Assembly: GCA_002104905.1 (NCBI GenBank)
Contig: MCFE01000418.1
Span: 1 to 64,000, forward strand
Direction of reading: 5' to 3'
Origin: Basidiobolus meristosporus CBS 931.73
Lineage: Eukaryota > Fungi > Basidiobolomycota
Length of the DNA stretch: 64,000 nucleotides
Shown here: positions 1 to 64,000 of the stretch, in pieces
Layout: each line of letters starts with the position of its first letter
Position numbering within the stretch: the first letter of the stretch is position 1
Made by a program: the position numbers and the translations under genes
The notes under the pieces: model-generated
The model's input: only the letters and a program-made list of their open reading frames with translations
Databases searched by the model: none
Told to the model about the DNA's origin: nothing

Positions 1-1150
1 GCTCACTCACCTCCTCATATTCACATACTTGCTGCAATTGAAACACTTCTTTCACTGTAACTTCATGGCATTTTTATACAGTGCTTGCAAAGTTGCCATA
101 TACCTTACAATGCTGGAAACGTATGCATCTTGCAAACATATGTTTGGTTGTTGCAACTATTGTCACAATGCCTTGTGAATATCCGCAAAGAGCTTGTTGG
201 TATTTGGCCAATATACTCTTTCTCCCTGCTAGAGTTTAGTCCCCATTATAGGTGCACTCCGGCTTTTGTTAGTGTGAATACCATATTGAAGGATTTAGAA
301 ACTTGCTTGCAGCCAGCAGAAACCTGGCATGCTTTGATAAAGTTGTCATATTAAAAATTAGTTGCATGTAGCACATAACATAGCCTTGCATTACTTAACT
401 GATTACTCATGCATTGAGGCTGCTCAGCTTCTTTGTTCCAATGACATAGGTGTCTCCATGTGCATATCTGGCCTCAGTCTTTTCCAACTCATCCTGGGTG
501 TCCCCCATATGCCAATTCATTGCATCCATGATGGACCTGAAGGTACCATTCCTGATGAGATTGGGATATGGTAGCACCTGCAACTTGATGTGTCTTCCTA
601 TCTCTCCCTACATTTGCTTTATAGGAGACTTCCAAGAAGTGAAGCAAAGCCCAGTTTTTTTCCCACACCAAGCAAGATGGAGTAGAGTAAAGCTATAGGA
701 GCAGCAGAGATCCAGGCATTCAGATTTATGCTTGTGGTATAGCCACTCAAGTCCTGTTGCAAACTCATTGTACAGAAGCTGTTGATGTGTCAAGTGGGCA
801 TTGGTGATCAGCTTCTGGATAACTATTCCTTTAATGTCCACATATGACTCCCAATGCTTCCAATGTACTCTTCCTAGAAATGGCTTCAGAAGGCCACTTG
901 AATAAATACATATCTGGTTCATCAAGTACTAGAATTGGTATTGCTGAATATGTGTATAAATACCAATTGGAGCCTGTGAGAAGTACTTTGGGCAGTGGAT
1001 ATTCAGTAATCTTTTGCCAATTCTTAAATACTTCTGTAGTATCTCAAATGGCTCATTTAGCCTGAAATGCCCCAGGTAAAACTTGGTAATTAATATAGAG
1101 ATATTGTAGAAAGGAAAATTGCTCAGGATTGTACTTTCTGGCTTCATCAA
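1..1150 (-). mobile_element. Degenerate CACTA/CMC-type DNA transposon fragment (tnp2/DUF4218-like transposase), cut by the window start
   Basis: Fragmented minus-strand ORFs (LKPFLGRVHWKHWE; FTSWKSP, decayed from GPCFTFWEFPME) are homologous to the copies at 24.5-27.3, 28.0-30.7 and 58.5-60.4 kb. Boundaries are approximate. Confidence 0.7.
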
Positions 1151-1169
1151 TATTCATCATGCCTGAGAA

Positions 1170-1640
1170 ATTTCTCTCAGTGGAAATTTACTTGTATGAA
1201 TATTTTGTGTATTAATATCTTAACAACTTTACCTATTCTGTGGTTTTCTCCTTTATATGACTTTCCTCTGTATTTACCTGCCAATATGCTGAATATCTGA
1301 ATGTGGATCCTTTGCTTCCTGCTAAGCATGCCATTCCTTGGCTTCTCTTAAGCTGTGAAACATCCTAATCTCTGACAATCCACTCCTATATAAGCTATGT
1401 CTGCCATACATCTCTCCCCTCTACTGAATTCCAGGCAATACTCTATGCTGAGTACCCTGTCATGCCTATTTCCAGTATATGGCCCACTGAGCCAGATGAC
1501 ATTACTCTTAATGTCAGAGAGTGCTTGAAACTTCACACAGTGTGCTTTGATTTTATCAAGTAAGAAGTGCCTCTACCCACAGTAGGTCTGTTAATCCTGA
1601 CAAGGAAGGTATCCCCAATACTCCTGATACAGATTGTTGT
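1170..1640 (-). pseudogene. Decayed fragment of the PHIS (PIF/Harbinger-ISL2EU) transposase
   Basis: ORF 1348-1536 (KFQALSDIKSNVIWLSGPYTGNRHD...CMADIAYIG) aligns with the transposase at 19672-20322. Confidence 0.8.
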
Positions 1641-1689
1641 ATTATAATTAGTTTGAGGCTTGTTCTAGAACGTAGAGGCTAATGAACAG

Positions 1690-2286
1690 TATACAACAAT
1701 TTCCCTGTGTGCTATAACTGAAGTAGTTTATTGGGAATTGATAGACTAATAGAAAATGTAACCTTCACTGATATCCTTCATCTTAGGCTCAGAATGTACT
1801 TTAGGCAATGTTTCTCACTTGTACAGAGGTGTTCTGACCTTCTGTTAAATATTGGGCTTATTTGCTTTTAAAGTAACTTCTCCTTATTTGGTAGTCACCA
1901 TCCTTTCTGAGAAAATATTTCCTACTTTAAAAATTTGGAGCTCTCCTTTAACCTAAAAAGGTGCGTTGTAGAAGTCTCTCAAGGGGTCTTTAGAGTAAAG
2001 GGACTTCTTAGAAGGGACCTTGCAAAAAGAAAAGTGGTAGTTCTCTTGTAGAACATAGATTGGATTCTAGTTAGCTTTGCACTGTCTTCACTGATGTAGC
2101 TCCATTCAAAATCAGAATACTCATTAGTGCAAGTGATGCAGGGGAAGACTTATAGCTTTTATACTTGCAATTGTAGTGTGGATAATCTGGCTCTCCTTTA
2201 TTTTTCAGCTGGGGAAGTCATTTATATGAAAACTCTGAAGGCTCAAAGTTTTTGGGCAATTGTGCCAGCAATACACTTGATACAAA
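1690..2286. repeat. Unclassified dispersed repeat, homologous to ~15530-16070; host sequence of the copia insertion
   Basis: Shares blocks such as CTTATTTGGTAGTC, GCTTTGCA(C/G)TGTCTT, AGTGCAAGTGATGCAG and TTGCAATTGTAGTGTGGA with the 15.5-16.1 kb region. Confidence 0.6.
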
Positions 2287-2291
2287 GCAAA

Positions 2292-2660
2292 TGTTGCAAT
2301 TTAAGAAGTGATTTGGATATAAGGAACTTATCAAGAAATAGTGATAATAGTTGAACTGTTGTTTATTCATAAAGAAGCTCAGTATTTATACCTTTGTAGA
2401 AGTAATACAGCTGCAACACTAAGTAGGGAGGGTTTCTCAATATTCAGGAGCATTCTGTAACAGTTTCAGGGTTAGTACATAATGTTTGGTAATAGTGCTA
2501 ATTTGATCCTGACTATAGAGGAATAATCATAAGATCATATATCTGGAGAAAGTGGCGAAGTAAAGGCAGTAAATGAGTCCTACAGTGACTAAGACTAGCC
2601 TAGAATTGTTAAGTAAACTTTTAGCTGCTGAATGATACCAAATAGTCCAATATTTCAACA
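2292..2660 (-). repeat. 3' LTR of copia A1
   Basis: Direct repeat of 6609-6977, adjacent to the polypurine tract. Confidence 0.97.
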
Positions 2661-5600
2661 CTCCCCCTCAACTAAATAATTTCTTAATCCCAATTTCTCT
2701 CTAAGGATCTCAAACTGTGGCCTAGCTAGTGGTTTTGTCAATATGTCTGCCACCATTTTGTCAGTTGGGCAGTAAACCAGCTCTACTAAGTTATTTTCTA
2801 CAGCTTCCCTCACAAAGTGATGCTGTATATCAATGTGCTTAGTTCTGGCATGATTAGTAGGATTTCTAGCTAATGAAATACAACTTTGATTATCCTTGTA
2901 AATACATGTTGGTTCACCTGAATTAAAACCTAAGTCTTTGAATAATTTTCGTAGCCATATAGCCTCCTTAGTTGCTTGACATGCAGCCATATATTCGGCT
3001 TCAGTTGTAGATAGTGCCACAGTTGGTTGTTTCTTGCAATTCCAAGTAATAGCTGCACCAGCATAAAGAAATACATAGCCTGTGGTAGAGCGTCTGTCAA
3101 TCAGATCTCTACCCCAATCTGAATCACTATAACCATCAAATTTTCGCCTATTAGCTGCTCCAGAGTATTCCAGTACCATATTTATGGTACCTTGTAGATA
3201 TCTGAAAATCCGCTTAACTGCTGCAATTTGATCTGATCCATAATTCTGCATGAATTGACTGACTATTCCAACTGCTACTGCAATATCTGGACGTGTAGAC
3301 ACCATCAAGTACATTAGGCTACCAACCATTGATTGATAGGGAAAGTTTTGGTCCATATTTGAGCCGTTTTCATCCATAACTGGCTGAGATTTGCTTAATT
3401 TCAGGTTATTGTCCATAGGGGTTGCTGCAGGTTTGCAATTTTCCATTTTGAAGCGTCTAAGAATGTCCCTGATGTACTTAGACTGATTCAGCACAATTTT
3501 CTGCGTAGGTATGTCAAATTTGACCTCAATTCCAAGAAAATAGCTCAATTTTCCAAGATCTTTCATCTCAAACTTGCTGAAGAGATCTGATTTCGTCTAT
3601 TTAAGTGCCTCTTGATCACTTGTAGCTATAATTAGGTCATCCACATAAAGAACTAGGATGATCACACCCTTTTTGAGCTGTTTCACATATATACTGTGAT
3701 CTGCAGTGCTACGAGAGAACCCAATTTCCTCTAGATATGTGTCAATCTTGTTATACCATGCTCTGGGTGCCTGCTTAAGCCCATACAACGATTTTCTAAG
3801 TTTGCACACCTTATGGGGGCTTTTTGGATCGGTAAAACCTTCTGGTTGCTCCATATATATAGTTTCTTGCAAATCCCCATTTAGAAAGGCTGTTTTGACG
3901 TCCATTTGGTGTAGATCTAGACTGTGTACAGCTGCCAGGGCTAGAACTGTCCTAATAGAGTTAAACTTGGCAACCAGAGCAAATGTTTCCTTAAAGTCTA
4001 GTCCCTGGATCTGGGAATAGCCTTTAGCTACCAATCTAGCCTTGTACTTATCAACGGCACCATTTGAGGTTATCTTGATCTTATAGACCCATCTACATCC
4101 TATTGGCTTTCTCCCATTTGGTAAATCTACCAGTTCCCACGTTTTTGCCTTGATCAGTGATTGGTACTCCTCCTGCATGGCTTGTTGCCACTTAGTAGCA
4201 TCTGGACCTTGCATTGCCTGTTCCAGATTCTGAGGTTTGGCACATAAGGCAAGATAAGCTTCTTCATGATCATTGGATGTCTGCCACCAGGATCCAGGGG
4301 CATTTCTTATTCTGGTAGATCTCCTAACTGGGATAATCTGTTCTGATCTGGAACTGGTAGAAGTATCTTCCATCTCTGGCTGGATTTGGTACGTATCTTC
4401 TTCATTTGTGTTGATTGCATCATCAGGCAGCTGGCCAATGATTTCTGTGGCTTTCTGATCTGAATTCTCCTCAAATACAACGTCCCTGCTCTTGATCAGC
4501 TTCTGAATTTTGCCATCATACACTCTATACCCTTTAGTACCTTCACAATACCCAAGAAAGATCCCTTTTCTACTCTTTGGTTCCAACTTTGAGCGTTTTT
4601 TGTCAGGGATGTGATAAAAAACATCACTGCCAAAGATCCTGAGGTGCTGGAGATCTGGTTTTTTGCCTGTATATGCTTCAAAGGGTGTAGAATCACGTAG
4701 TGCTGTTGTTGGGCATCTGTTCTTGATGTATACAGCGGTAGCAACAGATTCAGCCCAAAACTTGTAGTCCATTCCCTTATCATGTAGCATAGATCTTCCC
4801 ATCTCTACTATTGTTCTGTTTGCACGTTCTGCTACTCCATTTTGCTGTGGAGTATGGGGAACTGTGGTCTGTTGAAGTATACCAGTAGACAAGCAGTATT
4901 TTGCAAACTCCTTTGAGCAGTATTCTCCTCCATTGTCACTTTGTAGTACCTTCAATTTACACCCAGTTTGTGTTTCTGCCATGTTCTTGAAGTGCTTAAA
5001 CGTCTCTAAAGCTTCATCCTTTGTTTTGAGGAAGTACACCCATGTATATCTTGTCTTGTCATCAATAAACGTCATAAAGTATCTCTTGGCTCCAAAGGAC
5101 AGTGTTCTCATGGGGCCACATATGTCTGAGTGTACAATAGCCAATATTTCGGTGGTATTGATGCCTTCTGAGCTCTTGAAACGTTGCCTAGCTTGTTTGC
5201 CATATGAACATCCTTTACAAACATTCAATTTGATCGGAATTGAGTATTTTAGGCCCAAAACAAGCTGATTTTTCACCAATTGGCTCATTTTCTGTTCCCC
5301 TATGTGTCCTAGCCTCCTATGCCATGTCTCCCAGTTGGTTTCATCGGTTTCAGCAATGTTGACATACTCAGGTACAATGATCTTGCATTGTAACTTGTAT
5401 ATATTGTGATCTCTGATTCCCGAAGCTAATTTTTGTCCATTTTCACTCAATATTGAGCAGCTCAGCTTAGTAAAAACGAATTTCAGTCCCTGAGTAGTTG
5501 CTTTACTGACTGAGAGTAGGTTCTTAGCTATTCCAGGTACATAGAGTATGTCAGTCAGTTTTGCTGTTGTTGCCCCTGAGTTATCACTCATATTTAGTTG

Positions 5601-6572
5601 TATGGACCCACTGGCGGTAGCTTCCAATGCAGAGTTATCTCCCAGATAAACCTTTCTTACGGGAATAGTCTTTAAGTTGCTGAACCAATCCTTTATACCA
5701 CAAATATGCTGTGATGCTCCAGAGTCAATATACCATTCATTACTTCGGTTACTTGCACTCTCTTGTACAGTGACAAATAGCTGTTCATCAGTAGTTATAT
5801 GGTTTGCCTGCTCTAGTTTCTGTTTTTTGTCTGCTTGTTTCTTCTTGCATTCTCTTGCCCAGTGTCCTGGCTTCTTACAGTAGTTACAGCAGCCAGGTTT
5901 TCTTCGGTTTTGTTGCTTTCCCTTCTTTTCTGTATGCCTTTCTGAACTGAATAAAGCATTATCTTCAATTTTCTCTGCTTGGTCATTACGTCTGAGTTCT
6001 TCATGGAGAAGTCTTCCTTTGACATAGTCTAAAGTCAAGTTGTCTTCTCTGCTTTCAAAAGAAAGTATGAGTGGCTCATACTCGTCTGGTAGGCTGCAAA
6101 GCAGACAGAGTATCTTTTCTTCATCATCTACACCAGCATTAATACTGTAAAGTTCTTCTGCAAGTGTCTCCATTCTGGTAATGAGTTGTAGCATGTCATC
6201 ATCTGGCTTTTTTCTCATGTTGAAGAACTTTCGTTTCAAATAAAGCTTGCTTGATACTGACTTTGCTCTAAAGATCTTCTCCAAGGATTCCCATGCTGCT
6301 TTGGCAGTATTTGAGGCATGGATTTGTCCAATGAAGGAGTCTTGCACATTGATGCATATTGCATTGAAGGCCTTTCTCTCCTTCTCTTGAAACTTCTCCA
6401 CATCTTCTGCTGTTCCTTTGGGCTCAACTTCCTTTCCTGTTACTATATTCCAAAGCTTTCTTTCCTCAAGGTGGATCTGCATCTTGATTCTCCAAAGTCT
6501 GTAGTTCTTCCCATCAAACCTCTCCTTTACAGGGAAGATGTTGGTATTGCTTTGTTTGCTGGTAGAAGTCAT
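2655..6572 (-). pseudogene. Copia gag-pol polyprotein (1306 codons including the stop) with one in-frame TAG at 3597-3599
   Basis: The 991-aa and 303-aa ORFs are in the same frame (ALK*TKSDLFSKFEMKDLG). Motifs: CNYCKKPGHWAREC knuckle, WYIDSGASQH protease, WHRRLGH...CKGC, HSDICGP, QSDNGGEY, QNGVAER, YVDDL, YSDSDW, KHIDIQHHF. Confidence 0.95.
2661..2670 (-). promoter_or_regulatory. Polypurine tract of copia A1
   Basis: Minus strand TGAGGGGGAG lies immediately before the LTR start TGTTGAAATA. Confidence 0.9.
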
Positions 6573-6596
6573 CTTTAGAATAGGTTAAGGCAATCG

Positions 6597-6608
6597 GGGC
6601 TCATAACC
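6597..6608 (-). promoter_or_regulatory. Primer-binding site complementary to the initiator tRNA-Met anticodon stem-loop (half-tRNA priming)
   Basis: Minus strand GGTTATGAGCCC directly follows the LTR. Plus strand GGGCTCATAACC equals the tRNAiMet anticodon arm. Confidence 0.85.
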
Positions 6609-6977
6609 TGTTGCAATTTAAGAAGTGATTTGGATATAAGGAACTTATCAAGAAATAGTGATAATAGTTGAACTGTTGTTTATTCATAAAGAAGCTCAGT
6701 ATTTATACCTTTGTAGAAGTAATACAGCTGCAACACTAAGTAGGGAGGGTTTCTCAATATTCAGGAGCATTCTGTAACAGTTTCAGGGTTAGTACATAAT
6801 GTTTGGTAATAGTGCTAATTTGATCCTGACTATAGGGGAATAATCATAAGATCATATATCTGGAGAAAGTGGCAAAGTAAAGGCAGTAAATGAGTCCTAC
6901 AGTGACTAAGACTAGCCTAGAATTGTTAAGTAAATTTTTAGCTGCTGAATGATACCAAATAGTCCAATATTTCAACA
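6609..6977 (-). repeat. 5' LTR of copia A1
   Basis: Direct repeat of 2292-2660. Confidence 0.97.
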
Positions 6978-8219
6978 GCAAATAACTTGCAATGACACAG
7001 ATTGTACAAAGGCACAGCACCTGTGAAAATATCATGTGAATTGACTGGCTGGCTCAATTTTACATGTAATCAAAGTCACCATAGTAATCCTAGCAATAGA
7101 GGCCTAGTATACATGGTAATTGGACTCTTTTGATCAAAACTCCTTTAGTACTGCTTCAAATGAGCTATAATTTGAAACATGTGTTGGCTACTGAGTGCAC
7201 TGCATGAGATGATATTCTTGGGTGGATTGCTAGTCAGGGTCTGGAGCCTTTGTCCTTCAAAGTAGAAGTTTCTTGATCTTTGATTTGTATGCTACAATAC
7301 TGTTGTTGAAGAAGATTGGCTCACAATCCATCAGTGAGCCTGCTTCTTCAGAGCTATCATTCTTAGGCAGTCATGTGAGTGAGACATTGCACCTACATGA
7401 ATGTAAAATCTGATGATGACCTGCCATAGCAAGCATTATAAATAAAGCCGTGACATCATAAATATAGGTATATGTAAACCATTTCCCCTTTGATTTAACT
7501 CACTTAGATATATATGCTGCCAAAATTAAGCAAAGTTGTCTGGTTCCCAACCAAACCCCACTGCTGACAGCAGCCAAAGGATGTTTGGACAACAGCTTGC
7601 TTTGACATCCAGTGCAACAAGCAGAGCCACAACCAAAAAAGGCCTTGTGCACAGTGTGCCCACTGAAGGGATTAATGTGGAATCCTCAGGCTCTCAGTCA
7701 AGTAGGCAGTTGGGAATCTCTTCAGAGCTGTTAGCTGAATTTATTGTTGAGGCAGATGAGAATGTAGCAAAAGCAGTACCTTCAGTTAATGAACAGCAAG
7801 TGGCCATCATAACATCACCACCACTTGTATTAGCAAGTTGTCTGCTCATACCAATGCACTAATGAAGCAATACAGTGAAGTGGCTGATTGGACAGATGCA
7901 ATGGCCCAGAGAAACAAGAAAATAGTCAAGAGAAAGGATGCATGGATAAAAGGTCTAGAGCAATTAATATCTCAGGTTGAAAAAGCAGTATCTTTACAGC
8001 ATAGAAGAAATCCTAGTAGCAAAATGTTGCAACCAAGAACTGAGCCCTTAACCAATATAACAGCAGAGGCACACCATAGAGTCTTTGAAGCACAACAACA
8101 GTGCCCAAAGATAAAGCCCACAGAAAAATCCATAGTATAGGAGGGAGAAATATAGTGCCTATACCAAAGCCTAAAAATCAAAAGACAGTTTGTGGAGATA
8201 ATGAGTGTAATGATGAAGA

Positions 8220-8590
8220 TGTTGCAATATAAGAAGTGATTTGAATATAAGAAACAGATCAAGAATATAGTGATAACAGCTGAAGTGTTGTTCACTCATA
8301 AAGAAGCTCAGTACTTATACCTTTGTAGAAGTGATAGAGCTGTAACACTAAGTAAGGAGGGTTTCTCAGCACTCATGAGCATTCTGTAGCAGTTTGAGGA
8401 TTAGTGCTTAATATTAAGTAAAAGGTGTTAATTTGAGCTTGACTCTAGGGGAATGCTCATAGGATCATGGATCTGAAAAAACTGCCCCAGTTAGGGCTGT
8501 ATGTTAGTCCCACAGTGCTCAAGACCAGTTCAGAATTGTTAAGTAGACTTTTAGCTGCCAAATGGTACCAAATAGCTCAATATTTCAGCA
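8220..8590 (-). repeat. Solo LTR of copia family A
   Basis: Diverged full-length LTR homologue (TGTTGCAATATAAG...TATTTCAGCA) flanked by a perfect GAAGA TSD (8215-8219 and 8591-8595). Confidence 0.92.
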
Positions 8591-9019
8591 GAAGAGTGAG
8601 CAAATATTCAAGAGGCTGTTAGAGGTCTGGCATACCAACACCTAAAGGCTGGCATTCCAGGGGACCATCAGAAACTCAAAGCCAAGCAGAATATGCTTGA
8701 GGTACTCCATGAGCATTATCCTGGGTTTAAGCAGGCAAATGGATTTTGGGGCAGCATTGGTTTGCTGAGAAAGTTCCTCAAGAATAGCAGAAACTATCAA
8801 AGGTAGAAGAACAACAGTGCAATGGCCAAGTACAGGTAGCTTCCTGAAGAGCTCCTTAAAAGCAGGACCAAAAGCTCCAAACAAGCATCAAAGAGGCATC
8901 AGTTAGCCTGAAGAGTACCAATAAGGGAAAAGCAAGTAGACACAGATGCACCAGCATAACATCAGGAAGCACTTGTTCAAAGCAGCTGTGAAGGACCTGG
9001 CAGCGATAAAAGCAAGCTA

Positions 9020-10200
9020 TAAGTCCAGACTGTGCTTGTGAGCTGGGGGATGGATTTTGACTGGGTTGTGCTAAAGTTGAATTAAGAATTGGTATAAGGA
9101 CCAAAGTGATAGATTTGGACACATATACAGTATTACATTGGCATCAACCTGGTCTTATATGAAGTATGTATGACCACAAATAATATTGGTGAATATTCCA
9201 CATGTTATGTATGATGCATCTTGGATTTCATTGACACAGATCAGTTCTCATTAGTTGCAGTTTGCCTGTTTGATTATATGCCTGTAAGTAAATCATCAAA
9301 AACTCACCAAGTCAGTGTTTAGGATGTTTTTTGTAACATAATGATGGGATACATGGCAATTTATGAAGATTTAATAAAAATGCATGAAAAAACAGATAAA
9401 TTAAGCTGATTGCACCAAATTGATTCATATCACCTCTACTTGATCATGCACCAATTTTGATATGACTCAATGTGATTGTTGAATTTTCCATATATTATGC
9501 ATGATGCATCTTGGATTGCATTGACACGGATCAGATCACATCAATTGCAGATTTCCTATTTGATTATAGACCTATGATTAAAGCATCCATATAAGTACCA
9601 AGGCATTGTTTGCGGATGATTTTTGCAACATAATGATGGGATACATGGCAATTGATGGAGATTTAACCATAATGTATTAAAAATCAGATAAATAACGCCA
9701 ATTGCACCAAATCAATTCAGACCGCCTCCATACAATCATCCACCAATTTTAATACGACTTACTCATCTGAATGGTCTTTTCTCATCAATCCCATCACTAC
9801 CACTGGATTTCCTTTTGACGCACTAGAGGAGATCTATTCCAAGTACTGTGGACCATCAACCCGAATATACTCAAGGAGATCCCTTGTCAAGCTTCTCTGC
9901 TATTACAAGAACTATTGTCCTACAAGGTTTCATCCCACCATCCATGGCAACAAAAGTTTGGAGGCTTTCATTCCCAGCTGACAGTAATGTAGAACCACCT
10001 TGCAGAGAGTATGAAGAGCTTAGAGCAAGCTTAGAATACTGAGTTCAGAAGCTTCAAGAGACTTCCATATCCTAGAGTCTTCAGCAATAGGTTCCATATC
10101 AAAAATATGTTGAATGCCTTCCCAGTCAGGATATACCAACCTTTTAGAGGGCAGAGGCACTTTTATTCAATGAACACTGAAGATTTACTTAGCTGGAGTA
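9020..10200. mobile_element. Degenerate inverted copy of the central part of the PHIS element (ORF2 5' end, intergenic region, transposase 5' end)
   Basis: LAQPSQNPSPSSQAQSG matches ORF2 LVQPRQNPSPSSQARSG, and 9480-10130 is the reverse-complement homologue of ~20190-20830. Boundaries are approximate. Confidence 0.8.
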
Positions 10201-10357
10201 GAAGTCTTTATTAGATTGCTGATGGAATCCCTGACTTGTCTCCCTGATGAAAAACTTGGCATCAAATGCTTAACATTGTTGTAGGAGCTTCTAGCCTGAG
10301 TTTATTGTTTATTGGCATAATATGTTTCAGGAGTCATATTCATCAGAAACTAGTTTC

Positions 10358-13300
10358 TAGTGGAATTGAAGAGGTGATTTGGACATATGGAACTAATTGA
10401 GAAATGGTGCTAATAGTTGAACTGTTGCTTTTCAATAAAGTAGCTCAGTATCTATACCTTAGCAGAAGTAATACAACTGTAAAACTAAGTAAGGGGAGTT
10501 TCTGAACATTGAAGAGCATTCTGTAGCAGCTTTAGGGTTAATACATAATGCTTGGATAATGTGCTATTTGCACCTTGACTAAAGGAGAATAATCACACAA
10601 TCATATATTTGAAAGAGCATGGTGAAGCTAGGGCTGCAAATTGGTCCTACAGTGAATAAGACTAGTCAGAGCTGTTTGGTAACTTTTTAGTTGCTGAATG
10701 TTACCAAATAGTCCAATATTTCAATACTCCTCCTCAACTTAATAAGTTCTTAATCCTAATATATCTCTGAGATTCTCAGTCTGTGGCCTAGTTGGTGGCT
10801 TTGTCAATATATCTGCCACCATTTTGTCAGTTGGGCAGTAAACTAACTCAATTAGGTTAATTTCTATATCTTCTCTCAAAAGTGGTGTTGTATATCTATG
10901 TGCTTAGTTCTGGCATAATTTGTAGGATTTCTTGCTAATGTTATACAACTGTGATTATCCTTATAAATCCATATTGGTTTATTTCAGCTAAAGCCAAAGT
11001 CTTTGAACAATATTCATCACCAAATAGCCTCTTTGGTTGCTGGACAATCAGCCATATACACATACATATATAAACCTTCTGGTTGCTCCATATATAGAGT
11101 GTCTTGCAGATCTCCATAAGGAAAGGCTGTTTTGGCATCCATTTGGTGTTGATCTAGAGTGTGTACAGCTGCCAGGGCTAGAACTGTCCTAGTGGAGTTA
11201 AATTTGGCATCTGGAGCAAATGTTTTCTTAAAGTCCAGTCCCCAGATCTGGGAATAGCCATTAGCCTCCAATTGTGCCTTGTTCTTATCAACAGTACCAT
11301 TTGAGGTTATCTTGCTCTTGTAGACCTATCTACATCCTATTGACTCTCTCCCATTCAGTATATCTAACAGTTCCCATGTTTTTGCCCTGATCAGTGATTG
11401 CCACTCCTCCTGCATGGCTTGGTGCTACATAGTACAATCTGGACTCTGCATTGCTTCTTCTAGATTCTGCTATGTGGTACATAAGGTAAGAGAAGCTTCT
11501 TCATGATCAATGGATGTCTGCCACCAGGATCCAGGGGTGCTTTTCATTCTTGCAGTGTTGACTTGTTCTGTTGGATGGTGCCACATTGAGCCATGAGTGC
11601 CAAATAGTGCCATTGCATGCCAGAGAGGATATAGCAGACCTAAACTTGGCCCCAGAGTGTGAAACATAGCACTGCATCTTCATGCAAGGCAGCCCCTATG
11701 TTTCACTCTTTGTGTTGGAGAAAATCCATTTTTTGACCTCTTTTTTGGATCAGTGTTGTGCAGGATGTGTAAGAGGACAGAAGGACTGAAGACATGCATT
11801 TGGTACTCAATACACATGGCACTCGGAATCTAGCTCCTGTAGCTTGTATCATGTCACAAAAATGAATGGCACTATCTTGGTCCACTGGTACTATCTGGCG
11901 CTATATTTAAATATTAGCCCTAAGTAAGACCTATATAAAGTGCCTAGAGTGCCAGATGGTACCAGTGGACCAAGATAGTGCCATTCATTTTTGTGACATG
12001 ATACAAGCTACAGGAGCTAGTTTCAGAGTGCCATGAGTATTGAGTACCAGGTGCATGTCTTCAATTCTCCTGCGCTCTTACACATCATGCACAACATTGA
12101 TCCAAAAAAAAGGTCAAAAAATGGATTTTCACCAACACAATGGGTGAAACACAGGGGCTGCTTTGCATCAAGATGAAGAGCTATGTTTCACACTCTGTGG
12201 CCAAGTTTAGGCTCAATTTGCCTCCCTGGCACACTATGGCATCATTTGGTCTCATGGCTCAATGTGGCACTATCTAATGGAACAAGTCTATTTCCTAACT
12301 GGGATAATCTGCTCTGATCTGGATCTGGTAGCAGTATCTTCTCTATCTGGCTGAGTAAAGCACATATCTTCTTCTTTAGTGTTGATTGCTTCATCAGGCA
12401 GCTGGCCAATGATTTCAGTGGCTTTCTGTTCTAAATTCTCCATCATATGCCCTATACCCTTTAGTATCCACATAATACCCAAGAAAGATCCCTTTTCTAC
12501 TCTTTGGTTCCAACTTTAAGTGCTTTCTGTCAGAGATACGCAGATTCTGAGGTGCTGGAGGCCTGGTTTATTGCCTGTGTATGCTTCAGTGGGTGTAGAA
12601 TTGGGAGGGGCTGATGTTGGGCATCTATTCTTGATGTTTACCAGAGTAACAATGAATTCTGCCCAAAACTTGTGTTTATTCCTTTATCATGTAGCATAGA
12701 TTGTCTCATCTCTACTATTTTACTATTTGCTTGTTCTACTACTCCACTTTGCTGTGGACTATATGGATCTGAGGGTAGTCAAAGTATACTGGTAGATGAG
12801 CAGTATTCCCCTCCATGGCTATTTCAAAGTTCTTTTAGTTTGCACCCAGTTTGAGTTTCTGTTATGTTCTTGAATTGCTGGAGCCTCTCTGAATCCTTAT
12901 CCTTTGTCTTGAAAAAGTACGCCCATGCATATCTTGTCTTGTCATCAATATGCGTAATTACATATCTCTTGGCTCCAAAGGAAAGTGTTTTCATGGGCCT
13001 CTGTATGTCTGAGTGCCCAAAGGCCAAAATGTTGGTGATGTTAGTTCCTCCAGAGCTCCTGAAACAATGCCTAGCTTGCTTGTCATATGAACATCCCTTA
13101 CAGACACTTTATTTGACTAGAACTGAGTAGTTATGGCCCAAAAGAAGCGTATTGTTCACCAATTGGCTCATTTACTGCTCCTTAATGGGCCCTAGGTCCC
13201 TATGCCAGGTCTCCCAGTTAGTTCCCTCCATTTCAGCAATGTTAACATATTCGGGAACAATCATTTTGCATTGTAACTTGAATATGTTGTGAACTCTGAT

Positions 13301-14821
13301 TGCCAAAGCTATTTTTGTACATCTTCACTCAATATTGAGCAGCTCAGCCTAGCAAAAGCAAATTTTGGTCCCTGAGTAGTTACTTCACTAACTGAGAGAA
13401 GTTTCTTAGCTATTCCATGCCCATGAAGTATGTCAGTCATTTTGCTGTTGTTGCTCTAGAGATATCACTCATATTTAGCTGTATAGACTCACTGGCAGTA
13501 GCCTCCAGTGCAGAGTTGCCTTCCAGATAAACCTTTCTCATAGAACAGTCTTTAAGTTGCTAAACTACTGCTTTATACCACTAGTATGCTGTGATGCTCC
13601 CAAGTCAATATACCACTCATTACTTTGGTTACTTGCACTCTGTTGTACTTGCTGGCTCTAGGTTCTGTTTTTCATCTGATTGTTGCTTCTTACATTCCCT
13701 TGCCCTGTGTCCTGGCTTCCCAGAGTAGTTACAGCAACCAGGTTCTCTTTGGTTTTGTTGCTTTCCTTTCTTTTCTGTGTGCCTACCCAATCTGAATAAA
13801 ACATTATCTTTGATTATCTCTGCTTGATCATTACATCTAACTTCTTAACAGAGAAGTCTTCCTCTGACATAGTCTAAAGCCAGATTGTCTTTTCTGCTTT
13901 TGGAAGAAAGTATGAGTGGCTCATACTTGTCTGGTAAGCTGCAAAGCAGACAGAGTATCTGTTCTTTATTATCTATACTAGCATTGATACTAAGAAGCTC
14001 TTCTGCAATTGTCTCCACTGTGGTAATGAGTTGTAGAATATCTTTGTCTGGCTTCCTATGCATGTCAAACAACTATTGTTTTAAATAAAGCTTGCTTAAT
14101 ACTTCCCTTGCTCAAGAGATCTTCTCTAAGGATTCTCATGCTGTTTTGGCAGTATTTGAAGCATGAATAGGTCCAATGAAGGAATTTTTCACATTGAAAT
14201 ATATTGCATTAAAGGTGTTTCTCTCCTTCTCATGAAACTTCTCCCCTTCTTCTGCTGTTCATATGGGCTCAACCTCTCTTCCTGTTACTATACTTCAAAG
14301 CTTTCTTTACTCAACATGGATCTGAATCTTGATTCTCCAAAGTCTGTAATAATTCCTATCAATCCTCTCCTTTATGGGGAAGATGCTAGTGTTATTTTGT
14401 TTGCTGGTGGAAGTCATATTTAGACAAGATTAAGGCAATGAGGCTCATAATCTGTTGCAATTTAGGAAGTGATTTGGATATAAGAAATCCATGAAGGAAG
14501 AGTGATAAAAGTTGAGCTGCAGTTTATTTATGAAGAAGCTCAGTATTTATACCTTTGTAGAAGTAATGCAACTGTAAATTAAGTAAGGAGGGTTTCTCAA
14601 TATTCAGCAGCATACTATAACAGTTTCAGGCTTAATGCAAAATGTTTGGTAAGAGTATTAATTTGATCTTGACTATTGGGGAATAATCATAGTATTGTAG
14701 ATCTGAAATGCAGTGGCAAAGTCAGGGCTTCAAATGAGTGCAGCAGTGACTAAGACTAGCCCACATTTGTTAGGTAAGCTTTTAGCTACTGAATGCTTCC
14801 AAATAGTCCAATATCTCAACA
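10358..14821 (-). mobile_element. Old copia family A copy (A2) with strongly diverged LTRs, an internal RT deletion and a MITE insertion
   Basis: LTRs at 10358-10726 and 14453-14821, TSD GTTTC/GTTAC, decayed PBS (plus strand AGGCTCATAATC). ORF fragments are collinear with A1, and RT is joined to RNase H near 11.07 kb. Confidence 0.88.
11559..12289. mobile_element. 731-bp foldback MITE sharing termini with the PHIS element
   Basis: Inverted arms of about 345 bp around a ~43-bp AT-rich spacer. The right end (reverse complement AGACTTGTTCCATTAGATAGTGCCACAT) matches the left end at 19489 at 25 of 28 positions. It interrupts the copia A2 pol. Confidence 0.9.
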
Positions 14822-15330
14822 GTTACTTCAATAAAATCTTGGAATTTCAATAGCCTCTTCAACATGCCTTGATTTTAACTCCAGCTTTTGAATGTTCCTT
14901 TACAACTTTTGTATCTTAGTGCAAGGCTTTTCTAGCTCATTTAGTGTTGCAAACTGTGCTTCTCTTTGGTACTCAGCCAAAGCAGCTTGTTGAGAAGTGC
15001 TCCAGCTGTAGTTAGCACTAACAGATTTCTTTAATGGATCCTAACTTTGTGAGAATTTAATAACTTTAGCTTTACAGAGAAAAGGAAACAACTTGATTTT
15101 GTTCTTGTGCATCAGCTCAATTGCAGCAGCTATATTGTCAAGCACTTCTAGAAGCCCAATAATATTATCTCCTGAGAATCTTATGGTAATAGCACCCTTC
15201 AAGGGGGCTATTAACTCTGGGAGTGGTGTATCAGGCATTCTTCTTATGCCTCTTGATGCTTGTATAGTGATATGCTCAAACTACCCAGGTCCTTCACCAA
15301 ATTCTTGTTTTGTTGCCCTATGATAAATCT
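14822..15330 (-). pseudogene. Decayed gypsy-like gag fragment
   Basis: RFSGDNIIGLLEVLDNIAAAIEL...KIKLFP resembles the N-terminus of fungal gypsy gag. The resemblance is weak. Confidence 0.4.
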
Positions 15331-18300
15331 GGGTTTGTGCTGCAATGTAGTAACAAGTCTGTTGTATAAAACAGCATCCAGTGTTGCTAATACTGAAGTG
15401 GTTTAATGGGAGCTTGATATGCCAATAGAAGATCCAACTTTGACTGATATTCTCAATCCTGGGCTCAAAATATACAGTAGGCAGTGTTACCTATGTCCAC
15501 AACATTGTACTGACCTTTGGTCATTATTGGCCCAACTAGCATTGTTAGTAACTTTTGCTTATTTGGTAGTCCTTTTCCTCACTGTCCAGAGCAACTACAT
15601 ATCAGGAAGTTCTGACCTCCTCCTAAACCTAAAGGGATGTGGTAAAGGGGGCTCTAAAGGGGTGTCTGAAGGGGTGCCTAAAGAGTAAAGGGGCATCTTA
15701 CAGTGGTCTCCAAAGGTAGACCTTAAACTGAATGGACACCTAAAGGGGCTTGTCTAGTTGAAAGGGATTGTAATGTCTTTTCTAAGGGGGGCATTAGACA
15801 AAAGGGGTGTCTTTAGAGTGCAGGTGTTTCTTAGAGGGGACTCTTCCAACAGAGAGGTGGTGGTCTTCTTATACAACTTAAATTGGATTATTGTGAGCTT
15901 TGCAGTGTCTTTACTGATACAGTAGCAACCAAAGTCCAAATACTCAACAGTGCAAGTGATGCAGTAGAAGTGTTGCAACTGGCAATCTTGCAATTGTAGT
16001 GTGGAGATTTGGGAAAGAGAGGCTCCATGTTATTTTTCTGCTAGGGAAGTTGTGGACTTGCAAAGCTGCCAAGCTTAAGAAAACCTAACTTTAGAACAGA
16101 GCTTACTCTGCACACATATGCTTCAGATTATACAATTGGTGGGGTGTTATGATATACTACTTGAATGTTTAAGTTAGAGCAGTTCTTAGTCAAATCAATT
16201 AGTTATATTCTTAGCCTATCAGTATATCAATGTTACATATCAAATCAGTAGCATTAGTCAGCAAATGAATCAGCAGATCCTTATCAGACTGAAATAGATA
16301 TATTAAGTAGGATCCAATTGGGTGATGATGATGCAATCAAATGAGTCATCAGCCACAAACTACATTACAAAATACAATTAGTCAGCAATTGATCTAGCAA
16401 AATATATTTAAGGAGCTGCTGGAACCTCAATAAAAGTCAGTTCAAGTTTTAGTGAATACAATACTAGCTAAACTCCCTATTCCTCTACAACTCTTATATC
16501 AAGACTTGTAACATTGGTAGCAGCATTAACCAGAAAACTCCCATCTAAAGAAAGGAGAAGCCTCCCTCAAGATGTCCAAAATTCAAGAATGGAAGAATGC
16601 TATGCAGCAAATCCTGGCCCAACAGCAACAGCTACTCCAGATCCTTAGCCAGCAGCAACAAGGAATGACTACCATGGTCCAAAGCCGGCAAACCCTGTCA
16701 AGAGCAACTTTAGTGTGAAGGTCAACTGGTACCATGGTGGAGTCAATGAAAACCTGGGAGCTGGGCTCTTCCAGATTGAAGAAGCATTCAAGGCTAAGGG
16801 AATTGCTCCAGAAGGCAAGTTACAATATGCAGCCTCTTACCTGGCAGATGTAGCTTTACAGTGGTACTGCAAGAAGATCAGGCCAGCCACCATGATGGGA
16901 TGCTCTACAATTTCTATCTGGGATGAGTTTGTGTTGGAAATTCAGGATGCTTTTGAACCTCCACACTAGCAGACATCACTAAGAAGAAAGCTGAAGACAC
17001 TCAGACAGAGAGGAATGGTTTAAGAGTACATCTATGAATATAGATCTCTACTTGGACAAATTGGAAGAATGGACCCCCTGGATCAAGTGGAATACATTAT
17101 TGATGTGTTGAAAGAAAGAACTCACAAGAAAGTGAATTGTCAAAGACCCCAGACTATTGAAGAAGCCACTAAGATTGTAATTAACTATGACTCAGCTATG
17201 TTTGGAGTTGGGAAGCCCACAATGACTAATTAGTGAGGCTACAATCATTATGAAAGAAGACAATCAGAAGCAGTGCCAATGGAAATATATGCTATGCAGA
17301 AGAATCCTACATTGAATGAATGTAAGAAGAAAGGACTTTGCTTCAATTGCCACAAGCAGGGACATATTGCAAAGTAGTGCCCTCAGAGAAGAAATGGACA
17401 CCAGCCATCAAGAACCTTCAACCATACTGGAGCCCTTGAGTATATTAACATAGAGGATGAGCTTGAAAACAACTCAGAACTCACCTTCCATGAGACAGTA
17501 GAATACTTATCCCAGATGACCTCAAGCACAGGAAAGCTATTATATTTGAATGGAGTAATCAATGGAGTACCTGCCAAGATCATGATTGACTTTGGAGCAT
17601 CACATGAGTACATGTCAGAGCAATTTGCTCTGAAAGCTGGAATCAACTTCAGTCTCAACAGCTGATGGGAACTCTCACATAATCAACCGTATTACTCAGC
17701 CAATAAGGATAAAGATCAATGACTATGAAGAAGCCTACAGGCCTATATATTTGGGAACTGCAAGTTTGACCTTGTTCTTGGAAATACCTGGCTATTTTGC
17801 TGTAATCCTTCAATCAACTGGAGAACCCATGCTACTCAGATCCAGAAGGACAACAAGACCTATGAGCCATTACTTGCCAGACTGGATTTCCACTTGGTCA
17901 GTTTCAATGTGTGTGAAACAAGTGAACTTAGCAAGACACAATTTTTTACAGCACTTAGAAAAGGCACCCAGATGTTCCTAATGGCAGTATTACAGGAGGA
18001 TTCCTCTACTCCAGTACCCCAGAAGGTCCAAACTCTTTTGAAGGAAAACTCAGACATATTTCCAGATGAACTTGTAAGCCTACCACCAGTCAGAGATGTG
18101 GATTATACCATTGACACTGGAGATGGCCCTTCAGCAAGTAAGACACCTTACAGAATGAGTCCATTGGAATTGGAAGAGATGAAGAGACAAATATATCCGT
18201 TATTGGAGCAAGGATATATCACACCCAGCAAGTCACCTTGGGGAGCACCAGTACTCTTTGAGAAGAAGAAGGATGGAACACTTAGGATGTGCATTGACTA

Positions 18301-19671
18301 CAGAGCCCTTACTCAGTTACCATGAAGAGTAAGTACCCCATATCTTGGATTGATGAGCTTTTGGACTAACTCAATGGAGCCACTATATTCAGCAAGATTT
18401 ACCTCATATCAGGATATAACCAGATTAGGGTGAAGCCAGAAGACATCCCCAAGACAGCATTCAGGACCAGATGTGGACACTGCAAGTACTTAGTCATGAG
18501 TTTTGGCCGCACCCATGCTCCTGCAACATTCATGACACTGATACAGACTGTGTTCCTGGAGTACTTAGACAAGTTTGTGATAATCTACCTAGATGACATA
18601 TTGATAAAGAGCAAGACAGAAGAGGATCACATGGTGCACATTGGAAAGGTCTTGAAGAAGCTTATAGAGAACAAACTATATGGCAAGCTAGCCAAGTGTG
18701 AACTTCAAGGAACACATTGAATATTTGGGACACAGAGTGACTAGCACAGGAGTGACTTTAGACCCTAAGAAGTTTGAAGTTAACAAGAATATGAAGCAGC
18801 CTCATAGCACATCAGAACTTGGATCATCCCTTGGAATGGCTTCCTATTATCAGAGACTTGTCAAGCCCTTTGCAGGTATTGCAGCACCTTTAACTGATAT
18901 CTGCAAGAATGACAATACCTACAAGTGGGACATAGCTTGTGAGACTGCTGTTCAAGTGCTCAAGAATGAGCTTCCTAAGCTGCCAAGCTTAAGAATACCT
19001 GACTTCAGAAAAAAACTCACTCTGTGCACAAATCCTTCAGATTATGCAATTGGTGGAGTGTTGAGCCAAGAAAACAAGGGAAAGGACTACCCAGTTGCCT
19101 TTGAATCCAAGAAACTGAGTTCAGCTGAATAAAACTATCCAGTGCATGAGAAGGACATGCTTGCTACAATACACTGCTTGAAGACATGGAGATGCTATAT
19201 TGGAGGAGTCAAATGTACTGTGAAGACTGATCATGCCTCCCTCAAGTATATATTTACTCAGAAGGTACTCTCTAGTAGAATGAGAAGATAGAGTGAATAT
19301 ATTCAGCAATTTGGTTTGGAGATTTTCTACTGCCCTGAGAAAAACAACACAGCTGCTGATGCGTTAAGAATAGAACAAGTTGCACTACTCAACTTGGTGT
19401 ATGAATCAGATTGGCCTAGCCAATTACCAAGGTACTTGAAGGACCAAGCCATTCTTAGTGAGGTGGATGAAGAGATCAAGAAGATATTAGACTTGTTCCG
19501 CTGGATAGTGCCACATAGTGCCAGCCTGTTTATGGTGCCGGATTGATCTGGCACTCTACGGCACTATCTGGCACTATAATTTCTACCATGATGCCTGTGG
19601 TATGATACAGTTACTGGTAATTTTACTCAATCTTACTTATGTTGCTCAGAATAGTGCTTTCCTTGCTTTAT

Positions 19672-20556
19672 TTACTCTTCATAATGCTCCAGACACATTT
19701 CTCTCAGTGGATGTCTTCTTGTATGAACATACTGTGCATTAATAAGTATCTTAACTATTTTACCTATTGTGCTGTTTTCTCCTATATATGACTTTCCTCT
19801 GTATTTACCTGCCAATATGCTGAATCTCTTCAGATATCCAAATGTGTGCTCTACCCCTACTCTGAAATGATTAAATATCCCATTGTAGAGCTTCTGCTTC
19901 CTGCTAAGTACACCATTTCTTGGCTTCCTATAAGCTGTAATACATCCTAATCTCTGACAATCCTCTCCTATATAAGCTGAGTCTGCCATACATTTCTCCC
20001 CTCTACTGAATTCATGATGATTCTCTACCCAGAGTGCTTTGTCATGCCTACCTCCAGCAAATGGCCCACTAAACCAGATGATGTTACCCTCAATGTCAGA
20101 CAGTGCTTGAAACTTCACACAGTGTGCCTTGTAATTGCCAGAATAAAAGTGCCTCTGCCCTCTAGAAGGTCTGTTAATCCTCACTGGGAAGGTATCCAAA
20201 ATACTCCTGATATGGAACCTGTTGCTGAACACTCTGGGATATGGAAGTCTATTGGAGCTTCTGAACCTAGTATTCCAAGCTTGCTCTAAGTCATTCATAC
20301 CCTCTGCAAGGTGGTTCTCCATTGCTGTCAGCTGGGAATGAAAGCTTATAGGACTTTTGTTGCCATGGATGGTGGGATGAAACCTTGTAGGACAATAGTT
20401 CTTGTAATAGCAGAGAAGCTTGACAAGGGATCACCTTGAGTAGATTGGGGTTGATGGTCCACAGTACTTGGAATAGATCTCCTCTAGTGTGTCAAAAGGA
20501 AATCCGGTGGTAGTGATGGGATTGATGAGAAAAGACCATTCAGATGAGTAAGTCAT
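19672..20556 (-). pseudogene. DDE_Tnp_4-type transposase, ~294 codons, with one TGA at 20431-20433
   Basis: Catalytic motifs ILDTF / MADSAY / RVGVEH and Q..YSG.YK.H.VKFQ. The frame extends upstream of the called 216-aa ORF (TTGFPFDTLEEIYSKYCGP), and the paralog at ~9.88 kb has AGA at the stop codon. The start is uncertain because the paralog has ACG. Confidence 0.85.
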
Positions 20557-20915
20557 ATTAAGATTTGTGGATGATTGTATTAAGGCGGATTGAATTGATT
20601 TGGCGCAATCCGCCTTATTTATCTGATTTTTAATACATTATGGTTAAATCTCCATCAATTGCCATGTATCCCATCATTATGTCGCAAAAATCATCTGCAA
20701 ACAATGCCTTGGTACTTTTATTGATGCTTTAATCATAGGTCTATAATCAAATAGGAAATCTGCGATTGATGTGATCTGATCTGTGTCAACGCAATCCAAG
20801 ATGCATCATGCATAATATATGGAAAATTCAACAATCACATTAGTTTTCATATATATTTCATATGAGACCAGGTTGATGCCAATATACTGCTGTATAAGTA
20901 TCCAAACTTGTTGCT

Positions 20916-22049
20916 ATGGTCCCCATACCAAGCCTCAACTCATCTTTAGTACAACCCAGACAAAACCCATCCCCCAGCTCACAAGCACGGTCCGGACCGG
21001 AAAAGTCAATGATGGATCCGTTCAAGTTCTTGCCAAATGATTTTAGTATGGCCCAAGTGTCTATGATGAGCCTTCATACAGATATTTGGGCACTACTGAT
21101 TAATCTAGCAGAACTAGATACCTCAGAGAGTCAACAAAGATGGAAGAATATGAGTAGAAAGCTGTGGCATGAGTTCTACATCAAGATGCCAGCCAATGTA
21201 TGTAAAAAGATATATAACAAGACAAGTATTGAAATCAAGAATGAGCTGAGAGTGAGGGCATTTGACAAAGAAGCCGCGCGGGAACAATTTCACGCGCAAT
21301 TTGCACAGTACGGGCTGGACGCGTCCGTTTGTGCCTCAACTTTGGGAACCAAAGAGATTTTGAATGAGTTTTTGCCTCAAATGACTAATGTACTACGTGA
21401 TATATTAGTAGAGCTAAGTGGCTTCCAAGAGCAATATACACAGGACTCATCCAGGCAACAGCTCCAAAGTATCAGACAGAGGGTAAGTGAATACCTTGAG
21501 GAATCAGATGGTGAGCTTCAGGAGGAAGAATACAGACCGCAAGCAACATCATCCAGATTGCGCCAGCATGCCTTGCTGGATTCCCTACCATCTCTTGCAA
21601 CCACAGCGCGCCGGCGCACATCAGTCCAGAGTACGCCAACACCCTTTACCAGAATGCCCCACATTGAGTCAACGCGCGTGCTTCAGAGCAAAACTACGAG
21701 AACTCACCAAACTGCTCATTTAGACACAAGTCCATTGGAGCGGACCAAGTCGCGTCAACTTGCAGCATCACATCAAACTCAGCCAAGGGCCATCTCAATG
21801 CGTCAAGGCATGCCTGCGCATGCCATTTTGCCTGACCATCAGCAAGTTACTTCTGGTGAACTGACTGATGATGACCAACATGAAGTGCCTCAACCACCGG
21901 AGCCCTTGGCAAGTAGAAGAACGCGTCAGCACGTGGCACTACAGGCCAGTTCAGTTGGTTCAGTTGGAGCAATTCAGCGCGGCCAAGCTGTAGCATTGCA
22001 CTCATCAACTAGGAGGCAAAATACTGACTACAAATACTCAAGTAGCTAA
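20916..22049 (+). CDS. Transposon ORF2 (377 aa), probable Myb/SANT(MADF)-like DNA-binding protein with a disordered C-terminus
   Basis: Intact ORF inside the TIRs. W58...RW76KNM spacing resembles the MADF/trihelix helices, and a second Myb-type ORF is standard in Harbinger elements. Confidence 0.7.
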   Translation: MVPIPSLNSSLVQPRQNPSPSSQARSGPEKSMMDPFKFLPNDFSMAQVSMMSLHTDIWALLINLAELDTSESQQRWKNMSRKLWHEFYIKMPANVCKKIYNKTSIEIKNELRVRAFDKEAAREQFHAQFAQYGLDASVCASTLGTKEILNEFLPQMTNVLRDILVELSGFQEQYTQDSSRQQLQSIRQRVSEYLEESDGELQEEEYRPQATSSRLRQHALLDSLPSLATTARRRTSVQSTPTPFTRMPHIESTRVLQSKTTRTHQTAHLDTSPLERTKSRQLAASHQTQPRAISMRQGMPAHAILPDHQQVTSGELTDDDQHEVPQPPEPLASRRTRQHVALQASSVGSVGAIQRGQAVALHSSTRRQNTDYKYSSS

Positions 22050-24549
22050 GATGATAGTCAGCCAGGAAGTAGTGTAGGTGTGCAAAGTGAGTCACTACCA
22101 AATGCTTCAGTAGTAATCCCTGTGAGAAAAAAACCCAGGAGAAGATGATGCAATTGCTTTGAATTGCTCACATTTGTAATGATCCCAACAGCCCTTTTTT
22201 TTTGCAATCCAAATTGAGCCATTGCAAATCAGTGATCATCCAATTTTTGATATAAGCAATATCAAGGTTGTCTCACATTTGAGACAGAACCCCTATAAAT
22301 AAACACCCTGCATATATATACATCATCTGTAATACCAGTGCAGCTATTGGATCTGTTTTGCACCTACACAATTGCTTGCGTGCTGGCTATGACACCTTGT
22401 CCAATCACTAGGATCAGGGATTTACTTGCTTGATGAGCAAAATGAGATATTTGATGGTGAATCAGGTAGCTTTTTTAGTAGTCAATGAGCCAATTGGGGG
22501 GCTGCCAGCTTCAGGATACTTTTGGACCAATTAACCACTGAGATACCGTCCAATTGGAGTGAGGGTAACCAAAATGGTAAGTATTAGTGTAGTTTATAGT
22601 GTGATACACATTTATTTCCATTTACATTAAAGAAACATATCCAAATACCGGATTTTACCTGCCATAATGGCGGTATCCAATTGCGCATGTGATGCAAATA
22701 TTACAAGTTGGCGCGATCATCCGTTCCAACCTCATTGTGTCAGATTGTGCCATAGTGTGCAAGATTGTCCCGCATAGTGCAAAATTGTCCAAGAACAATC
22801 CTTCCTTCTGGTAGCTATAATATTGCGCCCAATTGTTCTTTACAACCGCAGATTGCGCCGCATGCCCTGGCACGGTACAATGGAACAAGTCTAATATGGG
22901 ATGAAGCCAGCAAATTTGTGGTACAGAATGAAACACTGTACTAAATTGTGGATGGAAGCCTATTGCCTATTGCCCTGATGTTGCTTGCCTGGATTTAATA
23001 CACAAGCCACACAGTAGATATGGACATCTTGGAATTGAAGGAACCTATAGCCTTGTGAAAGCCAGAGCATGGCGGCCCAGAATGAAATAAGACATTGAGA
23101 AGCTAGCAGAAACATCTCAAATTGCCAAATCAACCAAGGCCAACCGCAGAGAATTGCTGAACTCTTTCCATTAGAGCCTGTAAGACCATCTGAAAGATGG
23201 GAAATTGACTTTATTGGATGACTGCCAACTACCAGGAAATGCAACCATTAGATCCCAGTAGCAACTGACCATGCCACCAAATGGCCAGTGGCTAAAGCAG
23301 TACCTGTAGCCAGTGAACAAGAAGTTGCAAGTTTCATCAGCCATGAGATCCTTATGAAGCATGGATGACCTGTAGAGATTCTATCCAATAGAGGAGCAAA
23401 CTTTATGGCAAAGACATTGGAAGCTTACCTAGAAATGCAGCACATTAAACATGTGAAAACCTTGGCATATCACCCTAGAACCAATGGAGTCACTGAGCAA
23501 CTTGATGGGTTATTTGGAAAAATGCTGACCAAGTATGCAAATGGAGCTGTCAGAAGATGGGATGAGTACATAGACTAAGTACTCTTTGCATGCAGAGTTA
23601 TAGTACACAACACCACCCAACAATTGCCATTTTACTTAGTGTATGGATGTGAACCAAGGATTCCAGGAGTTCTCACACAACCAAAGCTTGCAGATGCCTT
23701 AGTAGATGAGCTCAGGTAGCCAAGTACACACCAGCAACTGGAAAAAAGATGTCAAGAGGTACAGGCCAAAGTATCTCAAAGTGCAGAAAAGATGAAGCAG
23801 AGATTTGATAAGACTATATCACCAGAATCATTGACAGCTGGAAACTTTATATTGCTGAGAAACAATACTTGGAAGAAGCTTGAGCCCCAATGGATGAGAC
23901 CTTTTAAGATCATCAGAGAATGTCTTTTTGCTACTTACTACTAGTGGACAAGCTAGGGAATATCCAGGAGGAGCCAGATAACTTTGCATTATTTTTTGAT
24001 TGCATATATATGGAAGTCAGTCAAACCAAAGGGGAAATAGTGTTACATATACTGGTGTATGTGTTGTCACAACTTTATTTCAAATGCTTACTTTGGTGGG
24101 TCATCATTAAATCTTACATTCATGTAGGTGCAATGTCTCAAATGCAAGACTGTCTTAAATTCACATGAGTATTGACCAAAAAGTAATATTATAGTGTAAT
24201 GTTGTTGAAGGTCAAACTGTTTGCCCCATGGACAAGACTACTTTGATTCAATACCATAAGAGAAGAGACAAAAGACCATGTGGCTATTGTAGCAAGTCTC
24301 TCAGCCATGATGCATGCAGACAGCATAGGAAGTAATACAAGGATCATGGCCAGTATTGTGCCACACAAGTCATATTTGACCATTCATCAGTCACTACTGT
24401 ACCATCATTATCTTGCCAGCCAGTTGATGCTTCTATATTGGCACCAGGCTGTCTTTGTCACCTAAGTAAACTGAATCAGGTGAGTTTGTGATGCCAATAG
24501 GCTCACCCCAGCCTTCTGAATATAGATTTTGAGCCTCACTCCCCTAACA

Positions 24550-27330
24550 ACAGTATTATGCATGAGCCCATCAAATCCCTATATGCCAATAGACAATACC
24601 CATTGAAACAAATGCCAAGAATACTTTATGGAGCCAAGTGAGCCCAGTAATCCACCTACTGGTAAATGATATAATGTTGTGGATAGAGAAGTGGGGTACT
24701 TCCACTAATATCAGTAATGGGGGCTTTGAGGATTTATAACTACTTCTTGCCAAGATCATACTGGGATGCAACTAACCATGTACATGGTACAAGTGGACGG
24801 CCGTCATGTGGCTGGCAACATATGATTTGGAGATTGTCCTGATTCCAGCATGTGTTAGCAGTTGCATGGCATTCACATCCAAAAATGCTACCATTGCAAA
24901 TGTCCAAGTTGTCAGGAATCCACCACCATCAAGGGAAATTATTGTTCACACTCCAGATATATTCCAGTAATACCCTGTCTGAGGAAGCAGATGCAGTCCA
25001 ACAAATATTGCAAAGTTATGCAGTACTGCACTCAGTATCAATCAAGCGCAAATATATCCAATATATTTGATGGCAAACATTACAAACAGCTAAGAAGCAA
25101 GGGCTACTTTGAAAGTATGTATTACCATGCCTTTGCCTTAACACTTAATGGATTCTTGTTAAATAAGTACTCTACCAGCAAATCTTGATGGCCACTGATT
25201 CTCATCAATCTGAATCTCCCACCCATCTTATGGTATCAGAGCAATAATCTGATGGTAGTCTCACTGGTATCTGGGCCTAAATCACTGTCCAACCTGGATA
25301 GCTACCTGTATCCATGGCTGGATGAATCTTGTATGCTTTCTAGCAGGATAACAGTGCATATTATTAACTGCATTGGAGATACCCCAGCCATCAGCAAGAT
25401 AGCAGTTTTTTCCTGGCACAATGGACAGCATTGCTGTCAAATGTGTTAGATCCAGGGAATTTACTCAATAACTCACACACATTACTATTACCAAAACATC
25501 CGCACTAAGAACATCAACTTTTCACAGAGAGAATGCACAGAAGCCAGCACGTAACTGCAGCAAAGTTGGCAAGCTATAGGCCATTGGCCAGAATATGGAA
25601 TCAATTGGAAACCAGAGATACTTAAGATAGAGGGTATCTGTTGAAGCAAAAGCTTTCCACTGGGAGCAATGCACTACTTTTCAACAATATTCCTATACTG
25701 ATGACCAAGTTGTACCTGGGGCATTTCAAGCTAAATGAGCCCTTTGAGATGCTGGAGATGTTTGAAAGAATTGGCAATATATTACATAGTATCCACTTGC
25801 CTAAGTACTTCTCACAGGCTCTAATCAATATTCATCTGCATATGCAACAATACAAATGCAAAGACTGGATGAACTGGATATGTATTTATTCAGGTGGCAT
25901 TCTGAAGCCATTCCTACCAAGAGTATACTGGAAGCATTGGGAGTTATATGTGGACATTATTGGAATATTTATCCAGAAGTGGATCACCAATGCCAACTTG
26001 ACACATCTACAGCTGTTGTACAGGGAGTTTGCGACGGGATTCAAGTGGCTATACTACAAACATGATGCTTAACATGTAGATCTCTGCTACTAAGGTGTCC
26101 AATCTCTACTCCATCTTGCATGGTGTGTGGAGAATATTGGACCTTGCTTCACCTTTTGGGAGTTTCCTATGGAGCAGATGTGTGGGGAGATAGGAAGACA
26201 AGTTGAGTTGCAGGTACTACCATATCCCAATCCCATTAAGAATACTACCTGCAAGTCTGTCATGGATGTGATGAGTTGGTGCATGGAGGACAGCCATGAA
26301 GAGTTGGAAAATACTGAGGACAAATGTGCACATGGAGACATCTATGCCTATGGCATTCAGAAGCTAAGCAGCCCCAATGTGTGGGTAATTAGTTAAGTAA
26401 TTCAAAGTTGGGTTGGGTGCAACAGGCAACTAATCTTTATTAGAAAAACTCTACCAAGGTATGCCGGATTTCTCCTGGTCACAAGCCAACTTCTGCACCA
26501 TTCAATACAGAATTTTCACAAACAAAAGCTATAGTGCACCTATAGGGGGGACTAAAATCCAGCAGGGAGAAGGAATATATTGGCTAAAACCAAGAAGTTC
26601 TTTGCAGATATTCAGGAGGTATTCAGGGCAGAAGTGGCAACAACTAAGCATAAGTTTGCAAGATGTATATGTTACCAACAGTACAAGGTATATGGCAACT
26701 TTGCAAGTGTTACACTAAAAAGCCGTAAATTTGAGGTGATAGAAGTATGTCAATTGTGGCAGGTGTGCATGTTTGTAGTGGTTACTAAGCAGGAGGCCAT
26801 AGTTTTTTTTGATTTAAACTATATGTGGAATACTCAAGGTAGTAGTGGGTAAGCAAATAAAGATGGTGATTCTACAGTGGAATATATGAATTGCACAAGG
26901 GGAGGTAGAAAAAGGAAATATCATTTGGTAAATTGGTACAGTAGCATTATACCGAATCAGCTGTAAGTCATCATACTGCTAATATAATGCCATCAGAGTC
27001 TTGCCGTGAGGCCGTCAAAGAACTGTCAAGTTTCTTACCATATAAAGCAATTGGATATCCTGGCTGGTTGGATCCACTTGAAATAGTTGTAGAGTGCTAA
27101 AAGACTGCAGCAATACCATGCAATTATTGCCATAACACCAATTGAATCTTGTTGTGTTTTATCCCTTTGTTTGGTAGTAAAATCATCAAGACACCATTGT
27201 GATCCTGTAATAAGATTGTTAAGATGGTCACAAGTTCCAAGCTGCTGGTATTATGATGGTCTTTAAATGGGATCCTGATTGCTGATCTGAATTGGATCCA
27301 CCTGTGGGACCAAATTAATTTTCATAGGGT
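24550..27330 (+). mobile_element. Degenerate CACTA/CMC-type transposon, copy A, with its 3' terminus preserved
   Basis: Motifs CVSSCMAF...CKCPSC, NIFDGKHYKQL, GPKSLSNLDSYL, GDTPAISK and GPCFTFWEFPMEQMCG (tnp2 + DUF4218-like). Ends in TTTTCATAGGGT. The 5' boundary is approximate. Confidence 0.75.
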
Positions 27331-27344
27331 TTAAATGTATGTAA

Positions 27345-28041
27345 TGTTGTACAAGCTTGTAGTTCCACCTAAATATTCAACTAACTTAGTCACTTAGATC
27401 ATTACCTTCAAATCCTAGAGAATACCAACCAAAATCTTTGTTGGGATTTACTTAGAATATTTTCAGCAAAATATCAGGTACCTAGAACATGAAAATCCAC
27501 AAAGTTGCTCAAACTGTTGTAAGAGTCTTGGAGATATTGGAAGTGATTTGGGAGAACAAGTAGATTATGTGGTTTTCACTTAATGATATATTGAATGTAA
27601 AAGTAGTATTTATACTTTTACCAGGTCTTGGCATTACAAACACGTAGAATAGGTTAAGGAAGGTCCCAAGAACATGTGTGCAAAGTTTGGGCTGTTTAGA
27701 CAACTTTGAGAATTTTCATGTTCTGGGTACCTGGTATTTTGGTGAGAATAGTCTAAGTAAATCCCAACAAGGAGTTTGGTCAGTATTCTCTAGGATTTGA
27801 GGGTAATGATCTAAGTGACTAAGTTCGGTGAATATTTAGGTGGAATTACAAATTTTTATAACACAAACAGCCTCAAATTTTGCACACATGCTCTTGGGAC
27901 CTTTTGCAATCAATTCTACATGTTTATTATGCCAAGCCCAGGTAAAAGTATAAATACTACTTTTATATTCAATAAATCATTAAGCAAAAAGCGCATAATC
28001 TATTAGTTCTCCCAATAAATTTCCCCAAGACTCTTACAATA
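27345..28041 (+). repeat. Solo LTR of copia family B, split by a second solo LTR
   Basis: Homologous to LTR 60377-60725, with flanks TGTAA/TGTAT. Confidence 0.85.
27515..27863 (-). repeat. Inner inverted solo LTR of copia family B (349 bp)
   Basis: Full-length reverse-complement LTR with a perfect CAAAC TSD (27510-27514 and 27864-27868). Confidence 0.92.
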
Positions 28042-28046
28042 TGTAT

Positions 28047-30717
28047 GACCATTCCTTTCACCTCAAGCTAAATGAGCCATTTGTAATATCTTGCCAAGTA
28101 TCTCAGATCTCACCAGTATTGCAGAGTATCTGCTACCCTAAGTACTTCTCATGGGCTCTTGTCAATACTCATACATATGTGCAACAATACAAGTGCAAGG
28201 ACTGGATGAACTGGGTATGTATTTATTCAAGTGGCCTTCTGAAGCCATTGCTGCCCAGAGTACATTGGAAGCATTGAGATTCATATGTGGACATTGTAAG
28301 AGTATTTATTCTAAAGCGGATCACCAATGCCAACTTGACACATCTACAGCTTTTGTACAAGGGATTTATGATAGGATTTGAGCAGCCATACTACAAACAT
28401 AAAGCTGAATGTGTAGATCTCTGCCACTGCTGTATCCATTTGCTAATCCATCTTGCTTGGTGTGTGGAGAATATTGGACATTGCTTCACCTTTTGGGAGT
28501 TTCCTATGGAGCAGATGTGTGGGGAGATAGGAAGACCAGTCAAGTTGCAGGTACTACCATATCCCATTCTCATCAAGAATATTACTTTCAAGTCTGTCAT
28601 AGTTGTGATAAGTTGGCACCTGGAGGACAGCTAGGAAGAGTTAGAAAGTACTGAGGACATATGTGCGCATGGAGACACCTATGCCAATGGCATTAAGTAG
28701 CTAAGCAGCCCCAATGCATGGGTAATTAGTTAAGTAATGCAAAGTTGAGTTGGATGCTGCAATCAACAAATTTTTTATTAGGAAAACTCTACCAAAGTAT
28801 TCAAGGTTTCTCTTGGTTACAAGACAACCGCTGTAGTGGGGTGACAGTGACACCCACTGACAGATGTGCTCATTCCCTTATTTTCTACTTCTCTATATCT
28901 CTACTACACTAATTTTAGTTTTATCCCATTTGTCTTACCCAATCATTACTATCCCATAAGCCAGTTGAGTATCACACCTGCTTACCTTATTGCATAAGTT
29001 ACCCCTCACTTTGTGTAAGAATACTAGCTATAAGTGCTTCTATATTAGACAAGTACCTGCCCCAGTACCCGTGACACATGATCAACCCATGCCACCATCC
29101 CTACCATTTCCACACCATATATGGTATCCCTATGTTACACAGGTTTCAGAATACTGATACCTGATTGGTTGGATGTGCTGTGCCTCTTAGAACCTTCTGG
29201 CACCTATTTAGAACATTCTTAGGTCATTCTGATGTCATTAAGATTTCTATAGATATCTGGGACCTTCTGGAACACCATGATTAGTAATCACTTAGCCAGT
29301 AAGAAAAGTATATAAGGGAGGCTATCCCCCAACAATAAATCATCATCCCTTTTATCAATATACCAACTTGTTGATCAGTGTGATCACTGCTACCTGAACT
29401 TCCAACCACAGGACACTCCCAGGAAACTGCGCTGATAGCCAACTGACCTTGGAGGCCCTACTTGTGAGGAATACTCAGAGTAGGTATCTTTTATTATATT
29501 GGATTCTTTCCCAAGTTTGTTCTTGTACAGGCAAAGATACTTTTCTGTCTTTGTAACTATTGACCACAGCTGCATTCTTATCAAGTCCCTGCTGGTGGAG
29601 TTTACAGTTGTTTTGACTTTGGAAGCTTTAGTACATTGTCATCTCAAAGGACGCTGAACCCAGCACATACTTTTGTTAAGACGCCAACTAAGTTGGGGAT
29701 TGTAGCTCAATAGTTTTCCCTTGACAAGCTTGTGGCTTTATTACCCTTCACATTAGATAAGAAACAGAACCCAAGTATTCCTAGCAAGCTTTTGCCAGAG
29801 GTTATTGCACCCAGTGAACACCCCACACACAAAACACTTGAGAAGTGTTGGACGTATATCTCCCTTGGACCTATTCACTACCACACCGCCACTCAATACA
29901 GAATTTGCATAAACAAAAGCCAGAGTGCACCTATAAGGGGGACTAGAATCCAGCTGGGAGAAGGAGCATATTGGCTGAATACCAAAAAGTTATTTGCAGA
30001 TATTCAGGAGGTATTCTTGGCAGAAGTGGTGGCAACCAAGCATATGTTTGCAAGATGTATATGTTGCCAGCAATACAAGGTATATGGCAACTTTGCAAGT
30101 ATTGCACTAAAAAGCTGTAAAGCTGAGGTGATAAAGTATGTCAAATGCAGCAGGTGTGCACATTTGTAGAGTTTAGTAAGCTAGAGGCCATATATTTTTT
30201 TTGATTTGAATTATATGTGGAATACCCAAGGTAGTAGTGGGTAAGCAAATAAAGAGAGGTGATTCTACAGTGGAATATATGAATAGTGCAAGGGGAGGTA
30301 GAACAGGGAATTCCATTTGGTAAATTGGTATGGTAGCATTATACAGAATTAGCTGTAGGCCACCATACTGCCATGATAATGCCATCAGAGGCTTGCAATA
30401 AAGCCATCAAAACATCAAGTTTCTTACCATATAAGGCAATTGGATGTACTAACCAGTTAGATCCATGCAAACAGTTGTAAAGTTCATTAAGAATGCAGCA
30501 TTACCATGCAACCCTTGGCAAAACATTGCCTAAACACCATCATGTTTTTTAACCTTATTTGGTGGTAAAATTAGCCAAATGCTGTTATGATCCCATCATA
30601 AGATTGTGTTGTGTCATTAATTCCAAGGTGCCAGTATTATAATGGTCTTTTGACGGGATCCTGACAGCTGATCTGGATTGGATCCACCCTGCAAGACAAA
30701 AATATTTTTCATAGGGT
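28047..30717 (+). mobile_element. Degenerate CACTA/CMC-type transposon, copy B (3' half), interrupted by a solo LTR
   Basis: CVENIGHCFTFWEFPMEQMCGEIGR and KKLFADIQEVF match copy A. It has the same 3' terminus, ending TTTTTCATAGGGT. Confidence 0.75.
28832..29885 (+). repeat. Probable ~1.05-kb solo LTR (gypsy-like)
   Basis: TG...CA insert flanked by a CCGC (or ACCGC) direct repeat, with a TATA box (GTATATAAGG) followed by AATAAA. The CMC sequence resumes after it. Confidence 0.6.
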
Positions 30718-32448
30718 ATTAGCCAGAACCTTTCTGCTAATATTTCTGCCACTCTCTGTCAATTCTAAGATTCTGCACTTAATTGTCCCTTTGGTTAAGC
30801 TAAGCTATTCAAGAGCTTTTAGTACACCTTTCTCTTTGATACAACAATGATTGAACAAAATGGGTTGGTAGGTGTATATACATAATGCACAACATGTCAT
30901 CAATTAATAGCTGAGACACTTTTGTAGAGGCCTCTAATTGGCATATTTCTTCTTTACCCACAAGTGAGTCTGTGTTATGGCAGTAGTACATTGTGCAGTC
31001 ACACCTAATGAGATAAAAGCTGACACATTTGACCATACTATGTATGATTTGCAAACATACCGTACAGATCAAATTTGATCAGTGGTATAACACCTATTTA
31101 TATGAGTGGTTAAACTGAATAGAAGTGTTGGGAGTACTCAGCCTTATGTGCCTCCTATGTCCTTTAACAGTGCATTCATGCTATGGATCTGAGAAAAAAC
31201 AAAGCATATATCACTTGCATTTGGCAGCTAGTAGGGCAAATGAAAATCCCCTATCACTGTTCTACCATCATGTATAACAAATACAAGGGTGCCAGTTCAA
31301 GCTAGGAGCTCCCACTGCTTGGGAGTCTGATGTTATTATGGAGAAGGGGCATGTTTCTGGTACAAATATGGAGCAACTTCCAATTCTTGGTCTCTAAACT
31401 CAGTCAAGTCCTCCAGCAGGACTTGCACTGTCAGCTAAATATCCCAGATATTTCCACCTGCTCCTTACAGGATGCATGCATATATTGAGTTATAACCGCA
31501 ATAGCCTTTCTGCATAGTAACTAGGTGTGCAACACTCTGTGAGATCCAATGAAACGTAAGTGGCTTGCCATTGGCTGGTCTGCCAGCAACATAAAAAGAA
31601 GTTACATTGGTTTTGTGCAAGTATGGTAGCCCCTAGGAGTGCCCATTTTGATAAAGGAAAACTGGTTAGCATGGGAGATTGCTTGTAAGACTGCACTCCA
31701 GATGCTTAAGGATGGTTCCATCAAGCTGGCGTACCTCAGTGTACCAGATTAAAGAGCAGAACTTATAGTCAACATAGGGCTGTACTATTGGAGACGTACT
31801 TGGTCAGGGTCTAGTATCATGGAGCAGCAGTGGCTAGAATTGGATGGCCATAGGCCACAACTATGAGTGTTGACCACGGTACGATATTACCCGACTGCAC
31901 GACGTTTTAGCCACATGAGTGGTAATGTCAACGCGCATTCTACCAAACCTCACAAATCGTATCTATGAAGCAACACGTCGAAGTCTCGTCGAGAGCGATG
32001 GATCGGGAGGAGGTGGTGTCCGATGGTTCCACTCGTATCTCCCCCGACCAGGGACGGTCATCCCGTGATCTGGATGGGATATGGCCTGCCATCTCGTATA
32101 TCTGAAACGACGATATGACACGCACATGACACACTGCTGAAATGATCCCTCGCGTGGTGGCTGATGCGCCCGCCTCCAAGGTACGATGGGAGTCCACAAA
32201 CCCGATCCATCCTGCGATAGCCCGTGCATTCGTCCAGCCGACGAATACACCATTCATTTCCATTCATCTGGATGCATCGGGCTGAGCCACCCAGCTGCGA
32301 ATGCCCCTCTGAAACGGAGTTTCACCGGATGTTGCGAGGGAGGGTCGCTACGCGTGCGAGAACAGTTATTCGGACGCATAAATACCAGGGCCTCCAAGGA
32401 GTCCACCCATCCCACTTCCACCCACCTCCTTCGACTTCCACCAGCAGC

Positions 32449-33057
32449 ATGAGACTCGTCGCCACCACCGCACTCTTCGTCCTGGCCTTCAGCCAGATCG
32501 CCACCGCGGCCAGCGTGGCCGGATTGAACGAGGCTGGTGATGAGAGTGCCAACATCGATCCCAGCTTCCGGGACTACGTGCCAAACTTCGGAGGGTTCAA
32601 GTCGGCAACGAAGAACCTGGCCTCGAGAACATACGGCATAGCCTCCCGGATCACCAAGGGGATCGGCAGCGGCCTAGGATACTTCCTTGGTGGCTCCGGG
32701 GCCCGTGGGAACTCCGGAGGTCGGGCTCGCGGGGCGATCGAGGGGGACATGGGCCGCGGCATCGGCCCCCAGATGGCAGGGAACTTCCGTGGAAGCGGAA
32801 AAGGCAACCTCGCCGATATCGTCGGTGGGAAGATCGATGGTGGTGGAAAGGGATCGGGCGGATTGAACTTCGGCAAAGCCCCCCGCAAGGGGATCAAGTT
32901 TGTTCCCCCCGTGGCCGGCGCGAAAGTGGGGGATTTCAAGGAGGGACTTGAATCGGCCAAAGGAAAGCCGGTCGTCTTACCCGTCAAGCTGGGCAAGGTA
33001 ACCAAGGCGGCGAAGGCGATCGGCCATTCTGCCCCCAAGCCCAAGGCTGCCCCTTAG
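32449..33057 (+). CDS. Secreted glycine-rich protein, paralog 1 (202 aa)
   Basis: Signal peptide MRLVATTALFVLAFSQIATA, acidic spacer, Gly-alternating core shared with two neighbours, Lys/Pro-rich tail. CATAAATA lies upstream, so the longer 32224 start is unlikely. Confidence 0.85.
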   Translation: MRLVATTALFVLAFSQIATAASVAGLNEAGDESANIDPSFRDYVPNFGGFKSATKNLASRTYGIASRITKGIGSGLGYFLGGSGARGNSGGRARGAIEGDMGRGIGPQMAGNFRGSGKGNLADIVGGKIDGGGKGSGGLNFGKAPRKGIKFVPPVAGAKVGDFKEGLESAKGKPVVLPVKLGKVTKAAKAIGHSAPKPKAAP

Positions 33058-33588
33058 AATCCGTTGTTCATGTACATGAATATAGAGCTTCCTAGATCAC
33101 AGTGTATTAAATAAACTACGCCCCCCTTTATTGAGAATTGTTGTGCATATCCTAAGCCACTATGGCCACATTGCTATGATGGTGTGCGGTTATCAGACAG
33201 TCCAACGGATGGGATGATGGTGTGCGATTATCAAAGACAGTCCAACGGATGGGATAATTGTAAGTTCAGGAAACGCCATGTGTGTTCTACTTGGCTTGTA
33301 GGCGAACGTTGATGAAAACACATGAGCCTTGGTTGTTAGTAGATCACCGCAACTAGGATGCCCGGCCACATCAGTAGCAAACAATTGATTTGACTGGTGA
33401 GAACAGCCATTAGCATGGCTCCACATGAGCAACAAGCATCGCCAAGTATTCCTGACTACACGTGGAGTGATCCCTTCCCCAGAAGGAAGGCCAATAAGCG
33501 CGAGATGAGATAAATGCAAACACTGAAACCAAGATTAAGTGGAGAACCAGTTTTTATTGAAGAACTTGAAGATTCTAATGCGGGGAAC

Positions 33589-34182
33589 TTAAGCCTCGTA
33601 TTCAGGCTCAGCCTCAGCATAACCAGCGCCATCCCCATCGCCGCCACCACGAACGGGTTGAACAGCGCGGATTGGTTGAATCGCGGGGCCACCGTAACCG
33701 CTAGCCCAGTCAAGTCCTTCATTGTAGTCATCATTCTTGTAACCAAGCACAGGGGCGTCAACCTTGAGTCCGCCACGGTAGCGGTTACCGAAACCTAATC
33801 CTCCAGATCCCTTACCTCCACCCTTGATCTCCCCTCCGAGAATGTCCTTGAAGTTACCGGCTCCCTTACCGCGGAAGTTACCGGCGAAGCCAGTACCAAA
33901 ACCGCGTCCGAAGTCACCTTCGAGGGCACCGCGAGCGCGACCTCCGAAGGAGCCTCCGATACCAGAGCCGTCCAGGACATGTCCAAGACCACTTCCAACA
34001 CCGACGGCAATTCTCTTACCGAGTCTACCGGCGTATCTTCCAATGGAGTTACCGATGTCGCCGAAACCGAATTCCTCGGTGGTGGCAGCTTCCTCGCCGA
34101 CCTCATTAATGTTCACGCTGTATGCGAAAGCGGTATGGCTGGCAGCGAGGGCAACAAGACCGGTGGCAACGATGAATCTCAT
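33589..34182 (-). CDS. Secreted glycine-rich protein, paralog 2 (197 aa)
   Basis: Signal peptide MRFIVATGLVALAASHTAFA. The core GSGLG...GGRARGALEGD.GRG...AGNFRG.G.GN..DI.GG.I.GGGKGSGGL.FG aligns closely with paralog 1. Confidence 0.88.
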   Translation of the reverse strand: MRFIVATGLVALAASHTAFAYSVNINEVGEEAATTEEFGFGDIGNSIGRYAGRLGKRIAVGVGSGLGHVLDGSGIGGSFGGRARGALEGDFGRGFGTGFAGNFRGKGAGNFKDILGGEIKGGGKGSGGLGFGNRYRGGLKVDAPVLGYKNDDYNEGLDWASGYGGPAIQPIRAVQPVRGGGDGDGAGYAEAEPEYEA

Positions 34183-34477
34183 GATGTCGGAAGATGGAGA
34201 GGAAGTGGAAGAGTGTGAGGGATGAGGAATACTGGAGCGAGTGGCCCCCTTTTTAAAGAGATTCCGGCCACCGTCTGAAACGCATTATGAATCAGGGGCT
34301 GCAGCTTTCAGAATGGGATACTTGAAATGTTCCCTCTGTCACACACTCTGTTTGAGCCCCTGACCGGGATCCTATGCGATGGATCTGGCTCCTTGTTACA
34401 GACAATGGCAACATAGCATATGGGTATAAAGCCCGTACTACCCTGGATCTATCCATTCCCATCCTACCTCTGCCACC

Positions 34478-34891
34478 ATGAGATCCTTCACCGCCATCAC
34501 TCTTGCAGCCATAGCACTCAGCCAAGTTGCTGTGGCACTTCCACAGGATGTTGCGGAAGGTACTGTCGACGCCAGCACCCAGGACTCCGCCCTTTATATC
34601 GGCGGCGGCCTGGGGAGCAGAATTGGCAGATATCTCCGGGACAACATCTCTGTTGACGGCTCAGGAGCCATCGGTGGAGTAGGCCAAGGTGCGTTCAGAA
34701 GTCACCACATCCCGGGATTGAGAGGATCCATCAATGGGAACTTCGGAGCCACTGGTGCCGGTTCCCTCAGGGATGGCCTGTTCCGTGGGGACGGGGACAT
34801 TGGAGGCGGTGGCTCAGGTAGGATCGGGGTGGGCAAAGGATACAACGGGGCTGATGATTACGATGCGGTTGACCCCTTGGATTACGAATAA
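34478..34891 (+). CDS. Secreted glycine-rich protein, paralog 3 (137 aa)
   Basis: Signal peptide MRSFTAITLAAIALSQVAVA, diverged core (DGSG..GG.GQGA...GNFG..G.G.L.D...GDIGGGGSG.IGVG), TATAAA about 55 bp upstream. Confidence 0.82.
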   Translation: MRSFTAITLAAIALSQVAVALPQDVAEGTVDASTQDSALYIGGGLGSRIGRYLRDNISVDGSGAIGGVGQGAFRSHHIPGLRGSINGNFGATGAGSLRDGLFRGDGDIGGGGSGRIGVGKGYNGADDYDAVDPLDYE

Positions 34892-35173
34892 TGTTTCCAT
34901 TTTTACGGATTACGAATAGTGTTTCCATACGAAATAAACCGATGGCGACTAACCCTAACCCCCTCCCCTCCACCTCATACATCCATTCGGCATTGCTGAG
35001 AATGATTAATTTATTTGGAACTATGGTTGTGCTCAATACGTGGTCGTAAGGCGAATGTTACATGAATCTAGAATATGATGATGTTAAAGAGCAGTGTGAC
35101 GCATGTGCTGGTGAACGCATATTCGGCAGTTAGAACTCAAAAATCGGTGGGGTGAATGAGCAGGTTTGGCTGT

Positions 35174-36417
35174 CTACTTTCTGTTCAAGACACGCTTGGC
35201 GACTTGAGCAATGATGTCGGTGGTGGGAAGGGAGAGGTCTTCCAAAGGCTTGGCGTAAGGCATAGGAACATCGGCGCCGGTGACTCTCTCGACCGGGGCA
35301 TCGAGGTAGTCGAAGGCCTCGGATTCCATGATCTGGGCACAGATCTCGGAACCGACACCGAATTGAGGCCAGCCACCCTCGATGGTGATGAGACGGTTGG
35401 TCTTCTTGACCGACTTGATGATGGTGTCGATGTCCAAAGGACGGATAGAACGCAGGTTGATGACTTCGGCGTTGATGCCCTCCTTGGCGAGGAGTTCGGC
35501 GGCGGCCAAAGCATCACCAACCGGCTTGGAGTGAGCAACCAAGGTGACGTCGGTACCTTCGCGCTCGACCTTGGCCTTGCCGATTTCGATCACGAAATCC
35601 TTGTCAAGAGCCTCCTCAGAGATGTCGAAGGATGAGCCGTACATGATTTCGTTCTCGAGGAAGACGACTGGGTTAGGATCACGGATAGCAGCCTTCAAGA
35701 GACCTCTGCAGTCCTCGGAGTTCCAGGGGGAGATAACCTTGAGACCTGGAACGGAACCGTACCAAGCGGCATAGCATTGGGAGTGCTGAGCAGCCACACC
35801 AGCAGCAGCGCCGTTAGGGCCACGGAAGACAATGGGGCATTGGACTTGGCCACCAGACATGTAGTGGGTCTTGGCAGCGGAGTTGACAATGTGATCAATA
35901 GCTTGCATGGCGAAGTTAAAGGTCATGAACTCAACCACAGGCTTGAGTCCACTCAAGGCACTACCAACGGCAATACCGGCGAACCCGGCTTCAGTGATGG
36001 GGGTATCGATGATACGCTTGGGGCCGAATTTGTCCAAAAGTCCCTTGGAAACCTAGAAATACCATTCGCTTAGTAAGACGCGGGTGAAAAACACCGAGCA
36101 GAAGCCCGTGGCGTACCTTGTAGGCGCCGTTGTATTGAGCAACTTCTTCACCCATGAGATAGACCTTGTCATCTCTGGTCAACTCTTCCTCCAAAGCAGA
36201 GTTAAGAGCATCACGAACAGTAATCTGAACAGCGAACGGTTAGGGTCGGACTGCGGCAAGCAAAGGGGGAAGAACATACCTGCTTGGTGGCAGTGGAGTT
36301 GAAACGGGCCTGGGCAAAGAGTCTTCCGGTGTTGCAGGCAGCACCCAAAGCGAGCTTTCTGGTGTTGGCCTGAACGGAGCTTCTAGCCACAGAGGTAAGT
36401 GCAGTGCGGAACAACAT
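35174..36417 (-). CDS. PDB1: Pyruvate dehydrogenase E1 beta subunit, mitochondrial (3 exons, ~374 aa)
   Basis: Motifs [63 protein letters not shown]. Introns 36225-36279 and 36053-36116; N-terminal presequence. Confidence 0.97.
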
Positions 36418-36949
36418 TTGTATGATAGGGAGAGGGGATGACAGCAGAGGCAGGAAGCCGATGACGAAGATAAGTAATTGAGTGAATGGGATTTTTTTCT
36501 GCTCCGAGTTCGCCTTGGCTTCACCCCCACTGGACATTTTTAACCAAATTGCCAAATTGGTCAGGATCGGATTAACCAGGCGAACCAAATTCACCTGTGC
36601 CCTCCTTATCCTTGTGCCCGATTTACTGCTCCCCACAGATGCAGTGGGAGAAAATGGGGTAGAATGTGGCTTGCGAGTATGAGGCTGATTCAACCCTGAT
36701 CTCCCATCCTGATCTCGAATTTCCTTTCCAATGAATCCCTTGGTGATGGTTCACCAGCATCCCAAATTGGGGGGACTGTGCCACAGGACTGAGGCTTGGA
36801 ATGATCAGAGTTGCAAAAGCCCCAATGTTCGTCGCGTGAGTGGGGAAACGCAGATAATCTAAGCTGCGATAATCATCGCCAGCAAATAGTGTTTTCTCCC
36901 AAGCCTCATCACCGGGCTTTATTCTCAAGAGATTGTAACATTCACGTTC

Positions 36950-37240
36950 GACAGGACTGATATTGAATGGTTTACTAGCTAGACTGATCCGATATTGAGT
37001 GGTCTTCTAGCTAAACTGATCTGATATTGAATGGCTACTCTACTGATATTGAGTGGTCTTCTAGCTAAACTGATCTGATATTGAATGGCTACTCTACTGA
37101 TATTTCGGGGTCTATTCGATTGATATTTCAACGGTCTACCGATACTTCGTGGATCTCAATGGCCTACCGATACTTCTTGGTCTAGCGTAGGCATTGCGAT
37201 TCATTAGAGTAGGTATTGCGATCCATTAGAGTAGGCAGGC
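36950..37240. repeat. Minisatellite cluster in the 3' region of the secreted-protein gene
   Basis: Perfect 54-bp unit x2 (36991-37098) built from TGATATTGA(A/G)TGG subunits, plus a 22-bp unit x2 (37193-37236) spanning the stop codon. Confidence 0.85.
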
Positions 37241-37927
37241 GCGAACGGGGATCCCAAGAAGGTTGAGATTAAGGTTGATCAGACGGTTGCAGTTTTGCTG
37301 TGGCTGGGTGCTGGGTGAGGGGGATGGACTAGCGGTTGGGCTGGGGGTAGTGGTGGGTGTGGTTCCATCCCCACCGTTGTTTGGATTTCCACCACCAGTG
37401 TTGGGATTGTCGGTGTCTTTGGGACTGTCATCCTTACTATCTTTTGGGTTTCCATCGTCCTTGGAGCCATTGGATCCGGAGTCACCATCGGCGTCTTTGG
37501 CATCACCACCGTCATTGCTTGAGTTGTTCCCTCCCTTGCCATCCTTGCCGTTTGTAGGCTCTCCATCTGAACCTTTCCCTCCATTCCCGTTCCCACTTGA
37601 TTTGCCTGCCCCATGATCCCCTGGGCCCATACCAGTGTAGTTTGGTTTTCTACCGATCCAGCCCGCTAGCACTGGGGACCCGCGATCATGGCCGTAGTTA
37701 GGTCCGTGTGCGGAAGGTATCCTGAATCTTCTGTTCGAGGCCGCCTCCTTGGTCCTGCTAAGCCACTGGTCGAAATTCTTGATGGAGAATTTGTTACGCA
37801 ACGGCCTCATGGCGCTCCTGGCGGTGGACACCATCCTACCGGGGGCCTTCGATTGGGTGGACTCGATGACGGCGGACTGCACGATGTTGGAGGCCAGCAG
37901 AACGGATATAGCGAGGAGTAGCTTCAT
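37226..37927 (-). CDS. Secreted low-complexity protein (233 aa) with a Cys-flanked hydrophobic tail
   Basis: Signal peptide MKLLLAISVLLASNIVQSA, basic segment, G/D/N/K linker, P/T/S stalk, C-terminus CNRLINLNLNLLGIPVRACLL. Confidence 0.85.
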   Translation of the reverse strand: MKLLLAISVLLASNIVQSAVIESTQSKAPGRMVSTARSAMRPLRNKFSIKNFDQWLSRTKEAASNRRFRIPSAHGPNYGHDRGSPVLAGWIGRKPNYTGMGPGDHGAGKSSGNGNGGKGSDGEPTNGKDGKGGNNSSNDGGDAKDADGDSGSNGSKDDGNPKDSKDDSPKDTDNPNTGGGNPNNGGDGTTPTTTPSPTASPSPSPSTQPQQNCNRLINLNLNLLGIPVRACLL

Positions 37928-38628
37928 TTCAAATAGATGGAGGATTTTGTTGGTCTGGTGGAGCCCGGGATCGCACTATATAGGGCCCACTCCACAGCCG
38001 ACGACAATCCTCCGAGCAAGGGAATGCTCCGGCTGGATGCAAATACTCGGACGATCCCACTCGCTCTTGGGCCTCGTCGGTTGTTTACACTTGACAACAA
38101 ACCATGCATCCGCCGTCCGCGAATTCAACACCCGTCAGTTTCAGGATGATCTGCCGTCCAGCGGGATGAATTTGGGATTTCGCCCGAGTATCAAACACCT
38201 ACCCACCAATTGGAACCATAACGCCTTGAAGCGCTCAGTTCGCCCATGAAACGTCCGTTTTCTACGGATCTCCGCTCCTTTCATAGTGGATGCTCCATTT
38301 GCTTCATATTAGGCAACATGTGGACAAGATGTGGGTGGTCTATAGCCAAGTTTGTTTAGCTCATGGCGTGTACAGTAGACTAGGATTACAGGCTTTTACA
38401 GGTAACTTCACCAGTAAGGGATGAAACGGGAACAGTTAACAGAGGGTGTCACGTGCTTTACAGAATGGATTACACAGGGACATGCGCTTTGTAAGGAAGT
38501 AAATAACATAATGAAAGCTTGATGTATAAGTACAAGTGAGAGAAGTAAGGGAAGGGTGAAGAAGGAAAGGAAGGGTGAGGGTGAGGGTGAGAAGGGGATG
38601 CAAAGGTGGATCAGTTGTTGGACAAGAG

Positions 38629-41600
38629 CTAGGCTTCCTCCAAGGTGGAGGAGGATCTGGTTCGTTTCGATAGGGGTCGCCGACTTGAATGTATGAAGAC
38701 ATGACTGAAATGGATTCGTTCTCCTTTGTAGTCTTTGAGGGGAAGATGACGATAACCTAGAAATCAGACAAGATAAGACTCGGGGGAGCAGACGATTCCT
38801 TGGATCTGTATGGGGCACTTACCCGGCTGCAAGTTATCCAGCATTATGCAATAGCTGGCCAAGATCTCGTCGGAGCTAATGCCCTGATCGTAGATGGCAA
38901 ACCTGAGGAAGGTGACTTCCGGCCGGTGAACCTCGAACACGAACCTCTCTTTCCAGATCGGGTTGAACCCGTTGTTGGCGATGGTGCGAGTGCGACGCCG
39001 CACCACCGAGGATGCGATCACCTCCAACTCACAGACCGGGTCCACCACCTCGCCTTTACTGGCAAGTTTTGGCTTTGGCAACTGCTGCGCGGATATGATC
39101 TAGCACAAAGCGGGTAAATACGGGAACCTCTCCATCGGCAAAATCCTTCCGTTACCTCGACCTCGAGCAGCTCCGATATAGGCTCCTCCACCTCCTTCAC
39201 ACGGAGGTATTCCGGCTTCAGGACGTAACCGCACCCACCGTTGTTGTAGAACATGGCTTCGTAGATCTGCATGCATCGGTCTAGCAGGAGATATCAGCAG
39301 GGACCACAAGCAAAGTAGACATGGGTTGCGCGCATACCGTAGGTTTGGTAGTTCAAGGCAACCACCTGAGTGCCTGAGAGCCAATGGATCATGGGGTCGA
39401 AGTTCGACGAGTTCAGACGCATGGTTTTCGGATATACGCGAGTGAGCTGGATCTTGTTGTGCTCAATGAACGTGGCCATCTCTTTTTGGCTCAGCTTCAG
39501 CGCCTTGCTCTCGTTCATCGAGATGATTTTGTCGTATTTCACTAAGAATACCACCGGATCGGAGGGGTTAGTCTCTCGCCCGTTGTTGGCTTATAGACGG
39601 ATGCAGCGAATACTAACAATGGTTAAGGTCGAAGAATTTGAAGTGCGCCGCCTTGCAATACACAACCATGTCCGAGAGTAGCTTGGCAACTTTGGGTTTG
39701 CGCATTTTCCCAGCTTTCTCGACTACACGAAACCGAAACACATGGTTAGTGGGGTGTCTGACTGCACGCACCGCTTACGCAAGCCTTACTTTTGACCGTA
39801 GCTTCGTAGCCGTTCTCATCGATGGAGTCCTCCTCCGAGGTGGAGCTGAGGGCCTCTTCCGACTCTGGGGTGATGGTCTTGTTCTATGCGAAGATGGCAT
39901 GTTAGATCTCCACACGGCTGGCGTAGCGATAGGAACTCACTCATGTAAAGACCTTGATCAAAATCTTGTAGAGCAGCTGGTTTGGCGAAGGAAGGTGTGA
40001 TGCGTGTTCTCCTAAAGGCTTGAGCAAGAGAAGTCCGTTAAGAATTTGAAGCAATATCTTGGCCATGGCCTCCTGCTGCACTGGTGAACAATGGGTTTCA
40101 AATGACAGGATCAATGGGAATGGAGACGCAACAAAAGCGTACTTTCTGATGGCCTCTATAGCATCCCGAAATAGTATCTTTGACGTCCTGGACGGGGACA
40201 AGGTTAGTCTGGCTCTAGACGAGAGGGTAGGCAGCAGATGGCTTACAATGTTCGTCCGTGATATATTATCGGTTCGTTATTGGGGCCATCCCAGCAATCC
40301 ACTAGACAGGAGCGTTAGAATGTCGCTGGCGTGCCTCTAACTTGAGAAAATACTTGCATTCAACGCATCGACATCCCCGCTGCAGAGCTCGAATGTACCC
40401 CTCCACCGAGGACTCGCTGACCACCTGATCGCCCAGGAGATATCTGTGTAGCCAAGGTTAGCTGGTATCGGGTGGTGGATGCCGGTCGACACTTACGTAT
40501 TGTGTGAGGATGCAATGAAGTAATGGCTCAAAGGCTGGTCCATGTCTTGGTAGACCCGAGTGGTCTCCGATGGAGTAGGCAGGTTGTCCGAGAGCAGCAG
40601 AAAGTTCAGGAATCCCTTGACGTTCATCGTGCTAGAGCCTTCTTCGCAATACTTGTAGAAAACATGTTCGGCCTCTTCAGGCTTTTGCTGGAGAAAGGCT
40701 GAGTACAGTGGAGCCAAGATTCCCTTCCGTGGTGACGCCTTACCTTCTGCGTATCAACCCAAAAGCGAGTGAACTCCTGTAGAGTAAGATAGGCCCGATC
40801 GGTGGTGGCGATCGATTCAAAGAGCTCGCTGATATCGTTGCGCTGGCGAAGCAAATGAATGATCTTCGCAAAGCCGTCAAAGTCGATGAACCCTTGGTTT
40901 TGCTTGTCGATCACCTACATCACGGTATCAGTCAGTCCATCCTCACAAATGCCTAGAGTGACCAGAATCCATCCTACGTTGAAAAATCGCACCAGGCTCT
41001 CAGCAGGGCAGTTGATGTTGAGCTTTTTACAAAGCTGCGTGATCTCACCAAGGGAAAGTGAGTCGTTTTTGTCTTTACTGGCGTCGTGCCATGCTTGGCG
41101 CAGCCAGGCATCGACCCGCTCTCGCAAAACATGTGGTCCAGCCAGTTCTTTGGACTTTGCGATGAGGATCTCAAGCGTATTAACCCACTCCACCAGCAAT
41201 TCCCTGGTTGGCGAGACGAGATTCAGGTTCTTGTACTTTCCCCCTTCCACGTAGACAACACTAAACCATCTATCTTGGTCTCTGGAACTCAAATTAAATT
41301 GCTTTTTAAATATCTTGGCTTCCGGGCCAACCCGAAGCTCCTTAATCCACTCCATGTTTACTACAAGACAGAAACTCGTTAGCCTGCTACCTTGTGCTTT
41401 TTGGAAGGGAAGGGAGGGGAAACAGTAGACACACACCCACTGCAGACTTGGAGCGCTTTTTGGAGTCCCATAGCAACCTATTTTGTGCAGGATCGAGCCA
41501 AAAGGTGCGCTCATGACGCTTGGCAGGAGAGAGCTTTAACATCTTGGTGCCTTTTATGAGGGACTCGGGGATAGGAGGGAGATCGTTTTTGGGGCTAGGG

Positions 41601-41730
41601 CATACTGTAGGGTTTAAGGTGCGCATCAGTATAGAAAGCTCTCAATGGGAAGAAAGGGAGGCTAAAACGAAGATGTCTAAATCAATGCGGCAGCGTAAAA
41701 GAAGAGAGAAGAGCTTCTACCTTTGAGCAT
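38629..41730 (-). CDS. PLC1: Phosphoinositide-specific phospholipase C (PH, EF-hand, X, Y and C2 domains; multi-exon)
   Basis: Motifs [57 protein letters not shown]. The start at 41730 (10-nt first exon) is inferred. Confidence 0.92.
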
Positions 41731-42359
41731 TAGGTTGGAACAACGTATTCTCTAGGGTTGGAGGAATGAGCGAAACTAAACTGGGGGATGGATAGGAAAA
41801 GGCGGTGGAGAATTTATAGATAAGTTTACCAACAAAGAAAAATCAACTAAAGAATTGGAATGATAAGGAAAGAGCCTTGAATGGCTTGTGAATGGTGCTA
41901 CATCAGAATCTCGTTGATCTCGCAGTTCAAATGAAATCTAAATCAGCTACAAATTTTACTACGTATCCCAGTACGAATTCCACCCAGTGAAATCCCCGAT
42001 CTAATGTGATGGCGAGCATTAAGAGAACAGGAAACGTCGAAGGGAACATGCTGGAGAACATTTGTTGCTCTCGTTACACTGCCCTCGATCGCTCCGAATG
42101 CCATATTCGTCGAAGCAGTAGGTGTCTAAATATAGTGAGGCCCAGCAGCCAATCCAGCACAGCCAAGATCCCACTCGCAACTAGCGTGCGTGTGCGGCCA
42201 TGATCAGCCTTACAAATATGTATCACCATGTTTCAGCGGGTGAGTGGGTCGCATGTGTGATAGTGCATTATTAAGTGGGAATCAAATGGATCCGGTCTCA
42301 TTGTTACCATATAAATTTGTGGTGAATGTCTAGCCAAGCCCATATTTAGTCTGATCAAG

Positions 42360-43561
42360 ATGCACGTCCAAGGTAAATGCGCAATCATAACTGGTGCCTC
42401 CTCAGGCTTTGGGAAGGCCTTGGCAGAGAGACTGGTCTCCAAAGGGTTAGGCCGATATGAATGCTCATGATGCAGCGTCCGTTGCTGACTTATTGCCTGC
42501 AGCGCCAACGTAATCCTGGCCGATATCGACAACGTGGAAGGTGAAAAGCTGGCCGCCTCGCTTAACGAAAAAGTGTTAGTACTGAGTGCTCCTTTGCGTG
42601 TCCTGGTGAACCCAGTTCGCTTACCCTTTGACCTTCAGAAAAAGAAAATGCGCAGTCTTCCAGCTTTGCGACGTTACCAAGCAAAAGGACCTTGTTCAAC
42701 TCTTCAACAAGGCTGAGGAAAGCTTCACTGCCGCGGACGTTGGTATTTCCCTGACGCCATCTCTTTATCAGACCTCTAAAGATTCTCTATAGATTGTCAT
42801 CAACAACGCTGGGATCAGCGATATGCCAGGATTCTATGACAGCGAGAATCGTAAGCACCTTTGCTGTTCGTTTTACAGGGTCTATCTTCTAACCACAAAA
42901 AACCTCTTTCCCAGCTACCTGGTACAAGACGCTGGATATAGATCTCGTTGCTGTCATTGAGGGAACCAGATTGGGTGTTCGTCATTTCAAGAAACACAGT
43001 CGCTCCGGCGTTATTGTCAACACCGCTTCTTTAGCCGGAATTATTCCCTTGTCATTGTCACCTGTCTATTCTGCGGCTAAGACTGGGGTAATGAAGTACA
43101 GAGATATCAACCGGGGAAGACACTAACATCTTATGGCCAACAGGTTGTAGGATTTACAAGATCCCTCAACGTTTTGAGGCACCAGAATATCCGGGTCAAC
43201 GCCGTGGCTCCGTCATTTTCGCGTAGGGGATCGTTGATACCATGCGTTATACATCAACTAACCAACCTCTTTTCATCTAGCCACCAACATAGTGACCAAG
43301 GGAAGAGCAAATCTGGAGGCTTTTGATAAATTCGTGTCCAAAGTCAAGTTGGTCCCTGTTGAGCAAGTAGTTGATGCATTCATGCTGCTTATCGAGGATG
43401 ACTCCCATGCTGGTAATGTTATGTCGTCGCTCTTGATTGGCTGCTAGATATATCTAACAAAGGAAGCAGGGCAAGTGGCTCAAATCACTCCTCAGCACGG
43501 TATCACAATGCTTGTTGGTGAAAAATCCCCAAAGACCAAGAAGCCTTCGGGAAAGCTCTAG
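42360..43561 (+). CDS. Short-chain dehydrogenase/reductase (15-hydroxyprostaglandin dehydrogenase-like; multi-exon)
   Basis: Motifs AIITGASSGFGKALA, INNAG, YSAAK and IRVNAVAP, split by short introns. Confidence 0.88.
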
Positions 43562-43965
43562 GCGTGTATGTAGCCAAATATGTTAATAAATCTCTATCCA
43601 ATTCATCAGCCGTTGATGTGTTTGGGGCTTGGACCGACCACGCTTTTCCTTCCACCATCTTCACTGATGCATCGGAAAACAATCCGGTTCAATTTTTGTA
43701 TTGGTCAAGAATGCTCTTCTATACATATTTTCTGCAACTCGACCTTGAAACAATCAATCCCACCATGATTCATATGCATTCATGGATGAATGGTGTCAAT
43801 TCAATATATAAGTTTTGGTTCTTGACCAATACAGGCTATTCACAGGTTATTCGCAGGTTATTCGCAGGTTATCCACTTTTGTTCACTTCCATTTCTTGGT
43901 GGCCTTCACCCTCTTCCCTTTGTTGACTCGCGAAATCATCGATTCCTTCCTTCGCCACTGACTTC

Positions 43966-44883
43966 ATGTCGACCACGACCTTTCAGACTCCTAGTGAGGA
44001 GGTTTTGTATTGGAAAACCATGGCTTTGTCCTGGGAAAAGGAGCTCGCCGATACACGGTTAACGTTGGATGATTTCCAGACATCATCAAGAGAGTTGGAA
44101 GAAGAGCTTGAGCGAGAGCTTCACATACTAGAGGAGCAGAATAAAAAACTTAGTACTCAGAACCAAAGTCTGGTCCATGAACTGGACGAGCTCACACAGA
44201 AGCACCAGGCGTCCTGTCTAAGCTCTGGCCAAAGTATATATTCCCTTCAGAAGGAACTAGAGAACCTTCGGGAAGAGTACGACCTATCCCAGCGTAAGGC
44301 TGTCAACCTGGAAATGGATAACGAGGAGCTGGAGAGCTTCAAAAGGGCTGCCCATAGCTCGATACTTGACATGGAGAAGAAATACAACGAGGCACGAGAG
44401 TGGAAGGAGAGGTATGAGCAGGAGAGTAGGAAACGCGGTCAAATGAGGGAGGAAATTCAGAGACTCAAAGATGAGCTTCAGGACTTGGAGAATGAGCTCC
44501 GTGTTGTTCGATCACACTCTCCAATATCACCCGCCCTTAGTCCGACTCCCTTCAACTTCCCGCCAACACCCACTCCCTGCAAAAGAAGCGCTCAGGATTC
44601 GGAGGCACCTGGTACCCATTCGCCTTCTCTATCCCCAACTCCCCCTTCCCCTGTTCCCACGGCGCGCAGGCTGTCTGAGTACCGTAGGAAAGGGGGGAGC
44701 TCAGTAAGCACCCTTCAAGAAATCATGGAGCGAGTCAAGACGCTGGAGAATAGACTGATCTCGTGTCGCACAAGAGTAAAACCATTCTTACCTAACTCAC
44801 ACACTAACCCAACCAAGGCAAGAACTCCCGCCCTACCGCCAGCTGAAGCAGGGGAGATGCTAACACAACCTGGCGTATGGTGA
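43966..44883 (+). CDS. nudE: Nuclear distribution protein NudE/NDE1 homolog (305 aa)
   Basis: N-terminal coiled coil EEVLYWK...DFQTSSRELEEELE...LEMDNEELE...LKDELQDLENEL, followed by a Pro/Ser-rich tail. Confidence 0.88.
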   Translation: MSTTTFQTPSEEVLYWKTMALSWEKELADTRLTLDDFQTSSRELEEELERELHILEEQNKKLSTQNQSLVHELDELTQKHQASCLSSGQSIYSLQKELENLREEYDLSQRKAVNLEMDNEELESFKRAAHSSILDMEKKYNEAREWKERYEQESRKRGQMREEIQRLKDELQDLENELRVVRSHSPISPALSPTPFNFPPTPTPCKRSAQDSEAPGTHSPSLSPTPPSPVPTARRLSEYRRKGGSSVSTLQEIMERVKTLENRLISCRTRVKPFLPNSHTNPTKARTPALPPAEAGEMLTQPGVW

Positions 44884-45494
44884 CTAATAGGGTGGGTTTG
44901 ATGGGGGTATCTTGCACTCCATCGATTTGTGCACATAGTCGAAGTTGTTATTATTTCATCAGTTTGTGGTTCCCCTAACCAATCCCTTGATATCCAATAA
45001 TTTCCACGTCACAGTATCAGGTGGACGATTGATGATTCCGAGCCCATTGGTGCCACTGAAGCAGTGTGGATCTGCCTAGAGCAATCGTGGAATCCACATC
45101 CAAGAGGAAACCAGCGCGCAGTCCACCGCCTAACCTATCGTTAACCCTAGAGACCACTATGTTGCTTCGTAACGCATTTAACAAATAGACACACATAATA
45201 CCCCCAGTCACTTGGCACCATGTTGCTTCGTAACGCATTTAATAAATAGACACACACACACAATACCTCCAGTCACTTGAGCAAACAATTTATGGTGAGC
45301 GTAACCTTTTGGTGGCAATGAATAGAATAGGAGGGGGGATAGACATATGGAGAAGTGCGGAATGAGCGTTGAATATCGTGCAAAAAGGTACACATGAACA
45401 AGGGGATGGGGATGGGGATGGGGATGGAGATTAAGTGATATATAAGGTATGTACACGTTACATACAATGTCGATCCGGTGGAACGAAGGGTCGC

Positions 45495-48666
<3,172 letters not shown>

Positions 48667-49169
48667 GAAGTAGAAAATACGGGAAGACGGGAGATAGGAA
48701 TGTAGACTTCAGCGCTCCAGAGAAATACCAAAAGTGTATTGTTACAAGAATGAACGGAGATATGAATTTAGGAAAGTTTGGACGCAACTCTCATGTATTC
48801 GTCAATCCAAGCATTAATGGATTGGCTGATCTTCATGGATCATATTGGCCCAATCTAGTATTATTTCAGCACAATGGATGGCGGCGCGGGCAGCTCGATG
48901 CGAATGCGCTGATTCAGGCCTCAGTCCCCGGCACCCCTCAACCTCGTGACATCCACATTGCACTGATTTCGCAACCAACCCAGTGATCAGATTGCTACCT
49001 GGATTACATAATAGATTATATTACGAGCTGATCCCGCGTCCTGATCCCGCGTCCTGATCCAGCTAACCATTTCATTAAGCTTAATACATTTATTCTCCCA
49101 AGTTAGTGTACAATATTAGTGCAGTATTAGTGCAATATTAGCGCAGTATCCAGTGCCGATTCCCATCCA

Positions 49170-50624
49170 CTAACTGGATGCCTCTTTGGCCTGACGCTTC
49201 GCATTATAACGCGCGTTCAGTATATCAAATGGCTCTTGACGCTGTCTCTGAATCATGGGGATGTACTTATTTAAGCGCAGCTCGCGGCCTCCTCCCAATA
49301 TGACATTGGTCCCAGTGGCTTTGACCTTGCCGGAGCCTAGATGCTCGCTCCACGTACACGGTGTTTGATCGGCAGGTTTGACCAGCAGGGAGCCAAGCTC
49401 TTTATACATGGTTGAGAACATCAGCGTTTGGGTGGTATGGGTATACCACTGCTCGACGATATGTTTGTGAAGGCGAGACAGACCCAGCATGTCTTTGTTG
49501 CTGCTAAATTGCCAGTCCAGTCCGTCAAACTGACAATCATACAACACCAAGGGGATGTCGCTAGCCATTTCGTAGTTTGGCTTTGAGGGTAGCGTATCAA
49601 CGTCTAACATCTGTTGAACAATGGAGGGTTGCTCCAGCCCTTGGCCAACGTTGAATAGCACTGCCATCATACAACGCACCTGATGCCAAAGGAACGCTGT
49701 CCCGGTCAGATTCAACTCGTAGAGCTCCAGTTCGGGTGAGGAAAAGTTCATCCCTTCCACTCGCTTTATATCAGCCTCGAGGACGGTCCTTTCATAATTG
49801 ACGATTTGCTTGGCAGGATCGATCTTGCAGAAGTTTCGGAAGTCATGGGAGCCAAGGAACATTTTGGCCCCTTCCCTCATTTTCTCAACGTCAAGCCCTC
49901 CCTTAGCAAAAAAGTACTTGTATTTTCTGGAACGACAATCGAACCGAGCGTTAAAGGAATCTTCGGCGGGTGACCAGGCAACGACTCGCACATCGCTTGG
50001 AAGTTGCTTGTTGATCAAATCTACATACGCTATTTCGTCTATTTCGGTTCGTCTATCTCTACTCTCATCTTGTGGAATGTTGGACCTAACATCGAGTGCT
50101 ATCACCTGACCCAGGCCACTTACGCCTTTGTCGGTTCGTCCGCAGCGAGAGTAGTTACAGGTTGCGGGATCGGCAATAAGCCTGGCCGCTAGCAGCGCAC
50201 GGAACAATTGGTCCTCGACAGTTTCAACTGTCCCTTTTTCTCCCTGACTAGCAAAGCCATAATAATTCCAGCCAAAATAGGCCACCTTTAGGGCAATGTG
50301 ACGCTTGGGATACTTAGTGATGTCGAAAGGACGCTGTTCCTTTTTCACCTTCTTACTTTTCGGCCGAGGGGAGTTTTCGGAGGAGGGGAGTTCATGTTTA
50401 CGCGACTTTGCCGGTGCTTCAACCGAAGAATCGACCTTGGTCTTGGGGGTCGCTGAATGCTCCCGTTGCTCGTATTCCAAAAGTTTCTCTATCAACTTCT
50501 CCTTCGACCAGGAGTCGTACTTTCCAGGGATAGAGGTTGACATACTTCTATACCTTGTTATGGAAGGGAGCAAATGAAGGTTCACGAGGTGGGCCAGTGG
50601 TCTTGACAGTATAAACCTGTGCAT
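49170..50624 (-). CDS. PUS3: tRNA pseudouridine 38/39 synthase (TruA family); alternative start at 50543
   Basis: Motifs RHIALKVAYFGWNYYG, YSRCGRTDKGVSG, GSHDFRNFCK, GTAFLWHQVRCM. Confidence 0.93.
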   Translation of the reverse strand: MHRFILSRPLAHLVNLHLLPSITRYRSMSTSIPGKYDSWSKEKLIEKLLEYEQREHSATPKTKVDSSVEAPAKSRKHELPSSENSPRPKSKKVKKEQRPFDITKYPKRHIALKVAYFGWNYYGFASQGEKGTVETVEDQLFRALLAARLIADPATCNYSRCGRTDKGVSGLGQVIALDVRSNIPQDESRDRRTEIDEIAYVDLINKQLPSDVRVVAWSPAEDSFNARFDCRSRKYKYFFAKGGLDVEKMREGAKMFLGSHDFRNFCKIDPAKQIVNYERTVLEADIKRVEGMNFSSPELELYELNLTGTAFLWHQVRCMMAVLFNVGQGLEQPSIVQQMLDVDTLPSKPNYEMASDIPLVLYDCQFDGLDWQFSSNKDMLGLSRLHKHIVEQWYTHTTQTLMFSTMYKELGSLLVKPADQTPCTWSEHLGSGKVKATGTNVILGGGRELRLNKYIPMIQRQRQEPFDILNARYNAKRQAKEASS

Positions 50625-50730
50625 TGTTCACACAAACCGACGGCCGAAAAAAAAACTGGTGTTGATCACACTGAATTTTTATTAATTTATCAACAATATC
50701 TATATGAAATCTCGGTTCGGCAGCATGGGA

Positions 50731-51529
50731 TTAATCTACAAAATTCAACATTAGCTCAGTGGTGAGTGGGGTGATAGGCGATCGGGGAGCTTACAGCAGC
50801 AAGTGCAGTCGAATGGGCAGTCTTCCGTATCTGCGCAGTCGTGAGTAAGCAATTTTATAAGGCCAAGTGGACATAAGTGACATGATTACCTCCACCGGTA
50901 CCAATGTTGAGCTCGGTAGTGTCGAAAACTGGATATCCCTCCTCAGTGGTTTTTCCTTTTATCCGAAAGCGTTCAATATCAGCGAAGAAACATACAAATC
51001 CATGTATGCACATACTTCCTTGTTTTCCACGACTATCTGAAAATCCATCTTCGTCGTTGATGCGAAGATCTTTCTTGCTCTGCTTTGCCGCCTTCTTGTC
51101 GGGATCAACAAACACCACCTCCTTGGCTTTACTACTCTTCGAGCTGCCCTCTTTTTTCTCTGCCTTTTCCTCGACCTTGGAGGCACTGTTATCGCTTGCT
51201 AGGCTTTTGTTTCCCTTCGCAGCAAAGATATCGTCAATCTCATCAGCTTCATGTGTTGGGCAACAGAACAGTCAACAAAAGTGGCAAACAGCATAACGTA
51301 TAAGCGGTACACCGACCTTTTCGCTTTTTCCCCTCGGCATCGTTTGTAGGCTTACCCTTGGACGCGAAAATGTCGTCTATCTCACTCGTGGCTAGAAAGT
51401 AGTGAAGGCGAAGGGTGAGAAAATCAACTGCGAACGAGTACACTGCATCCCTCTATAACGAGCCATACTAGGGTTTTGCTTTGGTTTTTCCGCCTTCTTC
51501 TCGGGTGCTTTATTTTTCGGCTTCGCCAT
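50731..51529 (-). CDS. DUF1764-like small Lys-rich protein (multi-exon)
   Basis: Motifs SEIDDIFASK, EIDDIFAAK, DGFSDSRG, TEEGYPVF...ELNIG.GG and EDCPFDCTCC. Splice sites are inferred. Confidence 0.75.
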
Positions 51530-51680
51530 AACTAACTAGATCGATCCACAAGGAATCCCATATCGCCAGCCTCCATTATAACCACACTCCCCGATGACCT
51601 GTGTGGAATTTTTTGATCCACCGAAAATTTCCCATTTTCTTTCCAATTGAAAAGCTGGCCAATACATGGTGTTTATGTCT

Positions 51681-51785
51681 GTGGTTCAATACTCTTGAAA
51701 ATGCGTATATTGGTGGTTAAATACTCTTGAAAGCGCTTATATTGGTGGTTAAATACTCTTGACAGCGCTTATATTGGTGGTTAAA
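51681..51785. repeat. 32-bp tandem repeat, ~3.3 copies
   Basis: Unit GTGGTTAAATACTCTTGAAAGCGCTTATATTG at 51681, 51713 and 51745. Confidence 0.9.
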
Positions 51786-51901
51786 CGCTCGTGTTGACCC
51801 AGAGCCGAGGCTAGATCTATATATGGACATGGGGATGAATTAGGGAATTCCATCTTGGGAATATAAACAAAAGGACATGAAAAAGGCTGGAACTATCGTT
51901 T

Positions 51902-52621
51902 CTATATACAAAAGACAGGGTTGAGGGAGCAATCAAAGTCGGAATCGGGTGGAGCCGGGTACTGAGAGGGTTTGGAAGACTGGGGAGACTGGTTGGGAGT
52001 TGCCATGTAGCTTTCGTCAGAATCAGAATTGGTGTCGGAATCAGCATCGGCCTCATTCAAGATATACTCGATGGACATGCGCCTCTTTAGCCTCTCCTCC
52101 TTGTTTTTGAGAGGGAGATAGAGCTCGACGTATATCCAAAGAGTAGTGAGCGTGCTCCAGCGATTTAGGATGGGGAGTGCTAGGGCCGTAGGGAGGGTCG
52201 TCAGAAGGGCCTCAACTAGTGAGAAGGGGAGGATTGAGCGAAACAATGCGACCGACCAGGTGGGGTTCAGTCTGCTGAAAAGCTCCAAGGAGATCCCAAT
52301 CGTGGTGTCGCATACGTCTAGTTGACGCATGTACGACTCAACCAAGGGCAAGACGAACTCGTCGTATGTCTTGTGAGGGGCAGTGCATTGGATCAAGTGC
52401 TCAGCATGGCTTAGCTGGCGCCTGCATAAGGAGCACTCGCCTGATGGGACAGCAAGTGTCCACAGCTTGTCCCAGAATTTCTTCAACGCAAAGCTCTTCA
52501 AGGTGGAAGAATCAACCGGGATCAGGTCGGGGTGGTCAGGCAACAAGAAATCATTGTGGGTCAGGATCTTGAACGAATACTGTATCTCTTCAAAGACGCT
52601 AATTTTGCACATCGTGAACAA
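51902..52621 (-). CDS. Orphan protein (239 aa) with a zf-RVT-like Cys/His motif
   Basis: Intact single ORF with gene-island composition; FWDKLW...CSLC...EHLIQC motif and an acidic, low-complexity tail. Confidence 0.6.
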   Translation of the reverse strand: MFTMCKISVFEEIQYSFKILTHNDFLLPDHPDLIPVDSSTLKSFALKKFWDKLWTLAVPSGECSLCRRQLSHAEHLIQCTAPHKTYDEFVLPLVESYMRQLDVCDTTIGISLELFSRLNPTWSVALFRSILPFSLVEALLTTLPTALALPILNRWSTLTTLWIYVELYLPLKNKEERLKRRMSIEYILNEADADSDTNSDSDESYMATPNQSPQSSKPSQYPAPPDSDFDCSLNPVFCI

Positions 52622-52868
52622 TGAATTTCTCCCTGGCCTCTGCTCACATTTAAATAAGCCATTTCCACGGGTTTGTCCGCAAGCATTGATTTCACCAAGC
52701 TACTCTAGACAGTCAAGTGGTCACCAGGATAAAGCAAGTCATGGAGTTGCATCCAGATCACATTGATTCGGGATCGTTAGGATCATCTTTGCCTCATACA
52801 GCGAAACATTTGATCTGGACTTGGGGTTAGGCCGTTCCTACCCGCCCACTCCACATTTATTTATAAGT

Positions 52869-53670
52869 TTACAAATCAAAATCAGACTCGGCCTCGGTTC
52901 TGGTGGAGATTTCAGAGTCGTACTCCACATCCGAATACCTCCCGCCTACTCGTATTTCGTCGTCATTCATCACCTCCCCAATTCTTGGACCACTCATGAA
53001 CGCGTGTGGTAGAGTAGCTCCCTTCTGGAGGCCTTTGCTCTCACTATGATGCGCATTTGGTGTGTAGTTCAGTTGCACAAGCCTCTGGGCCAACGCAACC
53101 AATTGTGCAAACGCCTCCGTGGATAATGGGGGCGAGTTTGGAAATAGCTGCTGTATCATGAATCGCATTTCTTGATCTGAGCCGCCGGTGTTGACGAATA
53201 GGTCCACTATCTCCCCGGTTAGGATCCGGATTTGCTCCTGGGTCGGAGGCAGTTTTCGGGCCCATATCTCTCGTTTGATTAGTTCGCAGAGTGCGTTGTA
53301 CGTACGATCATGGTCCCCTTCCCTAGGCGTAAAGATAATCCGCTCCATAAGGTCGGCATCGCTTGAGTGGCGCGGTCGCCCAAAGGGGGTCTCTTTACCG
53401 TTAGGTATTGGGTAGGGAGCATTCCGATGCTTCTCCTGCAAAGCAGATACGCTGTGACGCCGTCTCTGTTGTTGCTGCGAACCCGAGTTCGACGATAGGA
53501 ATTCCCGAGGGTGAGCATGCACTGCTCGAGTCCCGAAATCCCTAAAACATCCAACTGATTAAAGTGCAAGAAGCACACTTGGGGTAAATAGAGTAATACT
53601 ACCTAGGATTTATGTGGCCATTTAGTGAGTTGAGTTCGTGCTTTTCTCCTGCTGCATAGATATCTTCCAT
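52869..53670 (-). CDS. Orphan protein, two exons (~246 aa)
   Basis: Exon 1 (53670-53603) splices in frame over a 61-bp GT-AG intron (53542-53602) into the 217-codon ORF. Confidence 0.65.
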
Positions 53671-53956
53671 ACTGTTCTGAAATAAGGGGATAAAATTGTT
53701 CTTGGCCTGGCTGTCTGTTCGTTGTATTGAGGGCACAAGAATAGCCTGTCACATGGTTAACTGAAACGCCACCAATGCAGACTTTCCCATTAACCGACTA
53801 ATTTGGATTAATCGACTCGGGATGGTGACATGGCAAAAAGCGATCACTGGTCGAATATCTGTCCAGCACATGTAGACATCCATCCAAGTCATACATACAT
53901 ACACAAACACATTCACAATAACAACGTTTGGCTAGCATTCAATGGCAGTGTAGGCA

Positions 53957-54044
53957 AGCAACTTCCAACTAGCATTCAACAACAGGAGCAACTTCCAGCT
54001 AGCTTTCAACAGGAGCAACTTCCAGCTAGCTTTCAACAGGAGCA
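53957..54044. repeat. 27-30-bp tandem repeat x3 just downstream of RPS26
   Basis: Repeated unit AGCAACTTCCAGCTAGCTTTCAACAGG. Confidence 0.88.
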
Positions 54045-54090
54045 TGTATGTGTAGGTGTACATATACGTGTACAATAGCAACAGATTTAT

Positions 54091-54509
54091 TTAAGCAGAT
54101 TTGGCGGGGTTGACCTTCTTGCCATCTTTGTCGAAGCGGAATCTGGGAGGAGGGGTTCTGATTCTGCGACCAACGGCTGAACGGACACGAACAATGTGTT
54201 GGTGAATGGCGCAAGAGACACAGTAATGAAGCTTGACGTAAAGCTTGGGAAGGGCATATTCAGCATAGACGGAGGCCTCCTTCAAATCTCTAACAGCGGC
54301 GGATTCAACCATGTTACGGATGGTGAAGCGCTTGATAGCCTTATCCTTGGGAACGCAACGAGCGCAGTTGACACAACGAACGGGCTTGACGTGGCCACGT
54401 CCACTCTTGTTACGTCCGTGATTTCTTCTTTTGGTAGTCTAGAGGAGTGGGCAAAGTGGTTAGACGACTGGGACGGGGGGCATCCATCCGTTAGTAGTGA
54501 GCTTACCAT
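54091..54509 (-). CDS. RPS26: 40S ribosomal protein S26 (eS26); ATG-only first exon
   Basis: M|[38 protein letters not shown]...YCVSCAIH. Intron 54439-54506. Confidence 0.97.
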
Positions 54510-54711
54510 CCTGTCACCAAGCTTTCGATCGTTGGAAAAGGGGGATTTTCTTGGAGTTGCCGCACAATTTATTATACAATCCCCACGTGGAATGGGCACT
54601 CTCACCGATGAATTAGATTCTCGACCCCTGTATTCCATCGGATGCTAGCCCAATCAGAATCATTTGGAGATCTCAAGGAATGATGTGGTGAACGCTCTCC
54701 AATCTACGCCC

Positions 54712-55095
54712 TTATGCTTGGTGTAGAGTGATCAACCGCAACATCTCCCCTCCAAGCTTGCAGTTGCTGAACTTGATGGTTTCTGGCTTGCAGTAGAGCA
54801 TGCTAGCTCCAATGATCTTCCTCCACATGTCCTGCGAGCAGCCAGAGTTAGGCTCTATCATGGAAAACTGGTTCCAGCCGCCCTGGTTCAGCCCGATATA
54901 GTCGGCGGCTTGGTGCAGTCGTTCCATATCTTCCTTACTACCTGGCAGGCAGGATACATAACATTCCTGGTATCTACCTGTGATAGGTCGGCAACTACCA
55001 CTGAACTCAAAGGTTAAGTTAGCCACACTGATGTAGGCACTCATTAGTAGTATACTAAGTCTAAGCCCAAGCCTAAGCCAGATTCTCTTGTGCAT
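54712..55095 (-). CDS. Small secreted cysteine-containing protein (127 aa, 6 Cys)
   Basis: Basic-then-hydrophobic N-terminus ending SVA, six Cys, TATAAA about 40 bp upstream. Confidence 0.6.
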   Translation of the reverse strand: MHKRIWLRLGLRLSILLMSAYISVANLTFEFSGSCRPITGRYQECYVSCLPGSKEDMERLHQAADYIGLNQGGWNQFSMIEPNSGCSQDMWRKIIGASMLYCKPETIKFSNCKLGGEMLRLITLHQA

Positions 55096-55697
55096 TCTCC
55101 TCGCAACCTGCTCCTCACCGGCCCTCGTCTCATTTATAGTACCGGCAGTTCAAACACAGTCAGGACAATGTTTCCGAGTATCAGACCAGGCATATTGGAT
55201 GTTTGAGCTGATACTGCTAAATTTATGTCGGAGTGTTGTTACAGGTATGTTCACTTGATTATTGCTAAATATAGCGATGTGTTTGGTTCTAAATTGTGAT
55301 TCTGTATATACTCCAAACAAAATATATCACCAGATAACAGTTTAGAATAACTTCCCTATATATTCATAAATAAGCTGGAATAATAATTGCTACTTGCAGC
55401 CACTGAACTCCATTGATATGTTGTGTGGGAGAAAGGTAACAATTTGTTGATTTTGGCATTTGCAGTAACAACATACTTGTCTTCTGTAGCCAGAATTCTT
55501 GGAGCTAAGGAAAATTGTTTCCTTGCTGGTTGATCCATTATTAAAACAAAGCCCATTGTGAATCTGTTCTACTGAACAGTGAATCTACTGATAATTGTTG
55601 TTTAAAGTGTATCCTTTTGTGATATAAATCAACAACTGAGCCATAACAAGCATTGTAAGCCCAAGTTGTTATACATTTTGTAATTACACCTAAGTAT

Positions 55698-56028
55698 TGT
55701 TGTAATAATTTTGGAGATATTCAAAGTGATTGGGAGAACAGGTAGATTATGTGGTTTTCACTTAATAATTCATTAAATGTAAAAGTAGTATTTATACTTT
55801 TACATGCTCTTGGCATTATAACTATGTTAAATAGGCTACAGAAGATCCCAAAAACATGTGTGCAAAGTTTGGGGCTGTTTGGACAACTTTGAGAATTTTT
55901 ATGTTCTGCATATATATTCTAAGTAAATTCCAACAAGGAATTTGATCAATATTCCCTAGGATTGGAAGGTAATGACACAAGTCACCAAGTTAAATGAATA
56001 TTTAGGTGGAATTACAAGTTTTACAATA
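55698..56028 (-). repeat. Diverged copia family B LTR
   Basis: Reverse-complement homologue of 60377-60725; no matching TSD. Confidence 0.85.
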
Positions 56029-57110
56029 AAATGATGTCTAAAATATATGTATGTATTGCTGACATCAAAAGCTAGATTTCTACCAAATTGAATACATCCT
56101 TGATGGTCTTGAAATAATGTAATTTTGTCTTTGGGCACAAGCTCGAATCTCTGAAGACCTTTCTTAGCCACCTTGCTTCTTTTGTAGCTTCACATATGGC
56201 CATATACTCTGCCTCTGTGATGAAAAGTGCTACAGTTAGCTGCTTGAATTTAATGAGATTGCTCATATGCAGCAAAGAATGGTATATCCAACAGTGGATA
56301 TTCTGTCTTCCAAGTTTTGTCCCTAATCTGCACCATGGTATCCCAAATAATCCTTCACAGAGTTGCTATAAGTGCACTTTGAGCAGATATTAGTAGTTCC
56401 TTTAAAGTATCTAAGAACCTGCCTAACTGCTGCAGTATGATCAGAACAATAGTTCTGATTATGTTGGCTGGCAACTCCAACTGATTATGAGATATCTGAG
56501 CATGTGCCTAGTATGGTATACTTCACACCACCAGCAATTGACTGTTAAGAAAAGTTTGGGATGTCAGGTGATAACAAGCTCTCCTGACTTGGTTGAGTTT
56601 TGACCAAGTTAAGGTATGACTTCAACAGGATAGCTGTCAGTTTGCAGCCTTCCATTTGGTGCTTCTTAAGTATACTTGGAGCATACTTGAACTGGCTTAG
56701 GGTGATATTCTAGGTACTCATGTCTATGGAGAACTGTATCCCTAAGTAGTAACTGAGCTCTCCTAGATTGTACATTCTGAACTCCTTACATATGCTGGTT
56801 TAGCCTCTTCCAACGTTTTTTGGTTTATGGAGGATACAATAAGATCATCGGCACACAAAGCTAATAGGAGTAGATTTGCTCTCTCTGACTTAAAATAGAC
56901 ACTATAGTCAGTAGTACTTCTTTGGAAACACAAGGAATCTAACTAGCAATCTATTTTGCAATTCCAAACTCCTGATGATTGATTGAGACCACATAGAGAC
57001 TTCTTGAGCTTGCAAATTAGATGAATATTATCTATGTCTACAAACCCATCAGGCTGGCTTATGTACATGACCTGATCAAGTTCCCCATTCCAAGTTTCTC
57101 AAAATTGACA
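56029..57110 (-). pseudogene. Decayed copia RT/RNase H fragment
   Basis: VALFITEAEYMAICEATKEARWLRK and RHHFI motifs. Confidence 0.8.
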
Positions 57111-57479
57111 ACTCTCAATATCTCTGTTGTTAGCTGATGGGCAGGCAAGCAAACAAAATCTCCAGGAGGAGACTAGGCCAACTAGCATCCATACCAAATT
57201 TGGTAATTAGCTGCCCATTACTTCCATCAAAAATTGCATTTGAAATTTTGAACCAAAAACACCAGCTGAATACCATCAAAATACCATTTTAAAACCAGCA
57301 GAATACCAGCTGAAAATTAGATGAGTTCCAAGTTTGAGATCTCTCATAGAGACAGGGATATCTTGATCCTGTGAAGTGGTAACAAAAGCTACTAAAGCTC
57401 AAAATCAGGAAGCCAAATAAGAGTTTTAGATCTTTTGAGTAAAGGATCCACCCAATCTTAGTTTTTTATGTAACAATGC

Positions 57480-58420
57480 ACTGAGTTGAATGAAATTCCT
57501 CTTGAGAGAAGCAAAAGTTGCGGGGCATTGAGGGCATTGCATATTGTAAGTAATGCTTGTCTACTCAACCTTTATTACAGCAAAAGTTTGGAAACTTGCT
57601 GTCAGGGAAAGGGGTATGGTCCTGTAAGTGACTTTTCCAAAGTGCAAGCAGGTGGTCAGGGGCCATATTTTTGGGTGTTTCTGCTTTCAGTAACATTCTA
57701 GCTAGATCCACAACTAGAGGAGAGTTGGGCAGGATATGCCAACAGGAAGGCTTATGGTAGTGCTGCTGATAAAGCCATTGTTTAACTGTAAGGCTAGTGA
57801 GCTGTTGGGGCTTTGCAAGGAAGGAAGCTCTACAGAGTATTATGCTGAATTGATATATGTATATCCCAAAGTCTCTTTCAGTGAAAGTACATAAGGAGAT
57901 TCAGGCAAATCATGGACTAGGGTCCTAATACACTGATTGAGGAACTTCTCTAAATGATGGAAATCACAAGTTGAGAGAGAAAGGAGTTGGACACCAAGCT
58001 CAAATACTGGATATTGCACTCCTTCAGAAGCAGGGAGATTTTCTGGACTGGGGTAAACGTACTTACAGCAATGAGAAGCCTTTATGAAGCCTGCCTGGCA
58101 ATGGTACTACACTTTGACAAGTGCAACTTTGCCTTGACACCATGATGATGCAGAGGAAAGCCAAGATATAGAGCACTTTACTTAGGCTCAATGAGGGGAC
58201 CTTTGAGCAGTAACTGAGCAGCCTAGTGGGATTATCTTTGGGATGAAAAGGCTAGGATGCATTTCTGACAAGTATGCTCATTGATGGCTGTATCTTATAT
58301 AGGAGAAGCAGTAGATATGCTGATGTCATAAGTACAAAGAGTCAGTAGGCTCTGAGGGATGGCACATACTAGAAGTGGGAAATCATGTAAAAAGATGAAA
58401 AAGAGCAGGGGCCCTAGTAC
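57480..58420 (-). pseudogene. Possible non-LTR (LINE) ORF2 remnant
   Basis: Minus-strand frame with LYLGFPL...TPVQKISLL and downstream LWKSHL...FC...DKHYL. Heavily decayed. Confidence 0.4.
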
Positions 58421-58541
58421 TGTCCATTAAGCCACACCACTGGGCACAAGATAGCACTCAGAGGAGTATTTGGGGTGCAGGATGGAGGTAGCATTATGAG
58501 GGAACAATGAGCACATAAGCAGTGTCACAGCAGGAGAAGAG

Positions 58542-60376
58542 ACCCTATGAAAAATAATTTGGTTCCACAGGTGGATCCAATTTGGATCAGCTGTCAGGAT
58601 CTTGTTTGGAGACCACTATAATACCAACAGCTTGGAATTAGTGAATCTCTTGACAATCTTACAATGTGATCACAACAGTGTTTTGCTAATTTTACTGCCA
58701 AATGAAGTTATTAAACTTGACAGGGTTTAATTGGAGCTGTGACAATAATCATGTTGCATTGTTGCAGTCTCAATGCACTCTACAACCAATTTAAATGGAT
58801 CTAACTGGCCAGGTCATCCAATTTCCTTATATGGCAAAAAACTTGACAGTATTTTGATGGCCTCACAGTGAGTTTCTGATGGCATTATCATAGCTATATG
58901 GCAGCTTACAGCTAGTTCTGTATTTTGCTACTGTGCCAATTTACCAAATGGTATTTCCTTTATCTACCTTTCCTTGTGCAATTCATATATCTCACTGTAG
59001 GATCACCCCTCTTTATTTGCTTACCCACTACTACCTTGGGTGTTCCACATATAGTTGAATCAAAAAAAACTATGGCCTCCTGCTTACTAACCTCTACAAA
59101 TGCACACACCTGCCAAAATTGACATACTTCTATCACCTCAACTTTAAAGCTTTATAGTGTGATACTTGCATAGTTACCATATACCTTGTACTGCCAGTAA
59201 CATTTACATCTTACAAACATATGCTTAGTTGTCACCACTTCTGCAATGAATACCTCCTGAATATCTGCAAAGAACTTCTTGGTATTTAGCCAATATATTC
59301 CTTCTCCCTGCTGGATTCTAGTCACCCTTATAGGTGTGCTCTAGCTTTTGCTTGTGTGAATTCCCTATTGAATGGTGTAGAAGTTAACATGTGACCATGA
59401 AAAATGCGGCATACCTTGATAGAGCTTTCCTAATAGAAATTAGTTGCTTGTGGCACCCAACCCAACTTTGCATTACTTAACTGCTTACCCATGCATTGGG
59501 GCTGCTTAGCTTCTTTATGCCATAGACATAGGTGTCTCTATGTGCACATCTGTTCTCAGTACTTTCCAACTCTTCCTGGCTGTCCTCCATGTGCCAGCTC
59601 ATTACATCCACAATGGACTTGAAGGTAATATTCATGATGAGATTGGGATATGGTAGTACCTGCAACTTGACTCATCTTCCATCTCTCCACGCATCTGCTC
59701 CATAGGAAACTCCCAAAAGGTGAAGCAAGGCCCAATATTCTCCACACACCAAGCAAGACAGAGTAGAGAATGGATACAGTGGTGGCAGAGATCTACATGT
59801 TCAGCTTTATGTTTGTAGTATAGCTGCTCAAATCCTGTTACAACTCCTTGCACAGCAGCTGTAGATGTGTCAAGTAGGCATTGGTGATCTGCTTCTGAAT
59901 AAATATTCCTAAAATGTCCACATTTGACTCCCAATGCTTCCAGTGTACTCTTGGTAGGAGTGGCTTTAGAACACAACTTGAATAAATACACATCCAGTTC
60001 ATCCAATCTTTACATTTGTATTATTGCATATGCATATAAATATTGATTGGAGCCCAAGAGAGGTACTTAGGGTAGTGGATACTCTGTAATATCTTGTCAA
60101 TTCTTTCAAATTTCCCTGGTATCTCAAAGGGCTCATTTAGCTTGAAATGGCCCATGTACTACTTGGTCATCAGTATAGGTATATTGTAGAAAAGCAAACA
60201 CATTGCACTCAGTGGAAAGCTTTTCCTCCAATAGATACCTTCTATCTTACATATCTCTGGTTTCTAATTGATTCCATATTCCAGCCAATGGCTTATAGCT
60301 TGTCAACTTTGCTGCAATTGCATGCTGACTTCTGTACATTCTCTCTGTGGGAAGATGATGTTCTCAGCGTTGGTAT
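58542..60376 (-). mobile_element. Degenerate CACTA/CMC-type transposon, copy C, interrupted by copia B
   Basis: Terminus (A)CCCTATGAAAA at 58542 and CVENIGPCFTFWEFPMEQM. Confidence 0.75.
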
Positions 60377-63300
60377 TGTTGTAAAGATTCGTAATTCCAC
60401 CTAAATATTCACCTAACTTAGTCACTTAGATCATCACCTTCAAATCCTAGAGAATACTGACCAAATTCCTTGTCGGGATTTACTTTGAATATTTTCACCA
60501 AAATACCAGGTACCCAGAACATGAAAATTTGATAAGTTGTCCAAACAGCCCCAAACTTTGCACACATGTTCTTGGGACCTTCCTTAACCTATTCTACGTG
60601 TTTGTAATGTCAAGATCAGGTAAAAGTATAAATACTACTTTTACATTCAATATATCATTAAGTGAAAACCACATAATCTACTTGTTCTCCCAATCACTTC
60701 CAATATCTCCAAGACTCTTACAACAGGTTATGAGCCCCAAGCTGTCACTCTCTGCAATGTCTACTACTGCTATTACTGGAATTTTTCCCTCTGCTGAAAA
60801 GTTGGATGGATCTAACTACCAAGTGTGGAAGGTGAAGATGAAGATGCTGCTACAAGAAAGAGGCCTTTGGGATATTGTCATGGGAGAAGAATGCCCTCCT
60901 AAAAACGTGGGAGAGGAAGCCTTAAAGTACCAGAAGAAAGAACAAAGTGCCTTTAACTGCATTTGCCTTAATGTCAAGGACAAATTGCTAATTCAATGCT
61001 CAAGAGCAAAAACGGCAAAGAATGCCTGGAAGGCACTAGAAGACACCTACCAATCATGTTCAGCTGCCAAGAAAATGTATCTGAGAAGAAAATTCTTTAC
61101 TACAAAGATGCTGCCAGGAGAAGAAATGAGAAATCTAATTAACAGAATTACCCTGCTGGTAGATGAGATGGAATCTGTGGGCGTACCAACTCCTGATGAG
61201 GATGTGATAGTTACCATCCTGAATAGCCTGACAGACAAGTTTCAGGGCCTTGTATTAGCCCTAGAGTCCAGAACTGAAGATTTGACCTTAAATTACGTAT
61301 ATGGAAGGCTCCTGGATGAAGAATTAAGAAAATCAAGCGCCAATAAGAAGGAAGAAGAAAATGCTTTAATAAGCAATGATAACCAACAAAGGAGGTACCC
61401 AAGACCCTACAAAGGCAACAGCAACCTATTTTGCAACTACTGCAAAAGGAAAGAACACACATCAGACTGGTGTTTCACAAAGAGAGATTATCAGCAAAAG
61501 AAGCCTGAATATGGAAATGCTGCAACAACTGAAGATAGACTATTCATATCTGCACTAAATATGACCACAAACAAGGATTCTCAGACGTGGTATATTGACT
61601 CTGGAGCTTCTCAACACTTTACACACCAAAAAAAACTTTTTACCCAATATCATGAAATTCCAATTAAGAAGGTTTTCATGGGTGACGATAGAACACTTGA
61701 TGCAGTGGGAGAAGGAACTATCCAAGTAAACCTTAGAAGCAGTGAAGGAAGCCTTACACTGACCTTTAAAGAAGTACTCTATGTACCAGAAATAGCCAAG
61801 AACCTACTCTCTGTAAGCAAGGCCACAGCAGAAGGACTCAGTTTCAGTTTTGACAATTCTGGATGCAGGATCACTGATCAAAATGGTGCTCATATTGCTT
61901 TGGGCATCAGAGATCAGAATCTATACAAGTTGACTTATATTCCATCATATCTGGAAGCCAATATAAGTAACTTAAATGAAGAAACACCAATGCTTTGGCA
62001 CAGGAGATTTGGACACATCAATTTTGATTATTTGCGTAAAATGATCAAAGATCAGCTAATTTCTTGAGTGAAAATTGATCCCCCAGCTATTTTGGAGCAC
62101 TGTGAAGCCTGCATATATGGGAAACAAGTCAGACAACCATTCAAGAGCTCTGGGTTAATCAAAACTAAGAAAAAATTAGATCTAATTCACTCAGATCTGT
62201 GTGGACCTATGCAAAATTTATCCTTAGGCAGGATGAAGTATTTAATCACTTTTATTGATGATTATACAAGATACACATGGGTCTACTTCATGGAGAGAAA
62301 GGAAGAAGCTCTGTCTAAGTTCAGGGAGTTTAAAGCCATGGTGGAGAGAGAAACTGGGGAAAAAATCAAGAAAATACGCTCTGACAATGGTGGAGAATAT
62401 ACCTCAAAACTCTTCATCCACTTCTGCAAAATTCATGGGATAAAGCAAGAGACTACTGTACCATACTCCCCACAGCAAAATGGAGTAGCAGAACGAGCTA
62501 ACAGATCAATAATTGATATGGCAAGATCTATGATCCATGATCAAAAATTATCCTATGATTTTTGGGCGGAATCAGTTGCCACTGCTGTATATCTTAAAAA
62601 TAGGAGTTATAACAGAATACTTCGTGATTCTACTCCATTTGAAGCATGGTATGGATACAGACCAAGTGCAGAACATCTAAGAATATTTGGGTGTACAGCA
62701 TATGCCAAAAAACTGGCCGGAAATCAGTCAAAATTTGAGCCAAAAAGTGTAAAATGCATATTTTTGGGCTACTGCAATGAGAGTAAGGCATACAGACTCT
62801 ACAATACCAAAGCAAAGAAGCTGATCAAGTCCAGGGATGTGTTGTTTGATGAAAATTCAAAATTTTCACAAAAAATGACATCAGATGATGACAAAAATTT
62901 GATCTCAAGTCCACCAATTGTCAGGATTGAATCAGAGCAAAACAATGAAAATTTTTTCACTCCAGAGGACTCTACAACCGTGGTTCAGCCAGAATCAGTG
63001 CCCAGGAATATCCCAGAAGTGATCATTCCAGTATTAAATGCCCGGAGATCCAATCGGACAAGAAATAGCCCAAATTGCTATATCAATGAGGGTACAAACT
63101 TAGCCTATGCCTATTCAGTCCATATTGATGAACCCCAGACTGTAAAAGAGGCCCTAAATAGCCCTCAGACGAAGTTTTGGAGATCTGCAATGACTGAGGA
63201 ATATCAGGCCCTGATGGAAAATCAAACTTGGGACTTAGTCAAATTACCAATCAACCGAAAATCAATTGGATGCAGATGGGTCTTTAAGACAAAATACAAG

Positions 63301-64000
63301 GCTGATGGTACAATTGAAAGATACAAAGCAAGACTTGTAGCCAAAGGATACTCTCAAACAAAAGGACTTGACTATACTGAGACCTTTGCACCGGTAGCCA
63401 AGTTTAGTTCCATCAGATTAATATTGGCTATTGCAGCCAAATATAAGTTTTTTATTCATCAAATGGATGTAAAAACTGCATTTTTGAATGGAGAACTTGA
63501 TGAGGACGTGTATATGGACCAGCCTGATGGGTTGGTTGACCAAAATAACCCCCATTTGGTCTGCAAGCTTAAAAAGCCACTATATGGTCTCAAACAATCA
63601 CCAAGAGCCTGGAATTGCAAGATAGATTCTTATTTGGAATTGTTGAGTTTCAAAAGGAGTAATGCTGACTATAGTATATACTATAAGCCAGATAGAGCAA
63701 ATCCAGTTCTATTAGCTCTATATGTGGATGATCTTATTATAGCCACCAATAACCTAGAAACACTGGAAGAGACTAAATCCAGCCTATCTAAGGAGTTCAA
63801 GATGTCTGATTTAGGAGAACTTAGTTACTACTTAGGGATTAAGTTCTCCATAGACAGAAGCACCCAGACTATTACCCTAAGCCAATCCAAGTATATTCAA
63901 GATATACTAAAGAAGTACAAAATGGAAGACTGTAAACCGACAGCTACCCCAATGGAGACAAACCTTAACTTGGTCAAAACTCAACCAAATCAAGAGAGCT
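60377..64000 (+). mobile_element. Young Ty1/copia element, family B (runs past the window end)
   Basis: 349-bp LTR TGTTGTAA...TTACAACA (60377-60725) and PBS GGTTATGAGCCC (60726-60737). Gag-pol from 60757 has one TGA at 62065-62067 and then appears open to the window end (HSDLCGP, SDNGGEY, YVDDL). Confidence 0.93.

What the first reader, a model, noticed from the sequence alone, without database searches (positions are those of the whole stretch)
32449..34891. Cluster of three secreted Gly-rich paralogs with a prepro-peptide layout: candidate new antimicrobial or structural family
All three have a signal peptide, a short acidic spacer, a ~65-aa core and a variable tail (Lys/Pro-rich, or acidic and Tyr-rich). 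The core has about four segments with Gly at alternating positions (GSGARGNSGGRARGAIEG, AGNFRGSGKGN, GKIDGGGKGSGGLNFG). There are no Cys. The pattern suggests a thin beta-meander and recalls insect Gly-rich antimicrobials (attacin/diptericin/gloverin) or self-assembling wall/adhesive proteins. I recognise no fungal family for it. The genes are arranged tail-to-tail then head-to-head at the TE border.
Basis: partly seen in the sequence, partly recalled or inferred. Interest (0 to 1): 0.75.

Follow-up and report, generated by a model that had tools for sequence, protein, structure and literature searches.

The report
Basidiobolus-only secreted glycine-rich protein family
Three neighbouring genes of the frog-gut fungus Basidiobolus encode exported, cysteine-free, glycine-rich proteins that share a strictly conserved 80-residue two-faced core, belong to a small family found only in this genus, match no known family or fold, and have no known function.

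Summary
Three intact intronless genes encode true paralogs: A 32449-33057 (+), B 33589-34182 (-) and C 34478-34891 (+). Each has a 20-residue signal peptide, an acidic spacer, a Gly-rich core and a variable tail, with no Cys.

Their similarity exceeds what composition gives (z 4.9-33 against shuffles). Codon differences fall mainly at third positions.

I found eight family members, all in Basidiobolus: six in B. meristosporus and two in B. ranarum. An exhaustive phmmer search of 1.84 billion representatives, scans of bacterial genomes and JGI metagenomes, Pfam, NCBIfam and PDB added nothing else.

- The core is 80 residues, gap-free in six members.
- Gly is not significantly periodic. The hydrophobic residues are (period 2 and 4, z 5-7.5). 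An extended chain would have one face of alternating hydrophobic and Gly residues and one charged face.
- A Lys-Arg site before the core occurs in only 3 of 8 members.
- Only A is strongly cationic (pI 10.3). Six of the others are acidic or neutral; P0002 is mildly basic (pI 8.7).
- AlphaFold gives no fold (pLDDT 44-45).
- There is no sequence link to attacin, gloverin or diptericin.

My best guess, at low confidence, is a self-assembling extracellular coat, matrix or adhesive protein. An antimicrobial precursor is the main rival. The scan noted several other Gly-rich secreted families in this genome, but not this one.

The parts
32449..33057 (+). Gene A, 202 aa. Signal peptide 32449-32508, spacer 32509-32670, 80-aa core 32671-32910, Lys/Pro-rich basic tail 32911-33054. 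Mature pI 10.3, net charge +16.
   Evidence: The identical 202-aa protein is in the protein collection (P0003).
33589..34182 (-). Gene B, 197 aa. Signal peptide 34123-34182, acidic spacer ending in Lys-Arg (34012-34017), 80-aa core 33751-33990, acidic Tyr-containing tail 33592-33750. Mature pI 5.1.
   Evidence: The sequence is held letter for letter in the ESM Atlas, but is not in the 15-billion-protein collection.
34478..34891 (+). Gene C, 137 aa, short form. Signal peptide 34478-34537, spacer, 74-aa divergent core 34643-34864, 8-residue tail ending in Asp-Tyr-Glu. Mature pI 4.6.
   Evidence: The identical protein is P0005. The closest relative is P0007, with 63% core identity.
32377..32384 (+). 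TATA-like box (CATAAATA) 65-72 nt upstream of the ATG of A, followed by a CT-rich leader.
   Evidence: Read directly. Promoter function is inferred.
34250..34257 (-). A/T box (TTTAAAAA on the minus strand) 68-75 nt upstream of the ATG of B, followed by a CT-rich leader that shares CCACTTCC with A.
   Evidence: Read directly. Promoter function is inferred.
34425..34430 (+). TATAAA box 48-53 nt upstream of the ATG of C. B and C share a 295-bp divergent intergenic region (34183-34477).
   Evidence: Read directly. Promoter function is inferred.
33110..33115 (+). AATAAA 53 nt after the stop codon of A. Equivalent AATAAA signals lie at 33553-33558 (minus strand) for B and at 34933-34938 for C.
   Evidence: Read directly. 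Polyadenylation function is inferred.

Best explanation
These three genes belong to a small family restricted to the genus Basidiobolus. I found eight members in three subfamilies.

Shown:
- The layout is a signal peptide, a short acidic N-terminal piece with a conserved (L/I)-N-E-G motif, a positionally conserved 80-residue Gly-rich core, and a fast-evolving tail that is basic and Lys/Pro-rich or acidic.
- Hydrophobic, mostly aromatic residues recur every fourth position of the core, with Gly two residues away and charged or polar residues in between.

Inferred:
- In an extended chain, one face would be built of alternating bulky and Gly residues, and the other face would be charged.
- The monomer is disordered. 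It assembles outside the cell into sheets, films or a gel through the apolar face (aromatic side chains packing against Gly, plus Arg/Lys-aromatic contacts).
- The charged tails tether or tune the assembly on wall or spore-surface polymers.
- The role would be a coat, matrix or adhesive protein, for instance on aerial spore-bearing structures or in the sticky tip of capilliconidia.

That this is a real secreted orphan family is well supported. The assembly mechanism is a guess.
For: The genes are real.
- The ORFs are intact. Each has a TATA-like box, a CT-rich leader and an AATAAA.
- Codon differences are biased to third positions, and A-B core dN is 0.30 against a saturated dS of 1.38.
- Relatives exist in a second species, B. 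ranarum.

The family is restricted.
- phmmer of A against 1.84 billion representatives found only Basidiobolus proteins.
- Profile searches added only P0006 and P0007, both from B. meristosporus.
- No relative was found in 185,579 bacterial and archaeal genomes or in JGI metagenomes.

The core is constrained.
- It is 80 aa without indels in six members, with 76-82% core identity between the closest cross-species pairs. Tails differ in length (8-117 aa), charge (-7 to +7) and sequence.
- A-B dN is 0.30 in the core against 0.81 in the tail.

The core is two-faced.
- Hydrophobic residues give period-2 and period-4 power at z 5.4-7.5 in five of seven members.
- By phase, one position in four is 63% hydrophobic, the position two away is 50% Gly, and the two in between are 25% and 39% charged with the rest mostly Gly or polar.

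Other points.
- Monomer disorder: AlphaFold2 pLDDT is 44-45 and ESM Atlas pLDDT is 0.40-0.41.
- Neighbouring A (pI 10.3) and B (pI 5.1) carry tails of opposite charge.
- Basidiobolaceae capilliconidia carry adhesive material on their beak (PMC13370150).
- Strict hydrophobins are rare outside Dikarya, found in 1 of 6 Zoopagomycota genomes (bioRxiv 10.1101/2022.08.19.504535).
Against: - No expression, localisation or biochemical data exist for any member.
- There is no GPI signal, no Ser/Thr-rich stalk, no Cys and no known wall-anchoring repeat.
- Gly at 22-28% argues against stable beta structure in a monomer, and AlphaFold gave weak helices rather than strands.
- The family is small, whereas typical wall or adhesive families are larger.
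- A Lys-Arg site in one subfamily and a net-positive core (+1 to +8 in six of the eight members; C is -1, P0007 +2) fit a processed peptide as well.
Confidence: 0.4

Rival explanations
1. Precursors of Gly-rich antimicrobial proteins. The signal peptide is removed, the acidic N-terminal piece acts as a neutralising pro-region, and the net-positive amphipathic core is released. The core then acts on bacterial envelopes in the gut, dung or litter niche. This would be analogous to, not homologous with, insect attacins and gloverins.
For: - The core has net charge +4 to +8 in five of eight members, and the spacer is acidic (-1 to -4) in seven of eight; A's is +1.
- A canonical Lys-Arg lies directly before the core in B, P0001 and P0002.
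- The proteins lack Cys and are disordered, as long Gly-rich insect AMPs are in water (from memory).
- Earlier notes of this scan report other amplified cationic Gly-rich secreted precursors in this genome (untested here).
- The cluster sits at a TE border about 44 kb from a chromosome end, a typical site for fast-evolving secreted families.
Against: - Lys-Arg is absent from five of eight members.
- No conserved cleavage site separates the core from the tail.
- Six of eight mature proteins are acidic or neutral (pI 4.6-6.9), and C's core has net charge -1.
- There is no match to Attacin_N, Attacin_C, gloverin or any other AMP model in Pfam.
- The gap-free 80-residue conservation is stricter than is usual for composition-driven Gly-rich AMPs.
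Confidence: 0.25
2. Membrane-inserting beta pore formers. The alternating apolar/polar core oligomerises into a beta-barrel in a target membrane.
For: - The hydrophobic period-2 pattern runs in phase over 80 residues.
- The ESM Atlas model of B had its nearest, weak structural neighbours among bacterial outer-membrane beta-barrels, with TM 0.33-0.42.
Against: - Those matches rest on a model with pLDDT 0.41 and TM below 0.5.
- They were not reproduced for paralog A, whose neighbours were unrelated folds.
- AlphaFold2 predicted no strands.
- There is no homology to any known pore-forming family.
Confidence: 0.08
3. Lineage-specific small secreted proteins with a host- or insect-directed (effector-like) or other unrelated role. 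In this reading the Gly-rich core is merely a flexible scaffold.
For: - It is an orphan family, it is secreted, it lies next to a TE block, and its tails evolve fast.
Against: - The most conserved part is the Gly-rich core itself, not the tails. The core is therefore the functional module.
Confidence: 0.15

Closest known systems
Insect Gly-rich antimicrobial proteins (attacin, gloverin, diptericin G-domain)
   Same: Secreted, Cys-free and Gly-rich, 12-20 kDa, made with a pro-piece and unstructured as monomers (properties of the insect proteins recalled from memory).
   Different: No sequence match to any Pfam model at E<=1, and at E<=10 only one chance match to an unrelated CRISPR domain. Most members here are acidic or neutral. 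A dibasic site is present in only 3 of 8. The period-4 hydrophobic/Gly register is a feature of this family and was not compared with the insect proteins.
Interface-active coat proteins of aerial microbes (fungal hydrophobins, Ustilago Rep1 repellent peptides, Streptomyces chaplins)
   Same: Small secreted amphipathic proteins that would assemble into films or fibrils on surfaces. Rep1 is Kex2-processed (from memory), and a Lys-Arg precedes the core in one subfamily here.
   Different: None of the eight Cys residues that define hydrophobins is present. There is a single core rather than an array of Kex2-separated repeats. There is no sequence similarity. Assembly is untested.
Aromatic/Gly low-complexity assembly domains (FG-type and hnRNP-type Gly-rich domains, keratin 'glycine loops', plant Gly-rich wall proteins)
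   Same: Aromatic residues spaced by Gly, with Arg/Lys nearby, and predicted disorder. The comparison itself is from memory.
   Different: Those domains conserve composition rather than position. This core is positionally conserved and indel-free over 80 residues across paralogs with saturated dS. It is also exported through a signal peptide.
Other Gly-rich secreted orphan families noted by this scan in the same Basidiobolus genome (CxWGC-ended cationic peptides, xxxG-repeat orphan, GPGGN/GPGY silk-like giant)
   Same: Same genome, same theme of exported Gly-rich genus-specific proteins, and also of untested function.
   Different: This family has no Cys and no tandem repeats, and a different conserved core. 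My protein searches retrieved none of those families. A look-up of the scan's notes by sequence found no look-alike.

Membership tests
Attacin / diptericin / gloverin (insect Gly-rich AMPs) | Significant match to the family's profile models (Pfam Attacin_N, Attacin_C, gloverin) | tested here: not met
   hmmscan of the three window proteins at E<=1 and of seven members at E<=10 found no such family.
Attacin / diptericin / gloverin (insect Gly-rich AMPs) | Pro-piece removed at a conserved basic site | tested here: inconclusive
   Lys-Arg lies directly before the core in B, P0001 and P0002 only. A and C have Ser-Arg, and three members have no equivalent. Cleavage itself cannot be tested here.
Attacin / diptericin / gloverin (insect Gly-rich AMPs) | Antibacterial activity | not testable with these tools
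   Needs assays.
Hydrophobins | Eight Cys in the conserved pattern, and a match to the Pfam hydrophobin models | tested here: not met
   No member contains any Cys. No Pfam hit.
Kex2-processed repeat proteins (for example Ustilago Rep1) | Several tandem peptide repeats, each bounded by Lys-Arg | tested here: not met
   There is one core per protein, at most one Lys-Arg before it, and that in only 3 of 8 members.
Glycine-zipper and outer-membrane beta-barrel families | Match to the Pfam Gly-zipper or OMP models, or a confident structural match | tested here: not met
   No Pfam hit. Atlas structural neighbours had TM below 0.5 on a model with pLDDT 0.41, and were not reproduced with paralog A.
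The Basidiobolus family defined here | Signal peptide, (L/I)-N-E-G piece, conserved Gly-rich core with invariant G-N-F and G-x-G-x-G motifs, and no Cys | tested here: met
   Alignments A2, A3 and the 8-sequence alignment have 18-19 invariant columns. Pairwise z is 4.9-61 over shuffles.

The most novel reading that the evidence does not exclude
Basidiobolus has evolved its own Cys-free, amphipathic, Gly/aromatic assembly module. The 80-residue core would form an interfacial beta film or cross-beta gel. The module would do the job that hydrophobins, repellents or chaplins do elsewhere, or would form the glue of the capilliconidial tip. Paralogs with oppositely charged tails (A basic, B acidic) would co-assemble or dock on different wall polymers. 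This would be a new class of fungal surface material.
Probability: 0.2. Interest if true: 0.75.

Novelty: new variant of a known kind. Interest (0 to 1): 0.4.

Why it matters
The biology of spore surfaces and adhesives is almost unknown at the molecular level in early-diverging fungi, where hydrophobins are rare. Basidiobolus depends on aerial discharge, on sticky capilliconidia for insect dispersal, and on survival in bacteria-rich guts.

This family is genus-specific and exported, and selection holds an unusually regular two-faced core in place. That makes it a concrete and cheap candidate for either a new self-assembling biomaterial or a new class of long Gly-rich antimicrobial protein. It also adds to a pattern noted elsewhere in this scan: this genome carries many unrelated Gly-rich secreted orphan families.

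Without expression or biochemical data, it remains an uncharacterised orphan family.

Tried and rejected
Searches that found nothing:
- Pfam and NCBIfam scans of all members.
- A PDB profile search gave only E 0.26 noise.
- ESM Atlas feature search for B and A had no usable hit. The structural neighbours were weak and inconsistent between paralogs, so the beta-barrel hint from B was dropped.
- Bacterial and archaeal genome scan and JGI metagenome scan with the A4 profile found no relative, so recent horizontal transfer from sampled prokaryotes is unlikely. The first attempt, with A3, failed for lack of a conserved stretch.
- Literature searches for Basidiobolus plus glycine-rich, locus tags or secretome found nothing on these proteins.
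- tblastn of the family against the window found no further copy.

Models without value:
- AlphaFold2 on full-length B and on the core alone, each with a 7-sequence alignment, gave pLDDT 44-45. I ran no fold search on these models because the matches would be meaningless.

Readings rejected:
- 'Gly alternation' as the organising feature is rejected. The Gly period-2 z is about 0.
- The Pro-rich antisense ORFs (32574-33044 minus, 33824-34225 plus) are not the real genes. They mirror the Gly codons, lack start and signal features, and the third-position bias fits the Gly frame.

Not possible:
I could not read the loci of P0001, P0002, P0004, P0006 and P0007, so synteny and cross-species dN/dS were not computed.
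Full report
**What is there**

The window holds three uninterrupted ORFs at exactly the coordinates given:
- A, 32449-33057 (+), 202 aa.
- B, 33589-34182 (-), 197 aa.
- C, 34478-34891 (+), 137 aa.

A and B are tail-to-tail. B and C are head-to-head across a 295-bp spacer.

Each gene has the marks of a complete gene, all read:
- an A/T box 48-75 nt upstream of the ATG (CATAAATA, TTTAAAAA, TATAAA);
- a pyrimidine-rich leader;
- an AATAAA 31-53 nt after the stop codon.

The 202-aa and 137-aa products are present letter for letter in the public protein collection as P0003 and P0005. B is in the ESM Atlas letter for letter.

The long Pro-rich ORFs on the opposite strands are mirror images of the Gly codons, not genes.

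**Genomic setting**

The cluster sits at the junction between two blocks:
- To the left is a 32-kb block at about 40% GC, with copia-type LTR retrotransposon and Harbinger-type transposase ORFs.
- To the right is a block at 50-60% GC. The next gene there is a transketolase-family gene, apparently pyruvate dehydrogenase E1 beta (35174-36037, minus strand).

Earlier notes of this scan place a telomere about 14 kb beyond the window's end. I did not check this.

**Are they paralogs beyond composition?**

Yes.
- MAFFT gives 46% (A-B) and 31% (A-C) identity, with 33 invariant columns.
- With signal peptides removed, Smith-Waterman scores exceed 300 shuffles of the partner. The z-scores are 33 (A-B), 6.3 (B-C) and 4.9 (A-C), and 10-12 for C against other family members.
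- A-B codon differences by position are 74/62/123, and 55 of 89 identical residues use different codons.
- By Nei-Gojobori, dS is saturated (above 1.3), so the duplications are old. A-B dN is 0.30 in the core, 0.62 in the signal peptide plus spacer, and 0.81 in the tail.

The core is the constrained part.

**The family**

- A phmmer search of A against 1.84 billion cluster representatives returned only four proteins, all from Basidiobolus.
- Word-seeded searches with B, with a 6-sequence profile and with a profile of the divergent members added P0006 and P0007. The two profile searches scored only the 8000 candidates sharing most words, so they were not exhaustive.

The eight members are listed below.

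| Species | Members |
|---|---|
| B. meristosporus CBS 931.73 | A, B, C, P0002 (K493DRAFT_306016), P0006 (K493DRAFT_365930), P0007 (K493DRAFT_318933) |
| B. ranarum | P0001 (K7432_017432), P0004 (K7432_011057) |

Core identities define three subfamilies.

| Subfamily | Members | Core identity |
|---|---|---|
| I | A, B, P0001, P0002 | 52-80% |
| II | C, P0007 | 63% |
| III | P0004, P0006 | 82% |

Subfamilies I and III occur in both species, so the split predates the species.

P0002 (B-like) and P0007 (C-like) both lie on a contig of 69,356 bp, presumably the same scaffold. This suggests a second, duplicated pair.

No relative was found in 185,579 bacterial and archaeal genomes or in JGI metagenomes. 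No Pfam, NCBIfam or PDB match exists either.

**Anatomy**

1. Signal peptide. It is 18-20 residues ending in A-x-A or similar. P0001 has an extra 24 residues that look like a mis-called start. Export is inferred from the sequence; no predictor was available.

2. Acidic N-terminal piece. It carries a conserved (L/I)-N-E-G motif with an invariant Glu. It is 22-54 residues long with net charge -4 to +1. Subfamily I members B, P0001 and P0002 end it with L-G-K-R, a canonical Kex2-type site. A and C have Ser-Arg there, and the others have nothing comparable.

3. Core. It is 80 residues and gap-free in six members; subfamily II has small deletions. Several Gly residues and a G-N-F motif are invariant. 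Net charge is +1 to +8, except C at -1 (P0007 is +2).

4. Tail. It is 8-117 residues. It is basic and Lys/Pro-rich in A (+7), mixed in P0004 and P0006, and acidic in B, P0001 and P0002 (-4 to -7). Six of eight proteins end with Tyr one or two residues from the C-terminus (YEA, DYE, DYE, AYD, VYA, VYE). Subfamily I also shares a short (D/E)-(Y/F)-x-E-G-(L/S)-(E/D) motif after the core.

No member has Cys. Gly makes up 15-28% of the mature proteins. Mature pI is 10.3 for A, 8.7 for P0002 and 4.6-6.9 for the other six.

**The regularity of the core**

Gly period-2 power has z between -0.7 and +0.2 against 1000 shuffles.

The periodic residues are the hydrophobic ones:
- Period-2 power has z 5.7-7.5.
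- Period-4 power has z 5.4-7.3.
- Both figures hold for five of seven members. A and C are weaker.

Pooled over seven sequences by position modulo 4:
- One phase is 63% I/L/V/F/M/Y/W.
- The phase two residues away is 50% Gly.
- The two intervening phases are mostly charged, polar or Gly residues (25% and 39% charged). One is 4% hydrophobic and the other 19%.

Because the register is kept over 80 residues, it fits an extended geometry. One face would have bulky residues alternating with Gly, and the other face would be charged. It fits a single alpha-helix poorly, since a period of exactly 4 would wind around the helix. This is inference.

**Structure**

- AlphaFold2 with the 7-sequence alignment gave mean pLDDT 43.9 for B and 45.2 for its core alone. 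Only a few weak helices appeared and no strands.
- The ESM Atlas models have pLDDT 0.40-0.41.
- B's nearest Atlas neighbours were bacterial beta-barrels at TM 0.33-0.42. A's neighbours were unrelated folds. I treat both as noise.

I ran no fold search on the low-confidence models. The monomer is best described as predicted-disordered. An assembly-induced structure is neither supported nor excluded.

**How it most likely works**

Shown:
- The family is real, restricted to this genus and under selection.
- The core is the conserved module, and it has a strict two-faced pattern.

Inferred:
- The proteins are exported.

Guessed (confidence about 0.4):
- The proteins self-assemble outside the cell through the apolar face.
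- The variable charged tails dock on wall or spore-surface polymers or tune co-assembly. The neighbours A and B carry opposite net charge.
- The result is a coat, matrix or adhesive.

Supporting context is thin. Basidiobolaceae capilliconidia bear adhesive material on the beak (PMC13370150). Strict hydrophobins were found in only 1 of 6 Zoopagomycota genomes surveyed (bioRxiv 10.1101/2022.08.19.504535).

The main rival (about 0.25) is an antimicrobial precursor.
- For it: the acidic spacer, the Lys-Arg site in three members, the net-positive core, and the bacteria-rich niche.
- Against it: Lys-Arg is not conserved across the family, no site separates the core from the tail, and most mature proteins are acidic or neutral.

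Pore formation (about 0.08) and an unrelated effector-like role (about 0.15) remain possible.

**Comparison with known families**

- Membership of the attacin, gloverin or diptericin families fails on sequence.
- Membership of the hydrophobins fails on Cys.
- Kex2-processed repeat proteins do not fit, because there is one core per protein rather than an array of repeats.

The nearest analogies are functional ones, not homology:
- long Gly-rich insect AMPs;
- interface-active coat proteins;
- aromatic/Gly low-complexity assembly domains.

This core differs from the low-complexity domains by being conserved position by position.

Earlier notes of this scan list several other Gly-rich secreted orphan families in the same genome. 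None is this family, and my protein searches retrieved none of them.

**Verdict**

This is a real, undescribed, genus-specific secreted protein family with an unusually regular amphipathic Gly/aromatic core. Its function is unknown.

Orphan secreted families at TE borders are common in fungi, so the finding is moderately interesting, not striking. Its value lies in being a cheap test case for a new extracellular assembly material or a long Gly-rich defence protein in an early-diverging fungus.

No sequence was altered or joined.

Noticed in passing
window:33176-33255: A 40-bp unit is tandemly duplicated (2.1 copies, 92% match) in the 3' intergenic spacer between genes A and B.
   Followed up: no
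window:34879-34928: A 22-nt direct repeat (95% identical, 28 nt apart) spans the stop codon of gene C. The end of the coding sequence (Asp-Tyr-Glu-stop) is repeated just downstream, which suggests a small duplication at the 3' end.
   Followed up: no
window:32449-34891: Gene A has much higher third-position GC (0.75) than its paralogs B (0.51) and C (0.58). The neighbouring housekeeping exon is at 0.68. The cause could be expression level, biased gene conversion or age.
   Followed up: no
B. meristosporus contig of 69,356 bp (not fetched): P0002 (B-like, 185 aa) and P0007 (C-like, 133 aa) are both recorded on a contig of 69,356 bp, probably the same scaffold. This looks like a second, duplicated B/C-type gene pair.
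   Followed up: partly
window:1-32000 and 55000-64000: These are AT-rich (GC about 0.40) transposon blocks. They hold copia-type gag-pol ORFs at 2655-6572 (-) and 60529-62067 (+), and a Harbinger-type DDE_Tnp_4 transposase at 19672-20322 (-). The 23-kb gene island lies between them.
   Followed up: partly
window:20916-22049 (+) and 37226-37927 (-): ORFs of 377 aa and 233 aa have no Pfam match at E<=0.001.
   Followed up: no
window:32574-33044 (-) and 33824-34225 (+): Long Pro-rich ORFs lie antisense to genes A and B. They are mirror images of the Gly codons (GGN/NCC), not genes, and could mislead gene callers.
   Followed up: yes
P0001 (B. ranarum KAK9759513): The annotated protein carries 24 extra N-terminal residues ahead of the conserved Met-Lys signal-peptide start. 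The start codon is probably mis-called.
   Followed up: no
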